DNA from: Octopus vulgaris
Taxonomy: Eukaryota
Reading direction: 5' to 3'
Assembly: GCA_951406725.2 (NCBI GenBank)
Contig: OX597814.1
Span: forward strand, 22,444,001-22,508,000
DNA: 64,000 nucleotides
The stretch's first letter is position 1. Each line of letters begins with the position of its first letter. The notes beneath the pieces are model-generated. The model did no database searches. It saw only the letters and a program-made list of their open reading frames with translations, and had not been told where the DNA came from. Shown piece by piece: positions 1-64,000 of this stretch. The position numbers were made by a program, and so were the translations under genes.

Positions 1-86
1 ATGAACTTCTAGCTTGTTGTCTCTTGCGGTGTCTGGGTGAGACTTGAAGCCAACTTGTACACATGTAAAGCAAAAGTCAAACATAA

Positions 87-87
<1 letters not shown>
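1..87 (+). mobile_element. Probable 3' UTR end of an R4/Dong-type non-LTR retrotransposon, running into (AAT)n
   Basis: Ends directly in an (AAT)n tract (88-120), the same terminal architecture as the element that follows; no coding sequence visible. Confidence 0.35.
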
Positions 88-118
<31 letters not shown>

Positions 119-149
119 TAATATCCTGAAATATCTTGAAATATCTTGA

Positions 150-1240
150 AATAACGAATGACTAGATGCTAAAGCTCGTGGAAAATCACGAGAGACGAAA
201 GAAGCTTCATTCTATCATAAAGGAAAGCAAAAAATTTACTATTGATCTCGTGCAGGATACCCAAACTGAACAACCCGAGGTAAGTACGGCAACTATTGTT
301 GCAAAGAAGGTGAAAATAATGGCAACGAAAAAAGCGCACGAGCTGATAGGTGGGAGGAGAAACCTCTGCTCGGCAAATATGTGGCCCGTAGCAAATAAGC
401 TGATGTTGACCAGAAGCAAACCTATCAGTGGCTACGGAGCTCAGGGCTAAAAGCAGAGAGCGAAGGTTTCATCCTGGCTGCTCAAGTTCAAGGCCTATTA
501 ACCCGGAACTACCAGGCCAATGTGATGAAAAATGGATTCTGCAACGACACGATTGAAACAGTGGACCACCTAATCTCTGGATGTAAAGTCTTAGCACCAG
601 TGGAGTATAAATTAAGACATGACAGAGTTGGCCGATATGTACACTGGCTAATAAGTCGGCATTACAATATCAAAACTGCCGACAAGTAGTATAATCACCA
701 CCCTGAAGCTGTAACTGAAGGAGAAAATGTAACGATTCTGTGGGACTTTCCAGTACATACAGACCGAACCATCAAATACCAAATCAATAAAGTTTGCTTA
801 TTGATCGACATGAGCATCCCCTGTGATCATAATATCTCGGCGAAAGAGTTTGACAAGCTCAGAAAATATAAAGACCTGCTCATTGAAATTGAGAAAATGT
901 GGCATCTCAAGGCGGTTACAATACCAATGATCGGGGGAGCACTAGGAATGATCAAGAAGGGAACCAAAAATTATATGAGAATGATCCCTGGCTTACCATC
1001 CCTGCAAGAAGTGCAAAAGATTGTCTTAACTGGTACATCACACGTATTGAGAAGAGCATTGTCGATGTGAGAACTATTACTACCCATGTATTTTAATTTA
1101 ACTTTAAAGAAAAAAAATGAACGAACTAGTGAGTTTAGTTTAATGGCCTACCAATGTATACTATGAGTTTCTTTGCCCTAGGAGTCGGGAAGACACTCGG
1201 CAAGAAATGGAAGCAAATTTGAAAGAAGAAGAAAAAAAGA
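150..1240 (+). mobile_element. 5'-truncated R4/Dong-type non-LTR retrotransposon (zinc knuckle + restriction-like endonuclease end), degraded
   Basis: Translates to ETVDHLISGC..L....Y..RHDRVGRYVHW, ILWDFPVHTDRTI and LIDMSIP..EFDKLRKYKDL..ALGMI (ORF 801-1070); frameshifts and stops; flanked on both sides by (TAA)n. Confidence 0.85.
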
Positions 1241-1251
1241 TAATAATAATG

Positions 1252-1309
<58 letters not shown>

Positions 1310-1314
1310 TAATA

Positions 1315-1367
<53 letters not shown>

Positions 1368-1371
1368 AATG

Positions 1372-1435
<64 letters not shown>

Positions 1436-1440
1436 CAACA
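1240..1440. repeat. Compound (AAT)n/(GAT)n microsatellite
   Basis: Directly visible. Confidence 0.97.
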
Positions 1441-1487
1441 TCGAAAAATACCTCAGGAATGAGAACTCAGGTTCGAAATTTCTCCAA

Positions 1488-1533
1488 GACACCTGATAAA
1501 GGCTGGAGTGTATATCAGCCGAAATGTTGTGTT
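1488..1533 (+). ncRNA. Degenerate minimal hammerhead ribozyme in a Penelope-type terminal fragment (~1440-1620)
   Basis: acac CTGATAA a GGCTG-gagtgtatat-CAGCC GAAA tgttg tgtt; stem II pairs perfectly but the core has a C3/A8 mismatch, so probably inactive. Confidence 0.6.
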
Positions 1534-3955
1534 AACAACAAATAAGATGAGGCAATTATCCGTCAAATGTAAATAATGTAAATAATGTACATAATTCCTC
1601 ATCTCTTAAATATAGAACGGTGTAGCTTGTATTAGAAAAAAAGAAAAGAAGGGTTAAGTTAACCACAGATAAGACATTACCATGCACGAGGCAAACTCAG
1701 CGTATTTGTCAGGGTCATTGTAGAAGAGATTCTGTAAGTTGAAAACTTATGAGAAAGGATTGCGAATTTAGTGTGAACGTGATACTAGGAATAAAAGGCA
1801 AGGTAGGAGTGCGAATCAGTTGCTTTGTGATGTGACATATTTTAATATATATAGAGATATGTTTCCTTGGGTTCCTGGTTATGAATTTTTATTTTGAACC
1901 AATTGGCTAATGCTGTGGCCAGTTATTTTGCCCAAGCATAAGATTTTATTACAACGATCGTCATTCCTCCAAGATCATGAGCAATAAGTTTATCAGATAA
2001 TTAAATATGTATTTGTCTAACATGTATGTGGATCTTTACCGATTATTGCAAGCTCTAATATACTGCTGATCCTGCCTAATCCCATTGCTGTTAAGTATTG
2101 TCATTATATTTCGATCTAGACTTTTATAAACTGCTAATATTGGTACAATATATATCGAACAATGCATGGTTTTTCTAAAGCAAATATTTAATTTTACAAG
2201 GTATAAACTGAAACAAAATTATTAGGCTGTACGTTAGATACCTACTAAGTTATATGGCATTACAATATGTAACTAAAGTAATACTACTTGAATCACATCA
2301 AATTATTCTTAGATGACGTTTGGAAAAATGCATTTTCGTAGATTTGCTTTTGGCTCCATCATTCTTTGGAGAGCAGCACTTTTCAAAATCGATTTTTCTA
2401 TTAATATATTTTCTATCCATTTAAAACGAGTTACTTGATTGGTTGAAATGGAATTCTGAAACACCTCCCAACTCTATCTGTACCTTTTCTGCCATACTGC
2501 CAATTATTGTTAAAATCACAATCTAAATTCGTAACCCGTTCACATAATGTTATTCTGATCAAATTAATAGTTGTAAGAAATTATGCATATTTTATTATGC
2601 TTTTTTTCTTTAATATTTCCTCTCTATCCTATTTTCAATGTATATATTTTATAAACTCCTTAAAAGTTCGCTATTTGTAATTCCCCACCCCGATGTTTTT
2701 TCTGCTGATTAAGTAACTGCCATCCTAGATTTTTGTCCGAAATATTTAAATTTTATCGCCTTGTTTGTAATACACAAGTTATTGCAACCAATTTTCCATC
2801 GCGTGTTCACAATAAGAATAATTTAATGGAACACTGCAACACTAATCATTCAACCTTTTCTGCTATGAAAAAAAAAAAAAAAACTGGAATCTGGAATACG
2901 ACTTCAGTTGTAATGATGCAGCATGTTAAATATTCTTTTTATTCTGATTTATAGCTAGTATAGAATTAATTCTGATGATTCTTATATTTCGTAAACGCTG
3001 AATACTTGTATTAAGGCATAATTAAATAAGGATGCATACTTTACGCAGTTTCAGCCTGTTTGTGTTCATTAATGTGTTTTAAGATTTCTTTTCATAATTT
3101 CCTTTTCGATTTCAGAATATACCGAGTATATTGCATGTTTCGTCAAATTTAGGAACATTTTGTTATGTTTAAATTTGAAGATTTCTTTAATTTCATTTGG
3201 ATATTTTTATATCAGAGGATATTTTAATTTTGTAAAGGTGTAACTGAATTTCAACAACATTTAGCTTACGGCATTGTTGTCACTAATATTTATAATCAAA
3301 GTAAACTCGAACAAGTACCATTTACACCCGACTGTTGGCAGTTCCACATGCTTTGCTACGAACATAATTACTTTTGAGAAACAAAACTGTGTTTTAGTAT
3401 AATCTATGTATGCATTTATGTGTATGTGTGCATGTATGTGTATCTGCGTATATGCACATATATATCGTGTCTCATATGTAGTAAATATATATCAGCCATG
3501 ATCTTTCTTTCTGGGCCTGACTACCGACCGCCAACACATCTTGTATCCATCTCCCATGTTCCTGCCTTTAGGCGTCCACTTCATACACGCCAGCTCAATT
3601 TGATTCGTTCTCAGTCGAAAGACGGTGCTGTTATCTCTTGTTGTTTGTATTCGTAATTGTGTACCATGTTCTCGGTTTTTTTTTTTTTTTTTTGTCTTTG
3701 TTGCTGTACACATTCGATTGCTTTTTTAGAAACGGGTGTAATGCTCTTAGCTTAGAGTTTTTTGGGGCCAACCAGATCGAACCATTTCAAGTGTAACTGC
3801 CCGAAATGGTTGTGACTTATGGGACTTGGCTGATGAAAGAAAGCCAAAAATGACCCGTCTATCTTTGTCTGTCCTTCTAATTGTTGTTTCTCTTGTTCGC
3901 CTTTTTATCGTCTGTCTGTCCGAACGTTTTAATGCCATCTATTGCGTTTTTGTTC

Positions 3956-4070
<115 letters not shown>

Positions 4071-4574
4071 GTATATATATATATGTGTGTGTATATATAC
4101 ATATGTATACAAAGGGCGGAGGACCTCTTGAGAGTCAACGGCCATCCAATAAATGTTAGCACGGGTACGTAGAAATTCCGGGGTAGTGTCCGGCGTGCTG
4201 AAAGACCACTGGGAGTGAGGCGCCCCTCAGCTTTTGTTAAAGCACGTCTCTAGGAGAAGGTCACTCTGATATAAAACCAGATATGCAGGGAATGGCATTG
4301 AACATTTTGGGGATCTTTGGTTTGTGCTAGAGATCACGGTGCTCCCACATCCCTGAGCCTGCGACTCATATTGGCACCAGACATCTTGCTCCGGCTTGTC
4401 TCTGGATAATGTCAATAGAGTGGAGAGGGTCTATGAGGTGTTGTGCAAACCTTATTGGACCTAAAACTCTGCACAGGCATTGCCGACCTTTTTTTTTCTA
4501 TATATGTCTATCTTATTTTTAGTATATATTTTCTTCATTTTTAGTATATATATATATATATATTATTTCTTTTA

Positions 4575-7500
4575 ATTCGGAAGTCCTGCGGCGATGGGAA
4601 GGTGGTGAAGCATGCTACATGACGGGTTGGAAGCATGTAGTCAGCGACCTGCCCGTAGGTGGCCCATGTTAGATATAAAGTCGTCTCGTTGTCGCCCAAG
4701 ACAGCGGTAGGATTCGGTTGCTGCATGGGTGTCTGAGCAGCTCCATTTGGAGAGGGCACTGCTCACCTGGAGACCGGGGAGGTTCTGGAAAAGGTGAACC
4801 AAAAATTGCCTGTCTTTCCATATCTGGTCAGTTTAGCGCGACTGACGGATGCCCGCCCTGCGCTCGAAAAACAAAGAGCATTTTATCTATAAAATCTGGA
4901 CGGAACTTAAACATTTCATGTTGGAATGTGCGTACTCTGTTGGACAACAAGAGTGATTGCAGGCCTGAAAAACACACTGCACTTGTTGCTCGTGAGCTGA
5001 ACCGTTATAAAATTGATATAGCTGCACTCTCAGAGACTCGTATAGAAGGTGATGGTCAGCTTGAGGAAGTAGGAGGCGGATACATCTGTTTTTGGAAAGG
5101 AAGGCAGAAGGAGGAGCGCAGAGAGGCTGGTGTTGGTTTTGCAGTCCGATCTGATATCCTGAAGAAGTTGGAAGAGCTCTCTGTTCCTATAAATGAACGT
5201 ATAATGACCCTACGGTTGCACTTGAAAGGTAAGCGGTTTGCTACTCTAATAAGTGCATATGCACCTACTTTGACTAGCTGTGATGAAGATAAAATAATCT
5301 TTTATACCCAGCAGAGAGCCATACTTAGAAAAATCCCCAATTCTGATAAAGTCATTCTACTGGGGGATTTTAATGCCAGAGTAGGAACAGACTGGCAAAC
5401 ATGGAACTCTCTAGGACGTTTTGGAGTAGGGAAAATGAATAGCAATGGTCTCATGCTATTGGAGCTTTGCGAATAACATGGACTTTACATTGCAAGTACT
5501 TCTTTTGTGCACAAAGGTGATCACACAACATGGATGCATCCAAGGTCCAAAGTTTGGCACTTGCTGGATTACGTCATCATCCGCAAGCGCGACATTTATG
5601 ACATTTGTAACGTCAAGTCCTTGCATGGATCAGAATGCTGAACAGACCATAGTCTGGTGCGAGTAAAGTTCCGAATGGTGATTAGGGCGAAAGAGAGAAG
5701 AGAACCAGTCAGCATTCCTCGCCGTCTAAATGTCCACAAGGTATATGACGTTGTGGTTAGGAAAGAGCTTCAGACTCGCTTGTCCAGCATTGAAACTGCT
5801 GCAGCATGGGAAGATCTTCGAGACCAGGTTGTTCAATGTGCAGCCGAAACACTGGAGTATGTTACTGCCAGACACAGACTGGTTTGATGAGAATGATGCT
5901 GAAATTCAACGACTATTAGTGGTGAAGCGCCATGCCCACAGTGTGTTGCTGCACAGAGAACTGTCTACTGTGCAGCGAAGTCTAGCACTTGCCCACTATA
6001 ACAGTGTAAAATCACTACTGCAGCGATCTCTCAGGAAGATGCAGAACACTTGGTGGGAGGATCTTGCTCGTGATGTTCAGGCTGCTGCTGATGCAAATGA
6101 CAGCAAGAAGCTTTACCATCTTATGAAGCGAGCTTATGGACCTAAGCGCTCCACATCAGCTCCTTTGCTTTCCAAGGAGTCTTCCACTCTGTTTACTAAA
6201 TCAACAGAAATCACAGGTCGCTGGATCGAACACTTCTCTGAACTCCTAAACCATGAGTCAGTTGTGGATGAAACAGTGATTGATACTATGAAACAAAGAC
6301 CTATCATTGACACCTTAGACTCCTCGCCATCAATACATGAAGTAATGACATCAATAAGTAAATTGAATCTTGGTAGGGCACCTGGAAAGGATGGAATTTG
6401 TGCTGAGGTCTTGTGATTTGGTGGTAATTGCATCACACAGTCCCTTCATGAACTTATTAGTGCAGTCTGGAGGGATGGTGCAATCCCTAAGGACTGGAAG
6501 GATGCAATTATTCTTCCTCTATATAAAGGAAAAGGAGCCAGAACAATGTGTGGTAACTACAAAGGTATTGCTCTACTATCAGCTGCTGGCAAGGTTCTGG
6601 CAAATATTCTTCTTACCCGTCTGAATGGGTGTCTCGTAAATGATGACCTATCTGAATCTCAATGTGGCTTCCGAACTGGTAGAGGGACAATGGATATGAT
6701 TTTCACAGCTAGACAGATGCAGGAGAAGTGCTATGAGCAGATTATGGATCTTGTCCAGGTATTCATTGATTTAACTAAGGCCTTTGGTACTGTAAATAGG
6801 GCCTTTCTGTGGAAAATACTTGGCAAACTTGGATGTCCGGATCGCTTTGTATCTATAATTGAATCATTTCATGCTGGGATGGAGACTTGGGTCAATGTTG
6901 GTGGTGCCATGGCGGGACCCATTCATGTAGAGAATGGTGTTAAGCAGGGTGACATCCTTGCCCAAACTCTCTTTTCTTTGTACTTTGCTGCTATTTTTAC
7001 TTATGCTTCTGCTAAGGTTAGCTCTCTGGGAATATATGTCATATATCGATCTTATGGCCGCCTCTTTAATCTTCGCCGATTTGCTGCCAATTCAAAGGTT
7101 TCCCAGTCTATTATTCGTGACCTCCTTTATGCAGATGACTGTGACTTAGTCACTCATACAGTGGATGACAGGCAAATACTCATGAATTGCATTTCTGCTT
7201 CTTGCAGGGCATTTGGACTCAGCATTAGCCTGGACAAGACTGTTGTAATGTTCCAGCCTGCACCAGGAAATCCATATATAGAACCAGCTATCTTGGTTGA
7301 AAGAACAATTCTGAAGGTAGTAGACAAGTTTGTCTACCTGGGAAGCACACTCAGCCGTTCTTGCTCCCTGGATGAGGAAATATCTTTCAGGTTGCAGAGA
7401 GCAACTAATTCCTTCCGGTCTCTTCAGTCTCGTATCTGGTCCCAACATGGCATCGCAAGGGGAACAAAAGTTGCTGTGTACCGTGCTTGTGTACTGACAT

Positions 7501-8111
7501 CGCTTCTCTACTCATGTGAGACATGGACTTTGTACAAACGTCAGGTAAGGGTCCATGAACGTTTTCATCAGAGATGTCTCAGACACATTCTCAATGTTGG
7601 CTTGACCTTAAAAATTCCAGACACACAGATCCTGAGGACAGCTGATATCTTGAGTATTGAGGCGATGGTACACAAGCACGGGTTACGTTGGACTGGACAC
7701 CTTATTAGAATGGAGGATAGAAGGATCCCTAAGCAGATGCTCTATGGAGAACTTGTGAATGGAAGGAGACTCCGGCAGAAACCAAGGCTGCGATTTAAGG
7801 ACTGTGTCAAGTCCTCGTTAAAGGCCTTTGATATGCAGGACACTGACTGGGAGAACAATGCCTGTCATCGCCACAGATGGAGGAAGCAGGTTAAGGAGGA
7901 GATCGACACTTTTGAGAGAGCACGTATACAGCATGAAGAACTTAAGCGAGCTGCGCGAAAGGGCACGGCTCGTATAGTGAATGGGGAAAGCTTGGTCTGC
8001 AATGTTTGCAGTCGTGTATGCTTGTCAAGAGCAGGGCTCATTAGCCACCAACGGAGCCGCAAATGCAAAATATAAGTTAGTCCTAGAGCGCACAATGTTC
8101 CTGAGTGGATG

Positions 8112-8118
<7 letters not shown>
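4575..8118 (+). mobile_element. Near full-length RTE-clade LINE (AP endonuclease + reverse transcriptase + C-terminal C2H2 finger), inactivated
   Basis: APE motifs WNVRTL, ALSETR, SAYAPT, LGDFNARVG (4718-5476); RT motifs ESQCGFR, FIDLTKAF, GVKQGDIL, YADD; LRWTGH; CNVCSRVCLSRAGLISHQR (6546-8075); stops and frameshifts near 5476, 5880, 6416; ends in (TA)n. Confidence 0.95.
6546..8075 (+). pseudogene. RTE reverse transcriptase domain and C-terminus (open 509-aa segment of a disrupted ORF)
   Basis: ORF track; YADD and other RT motifs; upstream part of the ORF is interrupted. Confidence 0.9.
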
Positions 8119-8160
<42 letters not shown>

Positions 8161-8164
<4 letters not shown>

Positions 8165-8490
8165 TATTTATTACCAAATTGACGTGGCAGTCCAGAGAAA
8201 TAGGACGAATACTGATGTTGATTAGCTCAGAGAGGCGATCGCTTCTAGCTAGCTATATGATGCACATACCTGCGTCCATAAACCTTCGAACAGGGGAGGT
8301 CATCAGCTTCCCTTTGCTGGTTTGGCATCCACAGACCGGTTTCGGAGTAGCTTCTCCTCATCAATGTGGAGCGGCCGAGTCCAGCTGGGGTTGCTGTAGA
8401 TCTCTGTTCGATGGTTTTGCTTATATACATTCAGTGATTTTCAAAAATAGAAATGCTATAATTTCTAAATATCTCTAAAGAGACTATATA
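8161..8490 (-). mobile_element. Diverged retrozyme-like unit related to the 363-bp repeat
   Basis: Shares attagctc..gaggc.atcgc, aaccttcgaaca.gggaggtca, atctctgttcga.ggttt and ttttcaa.aatagaaat with 10755-11480; contains a hammerhead. Confidence 0.8.
8328..8370 (-). ncRNA. Minimal type-I hammerhead ribozyme
   Basis: Minus strand: UCCACA UUGAUGA GGAG aagcua CUCC GAAA CCGG UC^UGUGGA; 6-bp stem I, 4-bp stem II, palindromic stem/loop III, GUC site. Confidence 0.88.
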
Positions 8491-8599
8491 TCTGTGTGGA
8501 ATCGTTTCGTTAGATTGTCTCAAGTTCTGCAATTAATTTTAAACTGGTTGGTGACCATAGCTGGGTGCAATAGGTAAAGCGGCTTAGGACAATTGTCCT

Positions 8600-10620
8600 A
8601 CAGAAAACCATCATGGTTTCATGATCTCTTGTTTTAAAATCCATCCGGTCAGCCACCTGCATTCTCTTGCCAACTTAGCAACATGTACACGAAAGGATGC
8701 ATCGTTATTCATGTAAATGTCCAGATTTCGTATTGACTGTGTCTCTTGGATTGTAATCCCTTCAGGTCCATTGTATTTAATTGGTATTGCATTTAGTCTT
8801 GCATGCTGATAGTATAGGGCTTGAAACTTTTCAGCATTAAACTGCATGCTATTCTTCTTAGCCTACTTGTATATTCAACTCACGTTGCAAGTGCATAACG
8901 TTTTCAGGGTTCTGTATCACCTGTGAGACTTTTTTATTATCTGCATAACTTGTGATCTTGGCTCTCTGTTTGGCTGAGGGCATATCTGAGAGGGCCAATA
9001 TGAACAGTAATGATCCCAAAACAGTGTCTCGCGGAACACCACTCACTATTTGTATGCAATTGGAGGTGGCCCTATTGGCTACTACTGCTTGACTTCTATC
9101 TTTCAGAAAGTCATGTAGTCATTCTCCCAATTTCCAGACTATACCGAGATCTCGCAGTTTGTGACATATCATTCCATGATCGACTTTATCGGAAGCCTTT
9201 GCAAATTCGAGATATATCACATTCCCATTTGAAATGGTTGAGCAGCTGTTTCCACACTCAGTCATAGTTTTGTAAGAGCGGAGTCAGGCAGCTTCTTTCA
9301 AGTTATTGGGTGTCAGTCTGCATGTAATTTTTCTCAAGGAAGGGGATTAGTTTTCTGCTGACTATTCGTTCCATGACTTTGCTGATGTGCGAGATCAGAG
9401 AGATTGGACTGTAGTTTTGGGCCTCTGATCTGCTATCTTCTTTATGGATGGGGCATATTTTCCCTTTTTTCAGCTTGCTTGGAAGTTTTCCTGTTGCAAA
9501 GAAGCTCTGGAAGAAAGATTGCAGTAGTGTTGCTAGGACTCACAGGATTTTAAAAGGATTGCTGGGAATGCATCATGGCCAGTAGCTGAGTTCAAGTTCA
9601 ATTCATCTATAGCCCTTATTAAATCGTCTTCTTTTATATTGATGTAATCAATCATCACTGCCTCTGTTTTCATATCTGCTGTGGCGAAAAAATCAGCTGG
9701 ATTGCTGAAGTCAAGGGGGGAGTGAAAACACTTGAATTGCTCATTTAGTATTTCATTTATCCTCATTGGGCTTCCTGCGGTTGAACCATCTTTATCGAAG
9801 AGTGGCCCTACCCTGCAGTGCACGGAGGCTGTTTCTTTGGCAAACTTGTAGAAGTCTCTGGGGTTAGATTTTACATTGTCTGTAGCCCAGGCTTCTTTGT
9901 CTGTTCTTTGTATTTTCAGGTGGGTTTTTTCACTGCTTTCAATTTGTTTGTTAATGCGATATGAAATTTATGTACGGCGTCTCATAAGAACTTCCCCTCC
10001 CCAGAGATTTTGTTTTTGTGTACAGTGGCCTTTCTCTCCGGGACACATCTGTAGCATATGACTTGCATTACAGACATGAATTGTTGAAGTTTCATATCGA
10101 TGTTCGGTGTAGAGAGTCATTTAGGCCAGTTTTGTTTGATGATCTCTTTCTCAGTTTGTTTCCAGTTTGCCTTATGGAAGTTCAAACTGGAGACATTTTG
10201 AGAGATTTTTGTTGGCTGCATGTCCATGGTTTCCCTTGATCTGTACAGGGTCAGTTCTACCATATTGTGATCTGAGAGTAGTGTCGGTGTAACTTTCACA
10301 TTATGGATAAGATCCATATTATTTATGAAGCAGAGATACAGTATATTACATGCCCTGGTTAATTGGAGTACTATTTGTTCCATTTACAAAGTGTTGCTGA
10401 GGTTCAGGAGAGATATCACCTGTCCTTGTTTGCAACACACCATTCCAGGGAGAGAAAAGCCCTCAGGCTATCTGATGTTGGACAGATTGAATTCTCCCAT
10501 AAGGGGTACTCTTATGTGTTGTTCTAATGTAACTAGAACTTTTTCTGTTTTTGTAAGGCAGTCTTCAAACTTTTCCTCGCGATTCGAGGGTGATATGTAG
10601 TACATATAACTATATTGAAT
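8600..10620 (-). mobile_element. Degraded CR1/L2-group LINE (APE + RT fragments)
   Basis: SGVPRDTVLGSLLFILALSD..SYADN (RT), MQFNAEKFQAL, NSATGHDAFPAILLKSC, PTLLSDHNMV (APE SDH motif); many frameshifts. Confidence 0.85.
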
Positions 10621-10718
10621 GGCCTTATATATACAATTAGTGTCTCACACGCATATACACAAGCGTAAATATACATACAGATATACACTTACAGGTCTCT
10701 TTCTCTCTCTCATTCACT

Positions 10719-10757
<39 letters not shown>

Positions 10758-10983
10758 GAAATATCAAAATTACTAAGTCTCTCTAAAAGAGAACAACGGC
10801 AGCGTTCCCGGAAAATAATAGTTATCGCCATACTAATATGGCATTCTTATAAAAATAAGAATAAAGCTGTCCGCTTATTAGCTCCATGAGGCCATCGCCT
10901 TAAGTTAGCTATTTGATACACAAACTGTATCCATATAACCTTCGAACAAGGGAGGTCAGTCGCTCCACACTACTTGACCGGCA

Positions 10984-11025
10984 GCTACAGACGCGTTTCG
11001 GGGTATTGCCCCTTTTCAATGTAGC
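10984..11025 (-). ncRNA. Minimal type-I hammerhead ribozyme, U3:A8 core variant (copy 1)
   Basis: Minus strand: GCUACA UUGAAAA GGGG caaua CCCC GAAA CGCG UC^UGUAGC; predicted cleavage between 10990 and 10989. Confidence 0.88.
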
Positions 11026-11346
11026 GTAGCCAGACCAGTAGGTGTCGCTTCTGACAATCTCTGTTCGAAGGTTTTATTTACCTAGCTTCGGTGGAATACA
11101 TCCACTTGTTTTCAATAATAGAAATATCAAAATTACTAAGTCTCTCTAAAAGAGAACAACGGCAGCGTTCCCGGAAAATAATAGTTATCGCCATACTAAT
11201 ATGGCATTCTTATAAAAATAAGAATAAAGCTGTCCGCTTATTAGCTCCATGAGGCCATCGCCTTAAGTTAGCTATTTGATACACAAACTGTATCCATATA
11301 ACCTTCGAACAAGGGAGGTCAGTCGCTCCACACTACTTGACCGGCA

Positions 11347-11388
11347 GCTACAGACGCGTTTCGGGGTATTGCCCCTTTTCAATGTAGC
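11347..11388 (-). ncRNA. Minimal type-I hammerhead ribozyme, U3:A8 core variant (copy 2)
   Basis: Same sequence as 10984-11025, offset by 363 bp. Confidence 0.88.
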
Positions 11389-12185
11389 GTAGCCAGACCA
11401 GTAGGTGTCGCTTCTGACAATCTCTGTTCGAAGGTTTTATTTACCTAGCTTCGGTGGAATACATCCACTTGTTTTCAATACATATATATATATACATATA
11501 AATGTGTGTGTGTGTGTGTGTGTAAATATATACTCACTAACATGCATCTAAACACATATAAAGGTGTGTATATAAGTATGTATAAATACATACGTATAGT
11601 TTTCTAACACTCGCATATCAATAGCATTGACAAAAAGATGACTTCAACATTAAGCTATACACAGTATTTCTTTCGCTTAAAATATTTCACTTCATTTATG
11701 AAGTTACATGTGTACAAACTTTCTGTTTCACTACACATTCATTTCATATAAATAATTAATTAATCAATCTTTTGTTGAGGTTTTAGTTAAAAGTTGGATT
11801 AAAAATTGCAAAAATGTGACGCTAAACTCATGTAATCTGTTCAGTATGTATCTGAAACTTTCAGATAAATATTTATACGCTTTTGATTAATTTATTATAG
11901 ATAAGTATTTGAAACATGGCAAAAACGAAAAAAAAAAACAAAAATCAATCATCGAATTTTATTTGATATATTACTATTTGAATAGAAACGCACAAGCCCT
12001 CGCATACACATAAAATTCCACACATGAAAATAGAAAAATCACGCTCACATGTGCGCGTTCAACACATTCACATATTATATGTATTAATATGATGTGTTAC
12101 ATATATATGTATATATGTATGCATATATATATGTATATATATGTATATATATGCATATATATGCATACATACATACATACATACA

Positions 12186-12256
<71 letters not shown>

Positions 12257-12380
12257 TTACAGGTTTAATGCAATATGTATGCACAATATTTTACACAGGC
12301 GTTTGTTCCTATATATAAGTATGTCTGTATTTATATTTTGAGTGAATATATGTAAATATATGTGTGTGTACGTGTGTGTA

Positions 12381-12420
<40 letters not shown>

Positions 12421-12827
12421 CTATCTTATACGCTCAGTATGGTCGGATGGTTAAGATGTTCGCTTTGCAAATATGAGGTTCTGAGTAAGATCCAACAACA
12501 TGGTACCTGTGGTAAGTCCGAATTTTTTATGTTCATCCATATATTAAGAGTAACATTGGGTTGACGGAAATTATGTAGAGCTCCATAAGATGGATAATGA
12601 TACGAACATACAGTCTTTTTTTTTAACGCGCACTCTCACTGTTACGGCTCAGAAGAATTACATTAAGTTTACATGTGTCTATGGAATACTCAGCTAGTTA
12701 CACGCTAATTCAATGCATAAGTGATTCAATTGATTTAACAAATGAATACTAATCGTCGAAACAGCGAAAATCTTACACACACACTCACACACAAATACAT
12801 ACATACATACATACATACATACATACA

Positions 12828-12862
<35 letters not shown>

Positions 12863-12867
12863 CTATA

Positions 12868-12931
<64 letters not shown>

Positions 12932-12943
12932 AAGTGGAGTTGT

Positions 12944-12978
<35 letters not shown>

Positions 12979-12992
12979 CAAAGTGGAGTTGT

Positions 12993-13048
<56 letters not shown>

Positions 13049-13516
13049 CTGTATTGCCTGTATCACGTGTATTGACGAGATTGCTGGATGTTCTAATTCA
13101 GTTCCTGTATCTTCAGATTCACTTTTAATTGCGCCCTTCTTTTCCATCATGAGCCAAATTACTTAATTAAATTGTCTTCCTATCGTCTTCTTATTCTCTC
13201 TATTAGTCTGTCTCTTTCACACATATATGTAACATATGTCTTGGTAAACGAGTATACAGTTTATTAAAATGTCACTTTTCGATTTCAAGGAAATGGTGAA
13301 ACTAAGATATCGCATGATGAATGAATAGCGAAAAAGTGATTTTGAATGTATTCAGCCTTATCGTTTGTATTTTGTTTTATTTACTTCGCTATTACTCTAA
13401 ATCCTTTATTAGGTACTTATTAGTTATTGTTTTAACTATTGATTTTCGTTTCTACGTCGTACAATGATATTATATGTTCGTGTGTGTGCGTGTGTGTGTA
13501 TGAATGAACTTTTATA

Positions 13517-13551
<35 letters not shown>

Positions 13552-14499
13552 CTTTGGTCGGACTATTATATTGGATATTTATTCTTCTTTTTAAGGTTCA
13601 AAATATTCACGTTTGAAGTTCTGAGAGGGCTAGAGTTTCATTTCGTGCGTTTTACTTTCCCACATAATTTTGTTCCTATTGATATTTGATGTTAACACTG
13701 TTTGACCAAGATCAATACATTACACTACTTATTTGTTTTTATATTTGTTATGATGTCGGTGATTTGCTTTAATGGCCTTTCAACGTCTGTCTGCTTTAGT
13801 TTATTCTAAGTCGATTTATAAATATATTCAAAGTGAGTACATTATTCTGATTAATCAGCCTTCTGGAGCTAAATAACCTAGGACACAAGAGACCAGCTTG
13901 ATGAGGTTTACGTCAAGAATTCAGACATATATTACCGAAAAATTCTAATGACTTTTAGGCAAGACTTTCTAGTATTCGAAGATTCTGCGTTCTTTCACAA
14001 AACGTTCTTTCAAGTATTTATCATGTGCTATTGTTTTCACGTTTTGCCTAATATCGATATTGCTATCTTGTATCCATCATTCATAATATCTTTATAGATA
14101 AAATTATATAATTTTGTATTTAGTCGGAAAGCTAAATAATATATACATGTATGGCGACCCATCGGGGGAGCCTTTACGTGTTCAATTAAACTACCAAATT
14201 TGCTTCAAATCATAAGTTAAGGAAGGAATAATGTATAAGATAATGGGATCTCTGACAAAGAGCCTTTTATTAGATTTACAAATAAATACGAGTTTAATTT
14301 ATTTGTAAAGCGAAAATTAATAGTTAAAACAATAACACACAGACACAGACACACAAACACGAGCTTACATGTGCATACACGGACGCACGCGCACACACAT
14401 GCACACATACACGCGCGCGCACACACACACATACGCATACACACACATTCATATTCATTTATTTGTACATAAGTATATTCGGATGCATGTACCCATGTA

Positions 14500-17400
14500 T
14501 ACCACACTTGCATACACAGAAGGCAAACACAAAAACACTCGCATGTAAAGAAGACACAAGCAAAACACACTTGTATATAAATGAGACACAAATCAGACAA
14601 GCTTGCAAATAAAGAAGACACAAGCAAGACTCACATGCAAATAGAGAAGACACAAGCAACACACACTTGTATATAAAGAAGACACCATCAAGACACACTT
14701 GCAAATAAAGATGACACAAGCAAAACACATTTGCATATACAAAAAGACACAAGCAAAACACACTTGCATAAAAAACCTCAAACAGATACACTTGCAAATA
14801 AAGAAGACACAAGCAAGAAAAACTTGCAAATAAAAAAGACACAAATAAGGCACGTTTGTATATAACGAAAACACAAGCAAGACACACTTGCATGTAGAGA
14901 AGACACAAGCTAGAAACAACTTTATATAAAGAAGGCACAAGGAAACACACTTTTATATATAAAAGACACAATCAAAATAGACTTGCATATAAACAAGAAA
15001 CAAACAAGACACACTTGTATATAAAGAAGTCACAAGCAAGACACAATTGCTTAGAAATAAGACACAAGCAAGACACTCTTGTATATAAAGAAGTCACAAG
15101 CAGGGTACACTTGCAAATAAAGAAGAAAGAAGCAAGACATGTTGGCATATAAATAAGACGCAAGCAAGAAACATTTGTATATAAAGAAGAGCCAAGCAGG
15201 ATACATTTGCTTAAAAAGATGATCCAGCAAGATACACTTGCACATAAAGAAGACACAAGAAAGACAGTCTTGTATAGTACGAAGATACAAGCAAAGCACA
15301 CTTGCATATTAAGAGGATGGAACGAAGACACACTTGGTATATAAAGAAGACACAAGCATGACACCCTTGCATAGAAAGAGGACAAAAGCAAGACACACTT
15401 GTATATAACGAACACACTAGCAGGACAAGCAGATAAAGACGATACGAACATGACACACAAATAAAGAAGGCAGAAGCAAGACACACCTTCAAATAAAGAA
15501 GACACAAACAAGTCACACTTGCTTATAAAGAAAGCACAAGCAAGAGGCACTTGCATGTAAAGAAGACACACGCTAGACATGCTTGTATATAACGAAAATA
15601 CTAGCCAGACACATCTGTATTTAAAGAAAACAGAAGTAAGTCACTTTCAAATAAAGAAGCCATAAACAAGACACGCATATAAAGAAGATACGAGCAAGCA
15701 AGACATACTTGCATAAGAAATAAAATCAGGCAAGACACACTTGCCAATAAAGAAGACAGAAGCAAGACATACATTTATATAAAGAAGACACAGGCAAGAC
15801 TCACCTGTATATAAAGAAGTCTGAAGTAGGACACACTTGCATATAAAGAAGACACTGGCCAGATACACTTGCAAATAAAGAAGACGCAAACAAGAAACAC
15901 TTATATATACAAAGAAGACACAAGTAAGACACACTTGCATGTAATGAAGACGCAAACAAGAAACACTTATATACAAAGAAGACACAAGTAAGACACACTT
16001 GCATGTAATGAAGACGCAAACAAGAAACACTTATATATACAAAGAAGACACAAGTAAGACACACTTGCATGTAATGAAGACGCAAACAAGAAACACTTAT
16101 ATACAAAGAAGACACAAGTAAGACACACTTGCATGTAATGAAGACGCAAACAAGAAACATTTATATACAAAGAAGACACAAGTAAGACACACTTGCATGT
16201 AATGAAGACGCAAACAAGAAACACTTATATACAAAGAAGACACAAGTAAGACACACTTGCATGTAATGAAGACGCAAACAAGAAACACTTACATACAAAG
16301 AAGACACAAGTAAGACACACTTGCATGTAATGAAGACGCAAACAAGAAACACTTACATACAAAGAAGACACAAGTAAGACACACTTGCATGTAATGAAGA
16401 CGCAAACAAGAAACACTTACATACAAAGAAGACACAAGTAAGACACACTTACATGTAATGAAGACGCAAGCAAGAAACACTTATATATACAAAGAAGACA
16501 CAAGTAAGATACACTTGCAAATAAAGAAGACGCAAACAAGAAACACTTATATATACAAAGAAGACACAAGTAAGACACACTTGCATGTAATGAAGACGCA
16601 AGCAAGACATACCTGCATATCAAGAAGACAGAAGCAAACGACATTAGCAAATAGAGAAAGCACAAGCAAGGAAGCATATAAAGAGACTATAAACAAGAAA
16701 AGCATGTAAAGAAGACACAAGCAAGACACACTTGTATATAAAAAATACACAAGCAAGGCACACCTGCATATAAAAAGAAAAACAGAAGCAAACCACACTT
16801 GCATGAAAAGAGGGTACAAGCAAAACACACTTGCATAAAACGAAAACTAAAAAAGGACACCCTTGCAAATAAAGACACAAGCAAGAAAAAATTGCATATA
16901 AAGAAGACACAAGCCAGACATAATTGGATCTAAAGAAGACACAAGCAAGACGCACTTTGATGTAAAAAAGACACAGGCAACACTTACTTGGATGTAAAGA
17001 AAACACAGGCAAGGCACACTTGTAAATAAAGAAGACACCAGCAAGACACGCATATAAAGAGGACACAAGTAAGACATTTGCATATAAAGAAGACACAAGC
17101 AAGACAGTTGCATATAAAGATACAAGCAAAAGACACTCGCATATATAGAAGTCAATAGCAGGGTACATATGCATTCAAACAAGACAGAAGCAAGTCACAC
17201 TTCCATATAAAGAAGACACAAGGAAAACATACTTGCATATACAGAAGACAGAAGGATGACACATTTTCATACATAGAATATACAACCCAAATACACTTGC
17301 ATAGAAAGAAGACACAAGCAAGACACTCTTGTACATGACGAAAATACAAGCAAGATACGCATATAAAGAAGAGACGCACAAGACACACTTGCACATCAAG

Positions 17401-18410
17401 AGGACACTTGCAAAAAAGGAGGACACAAGCAAAACACACTTGCATATACAGAAAACACAAACAAGACACACTTGCATATAAAGAAACATAAGCAAAACAT
17501 ACTTGCATAGAAAGAAGATTCAAGGAAAAACACTTACATATAAAGAGGATACAAGTAAGAGACACTTGCTTATAAGGAAGACACAAGGAAGAGACGGATA
17601 TGAAGAAGACACAAGCAAGAAACGCATAAAAAAGAAGACACAAGCAAGACACACTTACATAGAAATAAGACGTAGACAATTAACACTTGAGTATAAAGAA
17701 AACACAAATAAGACACACTTGCATATAAAGAAGACACAAAAAACACACTTGCAGAAGCCATTGGCATATAAAAAAGTCATAAGCAAGACGCACCTTTATA
17801 TAAAGACACAAGTATGACACACTTGCATGTAAAGAAGATGGAAGCAAGACACGTATATACAGAAGATACGAAAAAGAGACACTTACAAATAAAGAAGACA
17901 CAAGCCAAGACACACTTGCATATAAAGAAGGCACAAGCAAGATACGCTTCCATGTGAAAAAGACGGAGGGAACACAGTTTCCTAAAAAGAAGACACAAGG
18001 AAGAGACAGTTGTATATATAAAGAAGACACAAGCGAGACACACTTGCATATACAAAAGACACATGCAAGAAATACTTGCATGTGTAAAGAAGGCAGAAAC
18101 AAGTCACTTTGCATATATTGAAGACGCAAGCCAGACACACTTCCATATAAAACACAGTAGCATAAAAAGAAGTCACAATCAAGAACACCTCCGTATACAG
18201 AAGACACAAGCAAAACGAACTTTTATATAAAGAAGGCACTATCAAGACACACTAGTATATAAAGAAGACGCAAGCAAGACACACTTTTATATAAAGACAC
18301 ACCAAGACACGCATATAACGACGACACAAGCAAGACACGCTTGTATATAAGGAAGTCATAAGCAAACACACCTGCACAGAAAGAAGACACAAGCAAGACA
18401 CACTTGCTTA
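14500..18410. repeat. ~3.9-kb minisatellite of ~32-bp monomers (consensus ~acacacttgcatataaagaagacacaagcaag) with a homogenised 64-bp dimer core
   Basis: Monomer visible throughout; near-identical 64-bp units at ~15880-16600 (ORF starts step by 64: 16160, 16224, 16288, 16352, 16416, 16480). Confidence 0.95.
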
Positions 18411-18689
18411 TGTGTGCATAACTAGTTCTTTGTTCGTTTTTTTACTTGTTTATTGAGCGTACAGTTGGTGGTCTATCAGAGAACAAAACAAGTATCGGAT
18501 TGAAATAAGAAATGGGTCGATATAATCGATGATGATCCATTGAATTGACTCCTTCATTATCGCCGCAATCCAATGACAGGAAGCATTGAAATATTATAAG
18601 AAAAAATGAACAGGGATGACTTGCGTCTAAACAAGAGTAGCAGACTATTCCATGAATATAAATGAAATTATTGGAGAAACTATTGACAG

Positions 18690-18890
18690 AAATATGATAC
18701 AGGGTATTCACAACGTCTCCGCAGTAAGTGCTTAATGGTTTTCGGGCAATTCTTGTACACTGGTACTTTACTTGCACCCCAGAAAAAAATGTCTGGCGGT
18801 GTTAAATCAGGTGATCTTGGTGGCCAAAGTCCCTTGGATATAATCCGTTAACCGAAAAACTCTTGAAGTAGCGCCATGGTGATGCACAGG
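18690..18890 (-). mobile_element. Tc1/mariner-superfamily transposase C-terminal remnant
   Basis: Minus strand reads TMALLQEFFG*RIISKGLWPPRSPDLTPPDIFFWG, the conserved WPPRSPDL.P.D motif. Confidence 0.85.
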
Positions 18891-18950
18891 ACGAAAAACC
18901 ACTACTTAAAGAGTTTTTCGGTGAACGGATTATTTCCAAGGGACATTTAT

Positions 18951-18993
<43 letters not shown>

Positions 18994-19009
18994 ACACACA
19001 CACACACAC

Positions 19010-19076
<67 letters not shown>

Positions 19077-19261
19077 TATATGAATTTTTAAAATAAACAT
19101 ACAAATTTCCGCACGAAGACACGTAGTCTATGCCCTTGGGACGTAGCTTCAACCGTGTTCTTTCTGATGTGAATTTGCTACCCAGGTATCGGTTATCTTT
19201 CGAATTATCCTTAATAAGATAATTCATTCAACTACTCAAATATATATATTCATATATATAT

Positions 19262-20320
19262 ACCCTGGCCTATTCCCCGTATTTTAGGAGGGGGTAGCCA
19301 CAACAAGACACATACCAAGCATTCCATTAATTTCCCTGCTCAAAGAGGCTAGCACCGTTCTATGCTCGGGTCAAGGCACAGAACAGAATGCAACCTCCAA
19401 TATCAGCAGCGGGACCCGACAGCATATGTTAGTTAACCACCGCCGCATCATGCTGGTTCTGTACACCTATGACCAACATTAAATTCACTTATCGATCCAC
19501 AAAAACTCTCCAAGCTTTTCTATCATTTATAAACTCTCTTGCCTCTCTCACTCCAACACCTGTAGCCACCAAAGCTTTCGTCACTCCATCCACCCTCACA
19601 AACCGATATCTGCTTCTGGTTCTGCTGCCTACTACTTCTGCCTTCATCATCCTCCTTACCATCCATTCCTCATCCTTTCTCTTCATGTGGCCAAACCACC
19701 TCAATATTTGTCTATCTATTTTGGTTGTTAGTTTTTCTCTCATTTCTGCTTGCCTTCGCACCTCCACATTCCTCATCCTGTTCATCCGTGTTACACCAAC
19801 CATAGCCCTCAGACGTCTCAACTCAAAACACATCTAGTCGCCTCTTTTCCGCCTCTCTCAGAACCCATGGCTCTGCTCTATATAACATTGGCGGCACAAT
19901 CACTCTCTCATACACGCTTTCATACTCAACCTTTTAACTCTCAACATACTGTTCACAACTCCAAGTATATTACTCCCCACCTTACTCTGTATCACACTTC
20001 CCTAGCCACCCCCATCCACTGTCGCATATGGTCTGAGATACTTAAAAACACTCACCTCCTCTAACATCTCATTATTTAAACTCACATCTTAGCTACATTC
20101 AATTTCATGTTTCCTTCTCTCACACACTCCATCCATATATAAATTAATCAGCCACGAAAGACATCACACAACCCTGTCTTAACCCCATCTTCACATGAAA
20201 CCATCCACTAACGCACGCCCTACTTTCTCTATAAAAACTCTGAACAGCTCTCAACAATCTACCATCTACTCCATACAATCACAACACCTGCCACATTGCA
20301 TCCCTATCCACACGGCCATT
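19262..20320 (-). mobile_element. 3' fragment of an RTE-group LINE with 3' UTR
   Basis: FELRRLRAMVGVTRMNRMRNVEVR..ILRWFGHMKRKDEEWMVRRMMKAEVVGSR (19489-19833); abuts TA repeats. Confidence 0.85.
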
Positions 20321-20386
20321 TATAATATATACATATATATATATACGTACATATGTATATAAACACACGTAAGTACGCATTTCTGA

Positions 20387-20718
20387 AGGCACATGACTCA
20401 GTAGTTAGAGCGTCGAGCTTACGATCGTGAGGTTTTGAGTTCGAATCCCGGACCGGGCTGCGTGTTGTGTTCTTGAGCAAGACACTTTATTTCACGTTGC
20501 TCCATTTCACTCAGCTGTGGAAATGAGTTGCGACGTCACAGGTGCCAAGCTGTATCGGTCTTTGCTTTTCCCGTGGATAACACTTGTGGCGTGGAGACGA
20601 GAGGTCGGTATGCATGGGCATCTGCTGGTCTTCCATAAACAAGCTAGCCCGTACTTGTGCCTGGGAGGGTAATTTTCTAGGTGCAATCCGATGGTCAGTC
20701 GTGACCGAAGGAGGTCTC
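20387..20718 (+). mobile_element. tRNA-derived SINE
   Basis: Pol III A box (tgactcagtag) and B box (gttcgaatcc); central gttgtgttcttgagcaagacactttatttcacgttgctcc shared with 28904-29220. Confidence 0.88.
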
Positions 20719-21139
20719 AGTACGCATTTAAGTGCACAAATTCACTTACGTACACTTTATTACTGGCAAATGCACGCGTGCATACACATCTGTCTACTCA
20801 CGTTTTTTTTTTTCAAACGAGTTGCCATAAAGGAATATTTGGTACCATAATATTCTAGTTAATTTTAAGATTTATCTGCAGTGACTTATTGCTGATACAA
20901 CAAAGTTTATGAGTGTGCGGTAGGTGTCTACGGAATCAAGTGAACTTTTTATGACGTCTGTTGGAAAAGTGCTTCAATATTTTTATGAGTATTTGATATC
21001 CATCATCCCCGAAAATATCTACCAAAATGTCTGCTTTATTAAATAAAGAAACCTTTGGGATTATCATGTCAACTTCGGTGATTTTCCTCTGTTTTACTTT
21101 CAAATTTGTGCCAATCGAAGAACGGTTTTTGATTACTAT

Positions 21140-21178
21140 TGTTATTAAATCATCATCATCACCATCATCATCCACATG

Positions 21179-21252
<74 letters not shown>

Positions 21253-21299
21253 CATTATTATTTTTTTTATTGTTATTATTATTATTGTTATTATTATTA

Positions 21300-21357
<58 letters not shown>

Positions 21358-21371
21358 CATTATTATTATTA

Positions 21372-21407
<36 letters not shown>
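21140..21407. repeat. (TTA)n microsatellite with leading (TCA)n
   Basis: Directly visible. Confidence 0.97.
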
Positions 21408-21408
<1 letters not shown>

Positions 21409-21673
21409 GTTATAGGAGCAGATGTCTTATTGATGTTGCCATATTCTATTAATTTATACTTTGGTCTACACCATTTACCCATTTACAATTCTGTTTACAT
21501 GATATTTTGATAATACATTAATCTCAGAGAAAGTATTCTAATGTGTGTAATCCGACTGCAATCTAATAATAAAATGGGAAGTATTGTTTATTACTAATGC
21601 TTTTCATTCATTCATATTATCTTTTAATTGTATTATATCTTCACTCATACTGATCTCTCTGCCTGTCTGCCTG

Positions 21674-22055
<382 letters not shown>

Positions 22056-22521
22056 GATGAACTAAAATCGAATGGACGGTCAACATAGTTATACTTATGT
22101 AGATGGATACATACACACATCATATTGATACTTTGTTCGGACACAGACAGCATATTCTTACTCATGATGTAGCAACAGAGCTAACTGCTATCGTTTATGT
22201 CATCAACGGAAAGTAATAAGAAACTGAAAATTCTAGAATTTCTCTAGTTTCATTCGTTGTAAAAAGAAAACGAAGTTTTACAGTAGAGTGCAGAATAAAA
22301 TGGCGAATTCGAGAATAATAGTAATTTTTACCGCGTAGCGAGTTAAGGGGTGGTAGGGTGGCAAAATTGTTAGAGTGTTTGGCCTAGTGTTTTGCAACAT
22401 TCTTTCCGACTCTTTACGTTTTAAGTTCAAGTCCTACTAATGTAAGAATCCATAAAATATAGTACTAGGGTTGACGTAACTGACCGCAGTATTTATTTTT
22501 AAGTATGCTGATACTCTCTCT

Positions 22522-22706
22522 CAATGATCCACAACCTTTTTTCAGTTGCGGTACACCTACATTTTCTTCAAAATTCAGTGGCACACCAGAACTAAAATTA
22601 TAGCTAAAAATATAGGGAAAAAATTATAACCAGGTTACACTGCGGCACAACTAACATCGTCTCGTGACACACCAGTGTGCTGCGGCATACCGGTTGCGGA
22701 GCACTG
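22522..22706. mobile_element. hAT-type MITE (185 bp)
   Basis: TIRs CAATGATCCACAACC / reverse complement CAGTGCTCCGCAACC; internal gcggcacacc-like subterminal repeats; imperfect 8-bp flanks ctctctct / gtctatct. Confidence 0.65.
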
Positions 22707-22724
22707 GTCTATCTGACTCTTGCT

Positions 22725-22926
22725 GTTGAACTGTTAAGTGAGGCTTACGTAAACAAACCAATACGGGTTGTCAAGCGATCGTAGGGGTGACAAAACAAAC
22801 ACAAATATAAGCACACACACACACACGCTCACGGACAAAAAAGCACGCACACACACACGCTCACGGACAAAAAAAGCACGCACACACACACGCACACACA
22901 CACAGACACGCACACAAACACACACA

Positions 22927-22972
<46 letters not shown>

Positions 22973-23085
22973 TAAAAAGCTTGCACACACTTTCTGTATA
23001 CCAAATTCACTTCTGAGGTGGAACCGTGATTATACTGGAAGATAATAGCACAAGTTGCCGCGCAGTGGGACTCAACTTGAAGTCA
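22725..23085 (-). mobile_element. Degraded SINE of the microsatellite-containing family
   Basis: ggttgtcaagcgat and gccgcgcagtgggactcaac match 42885-43287; internal (CA)n. Confidence 0.65.
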
Positions 23086-23479
23086 TCGGTATAAGAATTC
23101 TAGAACTTTTTTAGTCTTTTCTGTATTTCATCTTACTATCTTCCCTCAATCGTAAATGAACTATTTATTTCTTTAAGACAGCTTTTACTCGCATACTAAT
23201 ATGACGGGAAAAATATTAACTAGTTTGGGTGCTCTGTTCGGACAGGATATAATGTGTATATGATCATCTAAATATCTTTAATACTATATACGTATTTTCG
23301 AAAGTCCGTCCAACATTTTAGAATTATATTGTTAATGTTGATATGAATATTTGCAGGGAGACAACATTTTCGTTATATCTAAGCGTTGTTATTTTGAATA
23401 TTATGCGCGTGTATGTGTGTATGTGCGTCTGAGCGAATGCATCTGTGTGTTTGTACGTGTATATGTGTATGCATTTGTA

Positions 23480-24708
23480 CAGGGTGTTGCAGATCAACTG
23501 AGACAATTTTTATAAATACTAAATTTAGGGTAGCAGGCAGATATAATTTTAACGTAACATTTATTACAACAAAAACATTTATCACGCAATATGGCCGCCC
23601 TTTTGGGCAAAAGTGCTTCCACACGAGAACGAAATGTTTTTGCAATTGCTGCAACCTCCATCGTTTTGGTTTGCATGTCGCACGCACGATACAGGTCTTC
23701 AAACTGTTGACACTCGGTGTGGTGAAGCATTGGTCCTTGCTTGAAGTACGCTCCATAAAAAAATTATCGAGAAGGTCCGGATTCGGGCTATTACTGGGCG
23801 TGATGTTGGCCCTAACAAAAAATGGCACCCTCTCATCAAAGAAGGCCTGTGTTACTTTTGACCCATGGCATGGATCAAAATCCTGGATAAGCACCGCATT
23901 GTCAAGCCCAAACTTCTTCTCCATCCAAAGTAAGAGGGAATCCTTCAGGATGTTCAGACACTCCTTTGTGCCAATCTTCAAGCTAGACTCAATGAAGTGT
24001 GGATCCATAACAGTTCCCTCACTCGCCACGGCTCCAAATGACATCACAGAGGGAGGATTCTTAGTCTCAAACACAGAGGCGACGTGAGAAGGGTTGAATG
24101 CAATCATTCGAGAATTTCTGCGATTCACCTCAGCGCCCACAGCAAACTTCCTGCACCTTGATGAATGACAGAATCTTTGGACAGCCCTCGGCTCTGATTG
24201 CTTTGGCCTTGGCTGTTAGGAGGAGACGGCGGCATCGAACAGAGCTAGTCAGGCCAAAATTCCTGTTCACAGCTCTTGAAACCGCGGAAATGGACACATT
24301 GTGTTTTTGCAAGATTTGTTATGGATGCGGATGGGTTAGCTCCAATCAAGCGTTTGAGGCTAGCGAGAAACTTTCGATTGCGCTTGGAATCACTTCGAGT
24401 CTTGTGCTCTTTTCTATCAATCTTTCCCTCTTCTTTAAATTGTTTATACACACGATAAACCGTTGCTTTTGGAATTTTTGTCCACTTAACAATTTTATTA
24501 GCAGTGTGCCTGGCGCGCGCCAAAACAACCACGACGGAATGATTCTGCTGTTCCATGCCTTTCTGTTGTCGAATCAGTTCGCTATTTACCTAAAAAATAA
24601 AGAGGAGGATTAGATTTTCAAGCAAGCAAGGTTTTGCCAAAAAAATGAAATACTAAACCCACTAAGTCAACTGCTTAAAATTTCTCTCACTTTATCTGCA
24701 AGACCCTG
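23480..24708 (-). mobile_element. Tc1/mariner (maT/DD37D-like) DNA transposon with both ends intact and a decayed transposase
   Basis: TIRs CAGGGTGTTGCAGATCAACTGAGACAATTTT / CAGGGTCTTGCAGATAAAGTGAGAGAAATTTT; TA duplications at 23478-79 and 24709-10; HTH (IPKATVYRVYKQFKEEG), VMSFGAVASEG, IQDFDPCH, SNSPNPDLLDNFF in broken frames. Confidence 0.93.
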
Positions 24709-26439
24709 TATATATATGTATACATGTATATATGTGTATGTATGTAAATATGTATATATGTATATACAGTTATTTTTATATATGTGTATACACTCATACA
24801 TACACACACACACAAATGCACACTTCTACAAGAGCTGGCGCCACATATCTGATTCAAATTTCACATGGTATGCCAGCTGTTATAATCACGATTAACGCTC
24901 TCCCCTTTGCATTGAGTATTACATTGTTATGACTTTCATGGCTGTATTTACGTAAGCTATATATACACGTATACATACATACATACATTCATACATACAT
25001 ACATACATACATACATACATACATACATACATACACACACATATTTACACTTATAATTATATATGTGTGTCCTTATGTGTATATGTGTGTACAATAGTTG
25101 TTGATGGGACATTGATGCGGAAACGTATTTAAGCGAATGAACGTATCCATTACAGTTGGGTAGATTTGAATAATATTTATTTAACCGTACCTAACTATAT
25201 TAAGTTATATATACCTATAACAATGTATAAAAATATATAAGAACAAATCTATAGAACAAATCTGTTTAGGGTGAACTTTTGAATAAATATATTTTCACAA
25301 ATTCATATGAACAATTCTACGAAGGACTTGAAGGGCCATGGGGTGAATTTATCTATGTGCAAATATATGAAAACTAGCGATAAGTGAATGAAAGATGTTT
25401 AAAGAATTTGTGATAAAATACTTTTAATTCTGAATATGTTGTATGACTGTTTTTTATTGTGAATAAATACATAGCTTACATTGTGTATTGTCTGTTATCT
25501 AAGCTAAAAAAATTTTATAACGAGAGGATCGAAGCATATCAGATACATGTCAACTGTTGGGAATTTCACGTGATGTATGTTCATATTCGGTAGATATGCG
25601 CATTCTGGTGCACATATGACTTCGCGCGCACATATACTCACGTGCAACTTGATACAGTGTTGCACACAGCATGCAAAGCCATGCTTGCGCCATTGTGCTT
25701 GTGCGTACACACGCATCCACATATGTATATATATATGCCTAATTATGATACATACATACACATACACACATGAATACATACACATACACACATGCATACA
25801 TACACACATAAATACGCACACACATATACATATATATATATATATATATGCATGTATGTATATAAATATATGTGTGTGTATATATATACATATATACATG
25901 TGTGTGTGTGTGTGCTAAATATATGTCTGTTATATATGTATGCCTACATATATTCGTTCGTGCACATCTAAACAATCTCTGCATATAATCACACACATAT
26001 CCCTACACACATACATAAGCATGCATACGAGCATGCCTTATATCTGACCATGTATCCTGATGATGTGCTTGTAAAGTCACATGCAAGCACGTAAACATGC
26101 ATGCAAATTTATACAAATGTATGCAAATGTGTATCTCTATTCATGGATATATAAATCGCATGAGGATGTGCACCAGTGCATGAAGACGAGATATACAAAT
26201 TTGCAAAATACAAAAATGCAAATATCGAAAAATAAAGAATCACAAAAATACAGAATTCAAATTTACAGAAAACTGGAATCGAAATACATGAATGCTCACA
26301 AATTTATACCAATGGCTATAGTTACAAAGTATATTGGTAAGTGGATATAAATCCAAAAGAGTACTTCTTTATATAATTTCGTGCATAGGAGTAAAAAAGA
26401 ATTTAAGTAGAGATTACTTAAAAATAACGGGAAAATATC

Positions 26440-26645
26440 CTTTCTTCTATAAGCACAGGCCTAAAGTTTTGGGAGAGGCACAAGTCGATGACATCTATCC
26501 CAGTGATTAAGTGATCCTTATTTGATAGAACCGAAAATCATAAGGCAAAGTCGACCTCATTGGAAATTAAGCTCAGAAAGTAAAGACGGACGAATTGCCG
26601 TTAAGTATTTTGTGTGGTGTGCGGGCGAGCCTGCCAGCTCGGGAA
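26440..26645 (-). mobile_element. Degraded SINE (same family as 51518-51747)
   Basis: aaggcaaagtcgacctc..ggaa..aagctcagaa..gacggacgaa..ctgccagctcg matches 51640-51745. Confidence 0.7.
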
Positions 26646-26914
26646 TAAATATCGTCCTTCGTCGTTGGTTTTTTTAATGTTTTTTTTTTTCTATAAATCT
26701 TTAAGCCTACATATACAAAAAGCTATCAGTTCACGTTTGAAGTTCAATATTGGTCCGGACTAATTTCATATGGCCAACTTCTTCATGAAACACAGCTTGG
26801 AGTTTCCTTAATGCAAGTAATTTAAAGTGCAGTTATGGCATCTATGTTTGGTGAAAGGTGTGTTTGTATCTAAGGCATCCAGTATCTATGAATGTCTCTT
26901 CTAATTATCTAATT

Positions 26915-28260
26915 ATTATAAATCTTCCACTGAAGAGGGAGCCAGTTGCCAACAAAGATACAAGTCTCCATCTTTGGGATGTAGTTAACAGACAAATTCA
27001 CATTTGGAACTAGAGAAAAGTATTGCATATTTTTACTCCTCCAATCACAGATTGCACTTTTAATGTACGAATCAGCCACACGATTTCTCTTTCTGTAAAT
27101 CCCAGTTCATCCAGATTGTCTTTTAAGCATTTACTAACAAAACCTAGAGCTTCAATTATTATTGGTATGAATATGAATTCATAGTCTGGATATAGAAGCT
27201 GGAGGCTTTTGAAGCAGCTGTCCATAGATATCCTCTTTTTCTTTAATTTTCAAGGATATATTTATATATGCAGGTCAGCCGATCTCTATGATGGTACATA
27301 CCTTTTCTCCTTTGACCCAAAGAACAATATCCGGCCTATTATGTATACATTTGACAGAAGTTTTGATGGGAATATTTCACTAGTATTCCTTGAGTTGGTG
27401 TTGATGAATGTATTCCATAACAGAAGGATTTTCTAAGTTTATATAAGGACAGTCTTTTTTTCCGGATAACATTGTAAATTGTTTTAGCAACAACATCGTG
27501 CCGCATAGGGAGGTAGTACAGTAACAACATTTTAGGACAGCTGCTAATCACATTTGTAATGTATTCCACAGGAACATAGGCTACACATGTAGTTGCACCT
27601 TGGGATTAAAAGAGCATCAGTGTATTTCTTGTTCATCAGGTACTTTGTGGCAATCTCCTGTTTCTGGATTGCAAATGTATAGCCTTCAAAGTGTGATGTT
27701 ATGTAGTGGTCTTGTTTCCATGTGAGGCTGCACTTTGTGTCAATTTTACTGTCTTCTTCAAGCTTCCTGGAAACACACCCATGCATAGTCTTTTTTTCTT
27801 TTTTGTATGCTAAGTGCTTTCCATCCAGGTCTTCTCTTAGGTAAGAGAGCCCAGCTGTTTTGGGGTTGTGTAGGAGATCATTAGGGAGAGAGTGTTTCTT
27901 GAGAAGTTCACTGTCAATTTGTACAATGCTGCTTACTTCACTTTTCAGCACTGCATTTATATATTTAGTTTTGCTGCTGTTGTTCAGTAGGTGCTGCCTG
28001 AGTGATACCATATTGCATTCGAAGGCCGTCTTCACTGATCTCAGGCCTCTACCACCTTCATTTCTTCTTATGAAGAGCCTGTCAACATCACTGTTTCTGT
28101 GGAAGTTCCCAGTTGTCAGGATTTTGCGGGTTTTGATATCTCTGGAGTGGATTTCTACTACAGTCCGATCAAATATCTCAAATGTTGGGATCAGCACTGT
28201 ACAGCAAATGCATACTGTTTTGTTGTTCCGACTGTCATGTTTTCCTAAGTCTGGTGTAAC
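26915..28260 (-). mobile_element. R4/Dong-type non-LTR retrotransposon 3' fragment (second subfamily)
   Basis: DIKTRKIL..FHRNSDVDRLFIRRNEGGRGL, EGYTFAIQKQEIATKY, CSLC..VISSC..MRHDVVAK, FIPIIIEALGFV in successive frames. Confidence 0.88.
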
Positions 28261-28335
28261 ATTCTCGGGTCACTCTATCTTTATTCACAGTGCCTCCATA
28301 TGATACATTTTCGTCTATGTCTAGGTACTAAGTCT

Positions 28336-28509
28336 ATGTATGTATGTATGTATGTATGTATGTATGTATGTATGTATGTATGTATGTATGTATGTATGTA
28401 TGTATGTATGTATGTATGTATGTATGTATGTGTGTGTGTGTGTGTGTGCGTATGTATGTATGTATGTAAGTATGCATGCATGTATGCATGTATGTATGTA
28501 TGTATGTAA

Positions 28510-28543
<34 letters not shown>

Positions 28544-28590
28544 ATGTATGTATGTATGTGTGTGCGTATGAATGTATGTATGCATGTATG

Positions 28591-28637
<47 letters not shown>
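28336..28637. repeat. (TATG)n/(TG)n microsatellite
   Basis: Directly visible. Confidence 0.96.
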
Positions 28638-28639
<2 letters not shown>

Positions 28640-28903
28640 ATCAGTACAAGTAGGTACCTTTATGTGTATATGTGTATGCGAGTAATCAAACATGGTTTAG
28701 TATAAAGATATGGGCATCCTCGTATATAGTCGTATTTATGTCCGTGCGTCTAAATGCGAGCGATTGTCTGTATATGTGTGTTGCTCTGGTCACGGACTAT
28801 CGTCGTTCTACAATGATGCTTTCCTGTTCGTTGATGGAAACATTCTAGGTATTGTCACAAACAACATACAATATGTAATATGTACTATTTACATAAAAAA
28901 AAA

Positions 28904-29220
28904 GACTCCGCCGGTTACGACGACGAGGGTCCCAGCTGATACGATCAACGGAACAGCTTGCTCGTGAAATTAACGTGCAAATGGCTGAGCATTCCACAGA
29001 CACGTGTACCCTTAACGTAGTTCTCGGGGATAATCAGCGTGACACAGAGAGTGACAAGGCTGACCCTTTGAAATACAAGTACAACTCATTTTTGCCAGCT
29101 GAGTGGACTGGAGCAACGTGAAATAAAGTGTGTTGCTCAAGGACACAACGCGTCGCCGGGAATCGAACTCACAACCTAACGATCATGAGTCGAATGCCCT
29201 AACCACTACGCCACGCGCCC
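28904..29220 (-). mobile_element. tRNA-derived SINE
   Basis: Minus strand: gtggcgtagtggttagggc (A box), gagttcgattccc (B box); same central domain as 20387-20718 but a different 3' tail. Confidence 0.88.
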
Positions 29221-29992
29221 TCACAACTATTTACATAACCTCTTATGAAAAGATATTGAGAACTAAGTTCATTTTGTTGCAGATTTCTCAAACAATTAAC
29301 TTTCGAATATGTTAAAATTTTATGACAATATTCACTGAGAATTCTTTATTTAAAATGGTTTGAAATATTTTATATCAAAGAGCTGTTGGCCAACACATTG
29401 TAAGTCAAATCAGATAGAGGTTAATTATAGTTCCTTCGAGATTATAGAGTGACGAGTATCGTATAAAGTCAATGTCGCCAGTACAGTTAATAGACAAGGC
29501 TTGAGGATGCTTTTTCCATAAATGTTTCACAATTCAAAGCTAATTTCTAGTACAAATAACAGTCAAACACATAAACAGAATTATTATAGAAAACAAAAAC
29601 AAAAAAAAAACAAAGAAAAAAAAAATGTTTATCTTCCGATTTACGTTTAACAATTTCTTTAAGCAATAAGAAGTAATAATTCATCTGATGTGTAGAGCGC
29701 TTTGGAACAGGAAGTAACATTAAGATGATTTGAAACGGTGAGCTTTTGGATACTTCGTTAACCTACATGATTTCTGTAAAGAAACGAATATTATGTAAAA
29801 AACATGTAAGTAAAACAGTCGCATTCCCAACACATAAAGTATAAGCCTTTCTGACTTGACGAGATAAACACGTATTGTATTTAAATTAGAAGAATTATTA
29901 ACTGGTGAAACTTAGCTGAAACGTATTTCTTTCTGACCTATACAGGAAAAATGATTTTCTTCTTTAAAAAGAAACATTAGAGACTGGGAGGG

Positions 29993-30330
29993 AGAAAGAA
30001 AGAGAGAGAGAGAGAGTGTGTGAGAGAGAGAAAGAGAGTGTGTGTGAGAGAGAGAGTGTGTGTGAGAGAGAGTGTGTGTGTGAGAGAGAGAGCGAGAGTG
30101 TGTGTGTGAGAGAAAGTATGTGTGTGTGAGAGAAAGTATGTGTGTGTGAGAGAGAGTGAGTGAGTGAGAGAGAGAGTGAGAAAGTGAGAGCGCGTGTTAT
30201 TGCGTGCATGCATGTGTGTGTGTGTGTATGTGTGTGAGAGAGAGTGAGAGAGTGAGAGCGCGTTTGCTTGCGTGCATGTGTGTGTGTGTGTGCGTGTGTG
30301 TGTGTGTGTGTACGTGTTGTATGTGTGTGT
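29993..30330. repeat. (GA)n/(GT)n compound microsatellite
   Basis: Directly visible. Confidence 0.93.
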
Positions 30331-31057
30331 AAGAATGTTGTATTGAAAGTGAGTTCTGTTGCTAGAGTGATTTTGATAGAAACAGCGACCGTCGATATCA
30401 GTGTTGTTATTTGAAGGCCAAGTTAAGAACTAGTGACATTTATTTTAATTTTTAAGTCGCGATACCCAAGTTACGTTGGTGCCGTATGAAGGAAAATAAA
30501 ACTCAACTATTGAATTTAAAGGTCGAGTCTACAGCAGGAGGTTAGAATTATAAACAATTCGATATAATTAATAATCGACAAATGTGTTGATTTAGCTGAA
30601 ACTTAATGCTATATCCAATTTCGCTGCAGTAAAGGATACGTCAAAACATATCAAAGAATATCGAAGTTTACTGTTGTGCGTGGATAGGCAGACTGATTAA
30701 ACAAAGAGCCAGAATATGTTTTGGTTTAGCGCTACGTTAACTTCTGATCATGTAGACTAGACGTGGGCGCCCCATTCTGAGAAACAGACCAAATGCAACA
30801 TGGAACATCATCAGGTGAGAACTACCACTAAAGCAAACTGAAGGTAAGTTTTCGTTAGGCCTACCATCAGAAAGTCAGACAGACCGCAGTTTGCCTATGA
30901 CTGTCTTTCCACTCATGACCATCCAAACAAGTAATTAGATAATAGTGATACACATACAAACACATCACACCTATGGATTGGTGTACCTAAAAGAATAATT
31001 TCCAGAGCTATTTACTAACTAAGATTCTTTTCACTTTTATTTAACAATTTAACTATG

Positions 31058-31229
31058 GGCGTAGGAGCGTAGGAGTAGCTGTGTGGTAAGTAGCTTGCTT
31101 ACGAACTACATAGTTCCGGGTTCAGTCCCACTGCGTGGCACCTGCAGCAGGTGTCTTCTACTATAGCCTCGGGCCGACCAAAGCCATTGAATGGATTTGG
31201 TAGAGGGAAACTGAAAGAAGCCCGACGTA

Positions 31230-31314
<85 letters not shown>

Positions 31315-31542
31315 TTGTGTGTATGTGTGTGTGTGTGTTTGTGTGTCTGTATTTGTCCCCCCAGCATCGCTTGACAACCGATGATGGTGTGTTTACGTCA
31401 CTATAACTTTCGGCAAAAGAGACCGATAGAATAAGTACTAAGTTTACAAAGAATAAGTCCTGGGGTCGATTTGCTCGACTACAGGCGGTGCTCCAGCATG
31501 GCCACAGTTAAATGACTGAAACAAGTAAAAGAATAAAAGAGT
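31058..31542 (+). mobile_element. tRNA-derived SINE with internal (TA)/(TG) microsatellite
   Basis: gctgtgtggtaagtagcttgc..gggttcagtccc head; tail gactgaaacaagtaaaagaataaaag; matches 42885-43287 in reverse. Confidence 0.9.
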
Positions 31543-32950
31543 ATCTAACGATATATCTGGCGATCCCTCTTTTTCTCTTTCTTCTGTTGATGTCTATATC
31601 AATGCGGATAGACAGATACTTCAACTGATGAAAGATAAAAGATAAAAAGATCTCGCCGTAGATGTGGGAGTGATGGGTTATGTGAGCAAATTTGTCCGTC
31701 TGCCTATGATCTCAAAATGGTCCTCAATTTCTGGGAAAATGAGAACTATAGCATTGAAGACAATACAAGAAGCAGCCGAGCATAATTCCAACGGGATCTC
31801 GCCAAACAGGAATAAAAGGGAACTATGGACGACATAATTAATCTTAAGATTAACGGGTGTCTTGAGTCGAAGTTGTTACGATCTCCGCTTGATTCTGGGG
31901 TAAATTGAGCACACAAAAAGGTGCTCATTCATCATTTATATGATGAATGAACAACAACAACAACAACGACGACGGCGACAATAATAACAACAACAACAAA
32001 ACAGCAAATGAGACAAGTTTTCTCCAAGGTGTTAGTTTCACGTGTGAAAATATAAAGGAACACACATATTAAATGCATATACATACAAACACATCACACA
32101 TATACATACCTATATACGACATACAAACACACACAAACACACACACACAAAATACAAACACACACATATATACACACACGCGTGCATAAAAAAGTAACTG
32201 GTTAAATCGACAGTTTATTATAATAGGCGGAATGTTTATTTTTCCCAGTTAGAAACGAAAGTAGTTATTCAATACATTCACAACATTGCCTGTTTGATTG
32301 ACAATTATTTTCCATTTGTATATTTATCTGTTTTTTTATGATTTGATATTTCCGGTTATCGATAAACTATATCTTTCGTACTAAAATAACACCATAGCGT
32401 TTGTGCTTTTAGTGCGTGCAGAGAGAGAGGGAGAGAGAGAGAGGGTGGGGGAAGAGAGAGATAGGGGAGGAGAGGAAGAGAGAGAGAGTCTTTGTTTCCC
32501 GATGCATGCAACTTCATTCATTCGGTTGTCTGACCGAAAATTTCCCATCCTTCAATTATTTTTCCTAGTTTACTTTCCACTTCGCTGTCCTATTTCCTGT
32601 TTTGGGAACAATTCATTACTTTGTAATCATCGAAGCTGCTTTGTTGTGGCATGAACTTATTTTCTTGATCCCATCAATGAACCATGATATTGAATTTACT
32701 TTGCTGTTTGGTTGGCTCGAAACCAAGACCTACACATACTAGATTTTATAAACAATTCTGTCATTGCTAAATCTAACTGCCAGTAAATCTGAAGGCACGT
32801 GGTATTTTTAAAATACTAGGCCAATTTATGAGTAAACTTATTTGGCTTCTTTTACAGGCGTTGATATATAACCCTCTCACAGATTCAATAAATCGATTTC
32901 AGTTCTGTATTTCATTACTCGACAACAATTATACATATTGCTAATATATT

Positions 32951-34276
<1,326 letters not shown>

Positions 34277-34290
34277 CTACCCCCTACCTA
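34277..34290 (-). promoter_or_regulatory. Polypurine tract (also at 37517-37530)
   Basis: TAGGTAGGGGGTAG on the minus strand immediately before the LTR. Confidence 0.85.
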
Positions 34291-34346
34291 AGCTTTTGTC
34301 GACCCGACAAAGCATAACAAACCCCCAGCTCCGAGGGCGAGCTCCA

Positions 34347-36221
34347 TCAGACGTTCCAGGAAGTGGAGGTCCCCTTGGGTGGTTTCTCCTCCGGGGGTCT
34401 CACCTCCCACGGCCACCACTTCAGCACCAGCCACAGGTTGGCACCTTCCCTCTGCGGCTTGGGTAACACCTCCGCCAACGCCGCCAGGCTTCCTACTAGC
34501 CGCCCACAATAGGCGCACCGTCCGAGGAAGTTCCTCAAATCCCTCACACAGGAAGGGTCCGGCCAATCCTTCACAGTGGCCACCTTCCTCAGGGCTCTAT
34601 AGCCCACGTAGCACCTTGCTGTACCATCCCCATTCCGCGCAATTATCGCTGACGACCACGGACTATTCTGTCCTTTCACTGCTCCCTGTCGCCGATATCT
34701 CCTCTTGCGCTGCTGTACTGAGACCTTCCTCCGGCCTCGCTGCTTCCTCAAGCGACAACCGCCTTGGTCGACGAAACGTTCTGCCAGGTCCGTGCGACCA
34801 GCATCCAACAACCCTCGCGACCAACGTCCTGCACTCTTCACCAACGGTTGCTTCTTCCGCAACTGCATCAGCGGACCACGATCTCCCTTAACTTCATCAC
34901 TGCACCGGCAGAACTGACCCCGCCGCTGGTTCACCGTCCGGCGCAGTTCCACGATTTGCCCTCTGCAAATCGCCTGCGCAGCCTTCAATAACTCGGCCGA
35001 CCCAACCAGCGCTCTGTCGGCCTCTGCCTCCACCAGGGTCCAGCCGACCCTCAATTGAGCTCTTACTCCGCACTGCATGTCGGGCTCCACCGGCCCCACG
35101 CAACCATCGAATACAGAGCTCCCCCAAGTGCCAACAAAGCACCAGCGACTCCTTGCGGACCGCTTCCTCAACTGCATCCGTGGGCCACCACCTCCTTCAA
35201 CTGCGTTGCCGTATCGGCAGAGCTGGCCCCACCACTGGTTCGCCATCTGGCACGATTCCTCGATTTGCCTTCTGCAAATCGCCTGTGCCACTTCCAAAAG
35301 ATCGGCCGATCCAGCCAGCGCTCCACCAGCTTCTGCTTCCACTAGGGTCCACCCGACCCTCAATCGAGCTTTCACTAGGCACTGCCTGTCGGGCTCCACC
35401 GGCCCCAAGCAACCATCAACCACAAAGCTCACCCAACGCTGAAGCAGTCTTCCTGGTCTCGGTGGACCCACCACCGTTCGCAGCCGTCTCGCCTCGTCAA
35501 CGGGCCTGGTCCTTTTCCTCACCAGCTTCCGTCCCGCAGGCCTCACAACACACACGCCCGGCCGCCAGTCCATCCACGCCTGTGGCCTCTCCACAGTGGG
35601 AACAATACAGTCCCTCTGGGCCCCAAGAGACAGGAGTCCAGACACCAAAGGACTCGCACACGGCACAACACCTGCCGCGACCATCACACACAGAGCCGGA
35701 ACCTCGGACTCAGCGACATCCGCCCCAGACCTCGCCAGCTCTTCGTCCTGAGCTCCGAGAGACAGGGGTCGAGATGCCAAGGGCTCCAGACACGGAACAA
35801 CAGCATCAGCCATAACACCTTCCACAGGCCTTTTGGTTACTTCAACCTCTACGGGTTCCAAATCACAAGATTTCTTGGGTACAGCGTCACAAATTTCGGC
35901 AACCAGCCCAGGTTCCGCAAACACAGCCGGTCCAGCATCACAGATTTCGGCAACACTTCCTTCACTATCTGTTTCCCTCGATGCTTCGTTCGAGGGGCAA
36001 TCTCTGCCCACAGGACCGTCGCTATCCTCGGTCCAACACCGATCCTTCAAAGCTGACCCATCCGCAACCTCAAGCTCCCGCTGATCTGCCCACAGGCCCT
36101 GTCGCCTCCTGTCCATTCTCTCCACGAACGCGTCCGTCTGCGCCATCTGGCCCCTTAACATCTCCACAATCAGAGCAAGCGAAATCTCCTCGTCTCCGGT
36201 CTGACAACCAGACAAATCCAT
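34347..36221 (-). CDS. Internally deleted gag/pol-derived ORF (624 aa from ATG), copy 1
   Basis: Uninterrupted ORF; RT N-terminal remnant NSPWSSAIIARNGDGTARCYVGYRAL fused to RT C-terminal KVATVKDWPDP..LRNFLGRCAY; no YxDD, RNase H or integrase seen. Confidence 0.75.
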   Translation of the reverse strand: MDLSGCQTGDEEISLALIVEMLRGQMAQTDAFVERMDRRRQGLWADQRELEVADGSALKDRCWTEDSDGPVGRDCPSNEASRETDSEGSVAEICDAGPAVFAEPGLVAEICDAVPKKSCDLEPVEVEVTKRPVEGVMADAVVPCLEPLASRPLSLGAQDEELARSGADVAESEVPALCVMVAAGVVPCASPLVSGLLSLGAQRDCIVPTVERPQAWMDWRPGVCVVRPAGRKLVRKRTRPVDEARRLRTVVGPPRPGRLLQRWVSFVVDGCLGPVEPDRQCLVKARLRVGWTLVEAEAGGALAGSADLLEVAQAICRRQIEESCQMANQWWGQLCRYGNAVEGGGGPRMQLRKRSARSRWCFVGTWGSSVFDGCVGPVEPDMQCGVRAQLRVGWTLVEAEADRALVGSAELLKAAQAICRGQIVELRRTVNQRRGQFCRCSDEVKGDRGPLMQLRKKQPLVKSAGRWSRGLLDAGRTDLAERFVDQGGCRLRKQRGRRKVSVQQRKRRYRRQGAVKGQNSPWSSAIIARNGDGTARCYVGYRALRKVATVKDWPDPSCVRDLRNFLGRCAYCGRLVGSLAALAEVLPKPQREGANLWLVLKWWPWEVRPPEEKPPKGTSTSWNV

Positions 36222-36259
36222 AGCGAAAAAGAACCGATCGAAACGCAACAATCAGGACA

Positions 36260-36277
36260 ATCCCACTTCTGACACCA
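36260..36277 (-). promoter_or_regulatory. Primer binding site complementary to the tRNA-Leu 3' end (also at 39500-39517)
   Basis: TGGTGTCAGAAGTGGGAT, 2 nt from the LTR end. Confidence 0.9.
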
Positions 36278-36279
36278 GT

Positions 36280-37516
36280 TGTTAAGGAACGGACGGGATC
36301 GCCCGCCGTCGCTCGTCCCGAACGGCTCACACAAGTTCCGCCACGGAACCCAGAGAGGAGGAGAGGGGAGAGATACTACAACAACCACAACCTCAGCAGC
36401 ACAGAGATACAGAGGCACAACCCGAGATACAACCCAAAGAGGCAAGGCAACAACTGGCAACACTGGCTTATATTCAAACAACAGTTTATACGACAATTAC
36501 AATTGTTACAACATCAAGATACATCAAAGCATGCACGTGACTACTCAATACATAATACAACATCATGTAACAATTCAAGAGTACACGTCCCAAGACAACA
36601 GTTCTTTAAAGTCTCTTCCTAAACATCAACAGATAACGTTCACAGTTCTTTATAATCTTTTTCTACACATATCAACACAATTCTGAACATAAATACCACA
36701 ATCGACATATCGACAAGTCCTTGACTGTTCTTTTCACTGTTCATTTCTTTTCACTGTCTCTTTACATTGTGACACGCATCAATACACAATCACATACCTT
36801 AATTCCCAACTGAATCACCAGTGTCCCATTCTGCACCTCATCTCTCCGTACATATTCCCTTCTGTGCCGCTAAGTTCTCTCGCATCCCAACTTGCTCCTA
36901 AGATTCCACCGCTTGCTCCTAACTTCCAAGAATCCGACTGTGTTCTTCGAGGACCGACCACCGACTGCAAGATCCGTCTGTGTTCTTCGACGACCGCTCA
37001 ACGACTGCCCTTCTTGACGACCAACTGCGAACTGCCCAAAACCTCACCTCCTCGTCCTGACTTCCACTACCTCATCTCCCTCTCTCTATATCGCTCATAC
37101 CCTTTCTAACTGCTCTCTTATCCTTATACTCTATCTCTATTCTCAATCTGTCCCTTACTGCTTATAGCCTCTCTATCTGCTCTCTGATCTTACTGCCTAT
37201 CTCTATCACCTGCTGCCTATTACCCTCTCTATCTGTCCCTTTTCTCTTACTGCCTATCTCTATCGCCTGCTGCCTATTACCCTCTCTTGACAGCTCTACC
37301 ATACTCTCTGCCTGTCCCTCTCTGCCCCCTCATCCTCTCTCACGACATATTCAAGGGGTGTCCAGAGCGACCCCTAATTCACCCGCACAAGGTCACAGGT
37401 CATTCCAAAACCCATTAGTCCTCCATTAAACAAAAGACTGTGACTTTTCTACTAGACATGCCGGAACCATCATTCCTATGTGGGTCAGAAACACTGCACT
37501 AGTTAAACCCGTAACA
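36280..37516 (-). repeat. Middle LTR
   Basis: TGTTAAGG...CCGTAACA; appears identical to 39520-40756. Confidence 0.95.
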
Positions 37517-37586
37517 CTACCCCCTACCTAAGCTTTTGTCGACCCGACAAAGCATAACAAACCCCCAGCTCCGAGGGCGAGCTCCA

Positions 37587-39461
37587 TCAGACGTTCCAGG
37601 AAGTGGAGGTCCCCTTGGGTGGTTTCTCCTCCGGGGGTCTCACCTCCCACGGCCACCACTTCAGCACCAGCCACAGGTTGGCACCTTCCCTCTGCGGCTT
37701 GGGTAACACCTCCGCCAACGCCGCCAGGCTTCCTACTAGCCGCCCACAATAGGCGCACCGTCCGAGGAAGTTCCTCAAATCCCTCACACAGGAAGGGTCC
37801 GGCCAATCCTTCACAGTGGCCACCTTCCTCAGGGCTCTATAGCCCACGTAGCACCTTGCTGTACCATCCCCATTCCGCGCAATTATCGCTGACGACCACG
37901 GACTATTCTGTCCTTTCACTGCTCCCTGTCGCCGATATCTCCTCTTGCGCTGCTGTACTGAGACCTTCCTCCGGCCTCGCTGCTTCCTCAAGCGACAACC
38001 GCCTTGGTCGACGAAACGTTCTGCCAGGTCCGTGCGACCAGCATCCAACAACCCTCGCGACCAACGTCCTGCACTCTTCACCAACGGTTGCTTCTTCCGC
38101 AACTGCATCAGCGGACCACGATCTCCCTTAACTTCATCACTGCACCGGCAGAACTGACCCCGCCGCTGGTTCACCGTCCGGCGCAGTTCCACGATTTGCC
38201 CTCTGCAAATCGCCTGCGCAGCCTTCAATAACTCGGCCGACCCAACCAGCGCTCTGTCGGCCTCTGCCTCCACCAGGGTCCAGCCGACCCTCAATTGAGC
38301 TCTTACTCCGCACTGCATGTCGGGCTCCACCGGCCCCACGCAACCATCGAATACAGAGCTCCCCCAAGTGCCAACAAAGCACCAGCGACTCCTTGCGGAC
38401 CGCTTCCTCAACTGCATCCGTGGGCCACCACCTCCTTCAACTGCGTTGCCGTATCGGCAGAGCTGGCCCCACCACTGGTTCGCCATCTGGCACGATTCCT
38501 CGATTTGCCTTCTGCAAATCGCCTGTGCCACTTCCAAAAGATCGGCCGATCCAGCCAGCGCTCCACCAGCTTCTGCTTCCACTAGGGTCCACCCGACCCT
38601 CAATCGAGCTTTCACTAGGCACTGCCTGTCGGGCTCCACCGGCCCCAAGCAACCATCAACCACAAAGCTCACCCAACGCTGAAGCAGTCTTCCTGGTCTC
38701 GGTGGACCCACCACCGTTCGCAGCCGTCTCGCCTCGTCAACGGGCCTGGTCCTTTTCCTCACCAGCTTCCGTCCCGCAGGCCTCACAACACACACGCCCG
38801 GCCGCCAGTCCATCCACGCCTGTGGCCTCTCCACAGTGGGAACAATACAGTCCCTCTGGGCCCCAAGAGACAGGAGTCCAGACACCAAAGGACTCGCACA
38901 CGGCACAACACCTGCCGCGACCATCACACACAGAGCCGGAACCTCGGACTCAGCGACATCCGCCCCAGACCTCGCCAGCTCTTCGTCCTGAGCTCCGAGA
39001 GACAGGGGTCGAGATGCCAAGGGCTCCAGACACGGAACAACAGCATCAGCCATAACACCTTCCACAGGCCTTTTGGTTACTTCAACCTCTACGGGTTCCA
39101 AATCACAAGATTTCTTGGGTACAGCGTCACAAATTTCGGCAACCAGCCCAGGTTCCGCAAACACAGCCGGTCCAGCATCACAGATTTCGGCAACACTTCC
39201 TTCACTATCTGTTTCCCTCGATGCTTCGTTCGAGGGGCAATCTCTGCCCACAGGACCGTCGCTATCCTCGGTCCAACACCGATCCTTCAAAGCTGACCCA
39301 TCCGCAACCTCAAGCTCCCGCTGATCTGCCCACAGGCCCTGTCGCCTCCTGTCCATTCTCTCCACGAACGCGTCCGTCTGCGCCATCTGGCCCCTTAACA
39401 TCTCCACAATCAGAGCAAGCGAAATCTCCTCGTCTCCGGTCTGACAACCAGACAAATCCAT
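37587..39461 (-). CDS. Internally deleted gag/pol-derived ORF, copy 2
   Basis: Translation identical to copy 1. Confidence 0.75.
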   Translation of the reverse strand: MDLSGCQTGDEEISLALIVEMLRGQMAQTDAFVERMDRRRQGLWADQRELEVADGSALKDRCWTEDSDGPVGRDCPSNEASRETDSEGSVAEICDAGPAVFAEPGLVAEICDAVPKKSCDLEPVEVEVTKRPVEGVMADAVVPCLEPLASRPLSLGAQDEELARSGADVAESEVPALCVMVAAGVVPCASPLVSGLLSLGAQRDCIVPTVERPQAWMDWRPGVCVVRPAGRKLVRKRTRPVDEARRLRTVVGPPRPGRLLQRWVSFVVDGCLGPVEPDRQCLVKARLRVGWTLVEAEAGGALAGSADLLEVAQAICRRQIEESCQMANQWWGQLCRYGNAVEGGGGPRMQLRKRSARSRWCFVGTWGSSVFDGCVGPVEPDMQCGVRAQLRVGWTLVEAEADRALVGSAELLKAAQAICRGQIVELRRTVNQRRGQFCRCSDEVKGDRGPLMQLRKKQPLVKSAGRWSRGLLDAGRTDLAERFVDQGGCRLRKQRGRRKVSVQQRKRRYRRQGAVKGQNSPWSSAIIARNGDGTARCYVGYRALRKVATVKDWPDPSCVRDLRNFLGRCAYCGRLVGSLAALAEVLPKPQREGANLWLVLKWWPWEVRPPEEKPPKGTSTSWNV

Positions 39462-39519
39462 AGCGAAAAAGAACCGATCGAAACGCAACAATCAGGACAA
39501 TCCCACTTCTGACACCAGT

Positions 39520-40756
39520 TGTTAAGGAACGGACGGGATCGCCCGCCGTCGCTCGTCCCGAACGGCTCACACAAGTTCCGCCACGGAACCCAGAGAGGAG
39601 GAGAGGGGAGAGATACTACAACAACCACAACCTCAGCAGCACAGAGATACAGAGGCACAACCCGAGATACAACCCAAAGAGGCAAGGCAACAACTGGCAA
39701 CACTGGCTTATATTCAAACAACAGTTTATACGACAATTACAATTGTTACAACATCAAGATACATCAAAGCATGCACGTGACTACTCAATACATAATACAA
39801 CATCATGTAACAATTCAAGAGTACACGTCCCAAGACAACAGTTCTTTAAAGTCTCTTCCTAAACATCAACAGATAACGTTCACAGTTCTTTATAATCTTT
39901 TTCTACACATATCAACACAATTCTGAACATAAATACCACAATCGACATATCGACAAGTCCTTGACTGTTCTTTTCACTGTTCATTTCTTTTCACTGTCTC
40001 TTTACATTGTGACACGCATCAATACACAATCACATACCTTAATTCCCAACTGAATCACCAGTGTCCCATTCTGCACCTCATCTCTCCGTACATATTCCCT
40101 TCTGTGCCGCTAAGTTCTCTCGCATCCCAACTTGCTCCTAAGATTCCACCGCTTGCTCCTAACTTCCAAGAATCCGACTGTGTTCTTCGAGGACCGACCA
40201 CCGACTGCAAGATCCGTCTGTGTTCTTCGACGACCGCTCAACGACTGCCCTTCTTGACGACCAACTGCGAACTGCCCAAAACCTCACCTCCTCGTCCTGA
40301 CTTCCACTACCTCATCTCCCTCTCTCTATATCGCTCATACCCTTTCTAACTGCTCTCTTATCCTTATACTCTATCTCTATTCTCAATCTGTCCCTTACTG
40401 CTTATAGCCTCTCTATCTGCTCTCTGATCTTACTGCCTATCTCTATCACCTGCTGCCTATTACCCTCTCTATCTGTCCCTTTTCTCTTACTGCCTATCTC
40501 TATCGCCTGCTGCCTATTACCCTCTCTTGACAGCTCTACCATACTCTCTGCCTGTCCCTCTCTGCCCCCTCATCCTCTCTCACGACATATTCAAGGGGTG
40601 TCCAGAGCGACCCCTAATTCACCCGCACAAGGTCACAGGTCATTCCAAAACCCATTAGTCCTCCATTAAACAAAAGACTGTGACTTTTCTACTAGACATG
40701 CCGGAACCATCATTCCTATGTGGGTCAGAAACACTGCACTAGTTAAACCCGTAACA
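39520..40756 (-). repeat. 5' LTR
   Basis: TGTTAAGG...CCGTAACA; followed on the minus strand by the PBS. Confidence 0.95.
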
Positions 40757-40841
<85 letters not shown>

Positions 40842-40897
40842 CATATATGGGTACAGGACGTCACGAATAGTAAACAATTTGAAATATGGGTACAATC

Positions 40898-41088
40898 GAG
40901 TTAAATACGCAAACAACGAGAAAAATGGAAAACAGAAAAAGTAACACAAAGAACGACCCTTCAACAGTTGTCGGCTGTCTATCTGCTCGAAATGGGAGTA
41001 GATAAACAGCTGACAACTGATAAAGGGTCGTACCTTGTGTTACTTTTACTGTTTTCCATTTTTCTCCCGTTGTTTGCGTATTTAACTC
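40898..41088. repeat. Imperfect inverted repeat, ~91-bp arms with a 7-nt loop
   Basis: gagttaaatacgcaaacaacg...ctatctgctc / gagtagataaac...cgttgtttgcgtatttaactc. Confidence 0.9.
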
Positions 41089-41198
41089 ATTTGTTTTCGT
41101 ATTAATGCCCAGGGATAGTATAGGTAAATGATTCCGGTAGTAAGAACGGATATTCTTATCCCTTAGTCTGTTATTCCAACCGCTACCTCCACTTACCT

Positions 41199-41322
<124 letters not shown>

Positions 41323-41626
41323 TGTGTGTGTGTATATGTAAATGTGTGTATATATACACACACATATACACATACGTAAGCACACAAAGGTTGCAAGCCG
41401 CAACGGAAATTTTAGGAAAATAAAAATAAGAAATAAGCGGAAATTTTACCGGTGTATATGTTAAATTATAAGGCACAAAAAGAAAATGACTCTCCCCAGA
41501 CAAAACTGAATATGCTTCAACACACGAATTCACATAAAGAATCTTGCAAACCAAATCTAAAAACGAAATATATATATATATATATGTATACACATATGCA
41601 CAAGCGTAAGCACACACACACACACA

Positions 41627-41669
<43 letters not shown>

Positions 41670-42225
41670 ATGTATGTATGTAAACACACACAGACAAGGA
41701 ATATTTCTATTGTATATATTTCTAAGAGCTCTTGATAATAATAATAGAGAAATGTCATACCTTAAACCATTGTCTCAGACATCAAATTTTAACGTTGGAC
41801 ACTGTTTACTGATTCTTTCACAACAGTTATTGGCATTCAGTTTCATGAGCCATCAAGAAAGACTCTCAACGTGTGCCCTCGACCTGCTGGCCATTAACAG
41901 CCAACTTTATCATATAATTTTAGATAACATATGATAGGAGAAACAAATAGGACGGCATGGTTAGAACGCATCGTTTATGTATCTGCTTGGTTAAGATAAA
42001 AATTATGAAATGTTTACAAGGAAAGAACTAAAATTTTTATTTCGTTATTTCGCACTTTGTTTACCACAAAGATCGACATGAAAGCAAATGATTTAGAAGT
42101 CTGAATCTTAGTAATAAATATTTTAAAATAAAAAAATATTTGCCTCTCGTTCCCACACCTTATCTCATCTATTTCAATGTGTCGCGTATAACTCACCTAC
42201 CTCTCGCTCTCTTTTTACTTATGTA

Positions 42226-42323
<98 letters not shown>

Positions 42324-42884
42324 TACATAATATCAATTTACTGTTTGTTTATGATCTTTAGTTATTAGTTTTACTACCTTTATCATTTACTGAAAGCTGA
42401 TTAGCTTAAAATATCGTGAATAGTTATTTGTTCTTTCTGTTTAAATAACTGGCGAGTCTTTAATCTGTCAATTTGTTTTCTTGTATAACTATCAAATACT
42501 TCGCTTCTCCAAGCAGTTCAAAATCTAGTCGTAAACTGCAATAAACTGTCCTGGTTATGCTGAAGGTATCCCTAAAAGGGGTAGGATAGTAAGGCGTCAT
42601 ATTCCATTGCTTTTCATGATCACATCTACTATTCTTTGATTTTTTCTGCTACTACTATTCATCTCTATTTTACCTGTGTTGTACTGGCCAGATACTTGCT
42701 TAAAATAGATAGCCTAGTTTTCCAATAGCACCATCTTGATCAAATTCCTTTCTTTTCATAGGTCAGTTCATTGTGACTCTAAGGAGGACAAAGGAGATTG
42801 ATTGCACTCAATATTTTCACCAGTTCGACAATGGATCGACCGATTAATGTGATCCAACTGTGGGACTAAATCCCTCCAATTCTC

Positions 42885-43287
42885 TTACTCTTTCTTTTTA
42901 CTCTTTTTACTTGTTTCAGTCATTTGACTGCGGCCATGCTAGAGCACCGCCTTAAGTCGAGCAAATCGACCCCGGGACTTATTCTTTGTAAGCCCAGTAC
43001 TTATTCTATCGGTCTCTTTTGCCAAACCGCTAAGTGACGGGGACGTAAACACACCAGCATCGGTTGTCAAGCAATGCTAGAGGGACAAACACAGACACAC
43101 AAACATATACATACACATACATACATATATATACGACAGGCTTCTTTCAGTTTCCGTCTACCAAATCACTCACAAGGCATTGGTCGGCCCGAGGCTATAG
43201 CAGAAGATACTTGCCCAAGATGCCACGCAGTGGGACTGAACCCAGAACCATGTGGTTGGCAGGCAAGCTACTTACCACACAGCCACT
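42885..43287 (-). mobile_element. tRNA-derived SINE (same family as 31058-31542)
   Basis: Reverse-complement match along its whole length. Confidence 0.9.
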
Positions 43288-43982
43288 CGACGTTTGTAAG
43301 CCTTCAATAAATGTATAAAGTCCCTTATCTATGTGCATTTTCTATATCACTCTGTAGCAACGTACCAATTTAACTCGGTAACTGGACTGCAGATTTACAA
43401 ATTTGAATGATGACATCATTTCAGTTCGGAATACATCGATCACAGGGCATATTTGTTAACCTGGTGCATCTTTATCTACCGAGAACTAACGAAGTATTTC
43501 GGCTGGGTTGTTATTCCCTTATTAATCCCTTTTTGTTTTGATATATATATATATGTATGTATGTATAAAGAAAAAAAAATATTTACATATATACATATAT
43601 ATATACATATAACATATATATATATACACATACATGCATGTATGCGAGTGCGCGTGTGGTGGGTTTTCGTTTGTACATATCTATGTATATGTACCTGGGA
43701 GGACAATATCCTTATTTGGAACCTGCAATATCGATAGTCTCCCTATATTTTTTTACTTATTTCATTCATTGAACACCAGCCACGATGAAGTACGACTTTG
43801 TAAGTTTTGATGAATGTATCGATCCTAGTACTTTTTTAAAGATGGTAGTTATTCAATTACTTTTGCTGAACCGCTAAGTTGCGAGAAGGTAAACATATCA
43901 ACATGGGATGTCAAGCAGTGGGAAAACAAAGATAAGGGCAAAGACATACATAATCACATACATACATACATGCATACATACA

Positions 43983-44016
<34 letters not shown>

Positions 44017-44299
44017 CATACATACATACATATGGAATACATTCATAAACACCAACTCAAGGAATACTGGTGGAATATTCCCATCAAATCTTCTGTCAAA
44101 TGTAAACATAAAAGACCGGATATTATTGTTTAGGGCAAAGGAGCAAATGTATGTACCATCATAGAGGTCAGCTGCCCTGCAGATATAAATATCTCTTTGA
44201 AAATGAAAGAAATACAGGATATCTATGAAACCTCCAGCTTCTACATCCAGACTATGAATTCATATTCATACCGATAGTAATTTACAGCTGAATAAAAAA

Positions 44300-44830
44300 C
44301 TTTTGGACCTCAAAATTTTCTGTATTCAATAAAACAGTGGTCCACAATGTATTTGTAGTGTCAGTAATCATACCAACATTTGGGCTGCTTGATTGGATGC
44401 TTGATGAGATCCGAGCTATTGATGTAAAAACCCGAAAAGTACTAACAAGCACATGTAATTACCACACAAACAGTGACATAGATAGCCGCTATTTAAAACG
44501 AAAACAAGGTGGCAGAGGCTGAACATCGATCCAAAATGCCTTTGACTGTTGCATCATATCGCTTCAGCAACATCGTCTAACCACCAATTGTCGAAGTGCT
44601 TCCCTTGGCCAAGTTTGCATAGACGAGGCTAACATCATAAGACTTGGAAGGCAGCTCCTTGAGCAACACTCTGTCTGAGAATCTAGAATATATGAAATCC
44701 GTCGTTAGGATAATCCCAAGGGCAAAGAAATAAGAACCCACAATATGGTAGAAGCCATAACCACTTATAATAAGAAGAAATACTGGTGGAATGTACCAGT
44801 GAAGACCTCAATAAAATGTAAGCACAACAA
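44300..44830 (+). mobile_element. R4/Dong-type retrotransposon internal fragment
   Basis: IIPTFGLLDW..IRAIDVKTRKVL..YHTNSDIDSRYLKRKQGGRG, homologous to the 27544-28197 translation. Confidence 0.8.
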
Positions 44831-45244
44831 ATATACACGAGAGAAATATACATAAATCGCGGATATGACCTGACTTTATAGTGAGTCGATAACTGGTAAG
44901 TTATAATTGATATTTATTTCAGTAGCAATATTCGTAATCCCTGGTATACCTTGCTTGTATATAAGATATAATTTTATCCTTGATTTTTGGTTGTTTAGTC
45001 ACTCTATCTATTAGCATAAAATGCACAGTGAGATGCATGTGTCTGCACATGCATTTCAGTGGCCGTGGCAATGAAATAAATGGCACCCCGGCTTGTCGTT
45101 AGTTAACAGGATACTGAAAAGGAATTCCAATGGTATTCTCTGTCCATTAACCGGTTAATAGAGTAAGCAGCGCAATATCAACTAAAGTGATATAAGCTAT
45201 TCTGAATTTATATGTATCAATACTTCCTGTACAAGTCACACGAT

Positions 45245-45285
<41 letters not shown>

Positions 45286-48200
45286 TGCGAATATATAACA
45301 ACAAATCTTTCGATAAATTTATGTATGTGTACGTGTGTCTGTGTATGTGTGTATATTTATGCACATACACACATACACACAGATACACGCACGAACACAC
45401 ACACGAACATAAACACACAAATAGATAGGTTTTCTTCAAGGTATAGTTATCCGTAAGTGGATGTTCTTACCATGCTGATATCGGCTCAGAACGTTCAACT
45501 TGAGATAACATATTGTTGAAATTCACTTTCTTTCACCTCGAAACAGAGGCGCTGCAAAGATTTGCTGATAGGCGAGTCGTTATGCTTATCCGAGACAGGA
45601 CTAAAGAAGAAGAGGACTAAAAAAACAAAAAACAAAAATGCGGCAACGACGACATACAAGATCAACATGTTATGCACGACTGTGTCATTTTGTTGCACAA
45701 ATACATGCAAACAACACGCACCACACATAGATACACATGCACGTGCATACACACACACACACACACATAATTCCCTGGGTACAGTTTCCGACTCGTCGCG
45801 CGTATTTCTAATGCAATTTTCAACGGTCAATACAACTACCACAACCGTCTCATTAAGAATAAAGTATTCATACTGAAAGCTGAACTGGGAAAGTGTATGC
45901 TGATAGGAACATGAAATTTGTGGACCATTGCAAACTGGACTGATTAAAATCTCGTGTGGTATTCAGAAGAGTGATAGATAGGTTGATAGAGTAGAAAATT
46001 AAAATTATCAATAAATCAACAATAAATCAGCTCAGGAATTTCGACATGTAATTCCCATTTCCCATCTCTCCCCTCCCTTCATGTTTTATTCATTCTTTTG
46101 GTAATTAACAAAAACAGTGTCTTTTCATTTTATCTTATTCAGCAGACAACGCCTACAAACACGTGTCGTGTTATCATTTCAAATGTCTTTATACAGCTTG
46201 TTTACCACTTTATCGACTAGCTAGCTATTTACCTATCAAGCTATTTATCTCATTCGTTCATAGTCTTTCTCTATCTTATTCATTCCTATCTCACAAAAAT
46301 ATATTCTGTCCTTCTCTAACACACACACAAATAGTCGCATGCGTATATGCGCATACATGCATATTGTGTGTGTTTTATGTAGATTTATGCATAAAGACAG
46401 TCAAATACCTGGAGGATAACTAACAGTATATATAACTAACAGTATATAACAGTAGTATATAGAAGCTTATTTCCGTAACGAAAGCTGTAAAAGTGACTTC
46501 GAAGTTTCACCTACACGTAATACGGGTTGCCAACAAATGTACACTCAGAGAAATATGAAAAATGTATTGCTTATGAGTCAGTGATGGCTGCGTAAAAATA
46601 GGTGAAACGTTATTCAGTTCGTTAGCAAAGAGAATCCAATACTTAAACTAAGGGATCAGATTGAACAGTTAGGCTAAATGTATATTTATTAAAGCTTCGC
46701 ATGTAACTTTTTTTTCATATTATTCAGGCCTTTATGTAGGCCTTGCTGGGAGTTACAGAAACTAGGTTGTTGCTGCATAGGATGTTGGTTTCTGGTGGAA
46801 AACGGAACACTGGAGTACACGCAAGTTGATAGATTATTGTTCAGATATAACTCTTACGAACACAGCCCTTTGCATAAGATTTGAGTCGAATGGAATTCTC
46901 TATCAGACTGTTTTCGTAGTAAATGCCGCCAACTGCTTTGCTATTGATGTGTAACGACAACGTTTTCCTCAAATTACAGGATGATAGCTGGCAGGTTATG
47001 GATGTTGCCCATGCTAAAATTGGATCATGTCATAAGGTGTTTCGAAATTTAAAGATATAACCCTATAGAGGGAAAGAGGGGATAAACGTATTCTGTACAG
47101 TATAGGGTTGAATGAGAAAACTGTGGCAAATTTGGAGTATGTCTCTTCAAGACTACGGCTTACAGAACCAGCATGATTGAAAGAAAAGGTGTTCTGCAAA
47201 TTTAGTAGGTGTTCTTTTAAAAAGTGACCAAGAAAATCGGCTTCCATTTAGGAAGGGGCAAATCTTGCAGGCTCTGTCATCTGCAGTGTTTCAACTCTTG
47301 AGGAAGTTGGATTAATACACAAAGTATGTCCAGTTTCTAGCATTAGGTATTTCCATTCGAGCATTTATAGATGCGGATGATATTCTTCAAGCATTTTTGG
47401 TTTATACCTCATTATATTGGACGACGACGAAATGTTAGCGTCATAGTTACACCTACAGGTGAGGATATCGATGTCAGACAGATAATGATTTTTCAGTTTC
47501 GATGTCCTACATAATGGACAGTTACTTTGACAAACTCCTCACTCAGCTGGATTTGGTCATAATAAGTCTTACCCATATCTGGCAAAATGTTCTGCCATTT
47601 TAGTAACAGCTGTCATTGTTATTGTTTATTTTTGTTGCGTTTTTTTAGCTTGTTATAACAGGTATTGAAATTTCAAGTAGTTCTCCCTTGTGGTTCCGTT
47701 ATGCTCTTAGTAATGATGTCACTGTTCAGAGCGTCAAGAACGTTATGTTAGTGATAACAGTGAAAGTGATGAGTTTTATTTTGCTGTTTCTGGAGCTTTT
47801 CAATTCTCTTACCACCTCTGTGCATTCCACTGCTAGCAAAGTAGGCGCTGTATTAATTTTTAACAATTTTAAATCACAATTTTCGAAGCAAACATTTCAG
47901 CAGCCAATATTTGAACATAATAAGAAAAAAATCGAGTCACTTTTTCGACTGCCTGTCAGCCTAAGAGCATTGCAAATAAAAATGATATTACCATAGTCGG
48001 ATGTATACTATCGATTTTCTCCAAAGTTTGCGGTGCGCGAATGATACATGACTTCTATGCAGATGGCCATTAATAACAATTATAATAAACAAACCAAATT
48101 GTAAAAAAAAGTTGATGAAAATATTGATGGATAACTGCGTTAAGTAATACTTGGAAAATTTATTGATCATTACCACATATTAATTCATGTATTACAGTTC

Positions 48201-49139
48201 TTCATAATATTTTGTAATCTCATATCTTGTGTAAACAACTTGTCGGAGCACGGTTCTTATCAACTTCGTACGATTCCGCTCCCCACCACGACTACGTAAG
48301 AATATGAATAAAGCATGCAAACAAAAACAGTATAATTCATCCTGAAGTGAACAAAAATGGGGGCCATACTTAAGTTTTGGAGCATAGAAGGTGTGAAAAA
48401 TGGAGTGTGGTAAATTTAATCTAATAAACTGGTGCCGGATTAGAATGACATCAGTCTATACAAAGAATCGGTTGTTGATCTGTACATCTTGCAGTGAAAC
48501 CGACGGAAAAGGCATAAATGGGCACGATAGGACTATACTTCCATTCTACATAACTACATTACATTTTACCCCGAAAAGGAAACGACGATAATTCACGTGA
48601 ACTTTGGAAGCTAACTAATCCGTATCGAAATTTATTGCTAGTCTCCATAAATGCTAGCAAAGTTGCTAACTTTAAAAAAATTCAGGAACAGATTTTACAA
48701 CTATAATTCGACCTTTAATATCCATATACAACTATAAATCTTTCTTCAATATCGCTTAATGATAGCATCCTATATTCTTAGTTTTAGCCTAGATTTAACC
48801 TTTTCTACATTTCTATTGCCAATCCTGCATTTCACATAAATAACTGTCACTTCGGCCAGTTTTTCATTGGCATTCTGAAAGACAAAAAGCAGTTTATTTT
48901 CTGGAAGACAGAAAACAATTCATTTTTGTTTTGTTTGTATTTTATAACTATCTGTATTATTTATTCATTATTCTCAGGTAGATGATATAATCCTACTCTG
49001 ATTAGTTTTAATAGGTTTTTATAGATAGTGAAAAATTGTAACACTGGCTGAGAGAGAAGGTCTCTTGACTGTAACATAGTATGAAGATATTCTCATTAAT
49101 AACCACGAAAAATAAATCCAACGAAGGAAAATAATGTGG

Positions 49140-49785
49140 TCACAGAATATAGGGCGATGAAAGAAGAAACAATTAACAACATTGTCTTTAGCTGTTCAGA
49201 CTCAGTAAGAAAAATATTTACAGGTATGAACGACAAAGTTGAGGCTAGAAATTATGCCAGCATTATGAATTAATAACAGAAAGCAGGTCGTATAGGCCTA
49301 CACAAAGTAAGATCTTGGAAAGACGAAGATGTTAAATTTTGGAATATACATATTAATGACATTGAGATCAAAGCTATTCGAATAAATATTATCAAAGACC
49401 ACCGGAAAAGTAGTGTAATCTACTCAAAGCAGACGATTATATATCACTCACAGAAATGGAGAAATTATATAAATATAAAGATATGAAAACAGAAAATCCG
49501 ACTGTCGGGTCTGATAAGAGAAACAATTCTTATAATAGAAGGTGCCCAGTGGCTGATAAAAAAAAAGCATGAATGCAAATACTAACAAACCCCAGGACTT
49601 ACAAATATGCAGAAAAGAACTGAATATAGCATTACTATAACATATACATTACACCGCACACGTTATATCAAAGAATCCGAATACGATAGAAACAGCAAAA
49701 CCAAAATATATGATTGCAAAAGACCTGGGCACACGGAGGTGCCCTAAGCAGCGCAATGAAATAGTAATAGTAGCAAAAACAACGA

Positions 49786-49790
<5 letters not shown>
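49140..49790 (+). mobile_element. Highly degraded R4/Dong-type 3' fragment adjoining (TTA)n
   Basis: Residual EETIN.., LCQHYE and EKLYKYKD motifs in the same order as 150-1240. Confidence 0.5.
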
Positions 49791-49858
<68 letters not shown>

Positions 49859-49877
49859 GTTATTGTTGTTGTTGTTG

Positions 49878-49954
<77 letters not shown>

Positions 49955-49975
49955 GTCATCATCATCATTATTTAT
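49788..49975. repeat. (TTA)n/(TTG)n microsatellite
   Basis: Directly visible. Confidence 0.96.
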
Positions 49976-51517
49976 GATAATTATAATTATTTATATTATT
50001 CATAATAATGATGATAGCGGTGGCATGCTAATCGTTATAACATACGATATCTAAGCATATGTATGTACATATATATATGTGCATTGATGGCTTAATTTTC
50101 ATTTGAGTAATATATTTAGTTTTGGAAATTTGATGAAGGCTATATAACCGAAAATTCGAGGTAAATCTCAAATTTTCCGTTAAAAAAATTTTAGATATGT
50201 ATAAAACAGCAAACATCAAACATAGATACACACACATTCGTGTGTGTGTATATGTGTGTGTCTGTGTGTGTATATGTGCGTGACAGTATGTGTATGTGCG
50301 TGTGTGTGTTTGTATGTATACACACTCTAGTTTCTCTGTGTATTATGCGTGTGGATATATTTAGCGAGATATAGATAGATAGAGAGAGAGAGAAAGAGAG
50401 GGAGAGAAAGAAAGAGAAAAAGAGAGAGAGATAGAAAGAAAGAGAGAGAGAGAGGGAAAGATACTTTAGCTAAATAGATACAAAGGTATATGAATAACGA
50501 GTCGGATGATTTCGTCCGATTTTCTTCGTCAACCTAGTATACATAGAGAATGAAATTTATGGCATGAAACCTGAATCCGCAACTGAAAATAGCCAATTAA
50601 TTTTACAATTATGGCTATTTACTAAATTTATTTTTCGATAAAATTTATTTTATGAAAATAGATATTGATAAGCCTCACGAATATGATGCGAGTCTTGTAT
50701 ACATTAGTGTAGCATGGCCTATTACGCACCATTTAATAGATTCAGTTCTTGCATTAAATTACCTTCACTATTGAGAAAAGAGGCTATGAATTTTTAGAAT
50801 ATTATATAAGGATTATTTTATGCCACGATTCGAGAATATCAATTGGAAAGTAACCGGGTTCATATTTCAGTAAACCTAACTCTGTATTCAAGTTCTGTAA
50901 CATTCTCACAACTTATGGTAATGTTCCTAAATACGTATTTGAAACTATATACACAATTTTGTAATTCAATGAGAATCTTGACTTTGGCCATGCCGAAAAA
51001 ATTCGGTCAGTCCCGGTTTCTTCTTCGATATATCTGGCATATTAAATCCCCTTTTGATTGAGATTGTTTGTTTCACTTGGTATTTGTTTTTCTTAAGCTC
51101 AAAAATCCCTATTTACTCACACATGTTATAGAAAAGGGAATAGATTCGATATTTCCGTTGAAATCGATGCATTTCGTATCCTTTTGAACGTGAATAATCT
51201 GTTTCTATCCATGTTCACAAAGTTCCCCACAAAAATTGTTAACCATCATCATCAACGTTTTAATATTAACTCTTCCCCGTTTGCATGAGTCCAACAGAAT
51301 TCACGGAAGTAGCTTTTTACTGCCAGGTGTCTTTCTGTCACCAACTGTTATCGGTTTCCAAGCAAGGAAATATTTTCTTCTGGCCATACCTGCTTTCCAC
51401 AAAAGTGTAGAAACGAACGATATCGCTTGTATGCAGGTACACAACACACAATCACACACACACACACGTGTTTGTCCATACATATATTAATAATCATAAA
51501 CGTGTCTGTATATATCG

Positions 51518-51747
51518 ATTTCTTTATTGCCCACAAGGGGCTAAACATAGAGGGGATAAAGAAGGACAGACAAAGGGATTAGGTTGATTACATCGACCCC
51601 AGTGCGTAACTGGTACTTAATTTATCGACCCCGAAAGGATGAAAGGCAAAGTTGACCTCGGTGGAATTTGAACTCCCAACGTAACGGCAGACGAAATACG
51701 GCTACGCATTTCGCCCGGCGTGCGAACGTTTCTGCCAGCTCGCCGTC
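51518..51747 (-). mobile_element. tRNA-related SINE (third family)
   Basis: Minus strand: ggcgagctggcagaaacgtt..gagttcaaattcc (B box)..gaggtcaactttgcctttcatcctttcggggtcgataaattaagtacc..aataaagaaat. Confidence 0.85.
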
Positions 51748-51814
51748 TGTATATATGTATATGCGCGTGTGTGTGTGTGTGTGTATGTGCGTGCGTATGT
51801 GTGTGTGTGTGTTT

Positions 51815-52330
51815 TTGAAGGTTGATCCTATACAGAGAGGTGTGGCGGGATACATGACCATACCAGGGAAGCTTTAGTATTTTTATCAGCTCAAGGAATA
51901 GTTCTTGCTGTCTGCCAGTGCGTTTGCGGGCTTGATGTCTGGCACAGCCGTTCCTGCTATGCTCTCTGTACAGGATGCGTACCCAGAATATACTTGAAGG
52001 TGTCCACTTTATCAAGTCCCTTTCCTTTTTGTTTTTGCAGCCTGATGCTGGTTGTTGTGTTTTGGTGGTAACTATTAAACAGGATCTTGCTCTTTCTGGA
52101 CTGTTCTCTATTATGCATGCTGAATCCCTGCAGTTTTGCTTCACTGCTTCCTAACGGCTTTGTACCATCAGCAAAGTGACTGATGGGAACGAGCCATCCT
52201 CCAGTGGAAACAGTGGGGGAGGTCGGAGAATTTCCTATATGATGTTCTCCTGAAAGATATTGAACAACATTCGAGAAAGAATACATCCTTGTCGAACACC
52301 CACTGTTGTCGAAGATGTTTACAATCCACC
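51815..52330 (-). mobile_element. Degraded RTE LINE fragment
   Basis: LDKVDTFKY and LKLPWYGHVSRHTSLYRINLQ, typical of the RTE C-terminal region. Confidence 0.7.
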
Positions 52331-52349
52331 CCCACACACACAACATGTG

Positions 52350-53110
52350 CGTGTATGAAACAACCTTCTTTCTATTTCTTTCTACTAAATTCACTGATAA
52401 TGCTTTAGTCTGCTCGGAGTTTTAGCAGAAGGAACTCAAGTTATCTTTCAGTGGGATTGAACTTGAAATTACGTGATTGGAAAGAAAGATTTTCAAAATT
52501 ACAGCCACGTCTGTGCCTAATGTTAATATTAAACAGAATTCCCAAACAATGACATTATTCAGTTTTTCTTTTGGAATATAGTAAATGAATTCTGCTATCA
52601 ATTTTGCAAGGTGGTTAAAGATAATATTCTGTACGTCATTAAAATTGTTACCATAATCTTCTTTCGGTAGATTGAACACTGAAAAAGATGCAATTTTCCT
52701 TCAATTCTTCTCTTTCTTCACGATTTAAGCTTTACTTTAAACGCATTTATTTTCTCCATTAAACCAAGAATTGTTTGATCACGGCTATTTAGAGAAAATT
52801 TAATTCAGAAAAAATATCGGAAAGATAAGCTTACTGAAGCATCCTTTTGGAATCTGAAAATCTTGAAGCTAAAGCATGAATTTTTTTTCAGATAATTTTT
52901 TTCACTTCTCTTCGAAGTGACATAACTTGTTGCAGGAATTTTTTTTCTGAGATAACCATCTGATCTATGAGAAATATAGTAAATGTCGATATTCAGATCC
53001 GACTGAAGAAGAAAAATCGCTGTTTCTGATATTAGATATGGAAACATAAATATTAGTAAGGTTTCAATATTTCCACAGAATTCTAGGACTATCTCTTGTA
53101 CCTTCATATT
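52350..53110 (-). mobile_element. hAT (Buster/Charlie-type) transposase remnant
   Basis: Minus-strand fragments VGSEYRHLLYFS*IRWLS, AYLSDIF and DQTILGLMEKINAFKVKLK resemble LL.H.EVRWLS and LAYL.DIF motifs; many stops. Confidence 0.7.
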
Positions 53111-54035
53111 AAACCCAATTTATATCGTAGTTCTATTTGAAATAAGTTCCCTTAATAAAAACGTGGGAAATATCAAAATGGGAATTAGTCACTCTTACTC
53201 TTCGACAAAAGTAAAAATTAAAAACAAATAGCTCACTAGAAGTGTTGGTTATGGATCGTGGGTAAATACGTTAAAATACTCATTCCAGCTTTAACCTCAC
53301 TTTGTGAAAAGAAAAATTGATTTATTATTTTAAAACTATCACTTCCCGTTGCGCTTTTCGCCGAAATATCTCACATTTGTACTCATCTCAGTTGACTCAT
53401 TTCGTTGCATTCTAAGTACTCTACTTGTTTTGGTGCAGAAATAATTCTTCCGTAATCCTAGGTATATCACTAAAGCAACAACAAGAATTATAACTCAGAT
53501 TAGAGTACAGTGCGACATAGGAACATCAACTCAAGATGTAAAATGGATCAACATAACGGCTACAGGTTTTACAATGTTCATATCAATTATATGTAGATTT
53601 TTGATTTAACAACTCGCCTGAAAACATAATAAAATGAATATACAATTTTTATTGTATATTCATTTTATTATATTGCATAAATAGTATCTATTTCACAGAC
53701 AATATGGCACTGTTGTTTAAACAAATCAGTCGTTATCATATTCTTTACTTTCTTCGGACAAGAACTTTATCCCTACAAAATATTTGTTTCTTCTCCAAAT
53801 GTCTTATAATAAATTTATTGTGAGGCAACTATTCGTTACTTGATACTTCAAACTGTGATTTAATCATTTCATGCGTTGTCATATGCATCAAATCTAGTTC
53901 TAAAAATTGCTTTTATATTCACATTTTGATATTATTTTGGAAGATAATTGCAGAGGCGGAAATTTACTGAAGCCTTCGAGGAGTTCATTTCTATGAATTC
54001 ATTCAATGTCGATACATTTGAAAAATGTACGCACA

Positions 54036-54101
<66 letters not shown>

Positions 54102-56288
54102 TTATGTATACAAAGATGTACATGCATATATAATTATATGGCATTCAATTTTGAAATTAAAAGAGCGATTTAGCTCTTTGGCCCCCAGCATCAAGTGGGG
54201 TCGATTTAATCATCTATACTCGTCTACAAATAAATGGCTGTGCGTCATTGTAAACATTGTCTTTGGCATTTGTAGATTCTCAGCAAAAGAAATTTTTGGT
54301 TTCCTGTAGAACCTGTGAGGAAACATACATCATCTGAATTTACCTTTTATCCACCCAACATCGATAGCATAAATATTGAGCTAAGAAACATACTTTATTC
54401 TAGAATAAGAAATTCTTATTTGACGTTATTTGATGTTATTTAATTTTTTGAGATCATTAATGAGGACCGCATTAGTTTAAAAGTGTTTTTTTTTATGAAA
54501 TCTACTTCATCCATTTAGTTTCGATATCAAATAACGCCGAAGTCGTGATCGTATTTCAGACTTCTGTGGTTAATGAAATAACTTTTGAAATAAAGAGACA
54601 ATTTCAATAGGCTATGCTCCTTTCTAGTGTACGAAATTGCTTTTGCACATTCGAATTAAGTTAATATATGATTTATGAAAAAATCTTCCGAAATTGTAAG
54701 TGTAGCACTGGAGTTGTTCTTTCTTCAAATATAAAATTTCAAAACAGAAGCTGAAATTCAAAAATCAAACCGAAAGTAGATAATAACGAATAAACGTAAT
54801 GTTGGATTTCAGGTATGATGGTTAGTTGCAGAGAAGCTACGGATAGCATTATTTTAATATAAGATAAATTCCGTTGACTTTTATTGGGAGAAAATATCAA
54901 ACGGTTTACTGAGCTTATTGAGAATGTGACAAAACTTTCGCTTTCATTTATATGTATAATAAATATTAGTAAGACTGTGATATTAACTATATCGTGCTAT
55001 ATGAATGTTTAAAGTGCTTGTTGATTTGTTAATACCTCTGCATAAAAACTGAAATCATACAGAAGCGTACAATGATTGGATGCCACCAGTTAAGTTTAGT
55101 TTCTCGGTATTAGTATTTTTCTTTTACTTACATCGAAAAGCAATACATGTCGTAATTCATATTTCTTGTCCCTTGAATGTGCTCATTGTTGTAAGGAAAT
55201 TTATGTTCTTAAGTTTGTAGCTTCAATCTTCGACATTCAAAGTTCAAATATCGCTGGAACACAATTTACCTTCCACGGGTTGACAATAAACACCATTAGT
55301 ATACGGGAATAGAATTCAATACACTTCTGTACTTACAAACACAGGTTTTGTGATTAGCCATCAGAAATCAACATCAATATAATGCCCCATCTGCGGATTT
55401 AATTTTGATTTCAAAGACACTCTCTAATATGGTACAAAATGTGCACCTGATATAAACTGGAAACAGTAAAGGTGACTACAACAATTTCGTATACGTATGC
55501 AGATTTGCGTGAAAGCAAAAGTCACGAAGAATACTTTCAATAAAATTCACAGCAATGAAATAAACAGTAGTTTAAAGTATATTTCTAAAGCAAAATATTA
55601 TCAGTAGAAGCTGCTAATTTAAATCTATATCGTAGAAATGTAACTGTTAACAGAATCTCTATTGATTTAGTAAGATTTCCTTGGTGACGGCAGATTCTTT
55701 TGGCGAAATATTGATAGTGTTTAAAGAGGGAGGACATTAAACATGATCAATAATGAATTTTATTAAAGACAGCCAGAAGGCTATATCCCTTAAGGGTAAT
55801 ATATCCATAGCAATTGATCAGGTGTTCGTGTATACCACAATCAGAGGCCATTTGCATTTCTAAGTCATAAACTAATACAAACACAGGAGTACAGTTCAAG
55901 ATTTTCTATTGCTGATGGAAAATTTTCCAAGGCATTGTTAAAACAAATAGCCTTTCAACAAATCGATGCCACATTGAAACTTTTCTTGTTTCAAAGAGTA
56001 ATAGATTAGAAATGTATCTTTGAATAGTCTATTTTTAAAACATAGTCGCATCAGTTGTAATAATGAACTTTTAACTTCCAAAGAAAACGAAAACGCTAAA
56101 TAATATCATTTTCAATAAAACTGAACTGTATGTAGGAAAATAATATTAATACATTAATAATGGTGATGAAGTCTTTTTTTTCAAAACATTTCATTTTTAA
56201 AAATCGAATACAAGCGGGCTATTAATTAATAAAATACACATAGGTAGATTTATTAGTATAATAGAACTTGTGTATGTAGCAAAAACAA

Positions 56289-56385
56289 CCTCCTCCTCCT
56301 CCTCCTGCTCCTCCTCCTCCTCCTGCTCCTCCTCCTCCTCCTGCTCCTCCTCCTCCTCCTGCTCCTCCTCCTCCTCCTCCTCCTC

Positions 56386-56442
<57 letters not shown>

Positions 56443-56443
56443 T
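56289..56443. repeat. (CCT)n with periodic GCT, followed by (ACT)n
   Basis: Directly visible. Confidence 0.95.
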
Positions 56444-57886
56444 ATTTTTAAAATCCTGCCGATTGTTCCTTATCACTTAGATGGGAGTAATTAGGGTTGC
56501 AAATCAGCTGTTATTTTGCCCTTAATGCTATTCACATATCATCTCTTTGTCAGATTTACTATTATTAGTGAAAATTCACTTAGTTTTCATCCATACGAAT
56601 CAGCTTTTTCAAACCATTTCAAAACAACTTCACCCTGCGTACATTGTACATTACTAAAAAAAAATCATTAGAAACCTGAAGATATTTCACTTTCATATTT
56701 TAAATCAAAGTTAAACAATATACGCACTACTCCACACACTCACCATCAAATTTTCATATTCCTCAACTCTGAACTTTGACCACAACTTTGCACGTTATAA
56801 CACATCTAAACTTAGTAAACATAATAAAACCACAAACTAACAGTACACCAAAGCGTGCAACTTCTATGATCGTAAAAGCCGCTCTGGAAAGTCTGACTAC
56901 CATGTTCATAGCATTGTGAAACAATGCGTAGCTACCACCAAAAATCATTCAAACATTACATCAGTATGACTCCAAACATGTTTAAATCAAGGTTCTACCT
57001 AGTTCATGCATACTTTTGGCCATTATTACAGAGAAAAAATATTCAATGGTTTCATACATTTGGTTGTTAGACGATTAACCAGCATATATCTTGTTACGTG
57101 TAGTACATTCTTGAGAGTGGAAGAAAATGAGGGGAATAATCCTATAAACTTTGAACCAAGAGGAACTATTATACTCTTTTTGCCGAAGCCCCAGTAACTA
57201 TATGCGGTTCAGAAAAAAAAATCAAACTCTAGAAGTTCAAGTCAAATAAATTACCAGTAACGTTATTGGTAAAATGAATCATAAAACACGAGGCATTATC
57301 AATTAGCTGTATATACAGGAATATAGTATGTGTAATACGTTGGCCAGCCTACATAGGCCTTATATTAACGTCTCAATGATCACAGACATGTGCTGAAATG
57401 TTTTACACAATTTTCAGGAAACGTAAGGAAGGATTTGTGTGCTGTAGGACACAGATAATTATCTAGAATTGAACGAAGTTAATTGAACAAACATTATTAC
57501 CAGTTATATTATTGGTAAAATGAATTATAAAACACGAATGGGAGAATTCTGGTATTAGGAGGTCACTTTGTAGTTAAAAATATATTGAGCTGGGCTGAAA
57601 GTGACATTAGTTGGCTACTAAGCGCATTACGTCGGCGTGATTCGCCTTTTTGGAAGCAGATACCTTCATAGTCATTTTGAACTAAGACAGGGCATTTATT
57701 CTTTTATATAGAAAACTGTACACACAAATATGGGCAGAGGTAGACACACAAAGAGATACATATAAAATATACACACTTACACACACTCTCACATATACAT
57801 GCACTTTATATATGTACACATATATAGCTGTGTGTGTATGTCTGTTTATGTATATATACATATAAATATACATATATATATATGTA

Positions 57887-57939
<53 letters not shown>

Positions 57940-57945
<6 letters not shown>

Positions 57946-58560
57946 AAGGTTTGAAAATGCAATTTAAACGATGTTTATTTACTTAACCGGTTTCACTCTT
58001 TGGTAAAAGATTGTCAAAAGTAACATTTAAGGAAACATTGAATAATATGGGTTCAAAAAAGTTTTTTACATAATTGTCACATTGAATATTATGCATTCAA
58101 AAAAGTTTTTTACATAATTGTCACATTGGATATTATGAATTCAAAAATGTTTTTTTATACATAATTGTCACATTACATGCATAAATATAGTGTATGGTAA
58201 CAGAGAAGTTCAATAGTGTGATGAGAATATTTGGGAAAATCTGGCAGAAAAGGATAAAACAAATATATTATTGGGAATTGGTTGCGTTAATTATTGGTTG
58301 TCGCAAATTGTCACATTACATGTATATATATACAGTCTTTGGTATATATATACAGCCTTTTGACAGCAAAAATTAAAATGGATTTTTTATACATCTCAGA
58401 ATATTTTAAGTTCAAGGCGAGAATATATTTTTACTGACCTGTTGGTATTAGCAGAAAGGCTGAACTGAGAGAAAAGAAGAAGTAGCCAATGTGGTGTATA
58501 CTTCCCCTTTATGCATGAATGATTTTGGGGTTATCAGGAGGTTAGTATGCGGGTGTGAAT
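57940..58560 (-). mobile_element. Probable Penelope-type terminal fragment with a hammerhead motif and a ~47-bp internal triplication
   Basis: Bounded by (TA)n; hammerhead-like motif near the left end, as in the element at 59497; ttcaaaaa..ttttttacataattgtcacatt three times at ~58052-58175. Confidence 0.55.
57979..58023 (-). ncRNA. Hammerhead-like motif, U3:A8 core, imperfect stem II
   Basis: Minus strand: UUACUU UUGACAA UCUUU uacc AAAGA gu GAAA CCGG UU^AAGUAA. Confidence 0.6.
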
Positions 58561-58632
58561 AGATGTGAATATATATATATATATAGTATGCGGGTGTGAA
58601 TAGATGTGAATATATATATATATATATATATG

Positions 58633-58670
<38 letters not shown>

Positions 58671-58673
<3 letters not shown>

Positions 58674-59046
58674 TTGCGTCAGAAATTAATTAGCACTTCT
58701 CAAATTTCTACATTAAATAGATTAAATCAATTAACTTATGAGCTGTTCAAAACGTCTTACGCGATGAGAAAACTTAGTATGGTGTGATTTCGGTCCTTGC
58801 AAGGCGCTACCTATATCTATTAAACAAAGGAAGATTTGTCTGCATCCGCACTCCAAGTTGTTGTTGCACTGCTATGTCAACATCATAAGGCTGTAGACTC
58901 CAAACTGCTCTGCAAACAAAGTTACGTCATCGTTCTGCGCAACAGTGAACTCGCAACAAAGCAATAGTTCGAGATATGGCCACTAGGTGACAGCACATAC
59001 CTTGAGTGAAGCGCAAATCAAGGGTGCTAATTAATTTCTGACGGTA

Positions 59047-59049
<3 letters not shown>
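58671..59049. mobile_element. Tc1/mariner-type MITE (379 bp) in (TA)n
   Basis: TIRs CACTTGCGTCAGAAATTAATTAGCAC / reverse complement CACTACCGTCAGAAATTAATTAGCAC; TA on both sides. Confidence 0.88.
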
Positions 59050-59080
<31 letters not shown>

Positions 59081-59162
59081 TTTATTTAAAGCATATTACT
59101 CTACCACTGGTATTTGAGTACTCTTTTTTCCACCTTGTTTCACATTTATGTGTTTATTCCGG

Positions 59163-59193
<31 letters not shown>

Positions 59194-59431
59194 ACTTTCT
59201 ATATATTGTTTATTCATTTTTGTACTTTTTGTGATCTAGTTATATGCTTTATGATATATTTTAGTTTTTCTTTATGATTTGGTTTATGTCTATCATTGCT
59301 TGAATTGCATGATAGTGCCTTATCTCTAATTTATCTATATTATATATTTATATTGTGAAGTGTGATTTAATACTAAATTGAATTTTTCCCTGTAAGTTTA
59401 GAATTATACTCCCTAATATTATTATTATTAT

Positions 59432-59500
<69 letters not shown>

Positions 59501-59581
59501 AAGGGTGAAAAGGAACACACGAGTTGATATATATGAAAAAATAAGTCAAAAATAGAAAATGCTAAAATAATTTATAGTGAA

Positions 59582-59629
59582 CATTTCAGTACCGGTTTCA
59601 GTCATTTTGAGACCTTTTCAACTGTAACG
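59582..59629 (-). ncRNA. Minimal hammerhead ribozyme (U3:A8) in the Penelope 3' end
   Basis: Minus strand: cguuaCAG UUGAAAA GGUC ucaaaau GACU GAAA CCGG UA^CUG aaaug. Confidence 0.78.
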
Positions 59630-60412
59630 ATTAAATAATTAAATTTAGAAAAATTAGAAGAAAAGTTTTTTTAAAAGAATATTTCTATAGTAGTGTTCAG
59701 ATTTAAGTGGCATTCTGCCTTTCTCTGACTCCCTTGTTTGCACTTGTGTGTCGGAGGTCGTTGTGAGTTCTTGGAAGGGTAGTAGAGGAAGAAGGCTGGT
59801 GGGGAAAGGGGGATGGGAGAATCTGGGAGTGCCCTGATGGTCGTATTTTGAATGGTCAGTGGCGGCTGGCAGTCTCAGTTCAATTCAGGAGAATATTTAT
59901 ATTGACAGGCTTGTTTATAGAATTAGCGTAGGTGTTATACTAAAAAACATTAGTGACAAAGTTAAGGGGTGGGGGTGGAGAAGTAGAGGAAGAAGAAGAA
60001 GAAGAAGAAGGAGAAGGAGAAGATGACGATGATGGTGGTGGTGGTGATGATTATGACGACGATGATGATGATAATGATGATGATGAAGAAGAAGAAGAAG
60101 AAGAAGGAGGAGAAGGAGAAGATGGTGGTGATGATGATGACGACGATGATGATGATAATGATGATGATGAAGAAGAAGAAGAAGAAGAAGGAGGAGAAGG
60201 AGAAGATGGTGGTGATGATGATGACGACGATGATGATGATAATGATGATGATGAAGAAGAAGAGGAAGAAGAAGAAGAAGAAAAAAACAGAGAAGGGGGA
60301 ATATGAATGGGTGTAAGTATAGCTATGAAGGGGCTGATTAGTAATGGATTCTATGGAGTGTAATATGTGTGTGTGTATATATATTTTTCTTTTATTCTAA
60401 AGTTGAGGTATA

Positions 60413-62233
60413 TTAATTGCTTGTCGTAGACCCGTTTAGAAGTGGCTTGTATTTTATAATAAAGAGATTTTCTTTACTTATTCGTTGTCTCGAGGTTGTA
60501 TCGTCCCTAAATTGGTAGAGGGGGAAAATTCTGAAGTTTGGTGTTTTTTTGTTGGCGCAAGTATCTATGTGTTGGCTAAAAGCTATTTTTCTGTTTTGGG
60601 GAATTTTTATCTGGGATCTGTGCAGGGCCATTCGTTTACGCAAACCATTTTTTGTTTGGCCTATGTACTGCTCTTGACACCCGGAGCAGGTTAGTGAGTA
60701 TATTAGGTTCTCCGAAGCACATGTGAAGTTGCTTTTCACTGTAAACCGTTGTCCCTGCTTGAAGGAGAACTCTGATCCCTCAATTAGATAGTCGCATATC
60801 CCGCAATTGGGTCTTCCACATTTTTTTACTGTCGGCTTCTGTGTTGAGGAGTGAATTCGGGCTTGTGTAAGGAGACTTTTCATGGATCTAGGCTGTCTTT
60901 TGCTTTTTATGATCGTGTGTGTTTGGAGGATTGTGTTCATTCTGTGGTCTTTTTTTAGGAGGGGTATGTTGTGGAGGATGGTGTCGAAGGCTTCGTTATT
61001 GAGAGGGTTGTGTGTGGAGATGTATGGTAAGGCTTTTGGTTGTAAGTTTTTCTTTGTTTTGGGATGTCTCAGTTCCTTGATGTTAAGTTGAAGGGCACGT
61101 TGAATGCACTTGTCAATAAGTGAAGGTGGATAGTTCCTGGTGATTAGGGTATCTTTTAGTTCTTGTAGTCGTGTGTCTCTGGTGTTTGCGTTAGAGACTA
61201 TAGTGCATATCCTTTTTGCTAGATTGAAGGGGATATTCATCCTGGTGTGTCTGGGGTGGCATGAATTGAATGGAAGATATTGCTTAGAGTCTGTAGGCTT
61301 ATAGTATATGTCTGTTTCTATTATATTATTAGCTTTCTTAATGAGGATATCGAGGAAGGGGAGTTGTTGTTGGCTATATTCCATCGTGAATTGGATGTTT
61401 ACGTCCAGTCCGTTTAAAATTTTCTGGAATTCTATGAGTTTTCCTATATTTTTATGCCAAAGGATGAAACAGTCATCTAGATATCTCTTCCAGTTGTTTT
61501 CTATGTAGATGGAGAAAGGGCTGCCATATCTTTCTAGAACCTTACGATACAGACTGATCTCTAGGTATCCTATGACTAGGTTGGCAAAGGAGGGGGCCAT
61601 TCGTGTACCCATCGCAGTCCCCGATTTTTGTCGGTAGAAGTTGTCATTGAAGGCGAAGAAGTTATTTTCCAGGATGAATTTGACCCCTTCTATCACAAAT
61701 TCTTTTTTGATGCGGTGTGGTAGTTCGTTGGCGTGATTCTCTAGCCAGAATTGGATTGCCTCTAGTCCTAGGTTGTGGGGGATATTGGAGTAGAGGTTGA
61801 CTACATCGAAGGATACCAGTATGGTGTTTTTGTTTATAGTATTCGGTAGGTGATTGAGCATATCTAAGTCGTCCCTTATATAGCTTTTGACATGTTTGAG
61901 GAGTGGTTTTAACAGGGTGTCTAAAAAGTTACTGAGGCGGTGGGTTTCGCCTGCGGGACCTGCTATTATGGGTCTCAATTTGAGGTCATTAGGATTAGGG
62001 ACTTTAATTATTTTGTCTGTAGCTATCTTGCATGCGTTGCTTATTTTTTCACTTTTGTGGATCTTAGGTATACCGTAGAATTGGCTAGTTTTACTTGTGA
62101 AATTGGTCATATAATCATATTCTTTGTCGGTGAGCCCTGCTTTGTATGGGTTTAATATGGATTTTAGTTCCCTCATTATTTTTTGTTGACTGTAGTTTTG
62201 TGCCTTTTCATAGTATGTTGTGTCTTCCAGCAT
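60413..62233 (-). CDS. Penelope-like reverse transcriptase / GIY-YIG endonuclease (606-aa open, N-truncated segment; Neptune-like Cys linker)
   Basis: FYGIPKIHK, LRPII, SFDVVNLYSNI, QKSGTAMG, WKRYLDD, FLDI, YYKPT; CGRPNCGIC linker; NLIYSLTC..C...YIGQT..LRKRMALH. Confidence 0.95.
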   Translation of the reverse strand: MLEDTTYYEKAQNYSQQKIMRELKSILNPYKAGLTDKEYDYMTNFTSKTSQFYGIPKIHKSEKISNACKIATDKIIKVPNPNDLKLRPIIAGPAGETHRLSNFLDTLLKPLLKHVKSYIRDDLDMLNHLPNTINKNTILVSFDVVNLYSNIPHNLGLEAIQFWLENHANELPHRIKKEFVIEGVKFILENNFFAFNDNFYRQKSGTAMGTRMAPSFANLVIGYLEISLYRKVLERYGSPFSIYIENNWKRYLDDCFILWHKNIGKLIEFQKILNGLDVNIQFTMEYSQQQLPFLDILIKKANNIIETDIYYKPTDSKQYLPFNSCHPRHTRMNIPFNLAKRICTIVSNANTRDTRLQELKDTLITRNYPPSLIDKCIQRALQLNIKELRHPKTKKNLQPKALPYISTHNPLNNEAFDTILHNIPLLKKDHRMNTILQTHTIIKSKRQPRSMKSLLTQARIHSSTQKPTVKKCGRPNCGICDYLIEGSEFSFKQGQRFTVKSNFTCASENLIYSLTCSGCQEQYIGQTKNGLRKRMALHRSQIKIPQNRKIAFSQHIDTCANKKTPNFRIFPLYQFRDDTTSRQRISKENLFIIKYKPLLNGSTTSN

Positions 62234-63096
62234 AGAGACAACGAATAAGTAAAGAAAATCTCTTTATTACAAAATACAAGCCACTTCTAAACGGGTCTAC
62301 GACAAGCAATTAATATACCTCAACTTTAGAATAAAAGAAAAATATATATACACACACACATATTACACTCCATAGAATCCATTACTAATCAGCCCCTTCA
62401 TAGCTATACTTACACCCATTCATATTCCCCCTTCTCTGTTTTTTTCTTCTTCTTCTTCTTCCTCTTCTTCTTCATCATCATCATTATCATCATCATCGTC
62501 GTCATCATCATCACCACCATCTTCTCCTTCTCCTCCTTCTTCTTCTTCTTCTTCTTCATCATCATCATTATCATCATCATCGTCGTCATCATCATCACCA
62601 CCATCTTCTCCTTCTCCTCCTTCTTCTTCTTCTTCTTCTTCATCATCATCATTATCATCATCATCGTCGTCATAATCATCACCACCACCACCATCATCGT
62701 CATCTTCTCCTTCTCCTTCTTCTTCTTCTTCTTCTTCCTCTACTTCTCCACCCCCACCCCTTAACTTTGTCACTAATGTTTTTTAGTATAACACCTACGC
62801 TAATTCTATAAACAAGCCTGTCAATATAAATATTCTCCTGAATTGAACTGAGACTGCCAGCCGCCACTGACCATTCAAAATACGACCATCAGGGCACTCC
62901 CAGATTCTCCCATCCCCCTTTCCCCACCAGCCTTCTTCCTCTACTACCCTTCCAAGAACTCACAACGACCTCCGACACACAAGTGCAAACAAGGGAGTCA
63001 GAGAAAGGCAGAATGCCACTTAAATCTGAACACTACTATAGAAATATTCTTTTAAAAAAACTTTTCTTCTAATTTTTCTAAATTTAATTATTTAAT

Positions 63097-63144
63097 CGTT
63101 ACAGTTGAAAAGGTCTCAAAATGACCGAAACCGGTACTGAAATG
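63097..63144 (+). ncRNA. Minimal hammerhead ribozyme (U3:A8) in the inverted Penelope end
   Basis: cgttaCAG TTGAAAA GGTC tcaaaat GACC GAAA CCGG TA^CTG aaatg; predicted cleavage after 63136. Confidence 0.82.
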
Positions 63145-63187
63145 TTCACTATAAATTATTTTAGCATTTTCTATTTTTGACTTATTT

Positions 63188-63245
<58 letters not shown>

Positions 63246-63733
63246 GTATATATATACATATATGTATGTATGTATGTATGTAAGTATGTATGTATGTATG
63301 TATGTATGTACGTATGTATGTATGTATACGAGGATGTAGAGCAAGAAAGAGAAGATATATGTCTTGTATATATTTATTGATAAGAGAAATGAGATTACGA
63401 AGATGAAGCCTGCAACTATGTCACCAGTATATCTCAAACAATGAAACGAAGATTACCATGAGAAATTCTTTCTAAATATTGGTTTCCTGAACATTGATGA
63501 TATCATGAAAATACTTTCGCCTTCAGCATCAACTTTTCCTTCTAAGATATTTATATATCTGTCTCTGTATATGAATTTTATTTCAGATTGAATCTATTTC
63601 ACGAAAAGTACTTGCTTTCATTCATAATCAGTGACATTGCACCAAATTTCTCTACTATACTTAACGGTACGTTGTTGTTTTGTGAAATAGTCCAAATAAC
63701 CAAAAATAGATTATATGGGATTTATATTAATTA

Positions 63734-64000
63734 CTAGCAGCATAGCCCGGCGTTGCCCGGGTATGTAAGAGCCCCTAGTAGGCAACGACTAATCCCAATG
63801 TAGTCCTTTCCCTCCAGGGAACGAAGGTGCATGTGGACGTTGCAATGTCTTGTCTTCACTGGAATACTTCTGTATATACGATGTTCCTAGCTGTCCGTTT
63901 GGGCGAAAACATGAAAACATCATTGCGCCTCCCAACGCGTGAACAGCCCACGTAGAGTTGACCGTGGGCGAAGCACTGTTCGCCCAAATGTAACCCAGCG
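63734..64000 (-). mobile_element. Helitron 3' end (continues beyond the window)
   Basis: Minus strand ends CCCGG gcaacg CCGGG ctatgctg CTAG, followed by T; helicase C-terminus immediately upstream. Confidence 0.92.
63856..63999 (-). CDS. Helitron Rep/helicase (PIF1-like) C-terminus, partial
   Basis: AGLHLGEQCFAHGQLYVGCSRVGRRNDVFMFSPKRTARNIVYTEVFQ*, containing helicase motif VI HGQLYV..SRV. Confidence 0.92.
   Translation of the reverse strand, partial: AGLHLGEQCFAHGQLYVGCSRVGRRNDVFMFSPKRTARNIVYTEVFQ

What the first reader, a model, noticed from the sequence alone, without database searches (positions are those of the whole stretch)
10755..11480. 363-bp tandem dimer with one hammerhead per unit: candidate retrozyme / self-cleaving circular RNA
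Seen: two apparently identical non-coding 363-bp units inside a (TA)n tract. On the minus strand each has GCUACA UUGAAAA GGGG caaua CCCC GAAA CGCG UC^UGUAGC, which fits a type-I hammerhead with a GUC cleavage site. Established: animal non-LTR retrozymes are tandem units of a few hundred nt whose hammerheads excise monomers that circularise; minimal hammerheads with a palindromic stem III (here ACGCGU) are thought to work as dimers, and a tandem pair supplies the partner. Inference: a transcript cut at 11353/11352 and 10990/10989 would release an exact 363-nt monomer able to circularise and be re-copied by an RT. I do not know whether this family has been described.
Basis: partly seen in the sequence, partly recalled or inferred. 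Interest (0 to 1): 0.92.

Follow-up and report, generated by a model that had tools for sequence, protein, structure and literature searches.

The report
Hammerhead retrozyme riding Penelope retrotransposon machinery
The 363-base doublet is one copy of an abundant non-coding jumping element with a self-cutting RNA motif, and the shape of its copies suggests how such elements are pasted into animal genomes: a Penelope-type enzyme starts copying the RNA at two fixed points, probably on a circle.

Summary
Confirmed: two identical 363-bp units (10755-11480), each with a type I hammerhead on the minus strand. The core is the U3-A8 variant known from Penelope-like elements (PLEs). The unit is a young, dispersed family with over 1,000 insertions. 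Older and sister families keep the helices, the core and the stem III palindrome by compensatory change, one with the canonical C3-G8 core, so the ribozyme is under selection. It is an animal non-LTR retrozyme, not the end of a longer element. The copies carry the PLE signature: (TA)n targets, two fixed start sites 63 nt apart, and inverted arms. Of 82 two-armed insertions, 77 pair one arm from each site. Both arms share one haplotype, in 40 of 76 neither arm could be a copy of the other, and 107 of 207 arms run through the cleavage site. Best model: a PLE reverse transcriptase primes one RNA twice and copies it round a circle. An uncut multimer template is not excluded. Cleavage, circles and the partner PLE are not shown; RNA data were uninformative.

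The parts
10755..11117 (-). Retrozyme unit 1 (363 bp), next to the fixed end of the insertion
11118..11480 (-). Retrozyme unit 2, identical to unit 1; the arm stops at the unit boundary
   Evidence: both units share two variants against the family majority, at unit positions 11 and 268
11341..11396 (-). Type I hammerhead of unit 2: helix I with distal extension, U3-A8 core, helix II, palindromic stem III; predicted cut 11353/11352
10978..11033 (-). Type I hammerhead of unit 1; predicted cut 10990/10989
10990..11352 (-). Predicted 363-nt monomer between the two cut sites; highly self-paired; circle inferred, not shown
10752..10758 (+). Start site A (ATAATAG): fixed outer end used by this insertion; 1,125 exact (TA)-joined matches in the genome
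10815..10821 (+). Start site B (second ATAATAG, 63 nt from A): internal here, but the fixed outer end of the inverted arm in other copies; 324 exact (TA)-joined matches
10721..10754 (.). (TA)17 target tract
8162..8483 (-). Decayed copy of an older related retrozyme family (71% over 220 nt), hammerhead core at 8334-8364
59503..63195 (-). Young Neptune-type PLE insertion (RT + GIY-YIG ORF 60413-62263) with inverted arms, a tailed and an untailed end in (TA)n, and U3-A8 hammerheads at 59590-59621 (-) and 63105-63136 (+); example of the kind of element that could mobilise the retrozyme, not shown to be its partner

Best explanation
A non-autonomous Penelope-dependent retroelement (animal non-LTR retrozyme). 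A tandem copy is transcribed on the hammerhead strand (inferred). Two adjacent hammerheads pair their palindromic stems III and cut out a 363-nt monomer, which is ligated to a circle (inferred from known retrozymes). A PLE protein nicks both strands of a (TA)n tract and uses the two 3' ends to prime cDNA on the RNA at two internal sites, A and B, 63 nt apart (ends shown; enzyme inferred). Each RT copies for a variable distance, past the ribozyme site and for up to 5.5 units (shown), most simply by strand displacement round the circle (inferred). The two cDNA ends are then joined head to head at a few bases of microhomology (shown). If only one priming succeeds, a one-armed array such as this dimer results.
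For: Ends: 125 curated insertions from 123 of 136 end-selected loci give A+B 77, A only 30, B only 13, A+other 4, A+A 1, B+B 0; 82 of 82 two-armed copies have outward-facing fixed ends. Independent choice of sites is rejected (log10 L -22.4 vs -1.9). Both flanks TA-rich in 73 of 81. The Neptune family shows the same tailed-plus-untailed pairing in the 3 of 6 inspected two-armed loci where both outer ends were in view and in the window copy. This matches the two internal RT start sites found in vitro for a PLE (PMC11167929). One template: at 8 diagnostic sites, discordance is 8 of 496 within an arm, 5 of 240 between arms, 21,742 of 60,940 between insertions; 10 variants private to one insertion are in all its covering segments, 7 across both arms. 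Two primings: in 40 of 76 A+B copies neither arm is contained in the other. Read-through: 107 of 207 arms pass the cut site, 31 pass two, 4 stop within 2 nt against 2.7 expected; 203 of 203 junctions have no indel. Ribozyme under selection: 9 of 17 hammerhead pairs change on both sides, 92.9% of cells paired, core position 7 takes A, C, U or G; a collinear 359-nt sister family (55.5% identical outside the hammerhead, above 300 of 300 shuffles) has C3-G8 in one subfamily and U3-A8 in another.
Against: No cleavage or circle was observed; no run is on record as RNA and contigs cannot show ends. Homogeneous arrays do not separate a circle from a young uniform multimer: the register test gave 0.91% (132 of 14,563) against 1.03% (176 of 17,080), a small non-significant lean towards multimers, and two copies (L006, L159) share a variant in the same-numbered unit of both arms. 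Only 133 young insertions were sampled, so 'private' variants may be fixed in an unsampled donor. Some arrays look locally duplicated after insertion (L256, L278). Stops within 5 nt of the cut site are slightly in excess (10 vs 5.9). For the anole PLE, uncut RNA was the main substrate and the ribozyme was dispensable in vitro (PMC11167929); 8 of 9 Xenopus retrozyme dimers did not cleave in vitro (10.64898/2026.07.22.740005). No convincing sequence link to four PLE-type terminal families beyond the ribozyme core.
Confidence: 0.6

Rival explanations
1. Same element and same twin priming by a PLE protein, but the template is an uncut linear multimer transcript. The hammerhead cuts rarely or only trims flanking RNA, and arrays are kept long by local duplication.
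For: Read-through of the cut site fits equally. Uncut RNA was the dominant substrate of a PLE in vitro (PMC11167929). Register-matched variants in L006 and L159, and signs of local duplication in L256 and L278.
Against: Arms are short (median 220 nt; 64 of 207 exceed one unit), so a purely linear lineage would erode, yet tandem units persist across families 55-100% alike. Many haplotypes are uniform within arrays, which needs repeated monomer-to-multimer copying. No significant register effect.
Confidence: 0.27
2. The template is the ribozyme-cut linear monomer, and the RT jumps from its 5' end to the 3' end of the same or another monomer.
For: Gives uniform arrays; helix I holds the two ends together; slight excess of stops near the cut (10 vs 5.9).
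Against: A jump should often fail or add bases: 107 of 207 arms pass the site and 203 of 203 junctions are indel-free (control points were equally clean, 234 of 234 and 167 of 168).
Confidence: 0.09
3. The unit is only the terminal repeat of a longer autonomous Penelope element, or a satellite spread at the DNA level.
For: PLE-type ends and a PLE-type U3-A8 core; other findings of this scan resolved that way.
Against: 1,037 exact head-to-tail junctions. The 42 free-end flanks share no continuation at the junction. PLE protein hits in retrozyme loci (L005, L027, L050, L076, L117) lie apart from the unit. Fixed start sites and inverted arms on many contigs are not satellite behaviour.
Confidence: 0.04

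Closest known systems
Animal non-LTR retrozymes (Cervera and de la Pena 2020, PMC7229834; mussel family of 350-390 bp)
   Same: Non-coding tandem units of 150-450 bp, under 50% GC, one type I hammerhead per unit, weak palindromic helix III, self-paired predicted circle, co-existing with PLEs.
   Different: U3-A8 core instead of C3-G8; short dispersed arrays with inverted arms and two fixed start sites, which the sections read do not describe; circles proven there, not here.
Retrozymes as non-autonomous PLE derivatives (Li, Clavereau and Pollet 2026, 10.64898/2026.07.22.740005)
   Same: Same conclusion that PLEs mobilise retrozymes.
   Different: That work rests on co-occurrence and pLTR homology in vertebrates and favours local tandem amplification; here pLTR homology is not detectable, the evidence is insertion anatomy, and the arrays look copied at insertion.
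EN+ Penelope-like elements: inverted pLTR and 'tail' (PMC3846280, PMC8557442) and two internal RT start sites (PMC11167929)
   Same: Partial tandems, inverted 5'-truncated arm, extension at one end only, (TA)n targets.
   Different: No ORF; tail of 63 nt against 30-40 nt; the self-priming explanation of the inversion (PMC3846280) cannot give the 40 of 76 copies where neither arm contains the other.
U3-A8 hammerhead variant of Schistosoma Cercyon PLEs (Cervera and de la Pena 2014, PMC4209133)
   Same: Same core covariation; the supplement lists UUGAAAA and UUGAUAA cores.
   Different: There a minority form (about 1,300 hits, mostly single); here the dominant core (9,012 matches vs 175 control) and present in a tandem retrozyme with canonical-sized helices.

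Membership tests
non-LTR retrozyme | Tandem non-coding unit of about 150-450 bp | tested here: met
   363 bp, up to 5.5 units, longest frame 65 codons
non-LTR retrozyme | Type I hammerhead in every unit | tested here: met
   Motif in both units; covariation; core is the U3-A8 variant; Rfam models do not match
non-LTR retrozyme | Multi-copy and mobile, without LTR or own ORF | tested here: met
   PBS and PPT were not searched for separately
non-LTR retrozyme | Stable self-paired monomer fold | tested here: met
   z = -7.33; 15 of 59 consensus pairs with compensatory change
non-LTR retrozyme | Self-cleavage in vitro | not testable with these tools
   needs a bench assay
non-LTR retrozyme | Accumulates as circular RNA | tested here: inconclusive
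   no run on record as RNA; contigs only
non-LTR retrozyme | Target-site duplication longer than 4 bp when present | tested here: inconclusive
   6 of 15 informative loci show one, mostly TA-rich; 108 of 123 loci are masked by (TA)n
PLE-mobilised element | Two start sites with a tail at one end, and an inverted truncated arm | tested here: met
   77 of 82 two-armed copies are A+B
PLE-mobilised element | Active EN+ PLE in the same genome with the same target | tested here: met
   133 scored hits at 98-100% identity without stops, of 26,326 candidates; (TA)n ends
PLE-mobilised element | Terminal sequence homology with an autonomous partner | tested here: inconclusive
   6 units against 4 terminal families: best cases 2 of 200 shuffles, on AT-rich stretches; most PLE families were not examined
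autonomous PLE or its pLTR | RT/GIY-YIG ORF between the repeats | tested here: not met
minimal PLE hammerhead (min-HHR) | Short helix I, long helix II, no helix III | tested here: not met
   helix I 6+5 bp, helix II 4 bp, 2-bp palindromic helix III

The most novel reading that the evidence does not exclude
One circular 363-nt ribozyme RNA is primed twice, at two structure-defined sites, by a dimeric Penelope RT that holds both nicked target strands; two rolling-circle cDNAs meet head to head. That would be the general origin of the PLE tail, inverted pLTR and tandem, read here from a natural non-coding substrate, and would replace self-priming on antisense RNA.
Probability: 0.42. Interest if true: 0.75.

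Novelty: new member of a known kind. Interest (0 to 1): 0.55.

Why it matters
Which enzyme spreads animal retrozymes, and how PLEs make their tandem, inverted, tailed insertions, are both stated as open in the papers read (PMC7229834, PMC8557442, PMC11167929). This family gives over a thousand young insertions of a 363-nt substrate, with near-identical stop-free PLE ORFs in the same genome. The A+B rule, shared haplotypes and read-through make a circle-versus-multimer experiment directly possible with a short RNA. It also offers a natural C3-G8 / U3-A8 ribozyme pair in one scaffold.

Tried and rejected
Rfam: only microsatellite-driven miRNA hits below threshold and one E=7.7 hit; no hammerhead. 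tRNA-derived SINE: ARAGORN found 0 genes in 8000-12000; an A-box-like 12-mer lies on the opposite strand only, with no B-box match and none in the sister family; rejected. Partner search: no convincing homology to four terminal families; an apparent shared AT-rich motif near site A did not beat shuffles. Ten further U3-A8 loci gave a sister retrozyme clan and PLE-type ends, not a parent. Expression: no RNA holder listed; three runs guessed to be RNA cover all 28 bins, but some contigs run into TA flanks like host read-through, so this is no evidence either way. Fold-back as source of the inverted arm: rejected for 40 of 76 copies. Circle-versus-multimer register test: inconclusive. The canonical-core pattern is not enriched overall (187 vs 234 control); only its repeated rows at 359-360-nt spacing were used. 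Lunse et al. (PMC5785218) was not held. Earlier findings: none by sequence or in this genome.

Full report
Observation. The window holds two identical 363-bp units at 10755-11117 and 11118-11480, after (TA)17 and before a degenerate TA run. On the minus strand each carries a type I hammerhead with the cut after GUC at 11353/11352 and 10990/10989. Helix I has 6 bp plus 5 more past a bulge, helix II 4 bp, and helix III is the palindrome ACGCGU. The core is UUGAAAA, so the tertiary 3-8 pair is U-A, not C-G. Rfam gave no hammerhead match. The monomer between the cuts folds at -126.1 kcal/mol, z = -7.33.

Family. The genome is 2.8 Gb in 227 contigs; its size and microsatellite load suggest a cephalopod, which is my recalled guess and was not tested. 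The 30-nt core occurs 892 times exactly, control 0. Head-to-tail junctions occur 1,037 times. Related subfamilies at about 80-88% and an older family at about 71% exist, one copy of the latter at window 8162-8483. A collinear 359-nt sister family is 55.5% identical outside the hammerhead (162 of 292; above 300 of 300 shuffles) and has C3-G8 in L295 and U3-A8 in L286 and L287. Twenty of 24 listed sequencing runs, under six organism codes, hold at least half of the sampled words.

The ribozyme is under selection. In 19 aligned units, 9 of 17 hammerhead pairs change on both sides and 92.9% of cells pair; 0 of 500 shuffles reach the covariation score, though the sequences are related and the tool warns that this inflates the result. 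Core position 7, the free position, takes all four bases. Stem III stays palindromic while changing: ACGCGU, ACAUGU, ACCGGU, with predicted self-duplexes of -7.5, -4.6 and -8.3 kcal/mol. That fits dimeric cleavage as described for weak helix III hammerheads (PMC4209133). Outside the ribozyme, 15 of 59 consensus pairs are compensated. Activity itself is not shown.

Insertion anatomy. Copies end at two fixed points, both ATAATAG joined to (TA)n: site A (1,125 exact matches) and site B 63 nt further in (324; this pattern is specific to young copies). I took the first 30 listed plus 40 further loci for each end, removed 4 duplicates and dropped 13 of the remaining 136 as nested or complex, leaving 125 insertions in 123 loci. 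Types: A+B 77, A only 30, B only 13, A+other 4, A+A 1, B+B 0. All 82 two-armed copies are inverted with fixed ends outward, and most junctions overlap by 0-8 nt. Independent use of the sites is rejected. Both flanks are TA-rich in 73 of 81 two-armed loci; in one-armed copies 37 of 42 fixed ends but 11 of 42 free ends are. This is the tail-plus-inverted-pLTR pattern of endonuclease-bearing PLEs (PMC3846280, PMC8557442), and the tail of a PLE was shown in vitro to be the gap between two internal RT start sites (PMC11167929). The window's own Neptune-type element (59503-63195; RVT_1 and a sub-threshold GIY-YIG hit in a full copy; clade judged from the CX4CxxC motif per PMC8557442) shows the same pattern with about 32 nt between sites and a U3-A8 hammerhead. 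U3-A8 cores number 9,012 against 175 control.

One template, primed twice. At eight diagnostic sites, segments of one arm disagree in 8 of 496 comparisons, the two arms in 5 of 240, and separate insertions in 21,742 of 60,940. Among 133 young insertions, variants seen in only one insertion were in one segment 127 times, in some 5 times, and in all covering segments 10 times, 7 of these across both arms. In 40 of 76 A+B copies neither arm is contained in the other, so the inverted arm is not a fold-back copy. The self-priming model of PMC3846280 does not cover these.

The cut site is no barrier. Of 207 arms, 107 pass the first cut site, 31 a second and 9 a third; 4 stop within 2 nt against 2.7 expected, 10 within 5 nt against 5.9. 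Stops cluster instead at positions 188-198 and 265-275, in or beside stems. All 203 junctions recovered are indel-free, as are control points. So the usual template is a circle or an uncut multimer. For a circle: short arms would erode a linear lineage, and many haplotypes are uniform across an array. Against: the register test did not discriminate (0.91% vs 1.03% in 62 insertions), two copies share a variant in register, some arrays look duplicated after insertion, and published in vitro work found uncut RNA preferred (PMC11167929) and most frog dimers inactive (10.64898/2026.07.22.740005). I put the circle model at 0.6 and the multimer model at 0.27; PLE-driven twin priming is common to both.

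Not the end of a longer element. The 42 free-end flanks gave 13 pairwise hits, all at unlike offsets in other repeats, none continuing from the junction. PLE protein hits in five retrozyme loci lie apart from the unit. No partner was identified by sequence.

Expression. No run is on record as RNA. Contigs of three guessed RNA runs cover the unit, but cannot show ends, strand or circles.

Literature. Read: 10.64898/2026.07.22.740005 parts 1-3 of 5, through the discussion (supplements closed); PMC11167929 parts 1-2 of 4; PMC7229834 parts 2-4 of 6 (supplement unreadable, and it may list cephalopod retrozymes); PMC4209133 parts 1-2 of 4 and supplement passages; passages of PMC8557442, PMC3846280, PMC6765202, PMC12602865, PMC7761336. 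Searches showed no paper describing a cephalopod retrozyme, or start sites and inverted arms in a retrozyme; the library lacks most subscription journals, and Repbase and Dfam could not be checked.

Verdict. A real, young, abundant non-LTR retrozyme: a new member of a known kind, with a known but uncommon core variant. Its value lies in the insertion record, which ties retrozyme spread to PLE priming and makes the circle question testable. Interest 0.55.

Noticed in passing
window 59503-63195; full tandem at L151-L152: Very young Neptune-type PLE family, unit about 4.43 kb, with an upstream ORF1 (446 codons stop to stop, no Pfam hit) overlapping the 784-codon RT/GIY-YIG ORF by about 60 nt; an optional ORF1 is known in PLEs.
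   Followed up: partly
L295; L286, L287; rows: Sister 359-360-bp retrozyme clan with C3-G8 in some subfamilies and U3-A8 in others, arrays of several units and inverted arms.
   Followed up: partly
L181-L204, L285-L294: At least four further U3-A8 hammerhead families ending in (TA)n, one with two ends about 37 nt apart; U3-A8 is the dominant core in this genome.
   Followed up: partly
window 8162-8483: Decayed copy of an older retrozyme family with a U3-G8 core in this copy and U3-A8 in its relatives.
   Followed up: yes
unit positions 188-198 and 265-275: Arm ends cluster here (24 and 18 stops, about 3.2-3.4 times expected), at the long stem with the TTCGAA palindrome and at the 5' strand of helix I.
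   Followed up: partly
L098/L155, L073: Two retrozyme insertions of different age within 3 kb (L155), and one insertion duplicated with its flanks 1.1 kb away (L073).
   Followed up: no
window 4679-8075: Broken LINE with AP endonuclease and RT frames, RTE-like by recall.
   Followed up: no
window 33700-40500: 3,240-bp tandem of a GC-rich element with a 634-codon frame ending in a Gypsy-like RT remnant by recall.
   Followed up: no
window 14503-18411: 32-bp minisatellite array of about 3.9 kb.
   Followed up: no
window 27544-28269: Minus-strand frame of 241 codons resembling a non-LTR retroelement C-terminal fragment by recall.
   Followed up: no

Follow-up and report, generated by a model that had tools for sequence, protein, structure and literature searches.

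The 363-bp retrozyme family of Octopus vulgaris is almost certainly mobilised by Penelope-type enzymes. We favour, with moderate confidence, the reading that its RNA is copied in trans by the enzymes of a small clade that holds the Penelope family A and its sister family J, within which A is not identifiable as the sole partner. The retrozyme and family A leave the same footprint at their insertion sites, and hence A is likely to belong to the lineage that copies the 363-bp repeat. The lineage is probably right; A as the specific partner is unproven.

The window analysed here is a stretch of 64,000 nucleotides from the 2.8-Gb octopus genome. The initial annotation had paired a Penelope element with the 363-bp repeat because of a common hammerhead core and a common (TA)n target, and had named that element as a candidate autonomous partner. 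Both insertions do abut TA tracts. That they lie in one window may, as the annotation itself allowed, be chance: such co-location is not striking when the families number thousands of copies.

The window element and its family

The RT/GIY-YIG element extends from 59498 to 63199 and is bounded by two TA tracts (59442-59497 on the left and 63193-63240 on the right). What remains is a dead copy of the young, Neptune-like Penelope family A, two-armed and truncated at its 5' end. The main arm (59498-62236, minus strand; 96.7% identity to the full-length copy L095) ends at the long 3' end of the family. The second arm (62235-63199, plus strand) is an inverted copy of the element's own 3' end and stops at the short 3' end. 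The two arms meet head to head with an overlap of about 2 nt. Only the main arm has the Penelope "tail", the roughly 30 nt by which the long 3' end extends past the short one (59498-59526, minus strand). A low-complexity triplet tract with an 84-bp period in the 3' untranslated part (59979-60282, minus strand) is mirrored at 62444-62747, and altogether the ends form an inverted repeat of 972 nt that is 99% complementary.

Each end carries the hammerhead motif that the annotation had reported, at 59587-59624 on the minus strand and at 63102-63139 on the plus strand. Both are predicted minimal hammerheads. The right one is the same motif, copied, in its family-typical sequence. The left one has the U3:A8 core, the palindrome ACCGGU and a private change at 59600, which turns the G10.1-C11.1 pair at the base of helix II into G-U. 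Since the two ends are inverted copies of each other, the ribozyme of this element counts once, not as two pseudo-LTRs.

A minus-strand frame of 616 codons matches Pfam RVT_1. In the family, ORF2 has 784 codons, and the frame begins at residue 178 of these. This remnant (60413-62236) comprises the RT from that residue onwards, a C-X4-C-X2-C linker and a GIY-YIG-type endonuclease. The copy has no ORF1, no start of the RT frame and no DKG motif. Being 5'-truncated, it cannot be autonomous.

Family A as a whole has an intact ORF2 in many copies. A first look yielded 828 to 1,730 candidates, the best 40 of them at 99-100% identity. Eight long copies were fetched, and the full ones consist of pseudo-LTR, ORF1, ORF2 in the -1 frame and a second pseudo-LTR. 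ORF1 measures 410 codons from the first Met. ORF2 has the motifs DKG, GTAMG and YLDD at residues 159, 383 and 429, an RVT_1 match above the Pfam cut-off, and a linker of the CX2-5CxxC type (C-GRPN-C-GI-C, residues 650-658). The endonuclease (LIY-SLT-CSGC-QEQ-YIG, residues 688-703) has a CxxC between both motifs; its score against PF01541 is 21.2 bits (E 3.7e-4), slightly below the cut-off of 22.6, which the endonuclease of sister family J exceeds.

Like EN+ Penelope elements, family A has partial-tandem pseudo-LTRs, an inverted 5' copy and a tail, and its pseudo-LTR carries a hammerhead by sequence and predicted fold. It departs from the single ORF of the canonical EN+ elements, since ORF2 lies in the -1 frame and overlaps ORF1. 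Structure prediction behind the slippery site gave no stimulatory structure (z +1.1). Frameshifts are said to feature in a study of telomeric Penelope-like elements. By its linker and its (TA)n bias the family appears to be Neptune-like, with the linker common to Nematis as well and the RT trees containing no named Neptune references.

Family A and the 363-bp family, and not a unique flank, are covered by contigs from runs guessed to be RNA; ends, strand, level and circularity are invisible in these contigs, and we rest no claim on them. One such contig spans the junction between 363-bp units, and another crosses the ORF1/ORF2 overlap without a gap.

The 363-bp retrozyme and its hammerhead

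The retrozyme copy in the window is a single-armed dimer of two 363-bp units (10755-11480, minus strand) that are 100% identical. Its long 3' end lies at 10755, next to a (TA)17 target (10721-10754). Each unit has a predicted canonical type I hammerhead on the minus strand, at 10984-11025 in unit 1 (U3:A8 core, ACGCGU palindrome) and at 11347-11388 in unit 2. Across the family, arrays run from one to about seven units, helix I has 6 bp and helix II 4 bp. By size, tandem layout and canonical helices, all read from the sequence, the family fits the non-LTR retrozymes, whose tandem units measure about 170-400 nt. No RT or EN homology was detected within the unit. RT matches beside three loci (L005, L027 and L126) were considered as the unit's own RT parent and rejected as separate insertions.

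The hammerhead at both ends of the Penelope element reads CAG UUGAAAA GGUC UCAAAAU GAC(U/C) GAAA CCGG UA CUG, and that of the 363-bp unit GCUACA UUGAAAA GGGG CAAUA CCCC GAAA CGCG UC UGUAGC. The two ribozymes had been called alike. This is true of the U3:A8 core and of the palindromic nature of helix III, but not of the palindrome itself (ACCGGU in family A, ACGCGU in the retrozyme) or of helix I, which has 3 bp, extendable past a mismatch, in family A and 6 bp in the retrozyme. In folding, the expected helices I and II formed in both types, yet with z values of just -1.0 and -1.8, and an Rfam scan at E<=1 reported neither. We infer that these predicted hammerheads are active.

Their common core does not identify a partner. 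We reject it as a partner signal because it is too widespread across families and switches within one retrozyme lineage. In the genome, the U3:A8 pattern with CCGG has 3,416 matches (16 for the reversed-pattern control) and that with CATG 2,754 (control 189). The 363-type pattern has 1,156 matches (reversed-pattern control 0) and its N7 variant 309 (control 12), with U3 in 99 of the first 100 listed. Both the CCGG and the 363-type pattern greatly exceed chance. The CCGG, CATG and two CGCG counts add up to about 7,600 matches with the U3:A8 core; the C3:G8 pattern with CSSG has 498 (control 418). U3:A8 with a palindromic helix III occurs in at least five Penelope-type families (A, B, D, H and J) and in at least three retrozyme families, namely the 363-bp family, retrozyme C (358-360 bp) and another family with units of 360 bp. 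Retrozyme C exists in a U3:A8 and a C3:G8 version, which have an identical layout and are 88% alike over 311 nt. Hence the U3:A8 swap is labile.

In RT trees, U3:A8 tracks one clade: A and J are sisters, followed by H and B, all of them U3:A8. All six hammerheads read in relatives from other animals are C3:G8, with identical 4-nt palindromes. U3-A8 covariation has been described for Penelope hammerheads, with about 1,300 matches in Schistosoma mansoni (PMC4209133), and a U3:A8 hammerhead variant has been described and is known to be active (PMC3088659). The best reading of the U3:A8 core common to A and the retrozyme is that of a local majority variant, which the A/J clade may have passed on, and not that of a pairing signal.

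The insertion footprint and the mobilising enzyme

In both families, copies end at either of two fixed points, which lie 30 nt apart in family A and 60 nt apart in the 363-bp family (positions 1 and 61). Loci were sampled in coordinate order from pattern-match listings. In the 363-bp family 37 of 58 loci are two-armed, with the arms back to back. Of these, 34 pair a long with a short end and three have one aberrant end; neither long+long nor short+short occurs among the 37. Family A is two-armed in 13 of 43 loci, and all 13 are long+short. Long and short ends abut (TA)n in 83 of 91 cases for the retrozyme and in 52 of 55 for family A, against a background of 4.4% of window positions. The tail has been described as unique to Penelope-like elements and as corresponding in length to the spacing of two RT start sites (PMC11167929). 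This two-armed footprint with two start sites is a much stronger argument for mobilisation by a Penelope enzyme than the ribozyme is.

A route without Penelope enzymes has one observation on its side: a young Tx1-like LINE sits at a single site of the 363-bp unit in 20 of 30 loci read, and the unit might be copied by way of such LINE insertions or at the DNA level. However, the LINE inserts with a 17-bp duplication of unit positions 282-298, whereas the retrozyme ends at positions 1 and 61 lie in (TA)n and come with inverted arms. The LINE is a parasite of the repeat and not its vehicle; the end structure largely excludes the non-Penelope route, to which we give next to no credence.

Target and age, compared between A and the retrozyme, turn out as the initial annotation expected. 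Both use (TA)n, and their ages overlap (median pairwise identity 0.962 for A, 0.979 and 0.973 for two samples of the 363-bp family). The comparison of cores says little about partnership, since U3:A8 is common to both families but also widespread and labile. All Penelope-type families read end in (TA)n, F and G with their C3:G8 cores among them. Because even F, with another core and another footprint, uses this target, (TA)n discriminates poorly. The suggestion that a lineage like A could mobilise the 363-bp family is thus upheld by footprint, overlapping ages and intact copies, and gains little from core and target.

As the annotation had noted, the retrozyme and family A have no visible homology outside the ribozyme. 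Downstream of it, the local score of the 363-bp unit against A is at chance (z -0.6 and -0.2 against shuffles), and comparisons of the same part with the ends of B, D, F, G, H and J gave nothing significant. A weak exception is the older 363 subfamily, which scores z 2.6 against A upstream of the ribozyme. Across both start sites the 363-bp unit shows a weak resemblance to retrozyme C (z 1.4 to 4.2), as would suit a retrozyme lineage of long standing.

This resemblance to a retrozyme, and not to the termini of A, B, D, F, G, H or J, argues against the unit being a pseudo-LTR that came loose from a Penelope family of its own, one either low in copy number or extinct. Such an origin has been proposed for frog retrozymes, where 24 of 57 Xenopus families match annotated elements, nearly all of them Penelope-like termini (bioRxiv 10.64898/2026.07.22.740005). 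For the octopus family we regard it as very improbable. An extinct parent could not explain 363-bp copies at 99-100% identity, and no unit runs into an RT or endonuclease frame of its own in the loci read; that these are merely about 124 of many hundred speaks for the hidden parent.

Family J is as good a candidate as A. It was detected via a GIY-YIG search, in which 150 of 6,136 candidates were scored; of the 30 that were read, 20 belonged to J. Its ORF2 has 781 codons, is 67% identical to that of A and is open in 16 of 17 long copies, mostly chosen for that. Three of the 17 are two-armed, all long+short, and the two ends lie about 30 nt apart. The core is U3:A8, and the median pairwise identity is 0.984 in this selected set. 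J is young, intact, U3:A8 and two-ended, and so passes every partner test that A passes; the claim that A is the only such family fails. Family B was rejected as a partner, being too old (median pairwise identity 0.827).

A could still be the dedicated partner of the 363-bp family, which is a sub-case of the A/J clade reading. A is young, intact and two-armed, it is the commonest family among the first 100 listed U3:A8/CCGG matches, and its core, like that of the retrozyme, is UUGAAAA. We doubt such exclusivity and judge it unlikely: core position 7 is free, being C in the older 363 subfamily (UUGACAA), the start sites of A and the retrozyme lack homology, at least three U3:A8 retrozyme families would have an equal claim on A, and J not only passes the same tests but also holds the sole join within the clade.

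That join comes from a search of 124 distinct retrozyme loci and 121 A locus records, with joins to the 3' end of B left out. A lies within 1.5 kb of a retrozyme three times in the 124 loci, each time with a TA run between them; no direct A-363 join occurs among these loci, and no 363 piece in the 121 A records. J is near a retrozyme once in the 124 loci and is joined to it via a 156-nt filler without TA (L402/L609). The order at L609 is TA, long retrozyme arm, 44 nt of inverted retrozyme, filler, J up to its short end, TA. A 363 long arm and a J short arm thus lie inside a single TA tract, as they should if both RNAs had served one complex. F is within 1.5 kb of a retrozyme four times in the 124 loci and once directly joined to it, with 2 nt of microhomology (L356); the rest of the retrozyme arm does not follow beyond F. 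Both joins could be later insertions with target deletion. With one event each for J and F the families cannot be ranked, and the joins merely show that none favours A.

The join at L356 is a point against the A/J clade, to which F does not belong. Tail lengths also differ, with about 30 nt in A and J and 60 nt in the retrozyme. The main mobiliser may lie outside the clade, and F, the unseen parent of G, a Naiad element or an unsampled family would be the candidates. F is young, intact and abundant (3,288 exact core matches, 99-100% identity; C3:G8 core). Its insertions, however, are single-armed and single-ended, unlike those of the 363-bp family: 26 of 30 loci have one fixed end, with two further alignments broken early and two unresolved, and no end lies beyond it in the 30 loci. 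We found no inverted arm within 1.5 kb on the anchored F copy and, by eye, no inverted F pairs among the first 100 listed matches. G has two arms and lies in (TA)n; its core is C3:G8 and its tail measures 80 nt. No RT-coding parent of G was seen in 28 loci. The existence of a two-armed C3:G8 family with no parent found, the lability of U3:A8, and retrozyme C, which keeps one layout with both core types, all count for an outside mobiliser. So does the breadth of the field: 31 recently active Penelope-like families have been annotated in an octopus genome, perhaps not this one (PMC13282606), and Naiad elements likewise use (TA)n and inversions (PMC8557442). Our own family survey is incomplete: of the 6,136 GIY-YIG candidates, 150 were scored and 30 read. 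On balance we think a mobiliser outside the clade somewhat unlikely and continue to prefer the A/J clade.

If A/J-type enzymes copy the retrozyme, the steps may be similar to those that a different protein of the Penelope type shows in vitro. Both strands of a TA tract would be nicked by the RT/endonuclease, and reverse transcription would begin at two internal sites of the bound RNA. Two cDNAs would then grow towards each other and be joined by microhomology, such that each arm would represent one cDNA primed from one strand. The start-site region of the 363-bp unit resembles neither A nor J nor F in sequence, so the enzyme would presumably recognise the retrozyme RNA in trans loosely or by structure.

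We tentatively suggest, as a possibility that we would not yet bet on, that one Neptune-type complex can prime both cut TA strands on two RNAs, its own and the retrozyme's, each at its own long or short site. If this is true, mixed two-armed insertions such as L609 are fossils of single trans-mobilisation events, and their genome-wide counts would pair each retrozyme family with its enzymes. An old retrozyme lineage would then parasitise several Penelope families without any common sequence.

Comparison with known systems

Much of what we describe is already in print: Penelope hammerheads, the U3:A8 variant, tails, inversions, the TA bias and the idea that Penelope elements mobilise retrozymes. 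The annotation's two background statements, that Penelope-like elements carry hammerheads and have been proposed as retrozyme mobilisers, are found in the literature (PMC4209133, PMC7229834). In the literature considered, the enzyme that moves animal retrozymes is proposed but not shown. Several young retrozyme families are present in the octopus genome, together with no fewer than three Penelope families that are young and intact and differ in footprint (A and J two-ended, F single-ended). Hence the question can be tested by junction counts and a small in vitro panel. The result also speaks against using the hammerhead core or the TA target to pair elements, since both are too widely distributed.

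Family A resembles the Neptune and Nematis EN+ elements (PMC8557442) in its RT with C-terminal GIY-YIG, CX2-5CxxC linker, partial-tandem pseudo-LTRs, inverted 5'-truncated copy, 30-40-nt tail, (TA)n bias and hammerhead near the 3' end. It differs in that its two frames overlap at T TTT TTA, whereas those elements have a single ORF. The legend of Figure 1 in that paper permits a frameshift-separated ORF1, and its text does not name the clade. The Poseidon element PAc of the green anole (PMC11167929) belongs to another clade and is similar in having two internal RT start sites, which explain the tail, in the cleavage and extension of both strands, and in its AT-rich targets.

With the minimal Penelope hammerheads (PMC4209133), those described here have in common the short helix I, motif pairs on opposite strands and a palindromic helix III that implies dimeric cleavage. 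In the octopus, unlike in the account given there, U3:A8 is the majority core among the motifs with 4-nt palindromes and marks one RT clade. MRC1 and comparable non-autonomous elements of Chlamys (PMC8557442) are likewise tandem with Penelope-type termini; they generally resemble autonomous families at the 3' end, and the 363-bp family does not.

The metazoan non-LTR retrozymes (PMC7229834; bioRxiv 10.64898/2026.07.22.740005) are alike in form, with tandem non-coding units of 350-390 bp and a canonical type I hammerhead, and the same two sources propose that Penelope-like elements mobilise retrozymes or give rise to them. In contrast to the frog retrozymes of the preprint, the 363-bp unit has no homology to any pseudo-LTR examined. 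The literature considered, mainly open-access, contains nothing on mixed retrozyme-Penelope insertions or on a long+short rule for retrozymes, although the supplements of the preprint may bear on both. Here the link between the 363-bp family and Penelope elements rests on the insertion footprint and on chimeric insertions, two lines of evidence that the considered portions of those two sources do not use.

Overlap of ORF1 and ORF2 in families A and J

In family A, the young Neptune-like Penelope family, ORF1 and ORF2 overlap in the -1 frame at the site T TTT TTA (L095:5869-5876 in a full-length copy from outside the window). The same site marks the overlap in the sister family J, for example near position 3135 of the J locus L613. 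Of the 30 A records, 29 have it, as do 14 of the 15 for J; these records were not deduplicated. The A copy in the window (59498-63199) is truncated and does not contain the overlap. Among 11 relatives with enough upstream sequence, five carry T TTT TTA and two T TTT TTG where the frames overlap. The ORF1 of family A is homologous to that of L237 (E 1e-32).

A programmed frameshift is likely at the overlap. Folding predicted no stimulatory hairpin at the A site, and in one A copy an extra T fuses the two frames. A frameshifted ORF1 is hinted at in the legend of Figure 1 of PMC8557442.

Insertions that involve the 363-bp retrozyme

Two loci outside the window combine the 363-bp unit, a non-coding hammerhead retrozyme, with Penelope sequence. 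L609 (G000:C3:70145282-70147960) is a mixed two-armed insertion, whose long arm is the 363-bp unit and whose short arm is family J, with 156 nt of filler within it. At L356 (5731-7815), the 3' part of family F, another Penelope-type family, directly abuts position 317 of the unit; the opposite arm consists of the 363-bp unit only and has the short end.

A young Tx1-like LINE (APE, RT and a CCHC ORF1) inserts into the 363-bp unit and duplicates 17 bp there (unit positions 282-298; L446, L447, L449-L470). Its single site lies just upstream of the hammerhead. The insertion is present in 20 of the 30 loci read, among them the 19 best matches. Older relatives stop ahead of ATAC, one of them (L476) at an apparent 5' end of U1 snRNA.

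Further retrozymes and other repeats

Retrozyme C (358-360 bp) occurs with both U3:A8 and C3:G8 cores, and an additional 360-bp family is of the U3:A8/CAUG type (L235, L525-L531, L547 and the listed CATG-pattern matches). The window holds an old relative of the 363-bp unit (8221-8436; 71% over 220 nt), a minisatellite (14503-18411) in which a 32-bp unit recurs about 120 times, with higher-order periods of 64 and 128 bp, and a threefold repeat with copies about 3.2 kb apart (33531-40527).

Penelope-type families G and F

Animal-type Penelope elements also occur on short genome contigs in bacterial-labelled records (L317-L325), which are probably host DNA.

Family G, with a fragment at 59080-59181 of the window, forms tiny two-armed (TA)n insertions; its hammerhead is of the C3:G8 type and its tail is 80 nt long. 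No coding parent was seen in 28 loci. Family F (L229-L234, L416-L445) has the hammerhead core CUGUUGA, with U at position 6, and some copies contain one long ORF. Its insertions are single-ended and lack a tail, which is unusual among Penelope-like elements.
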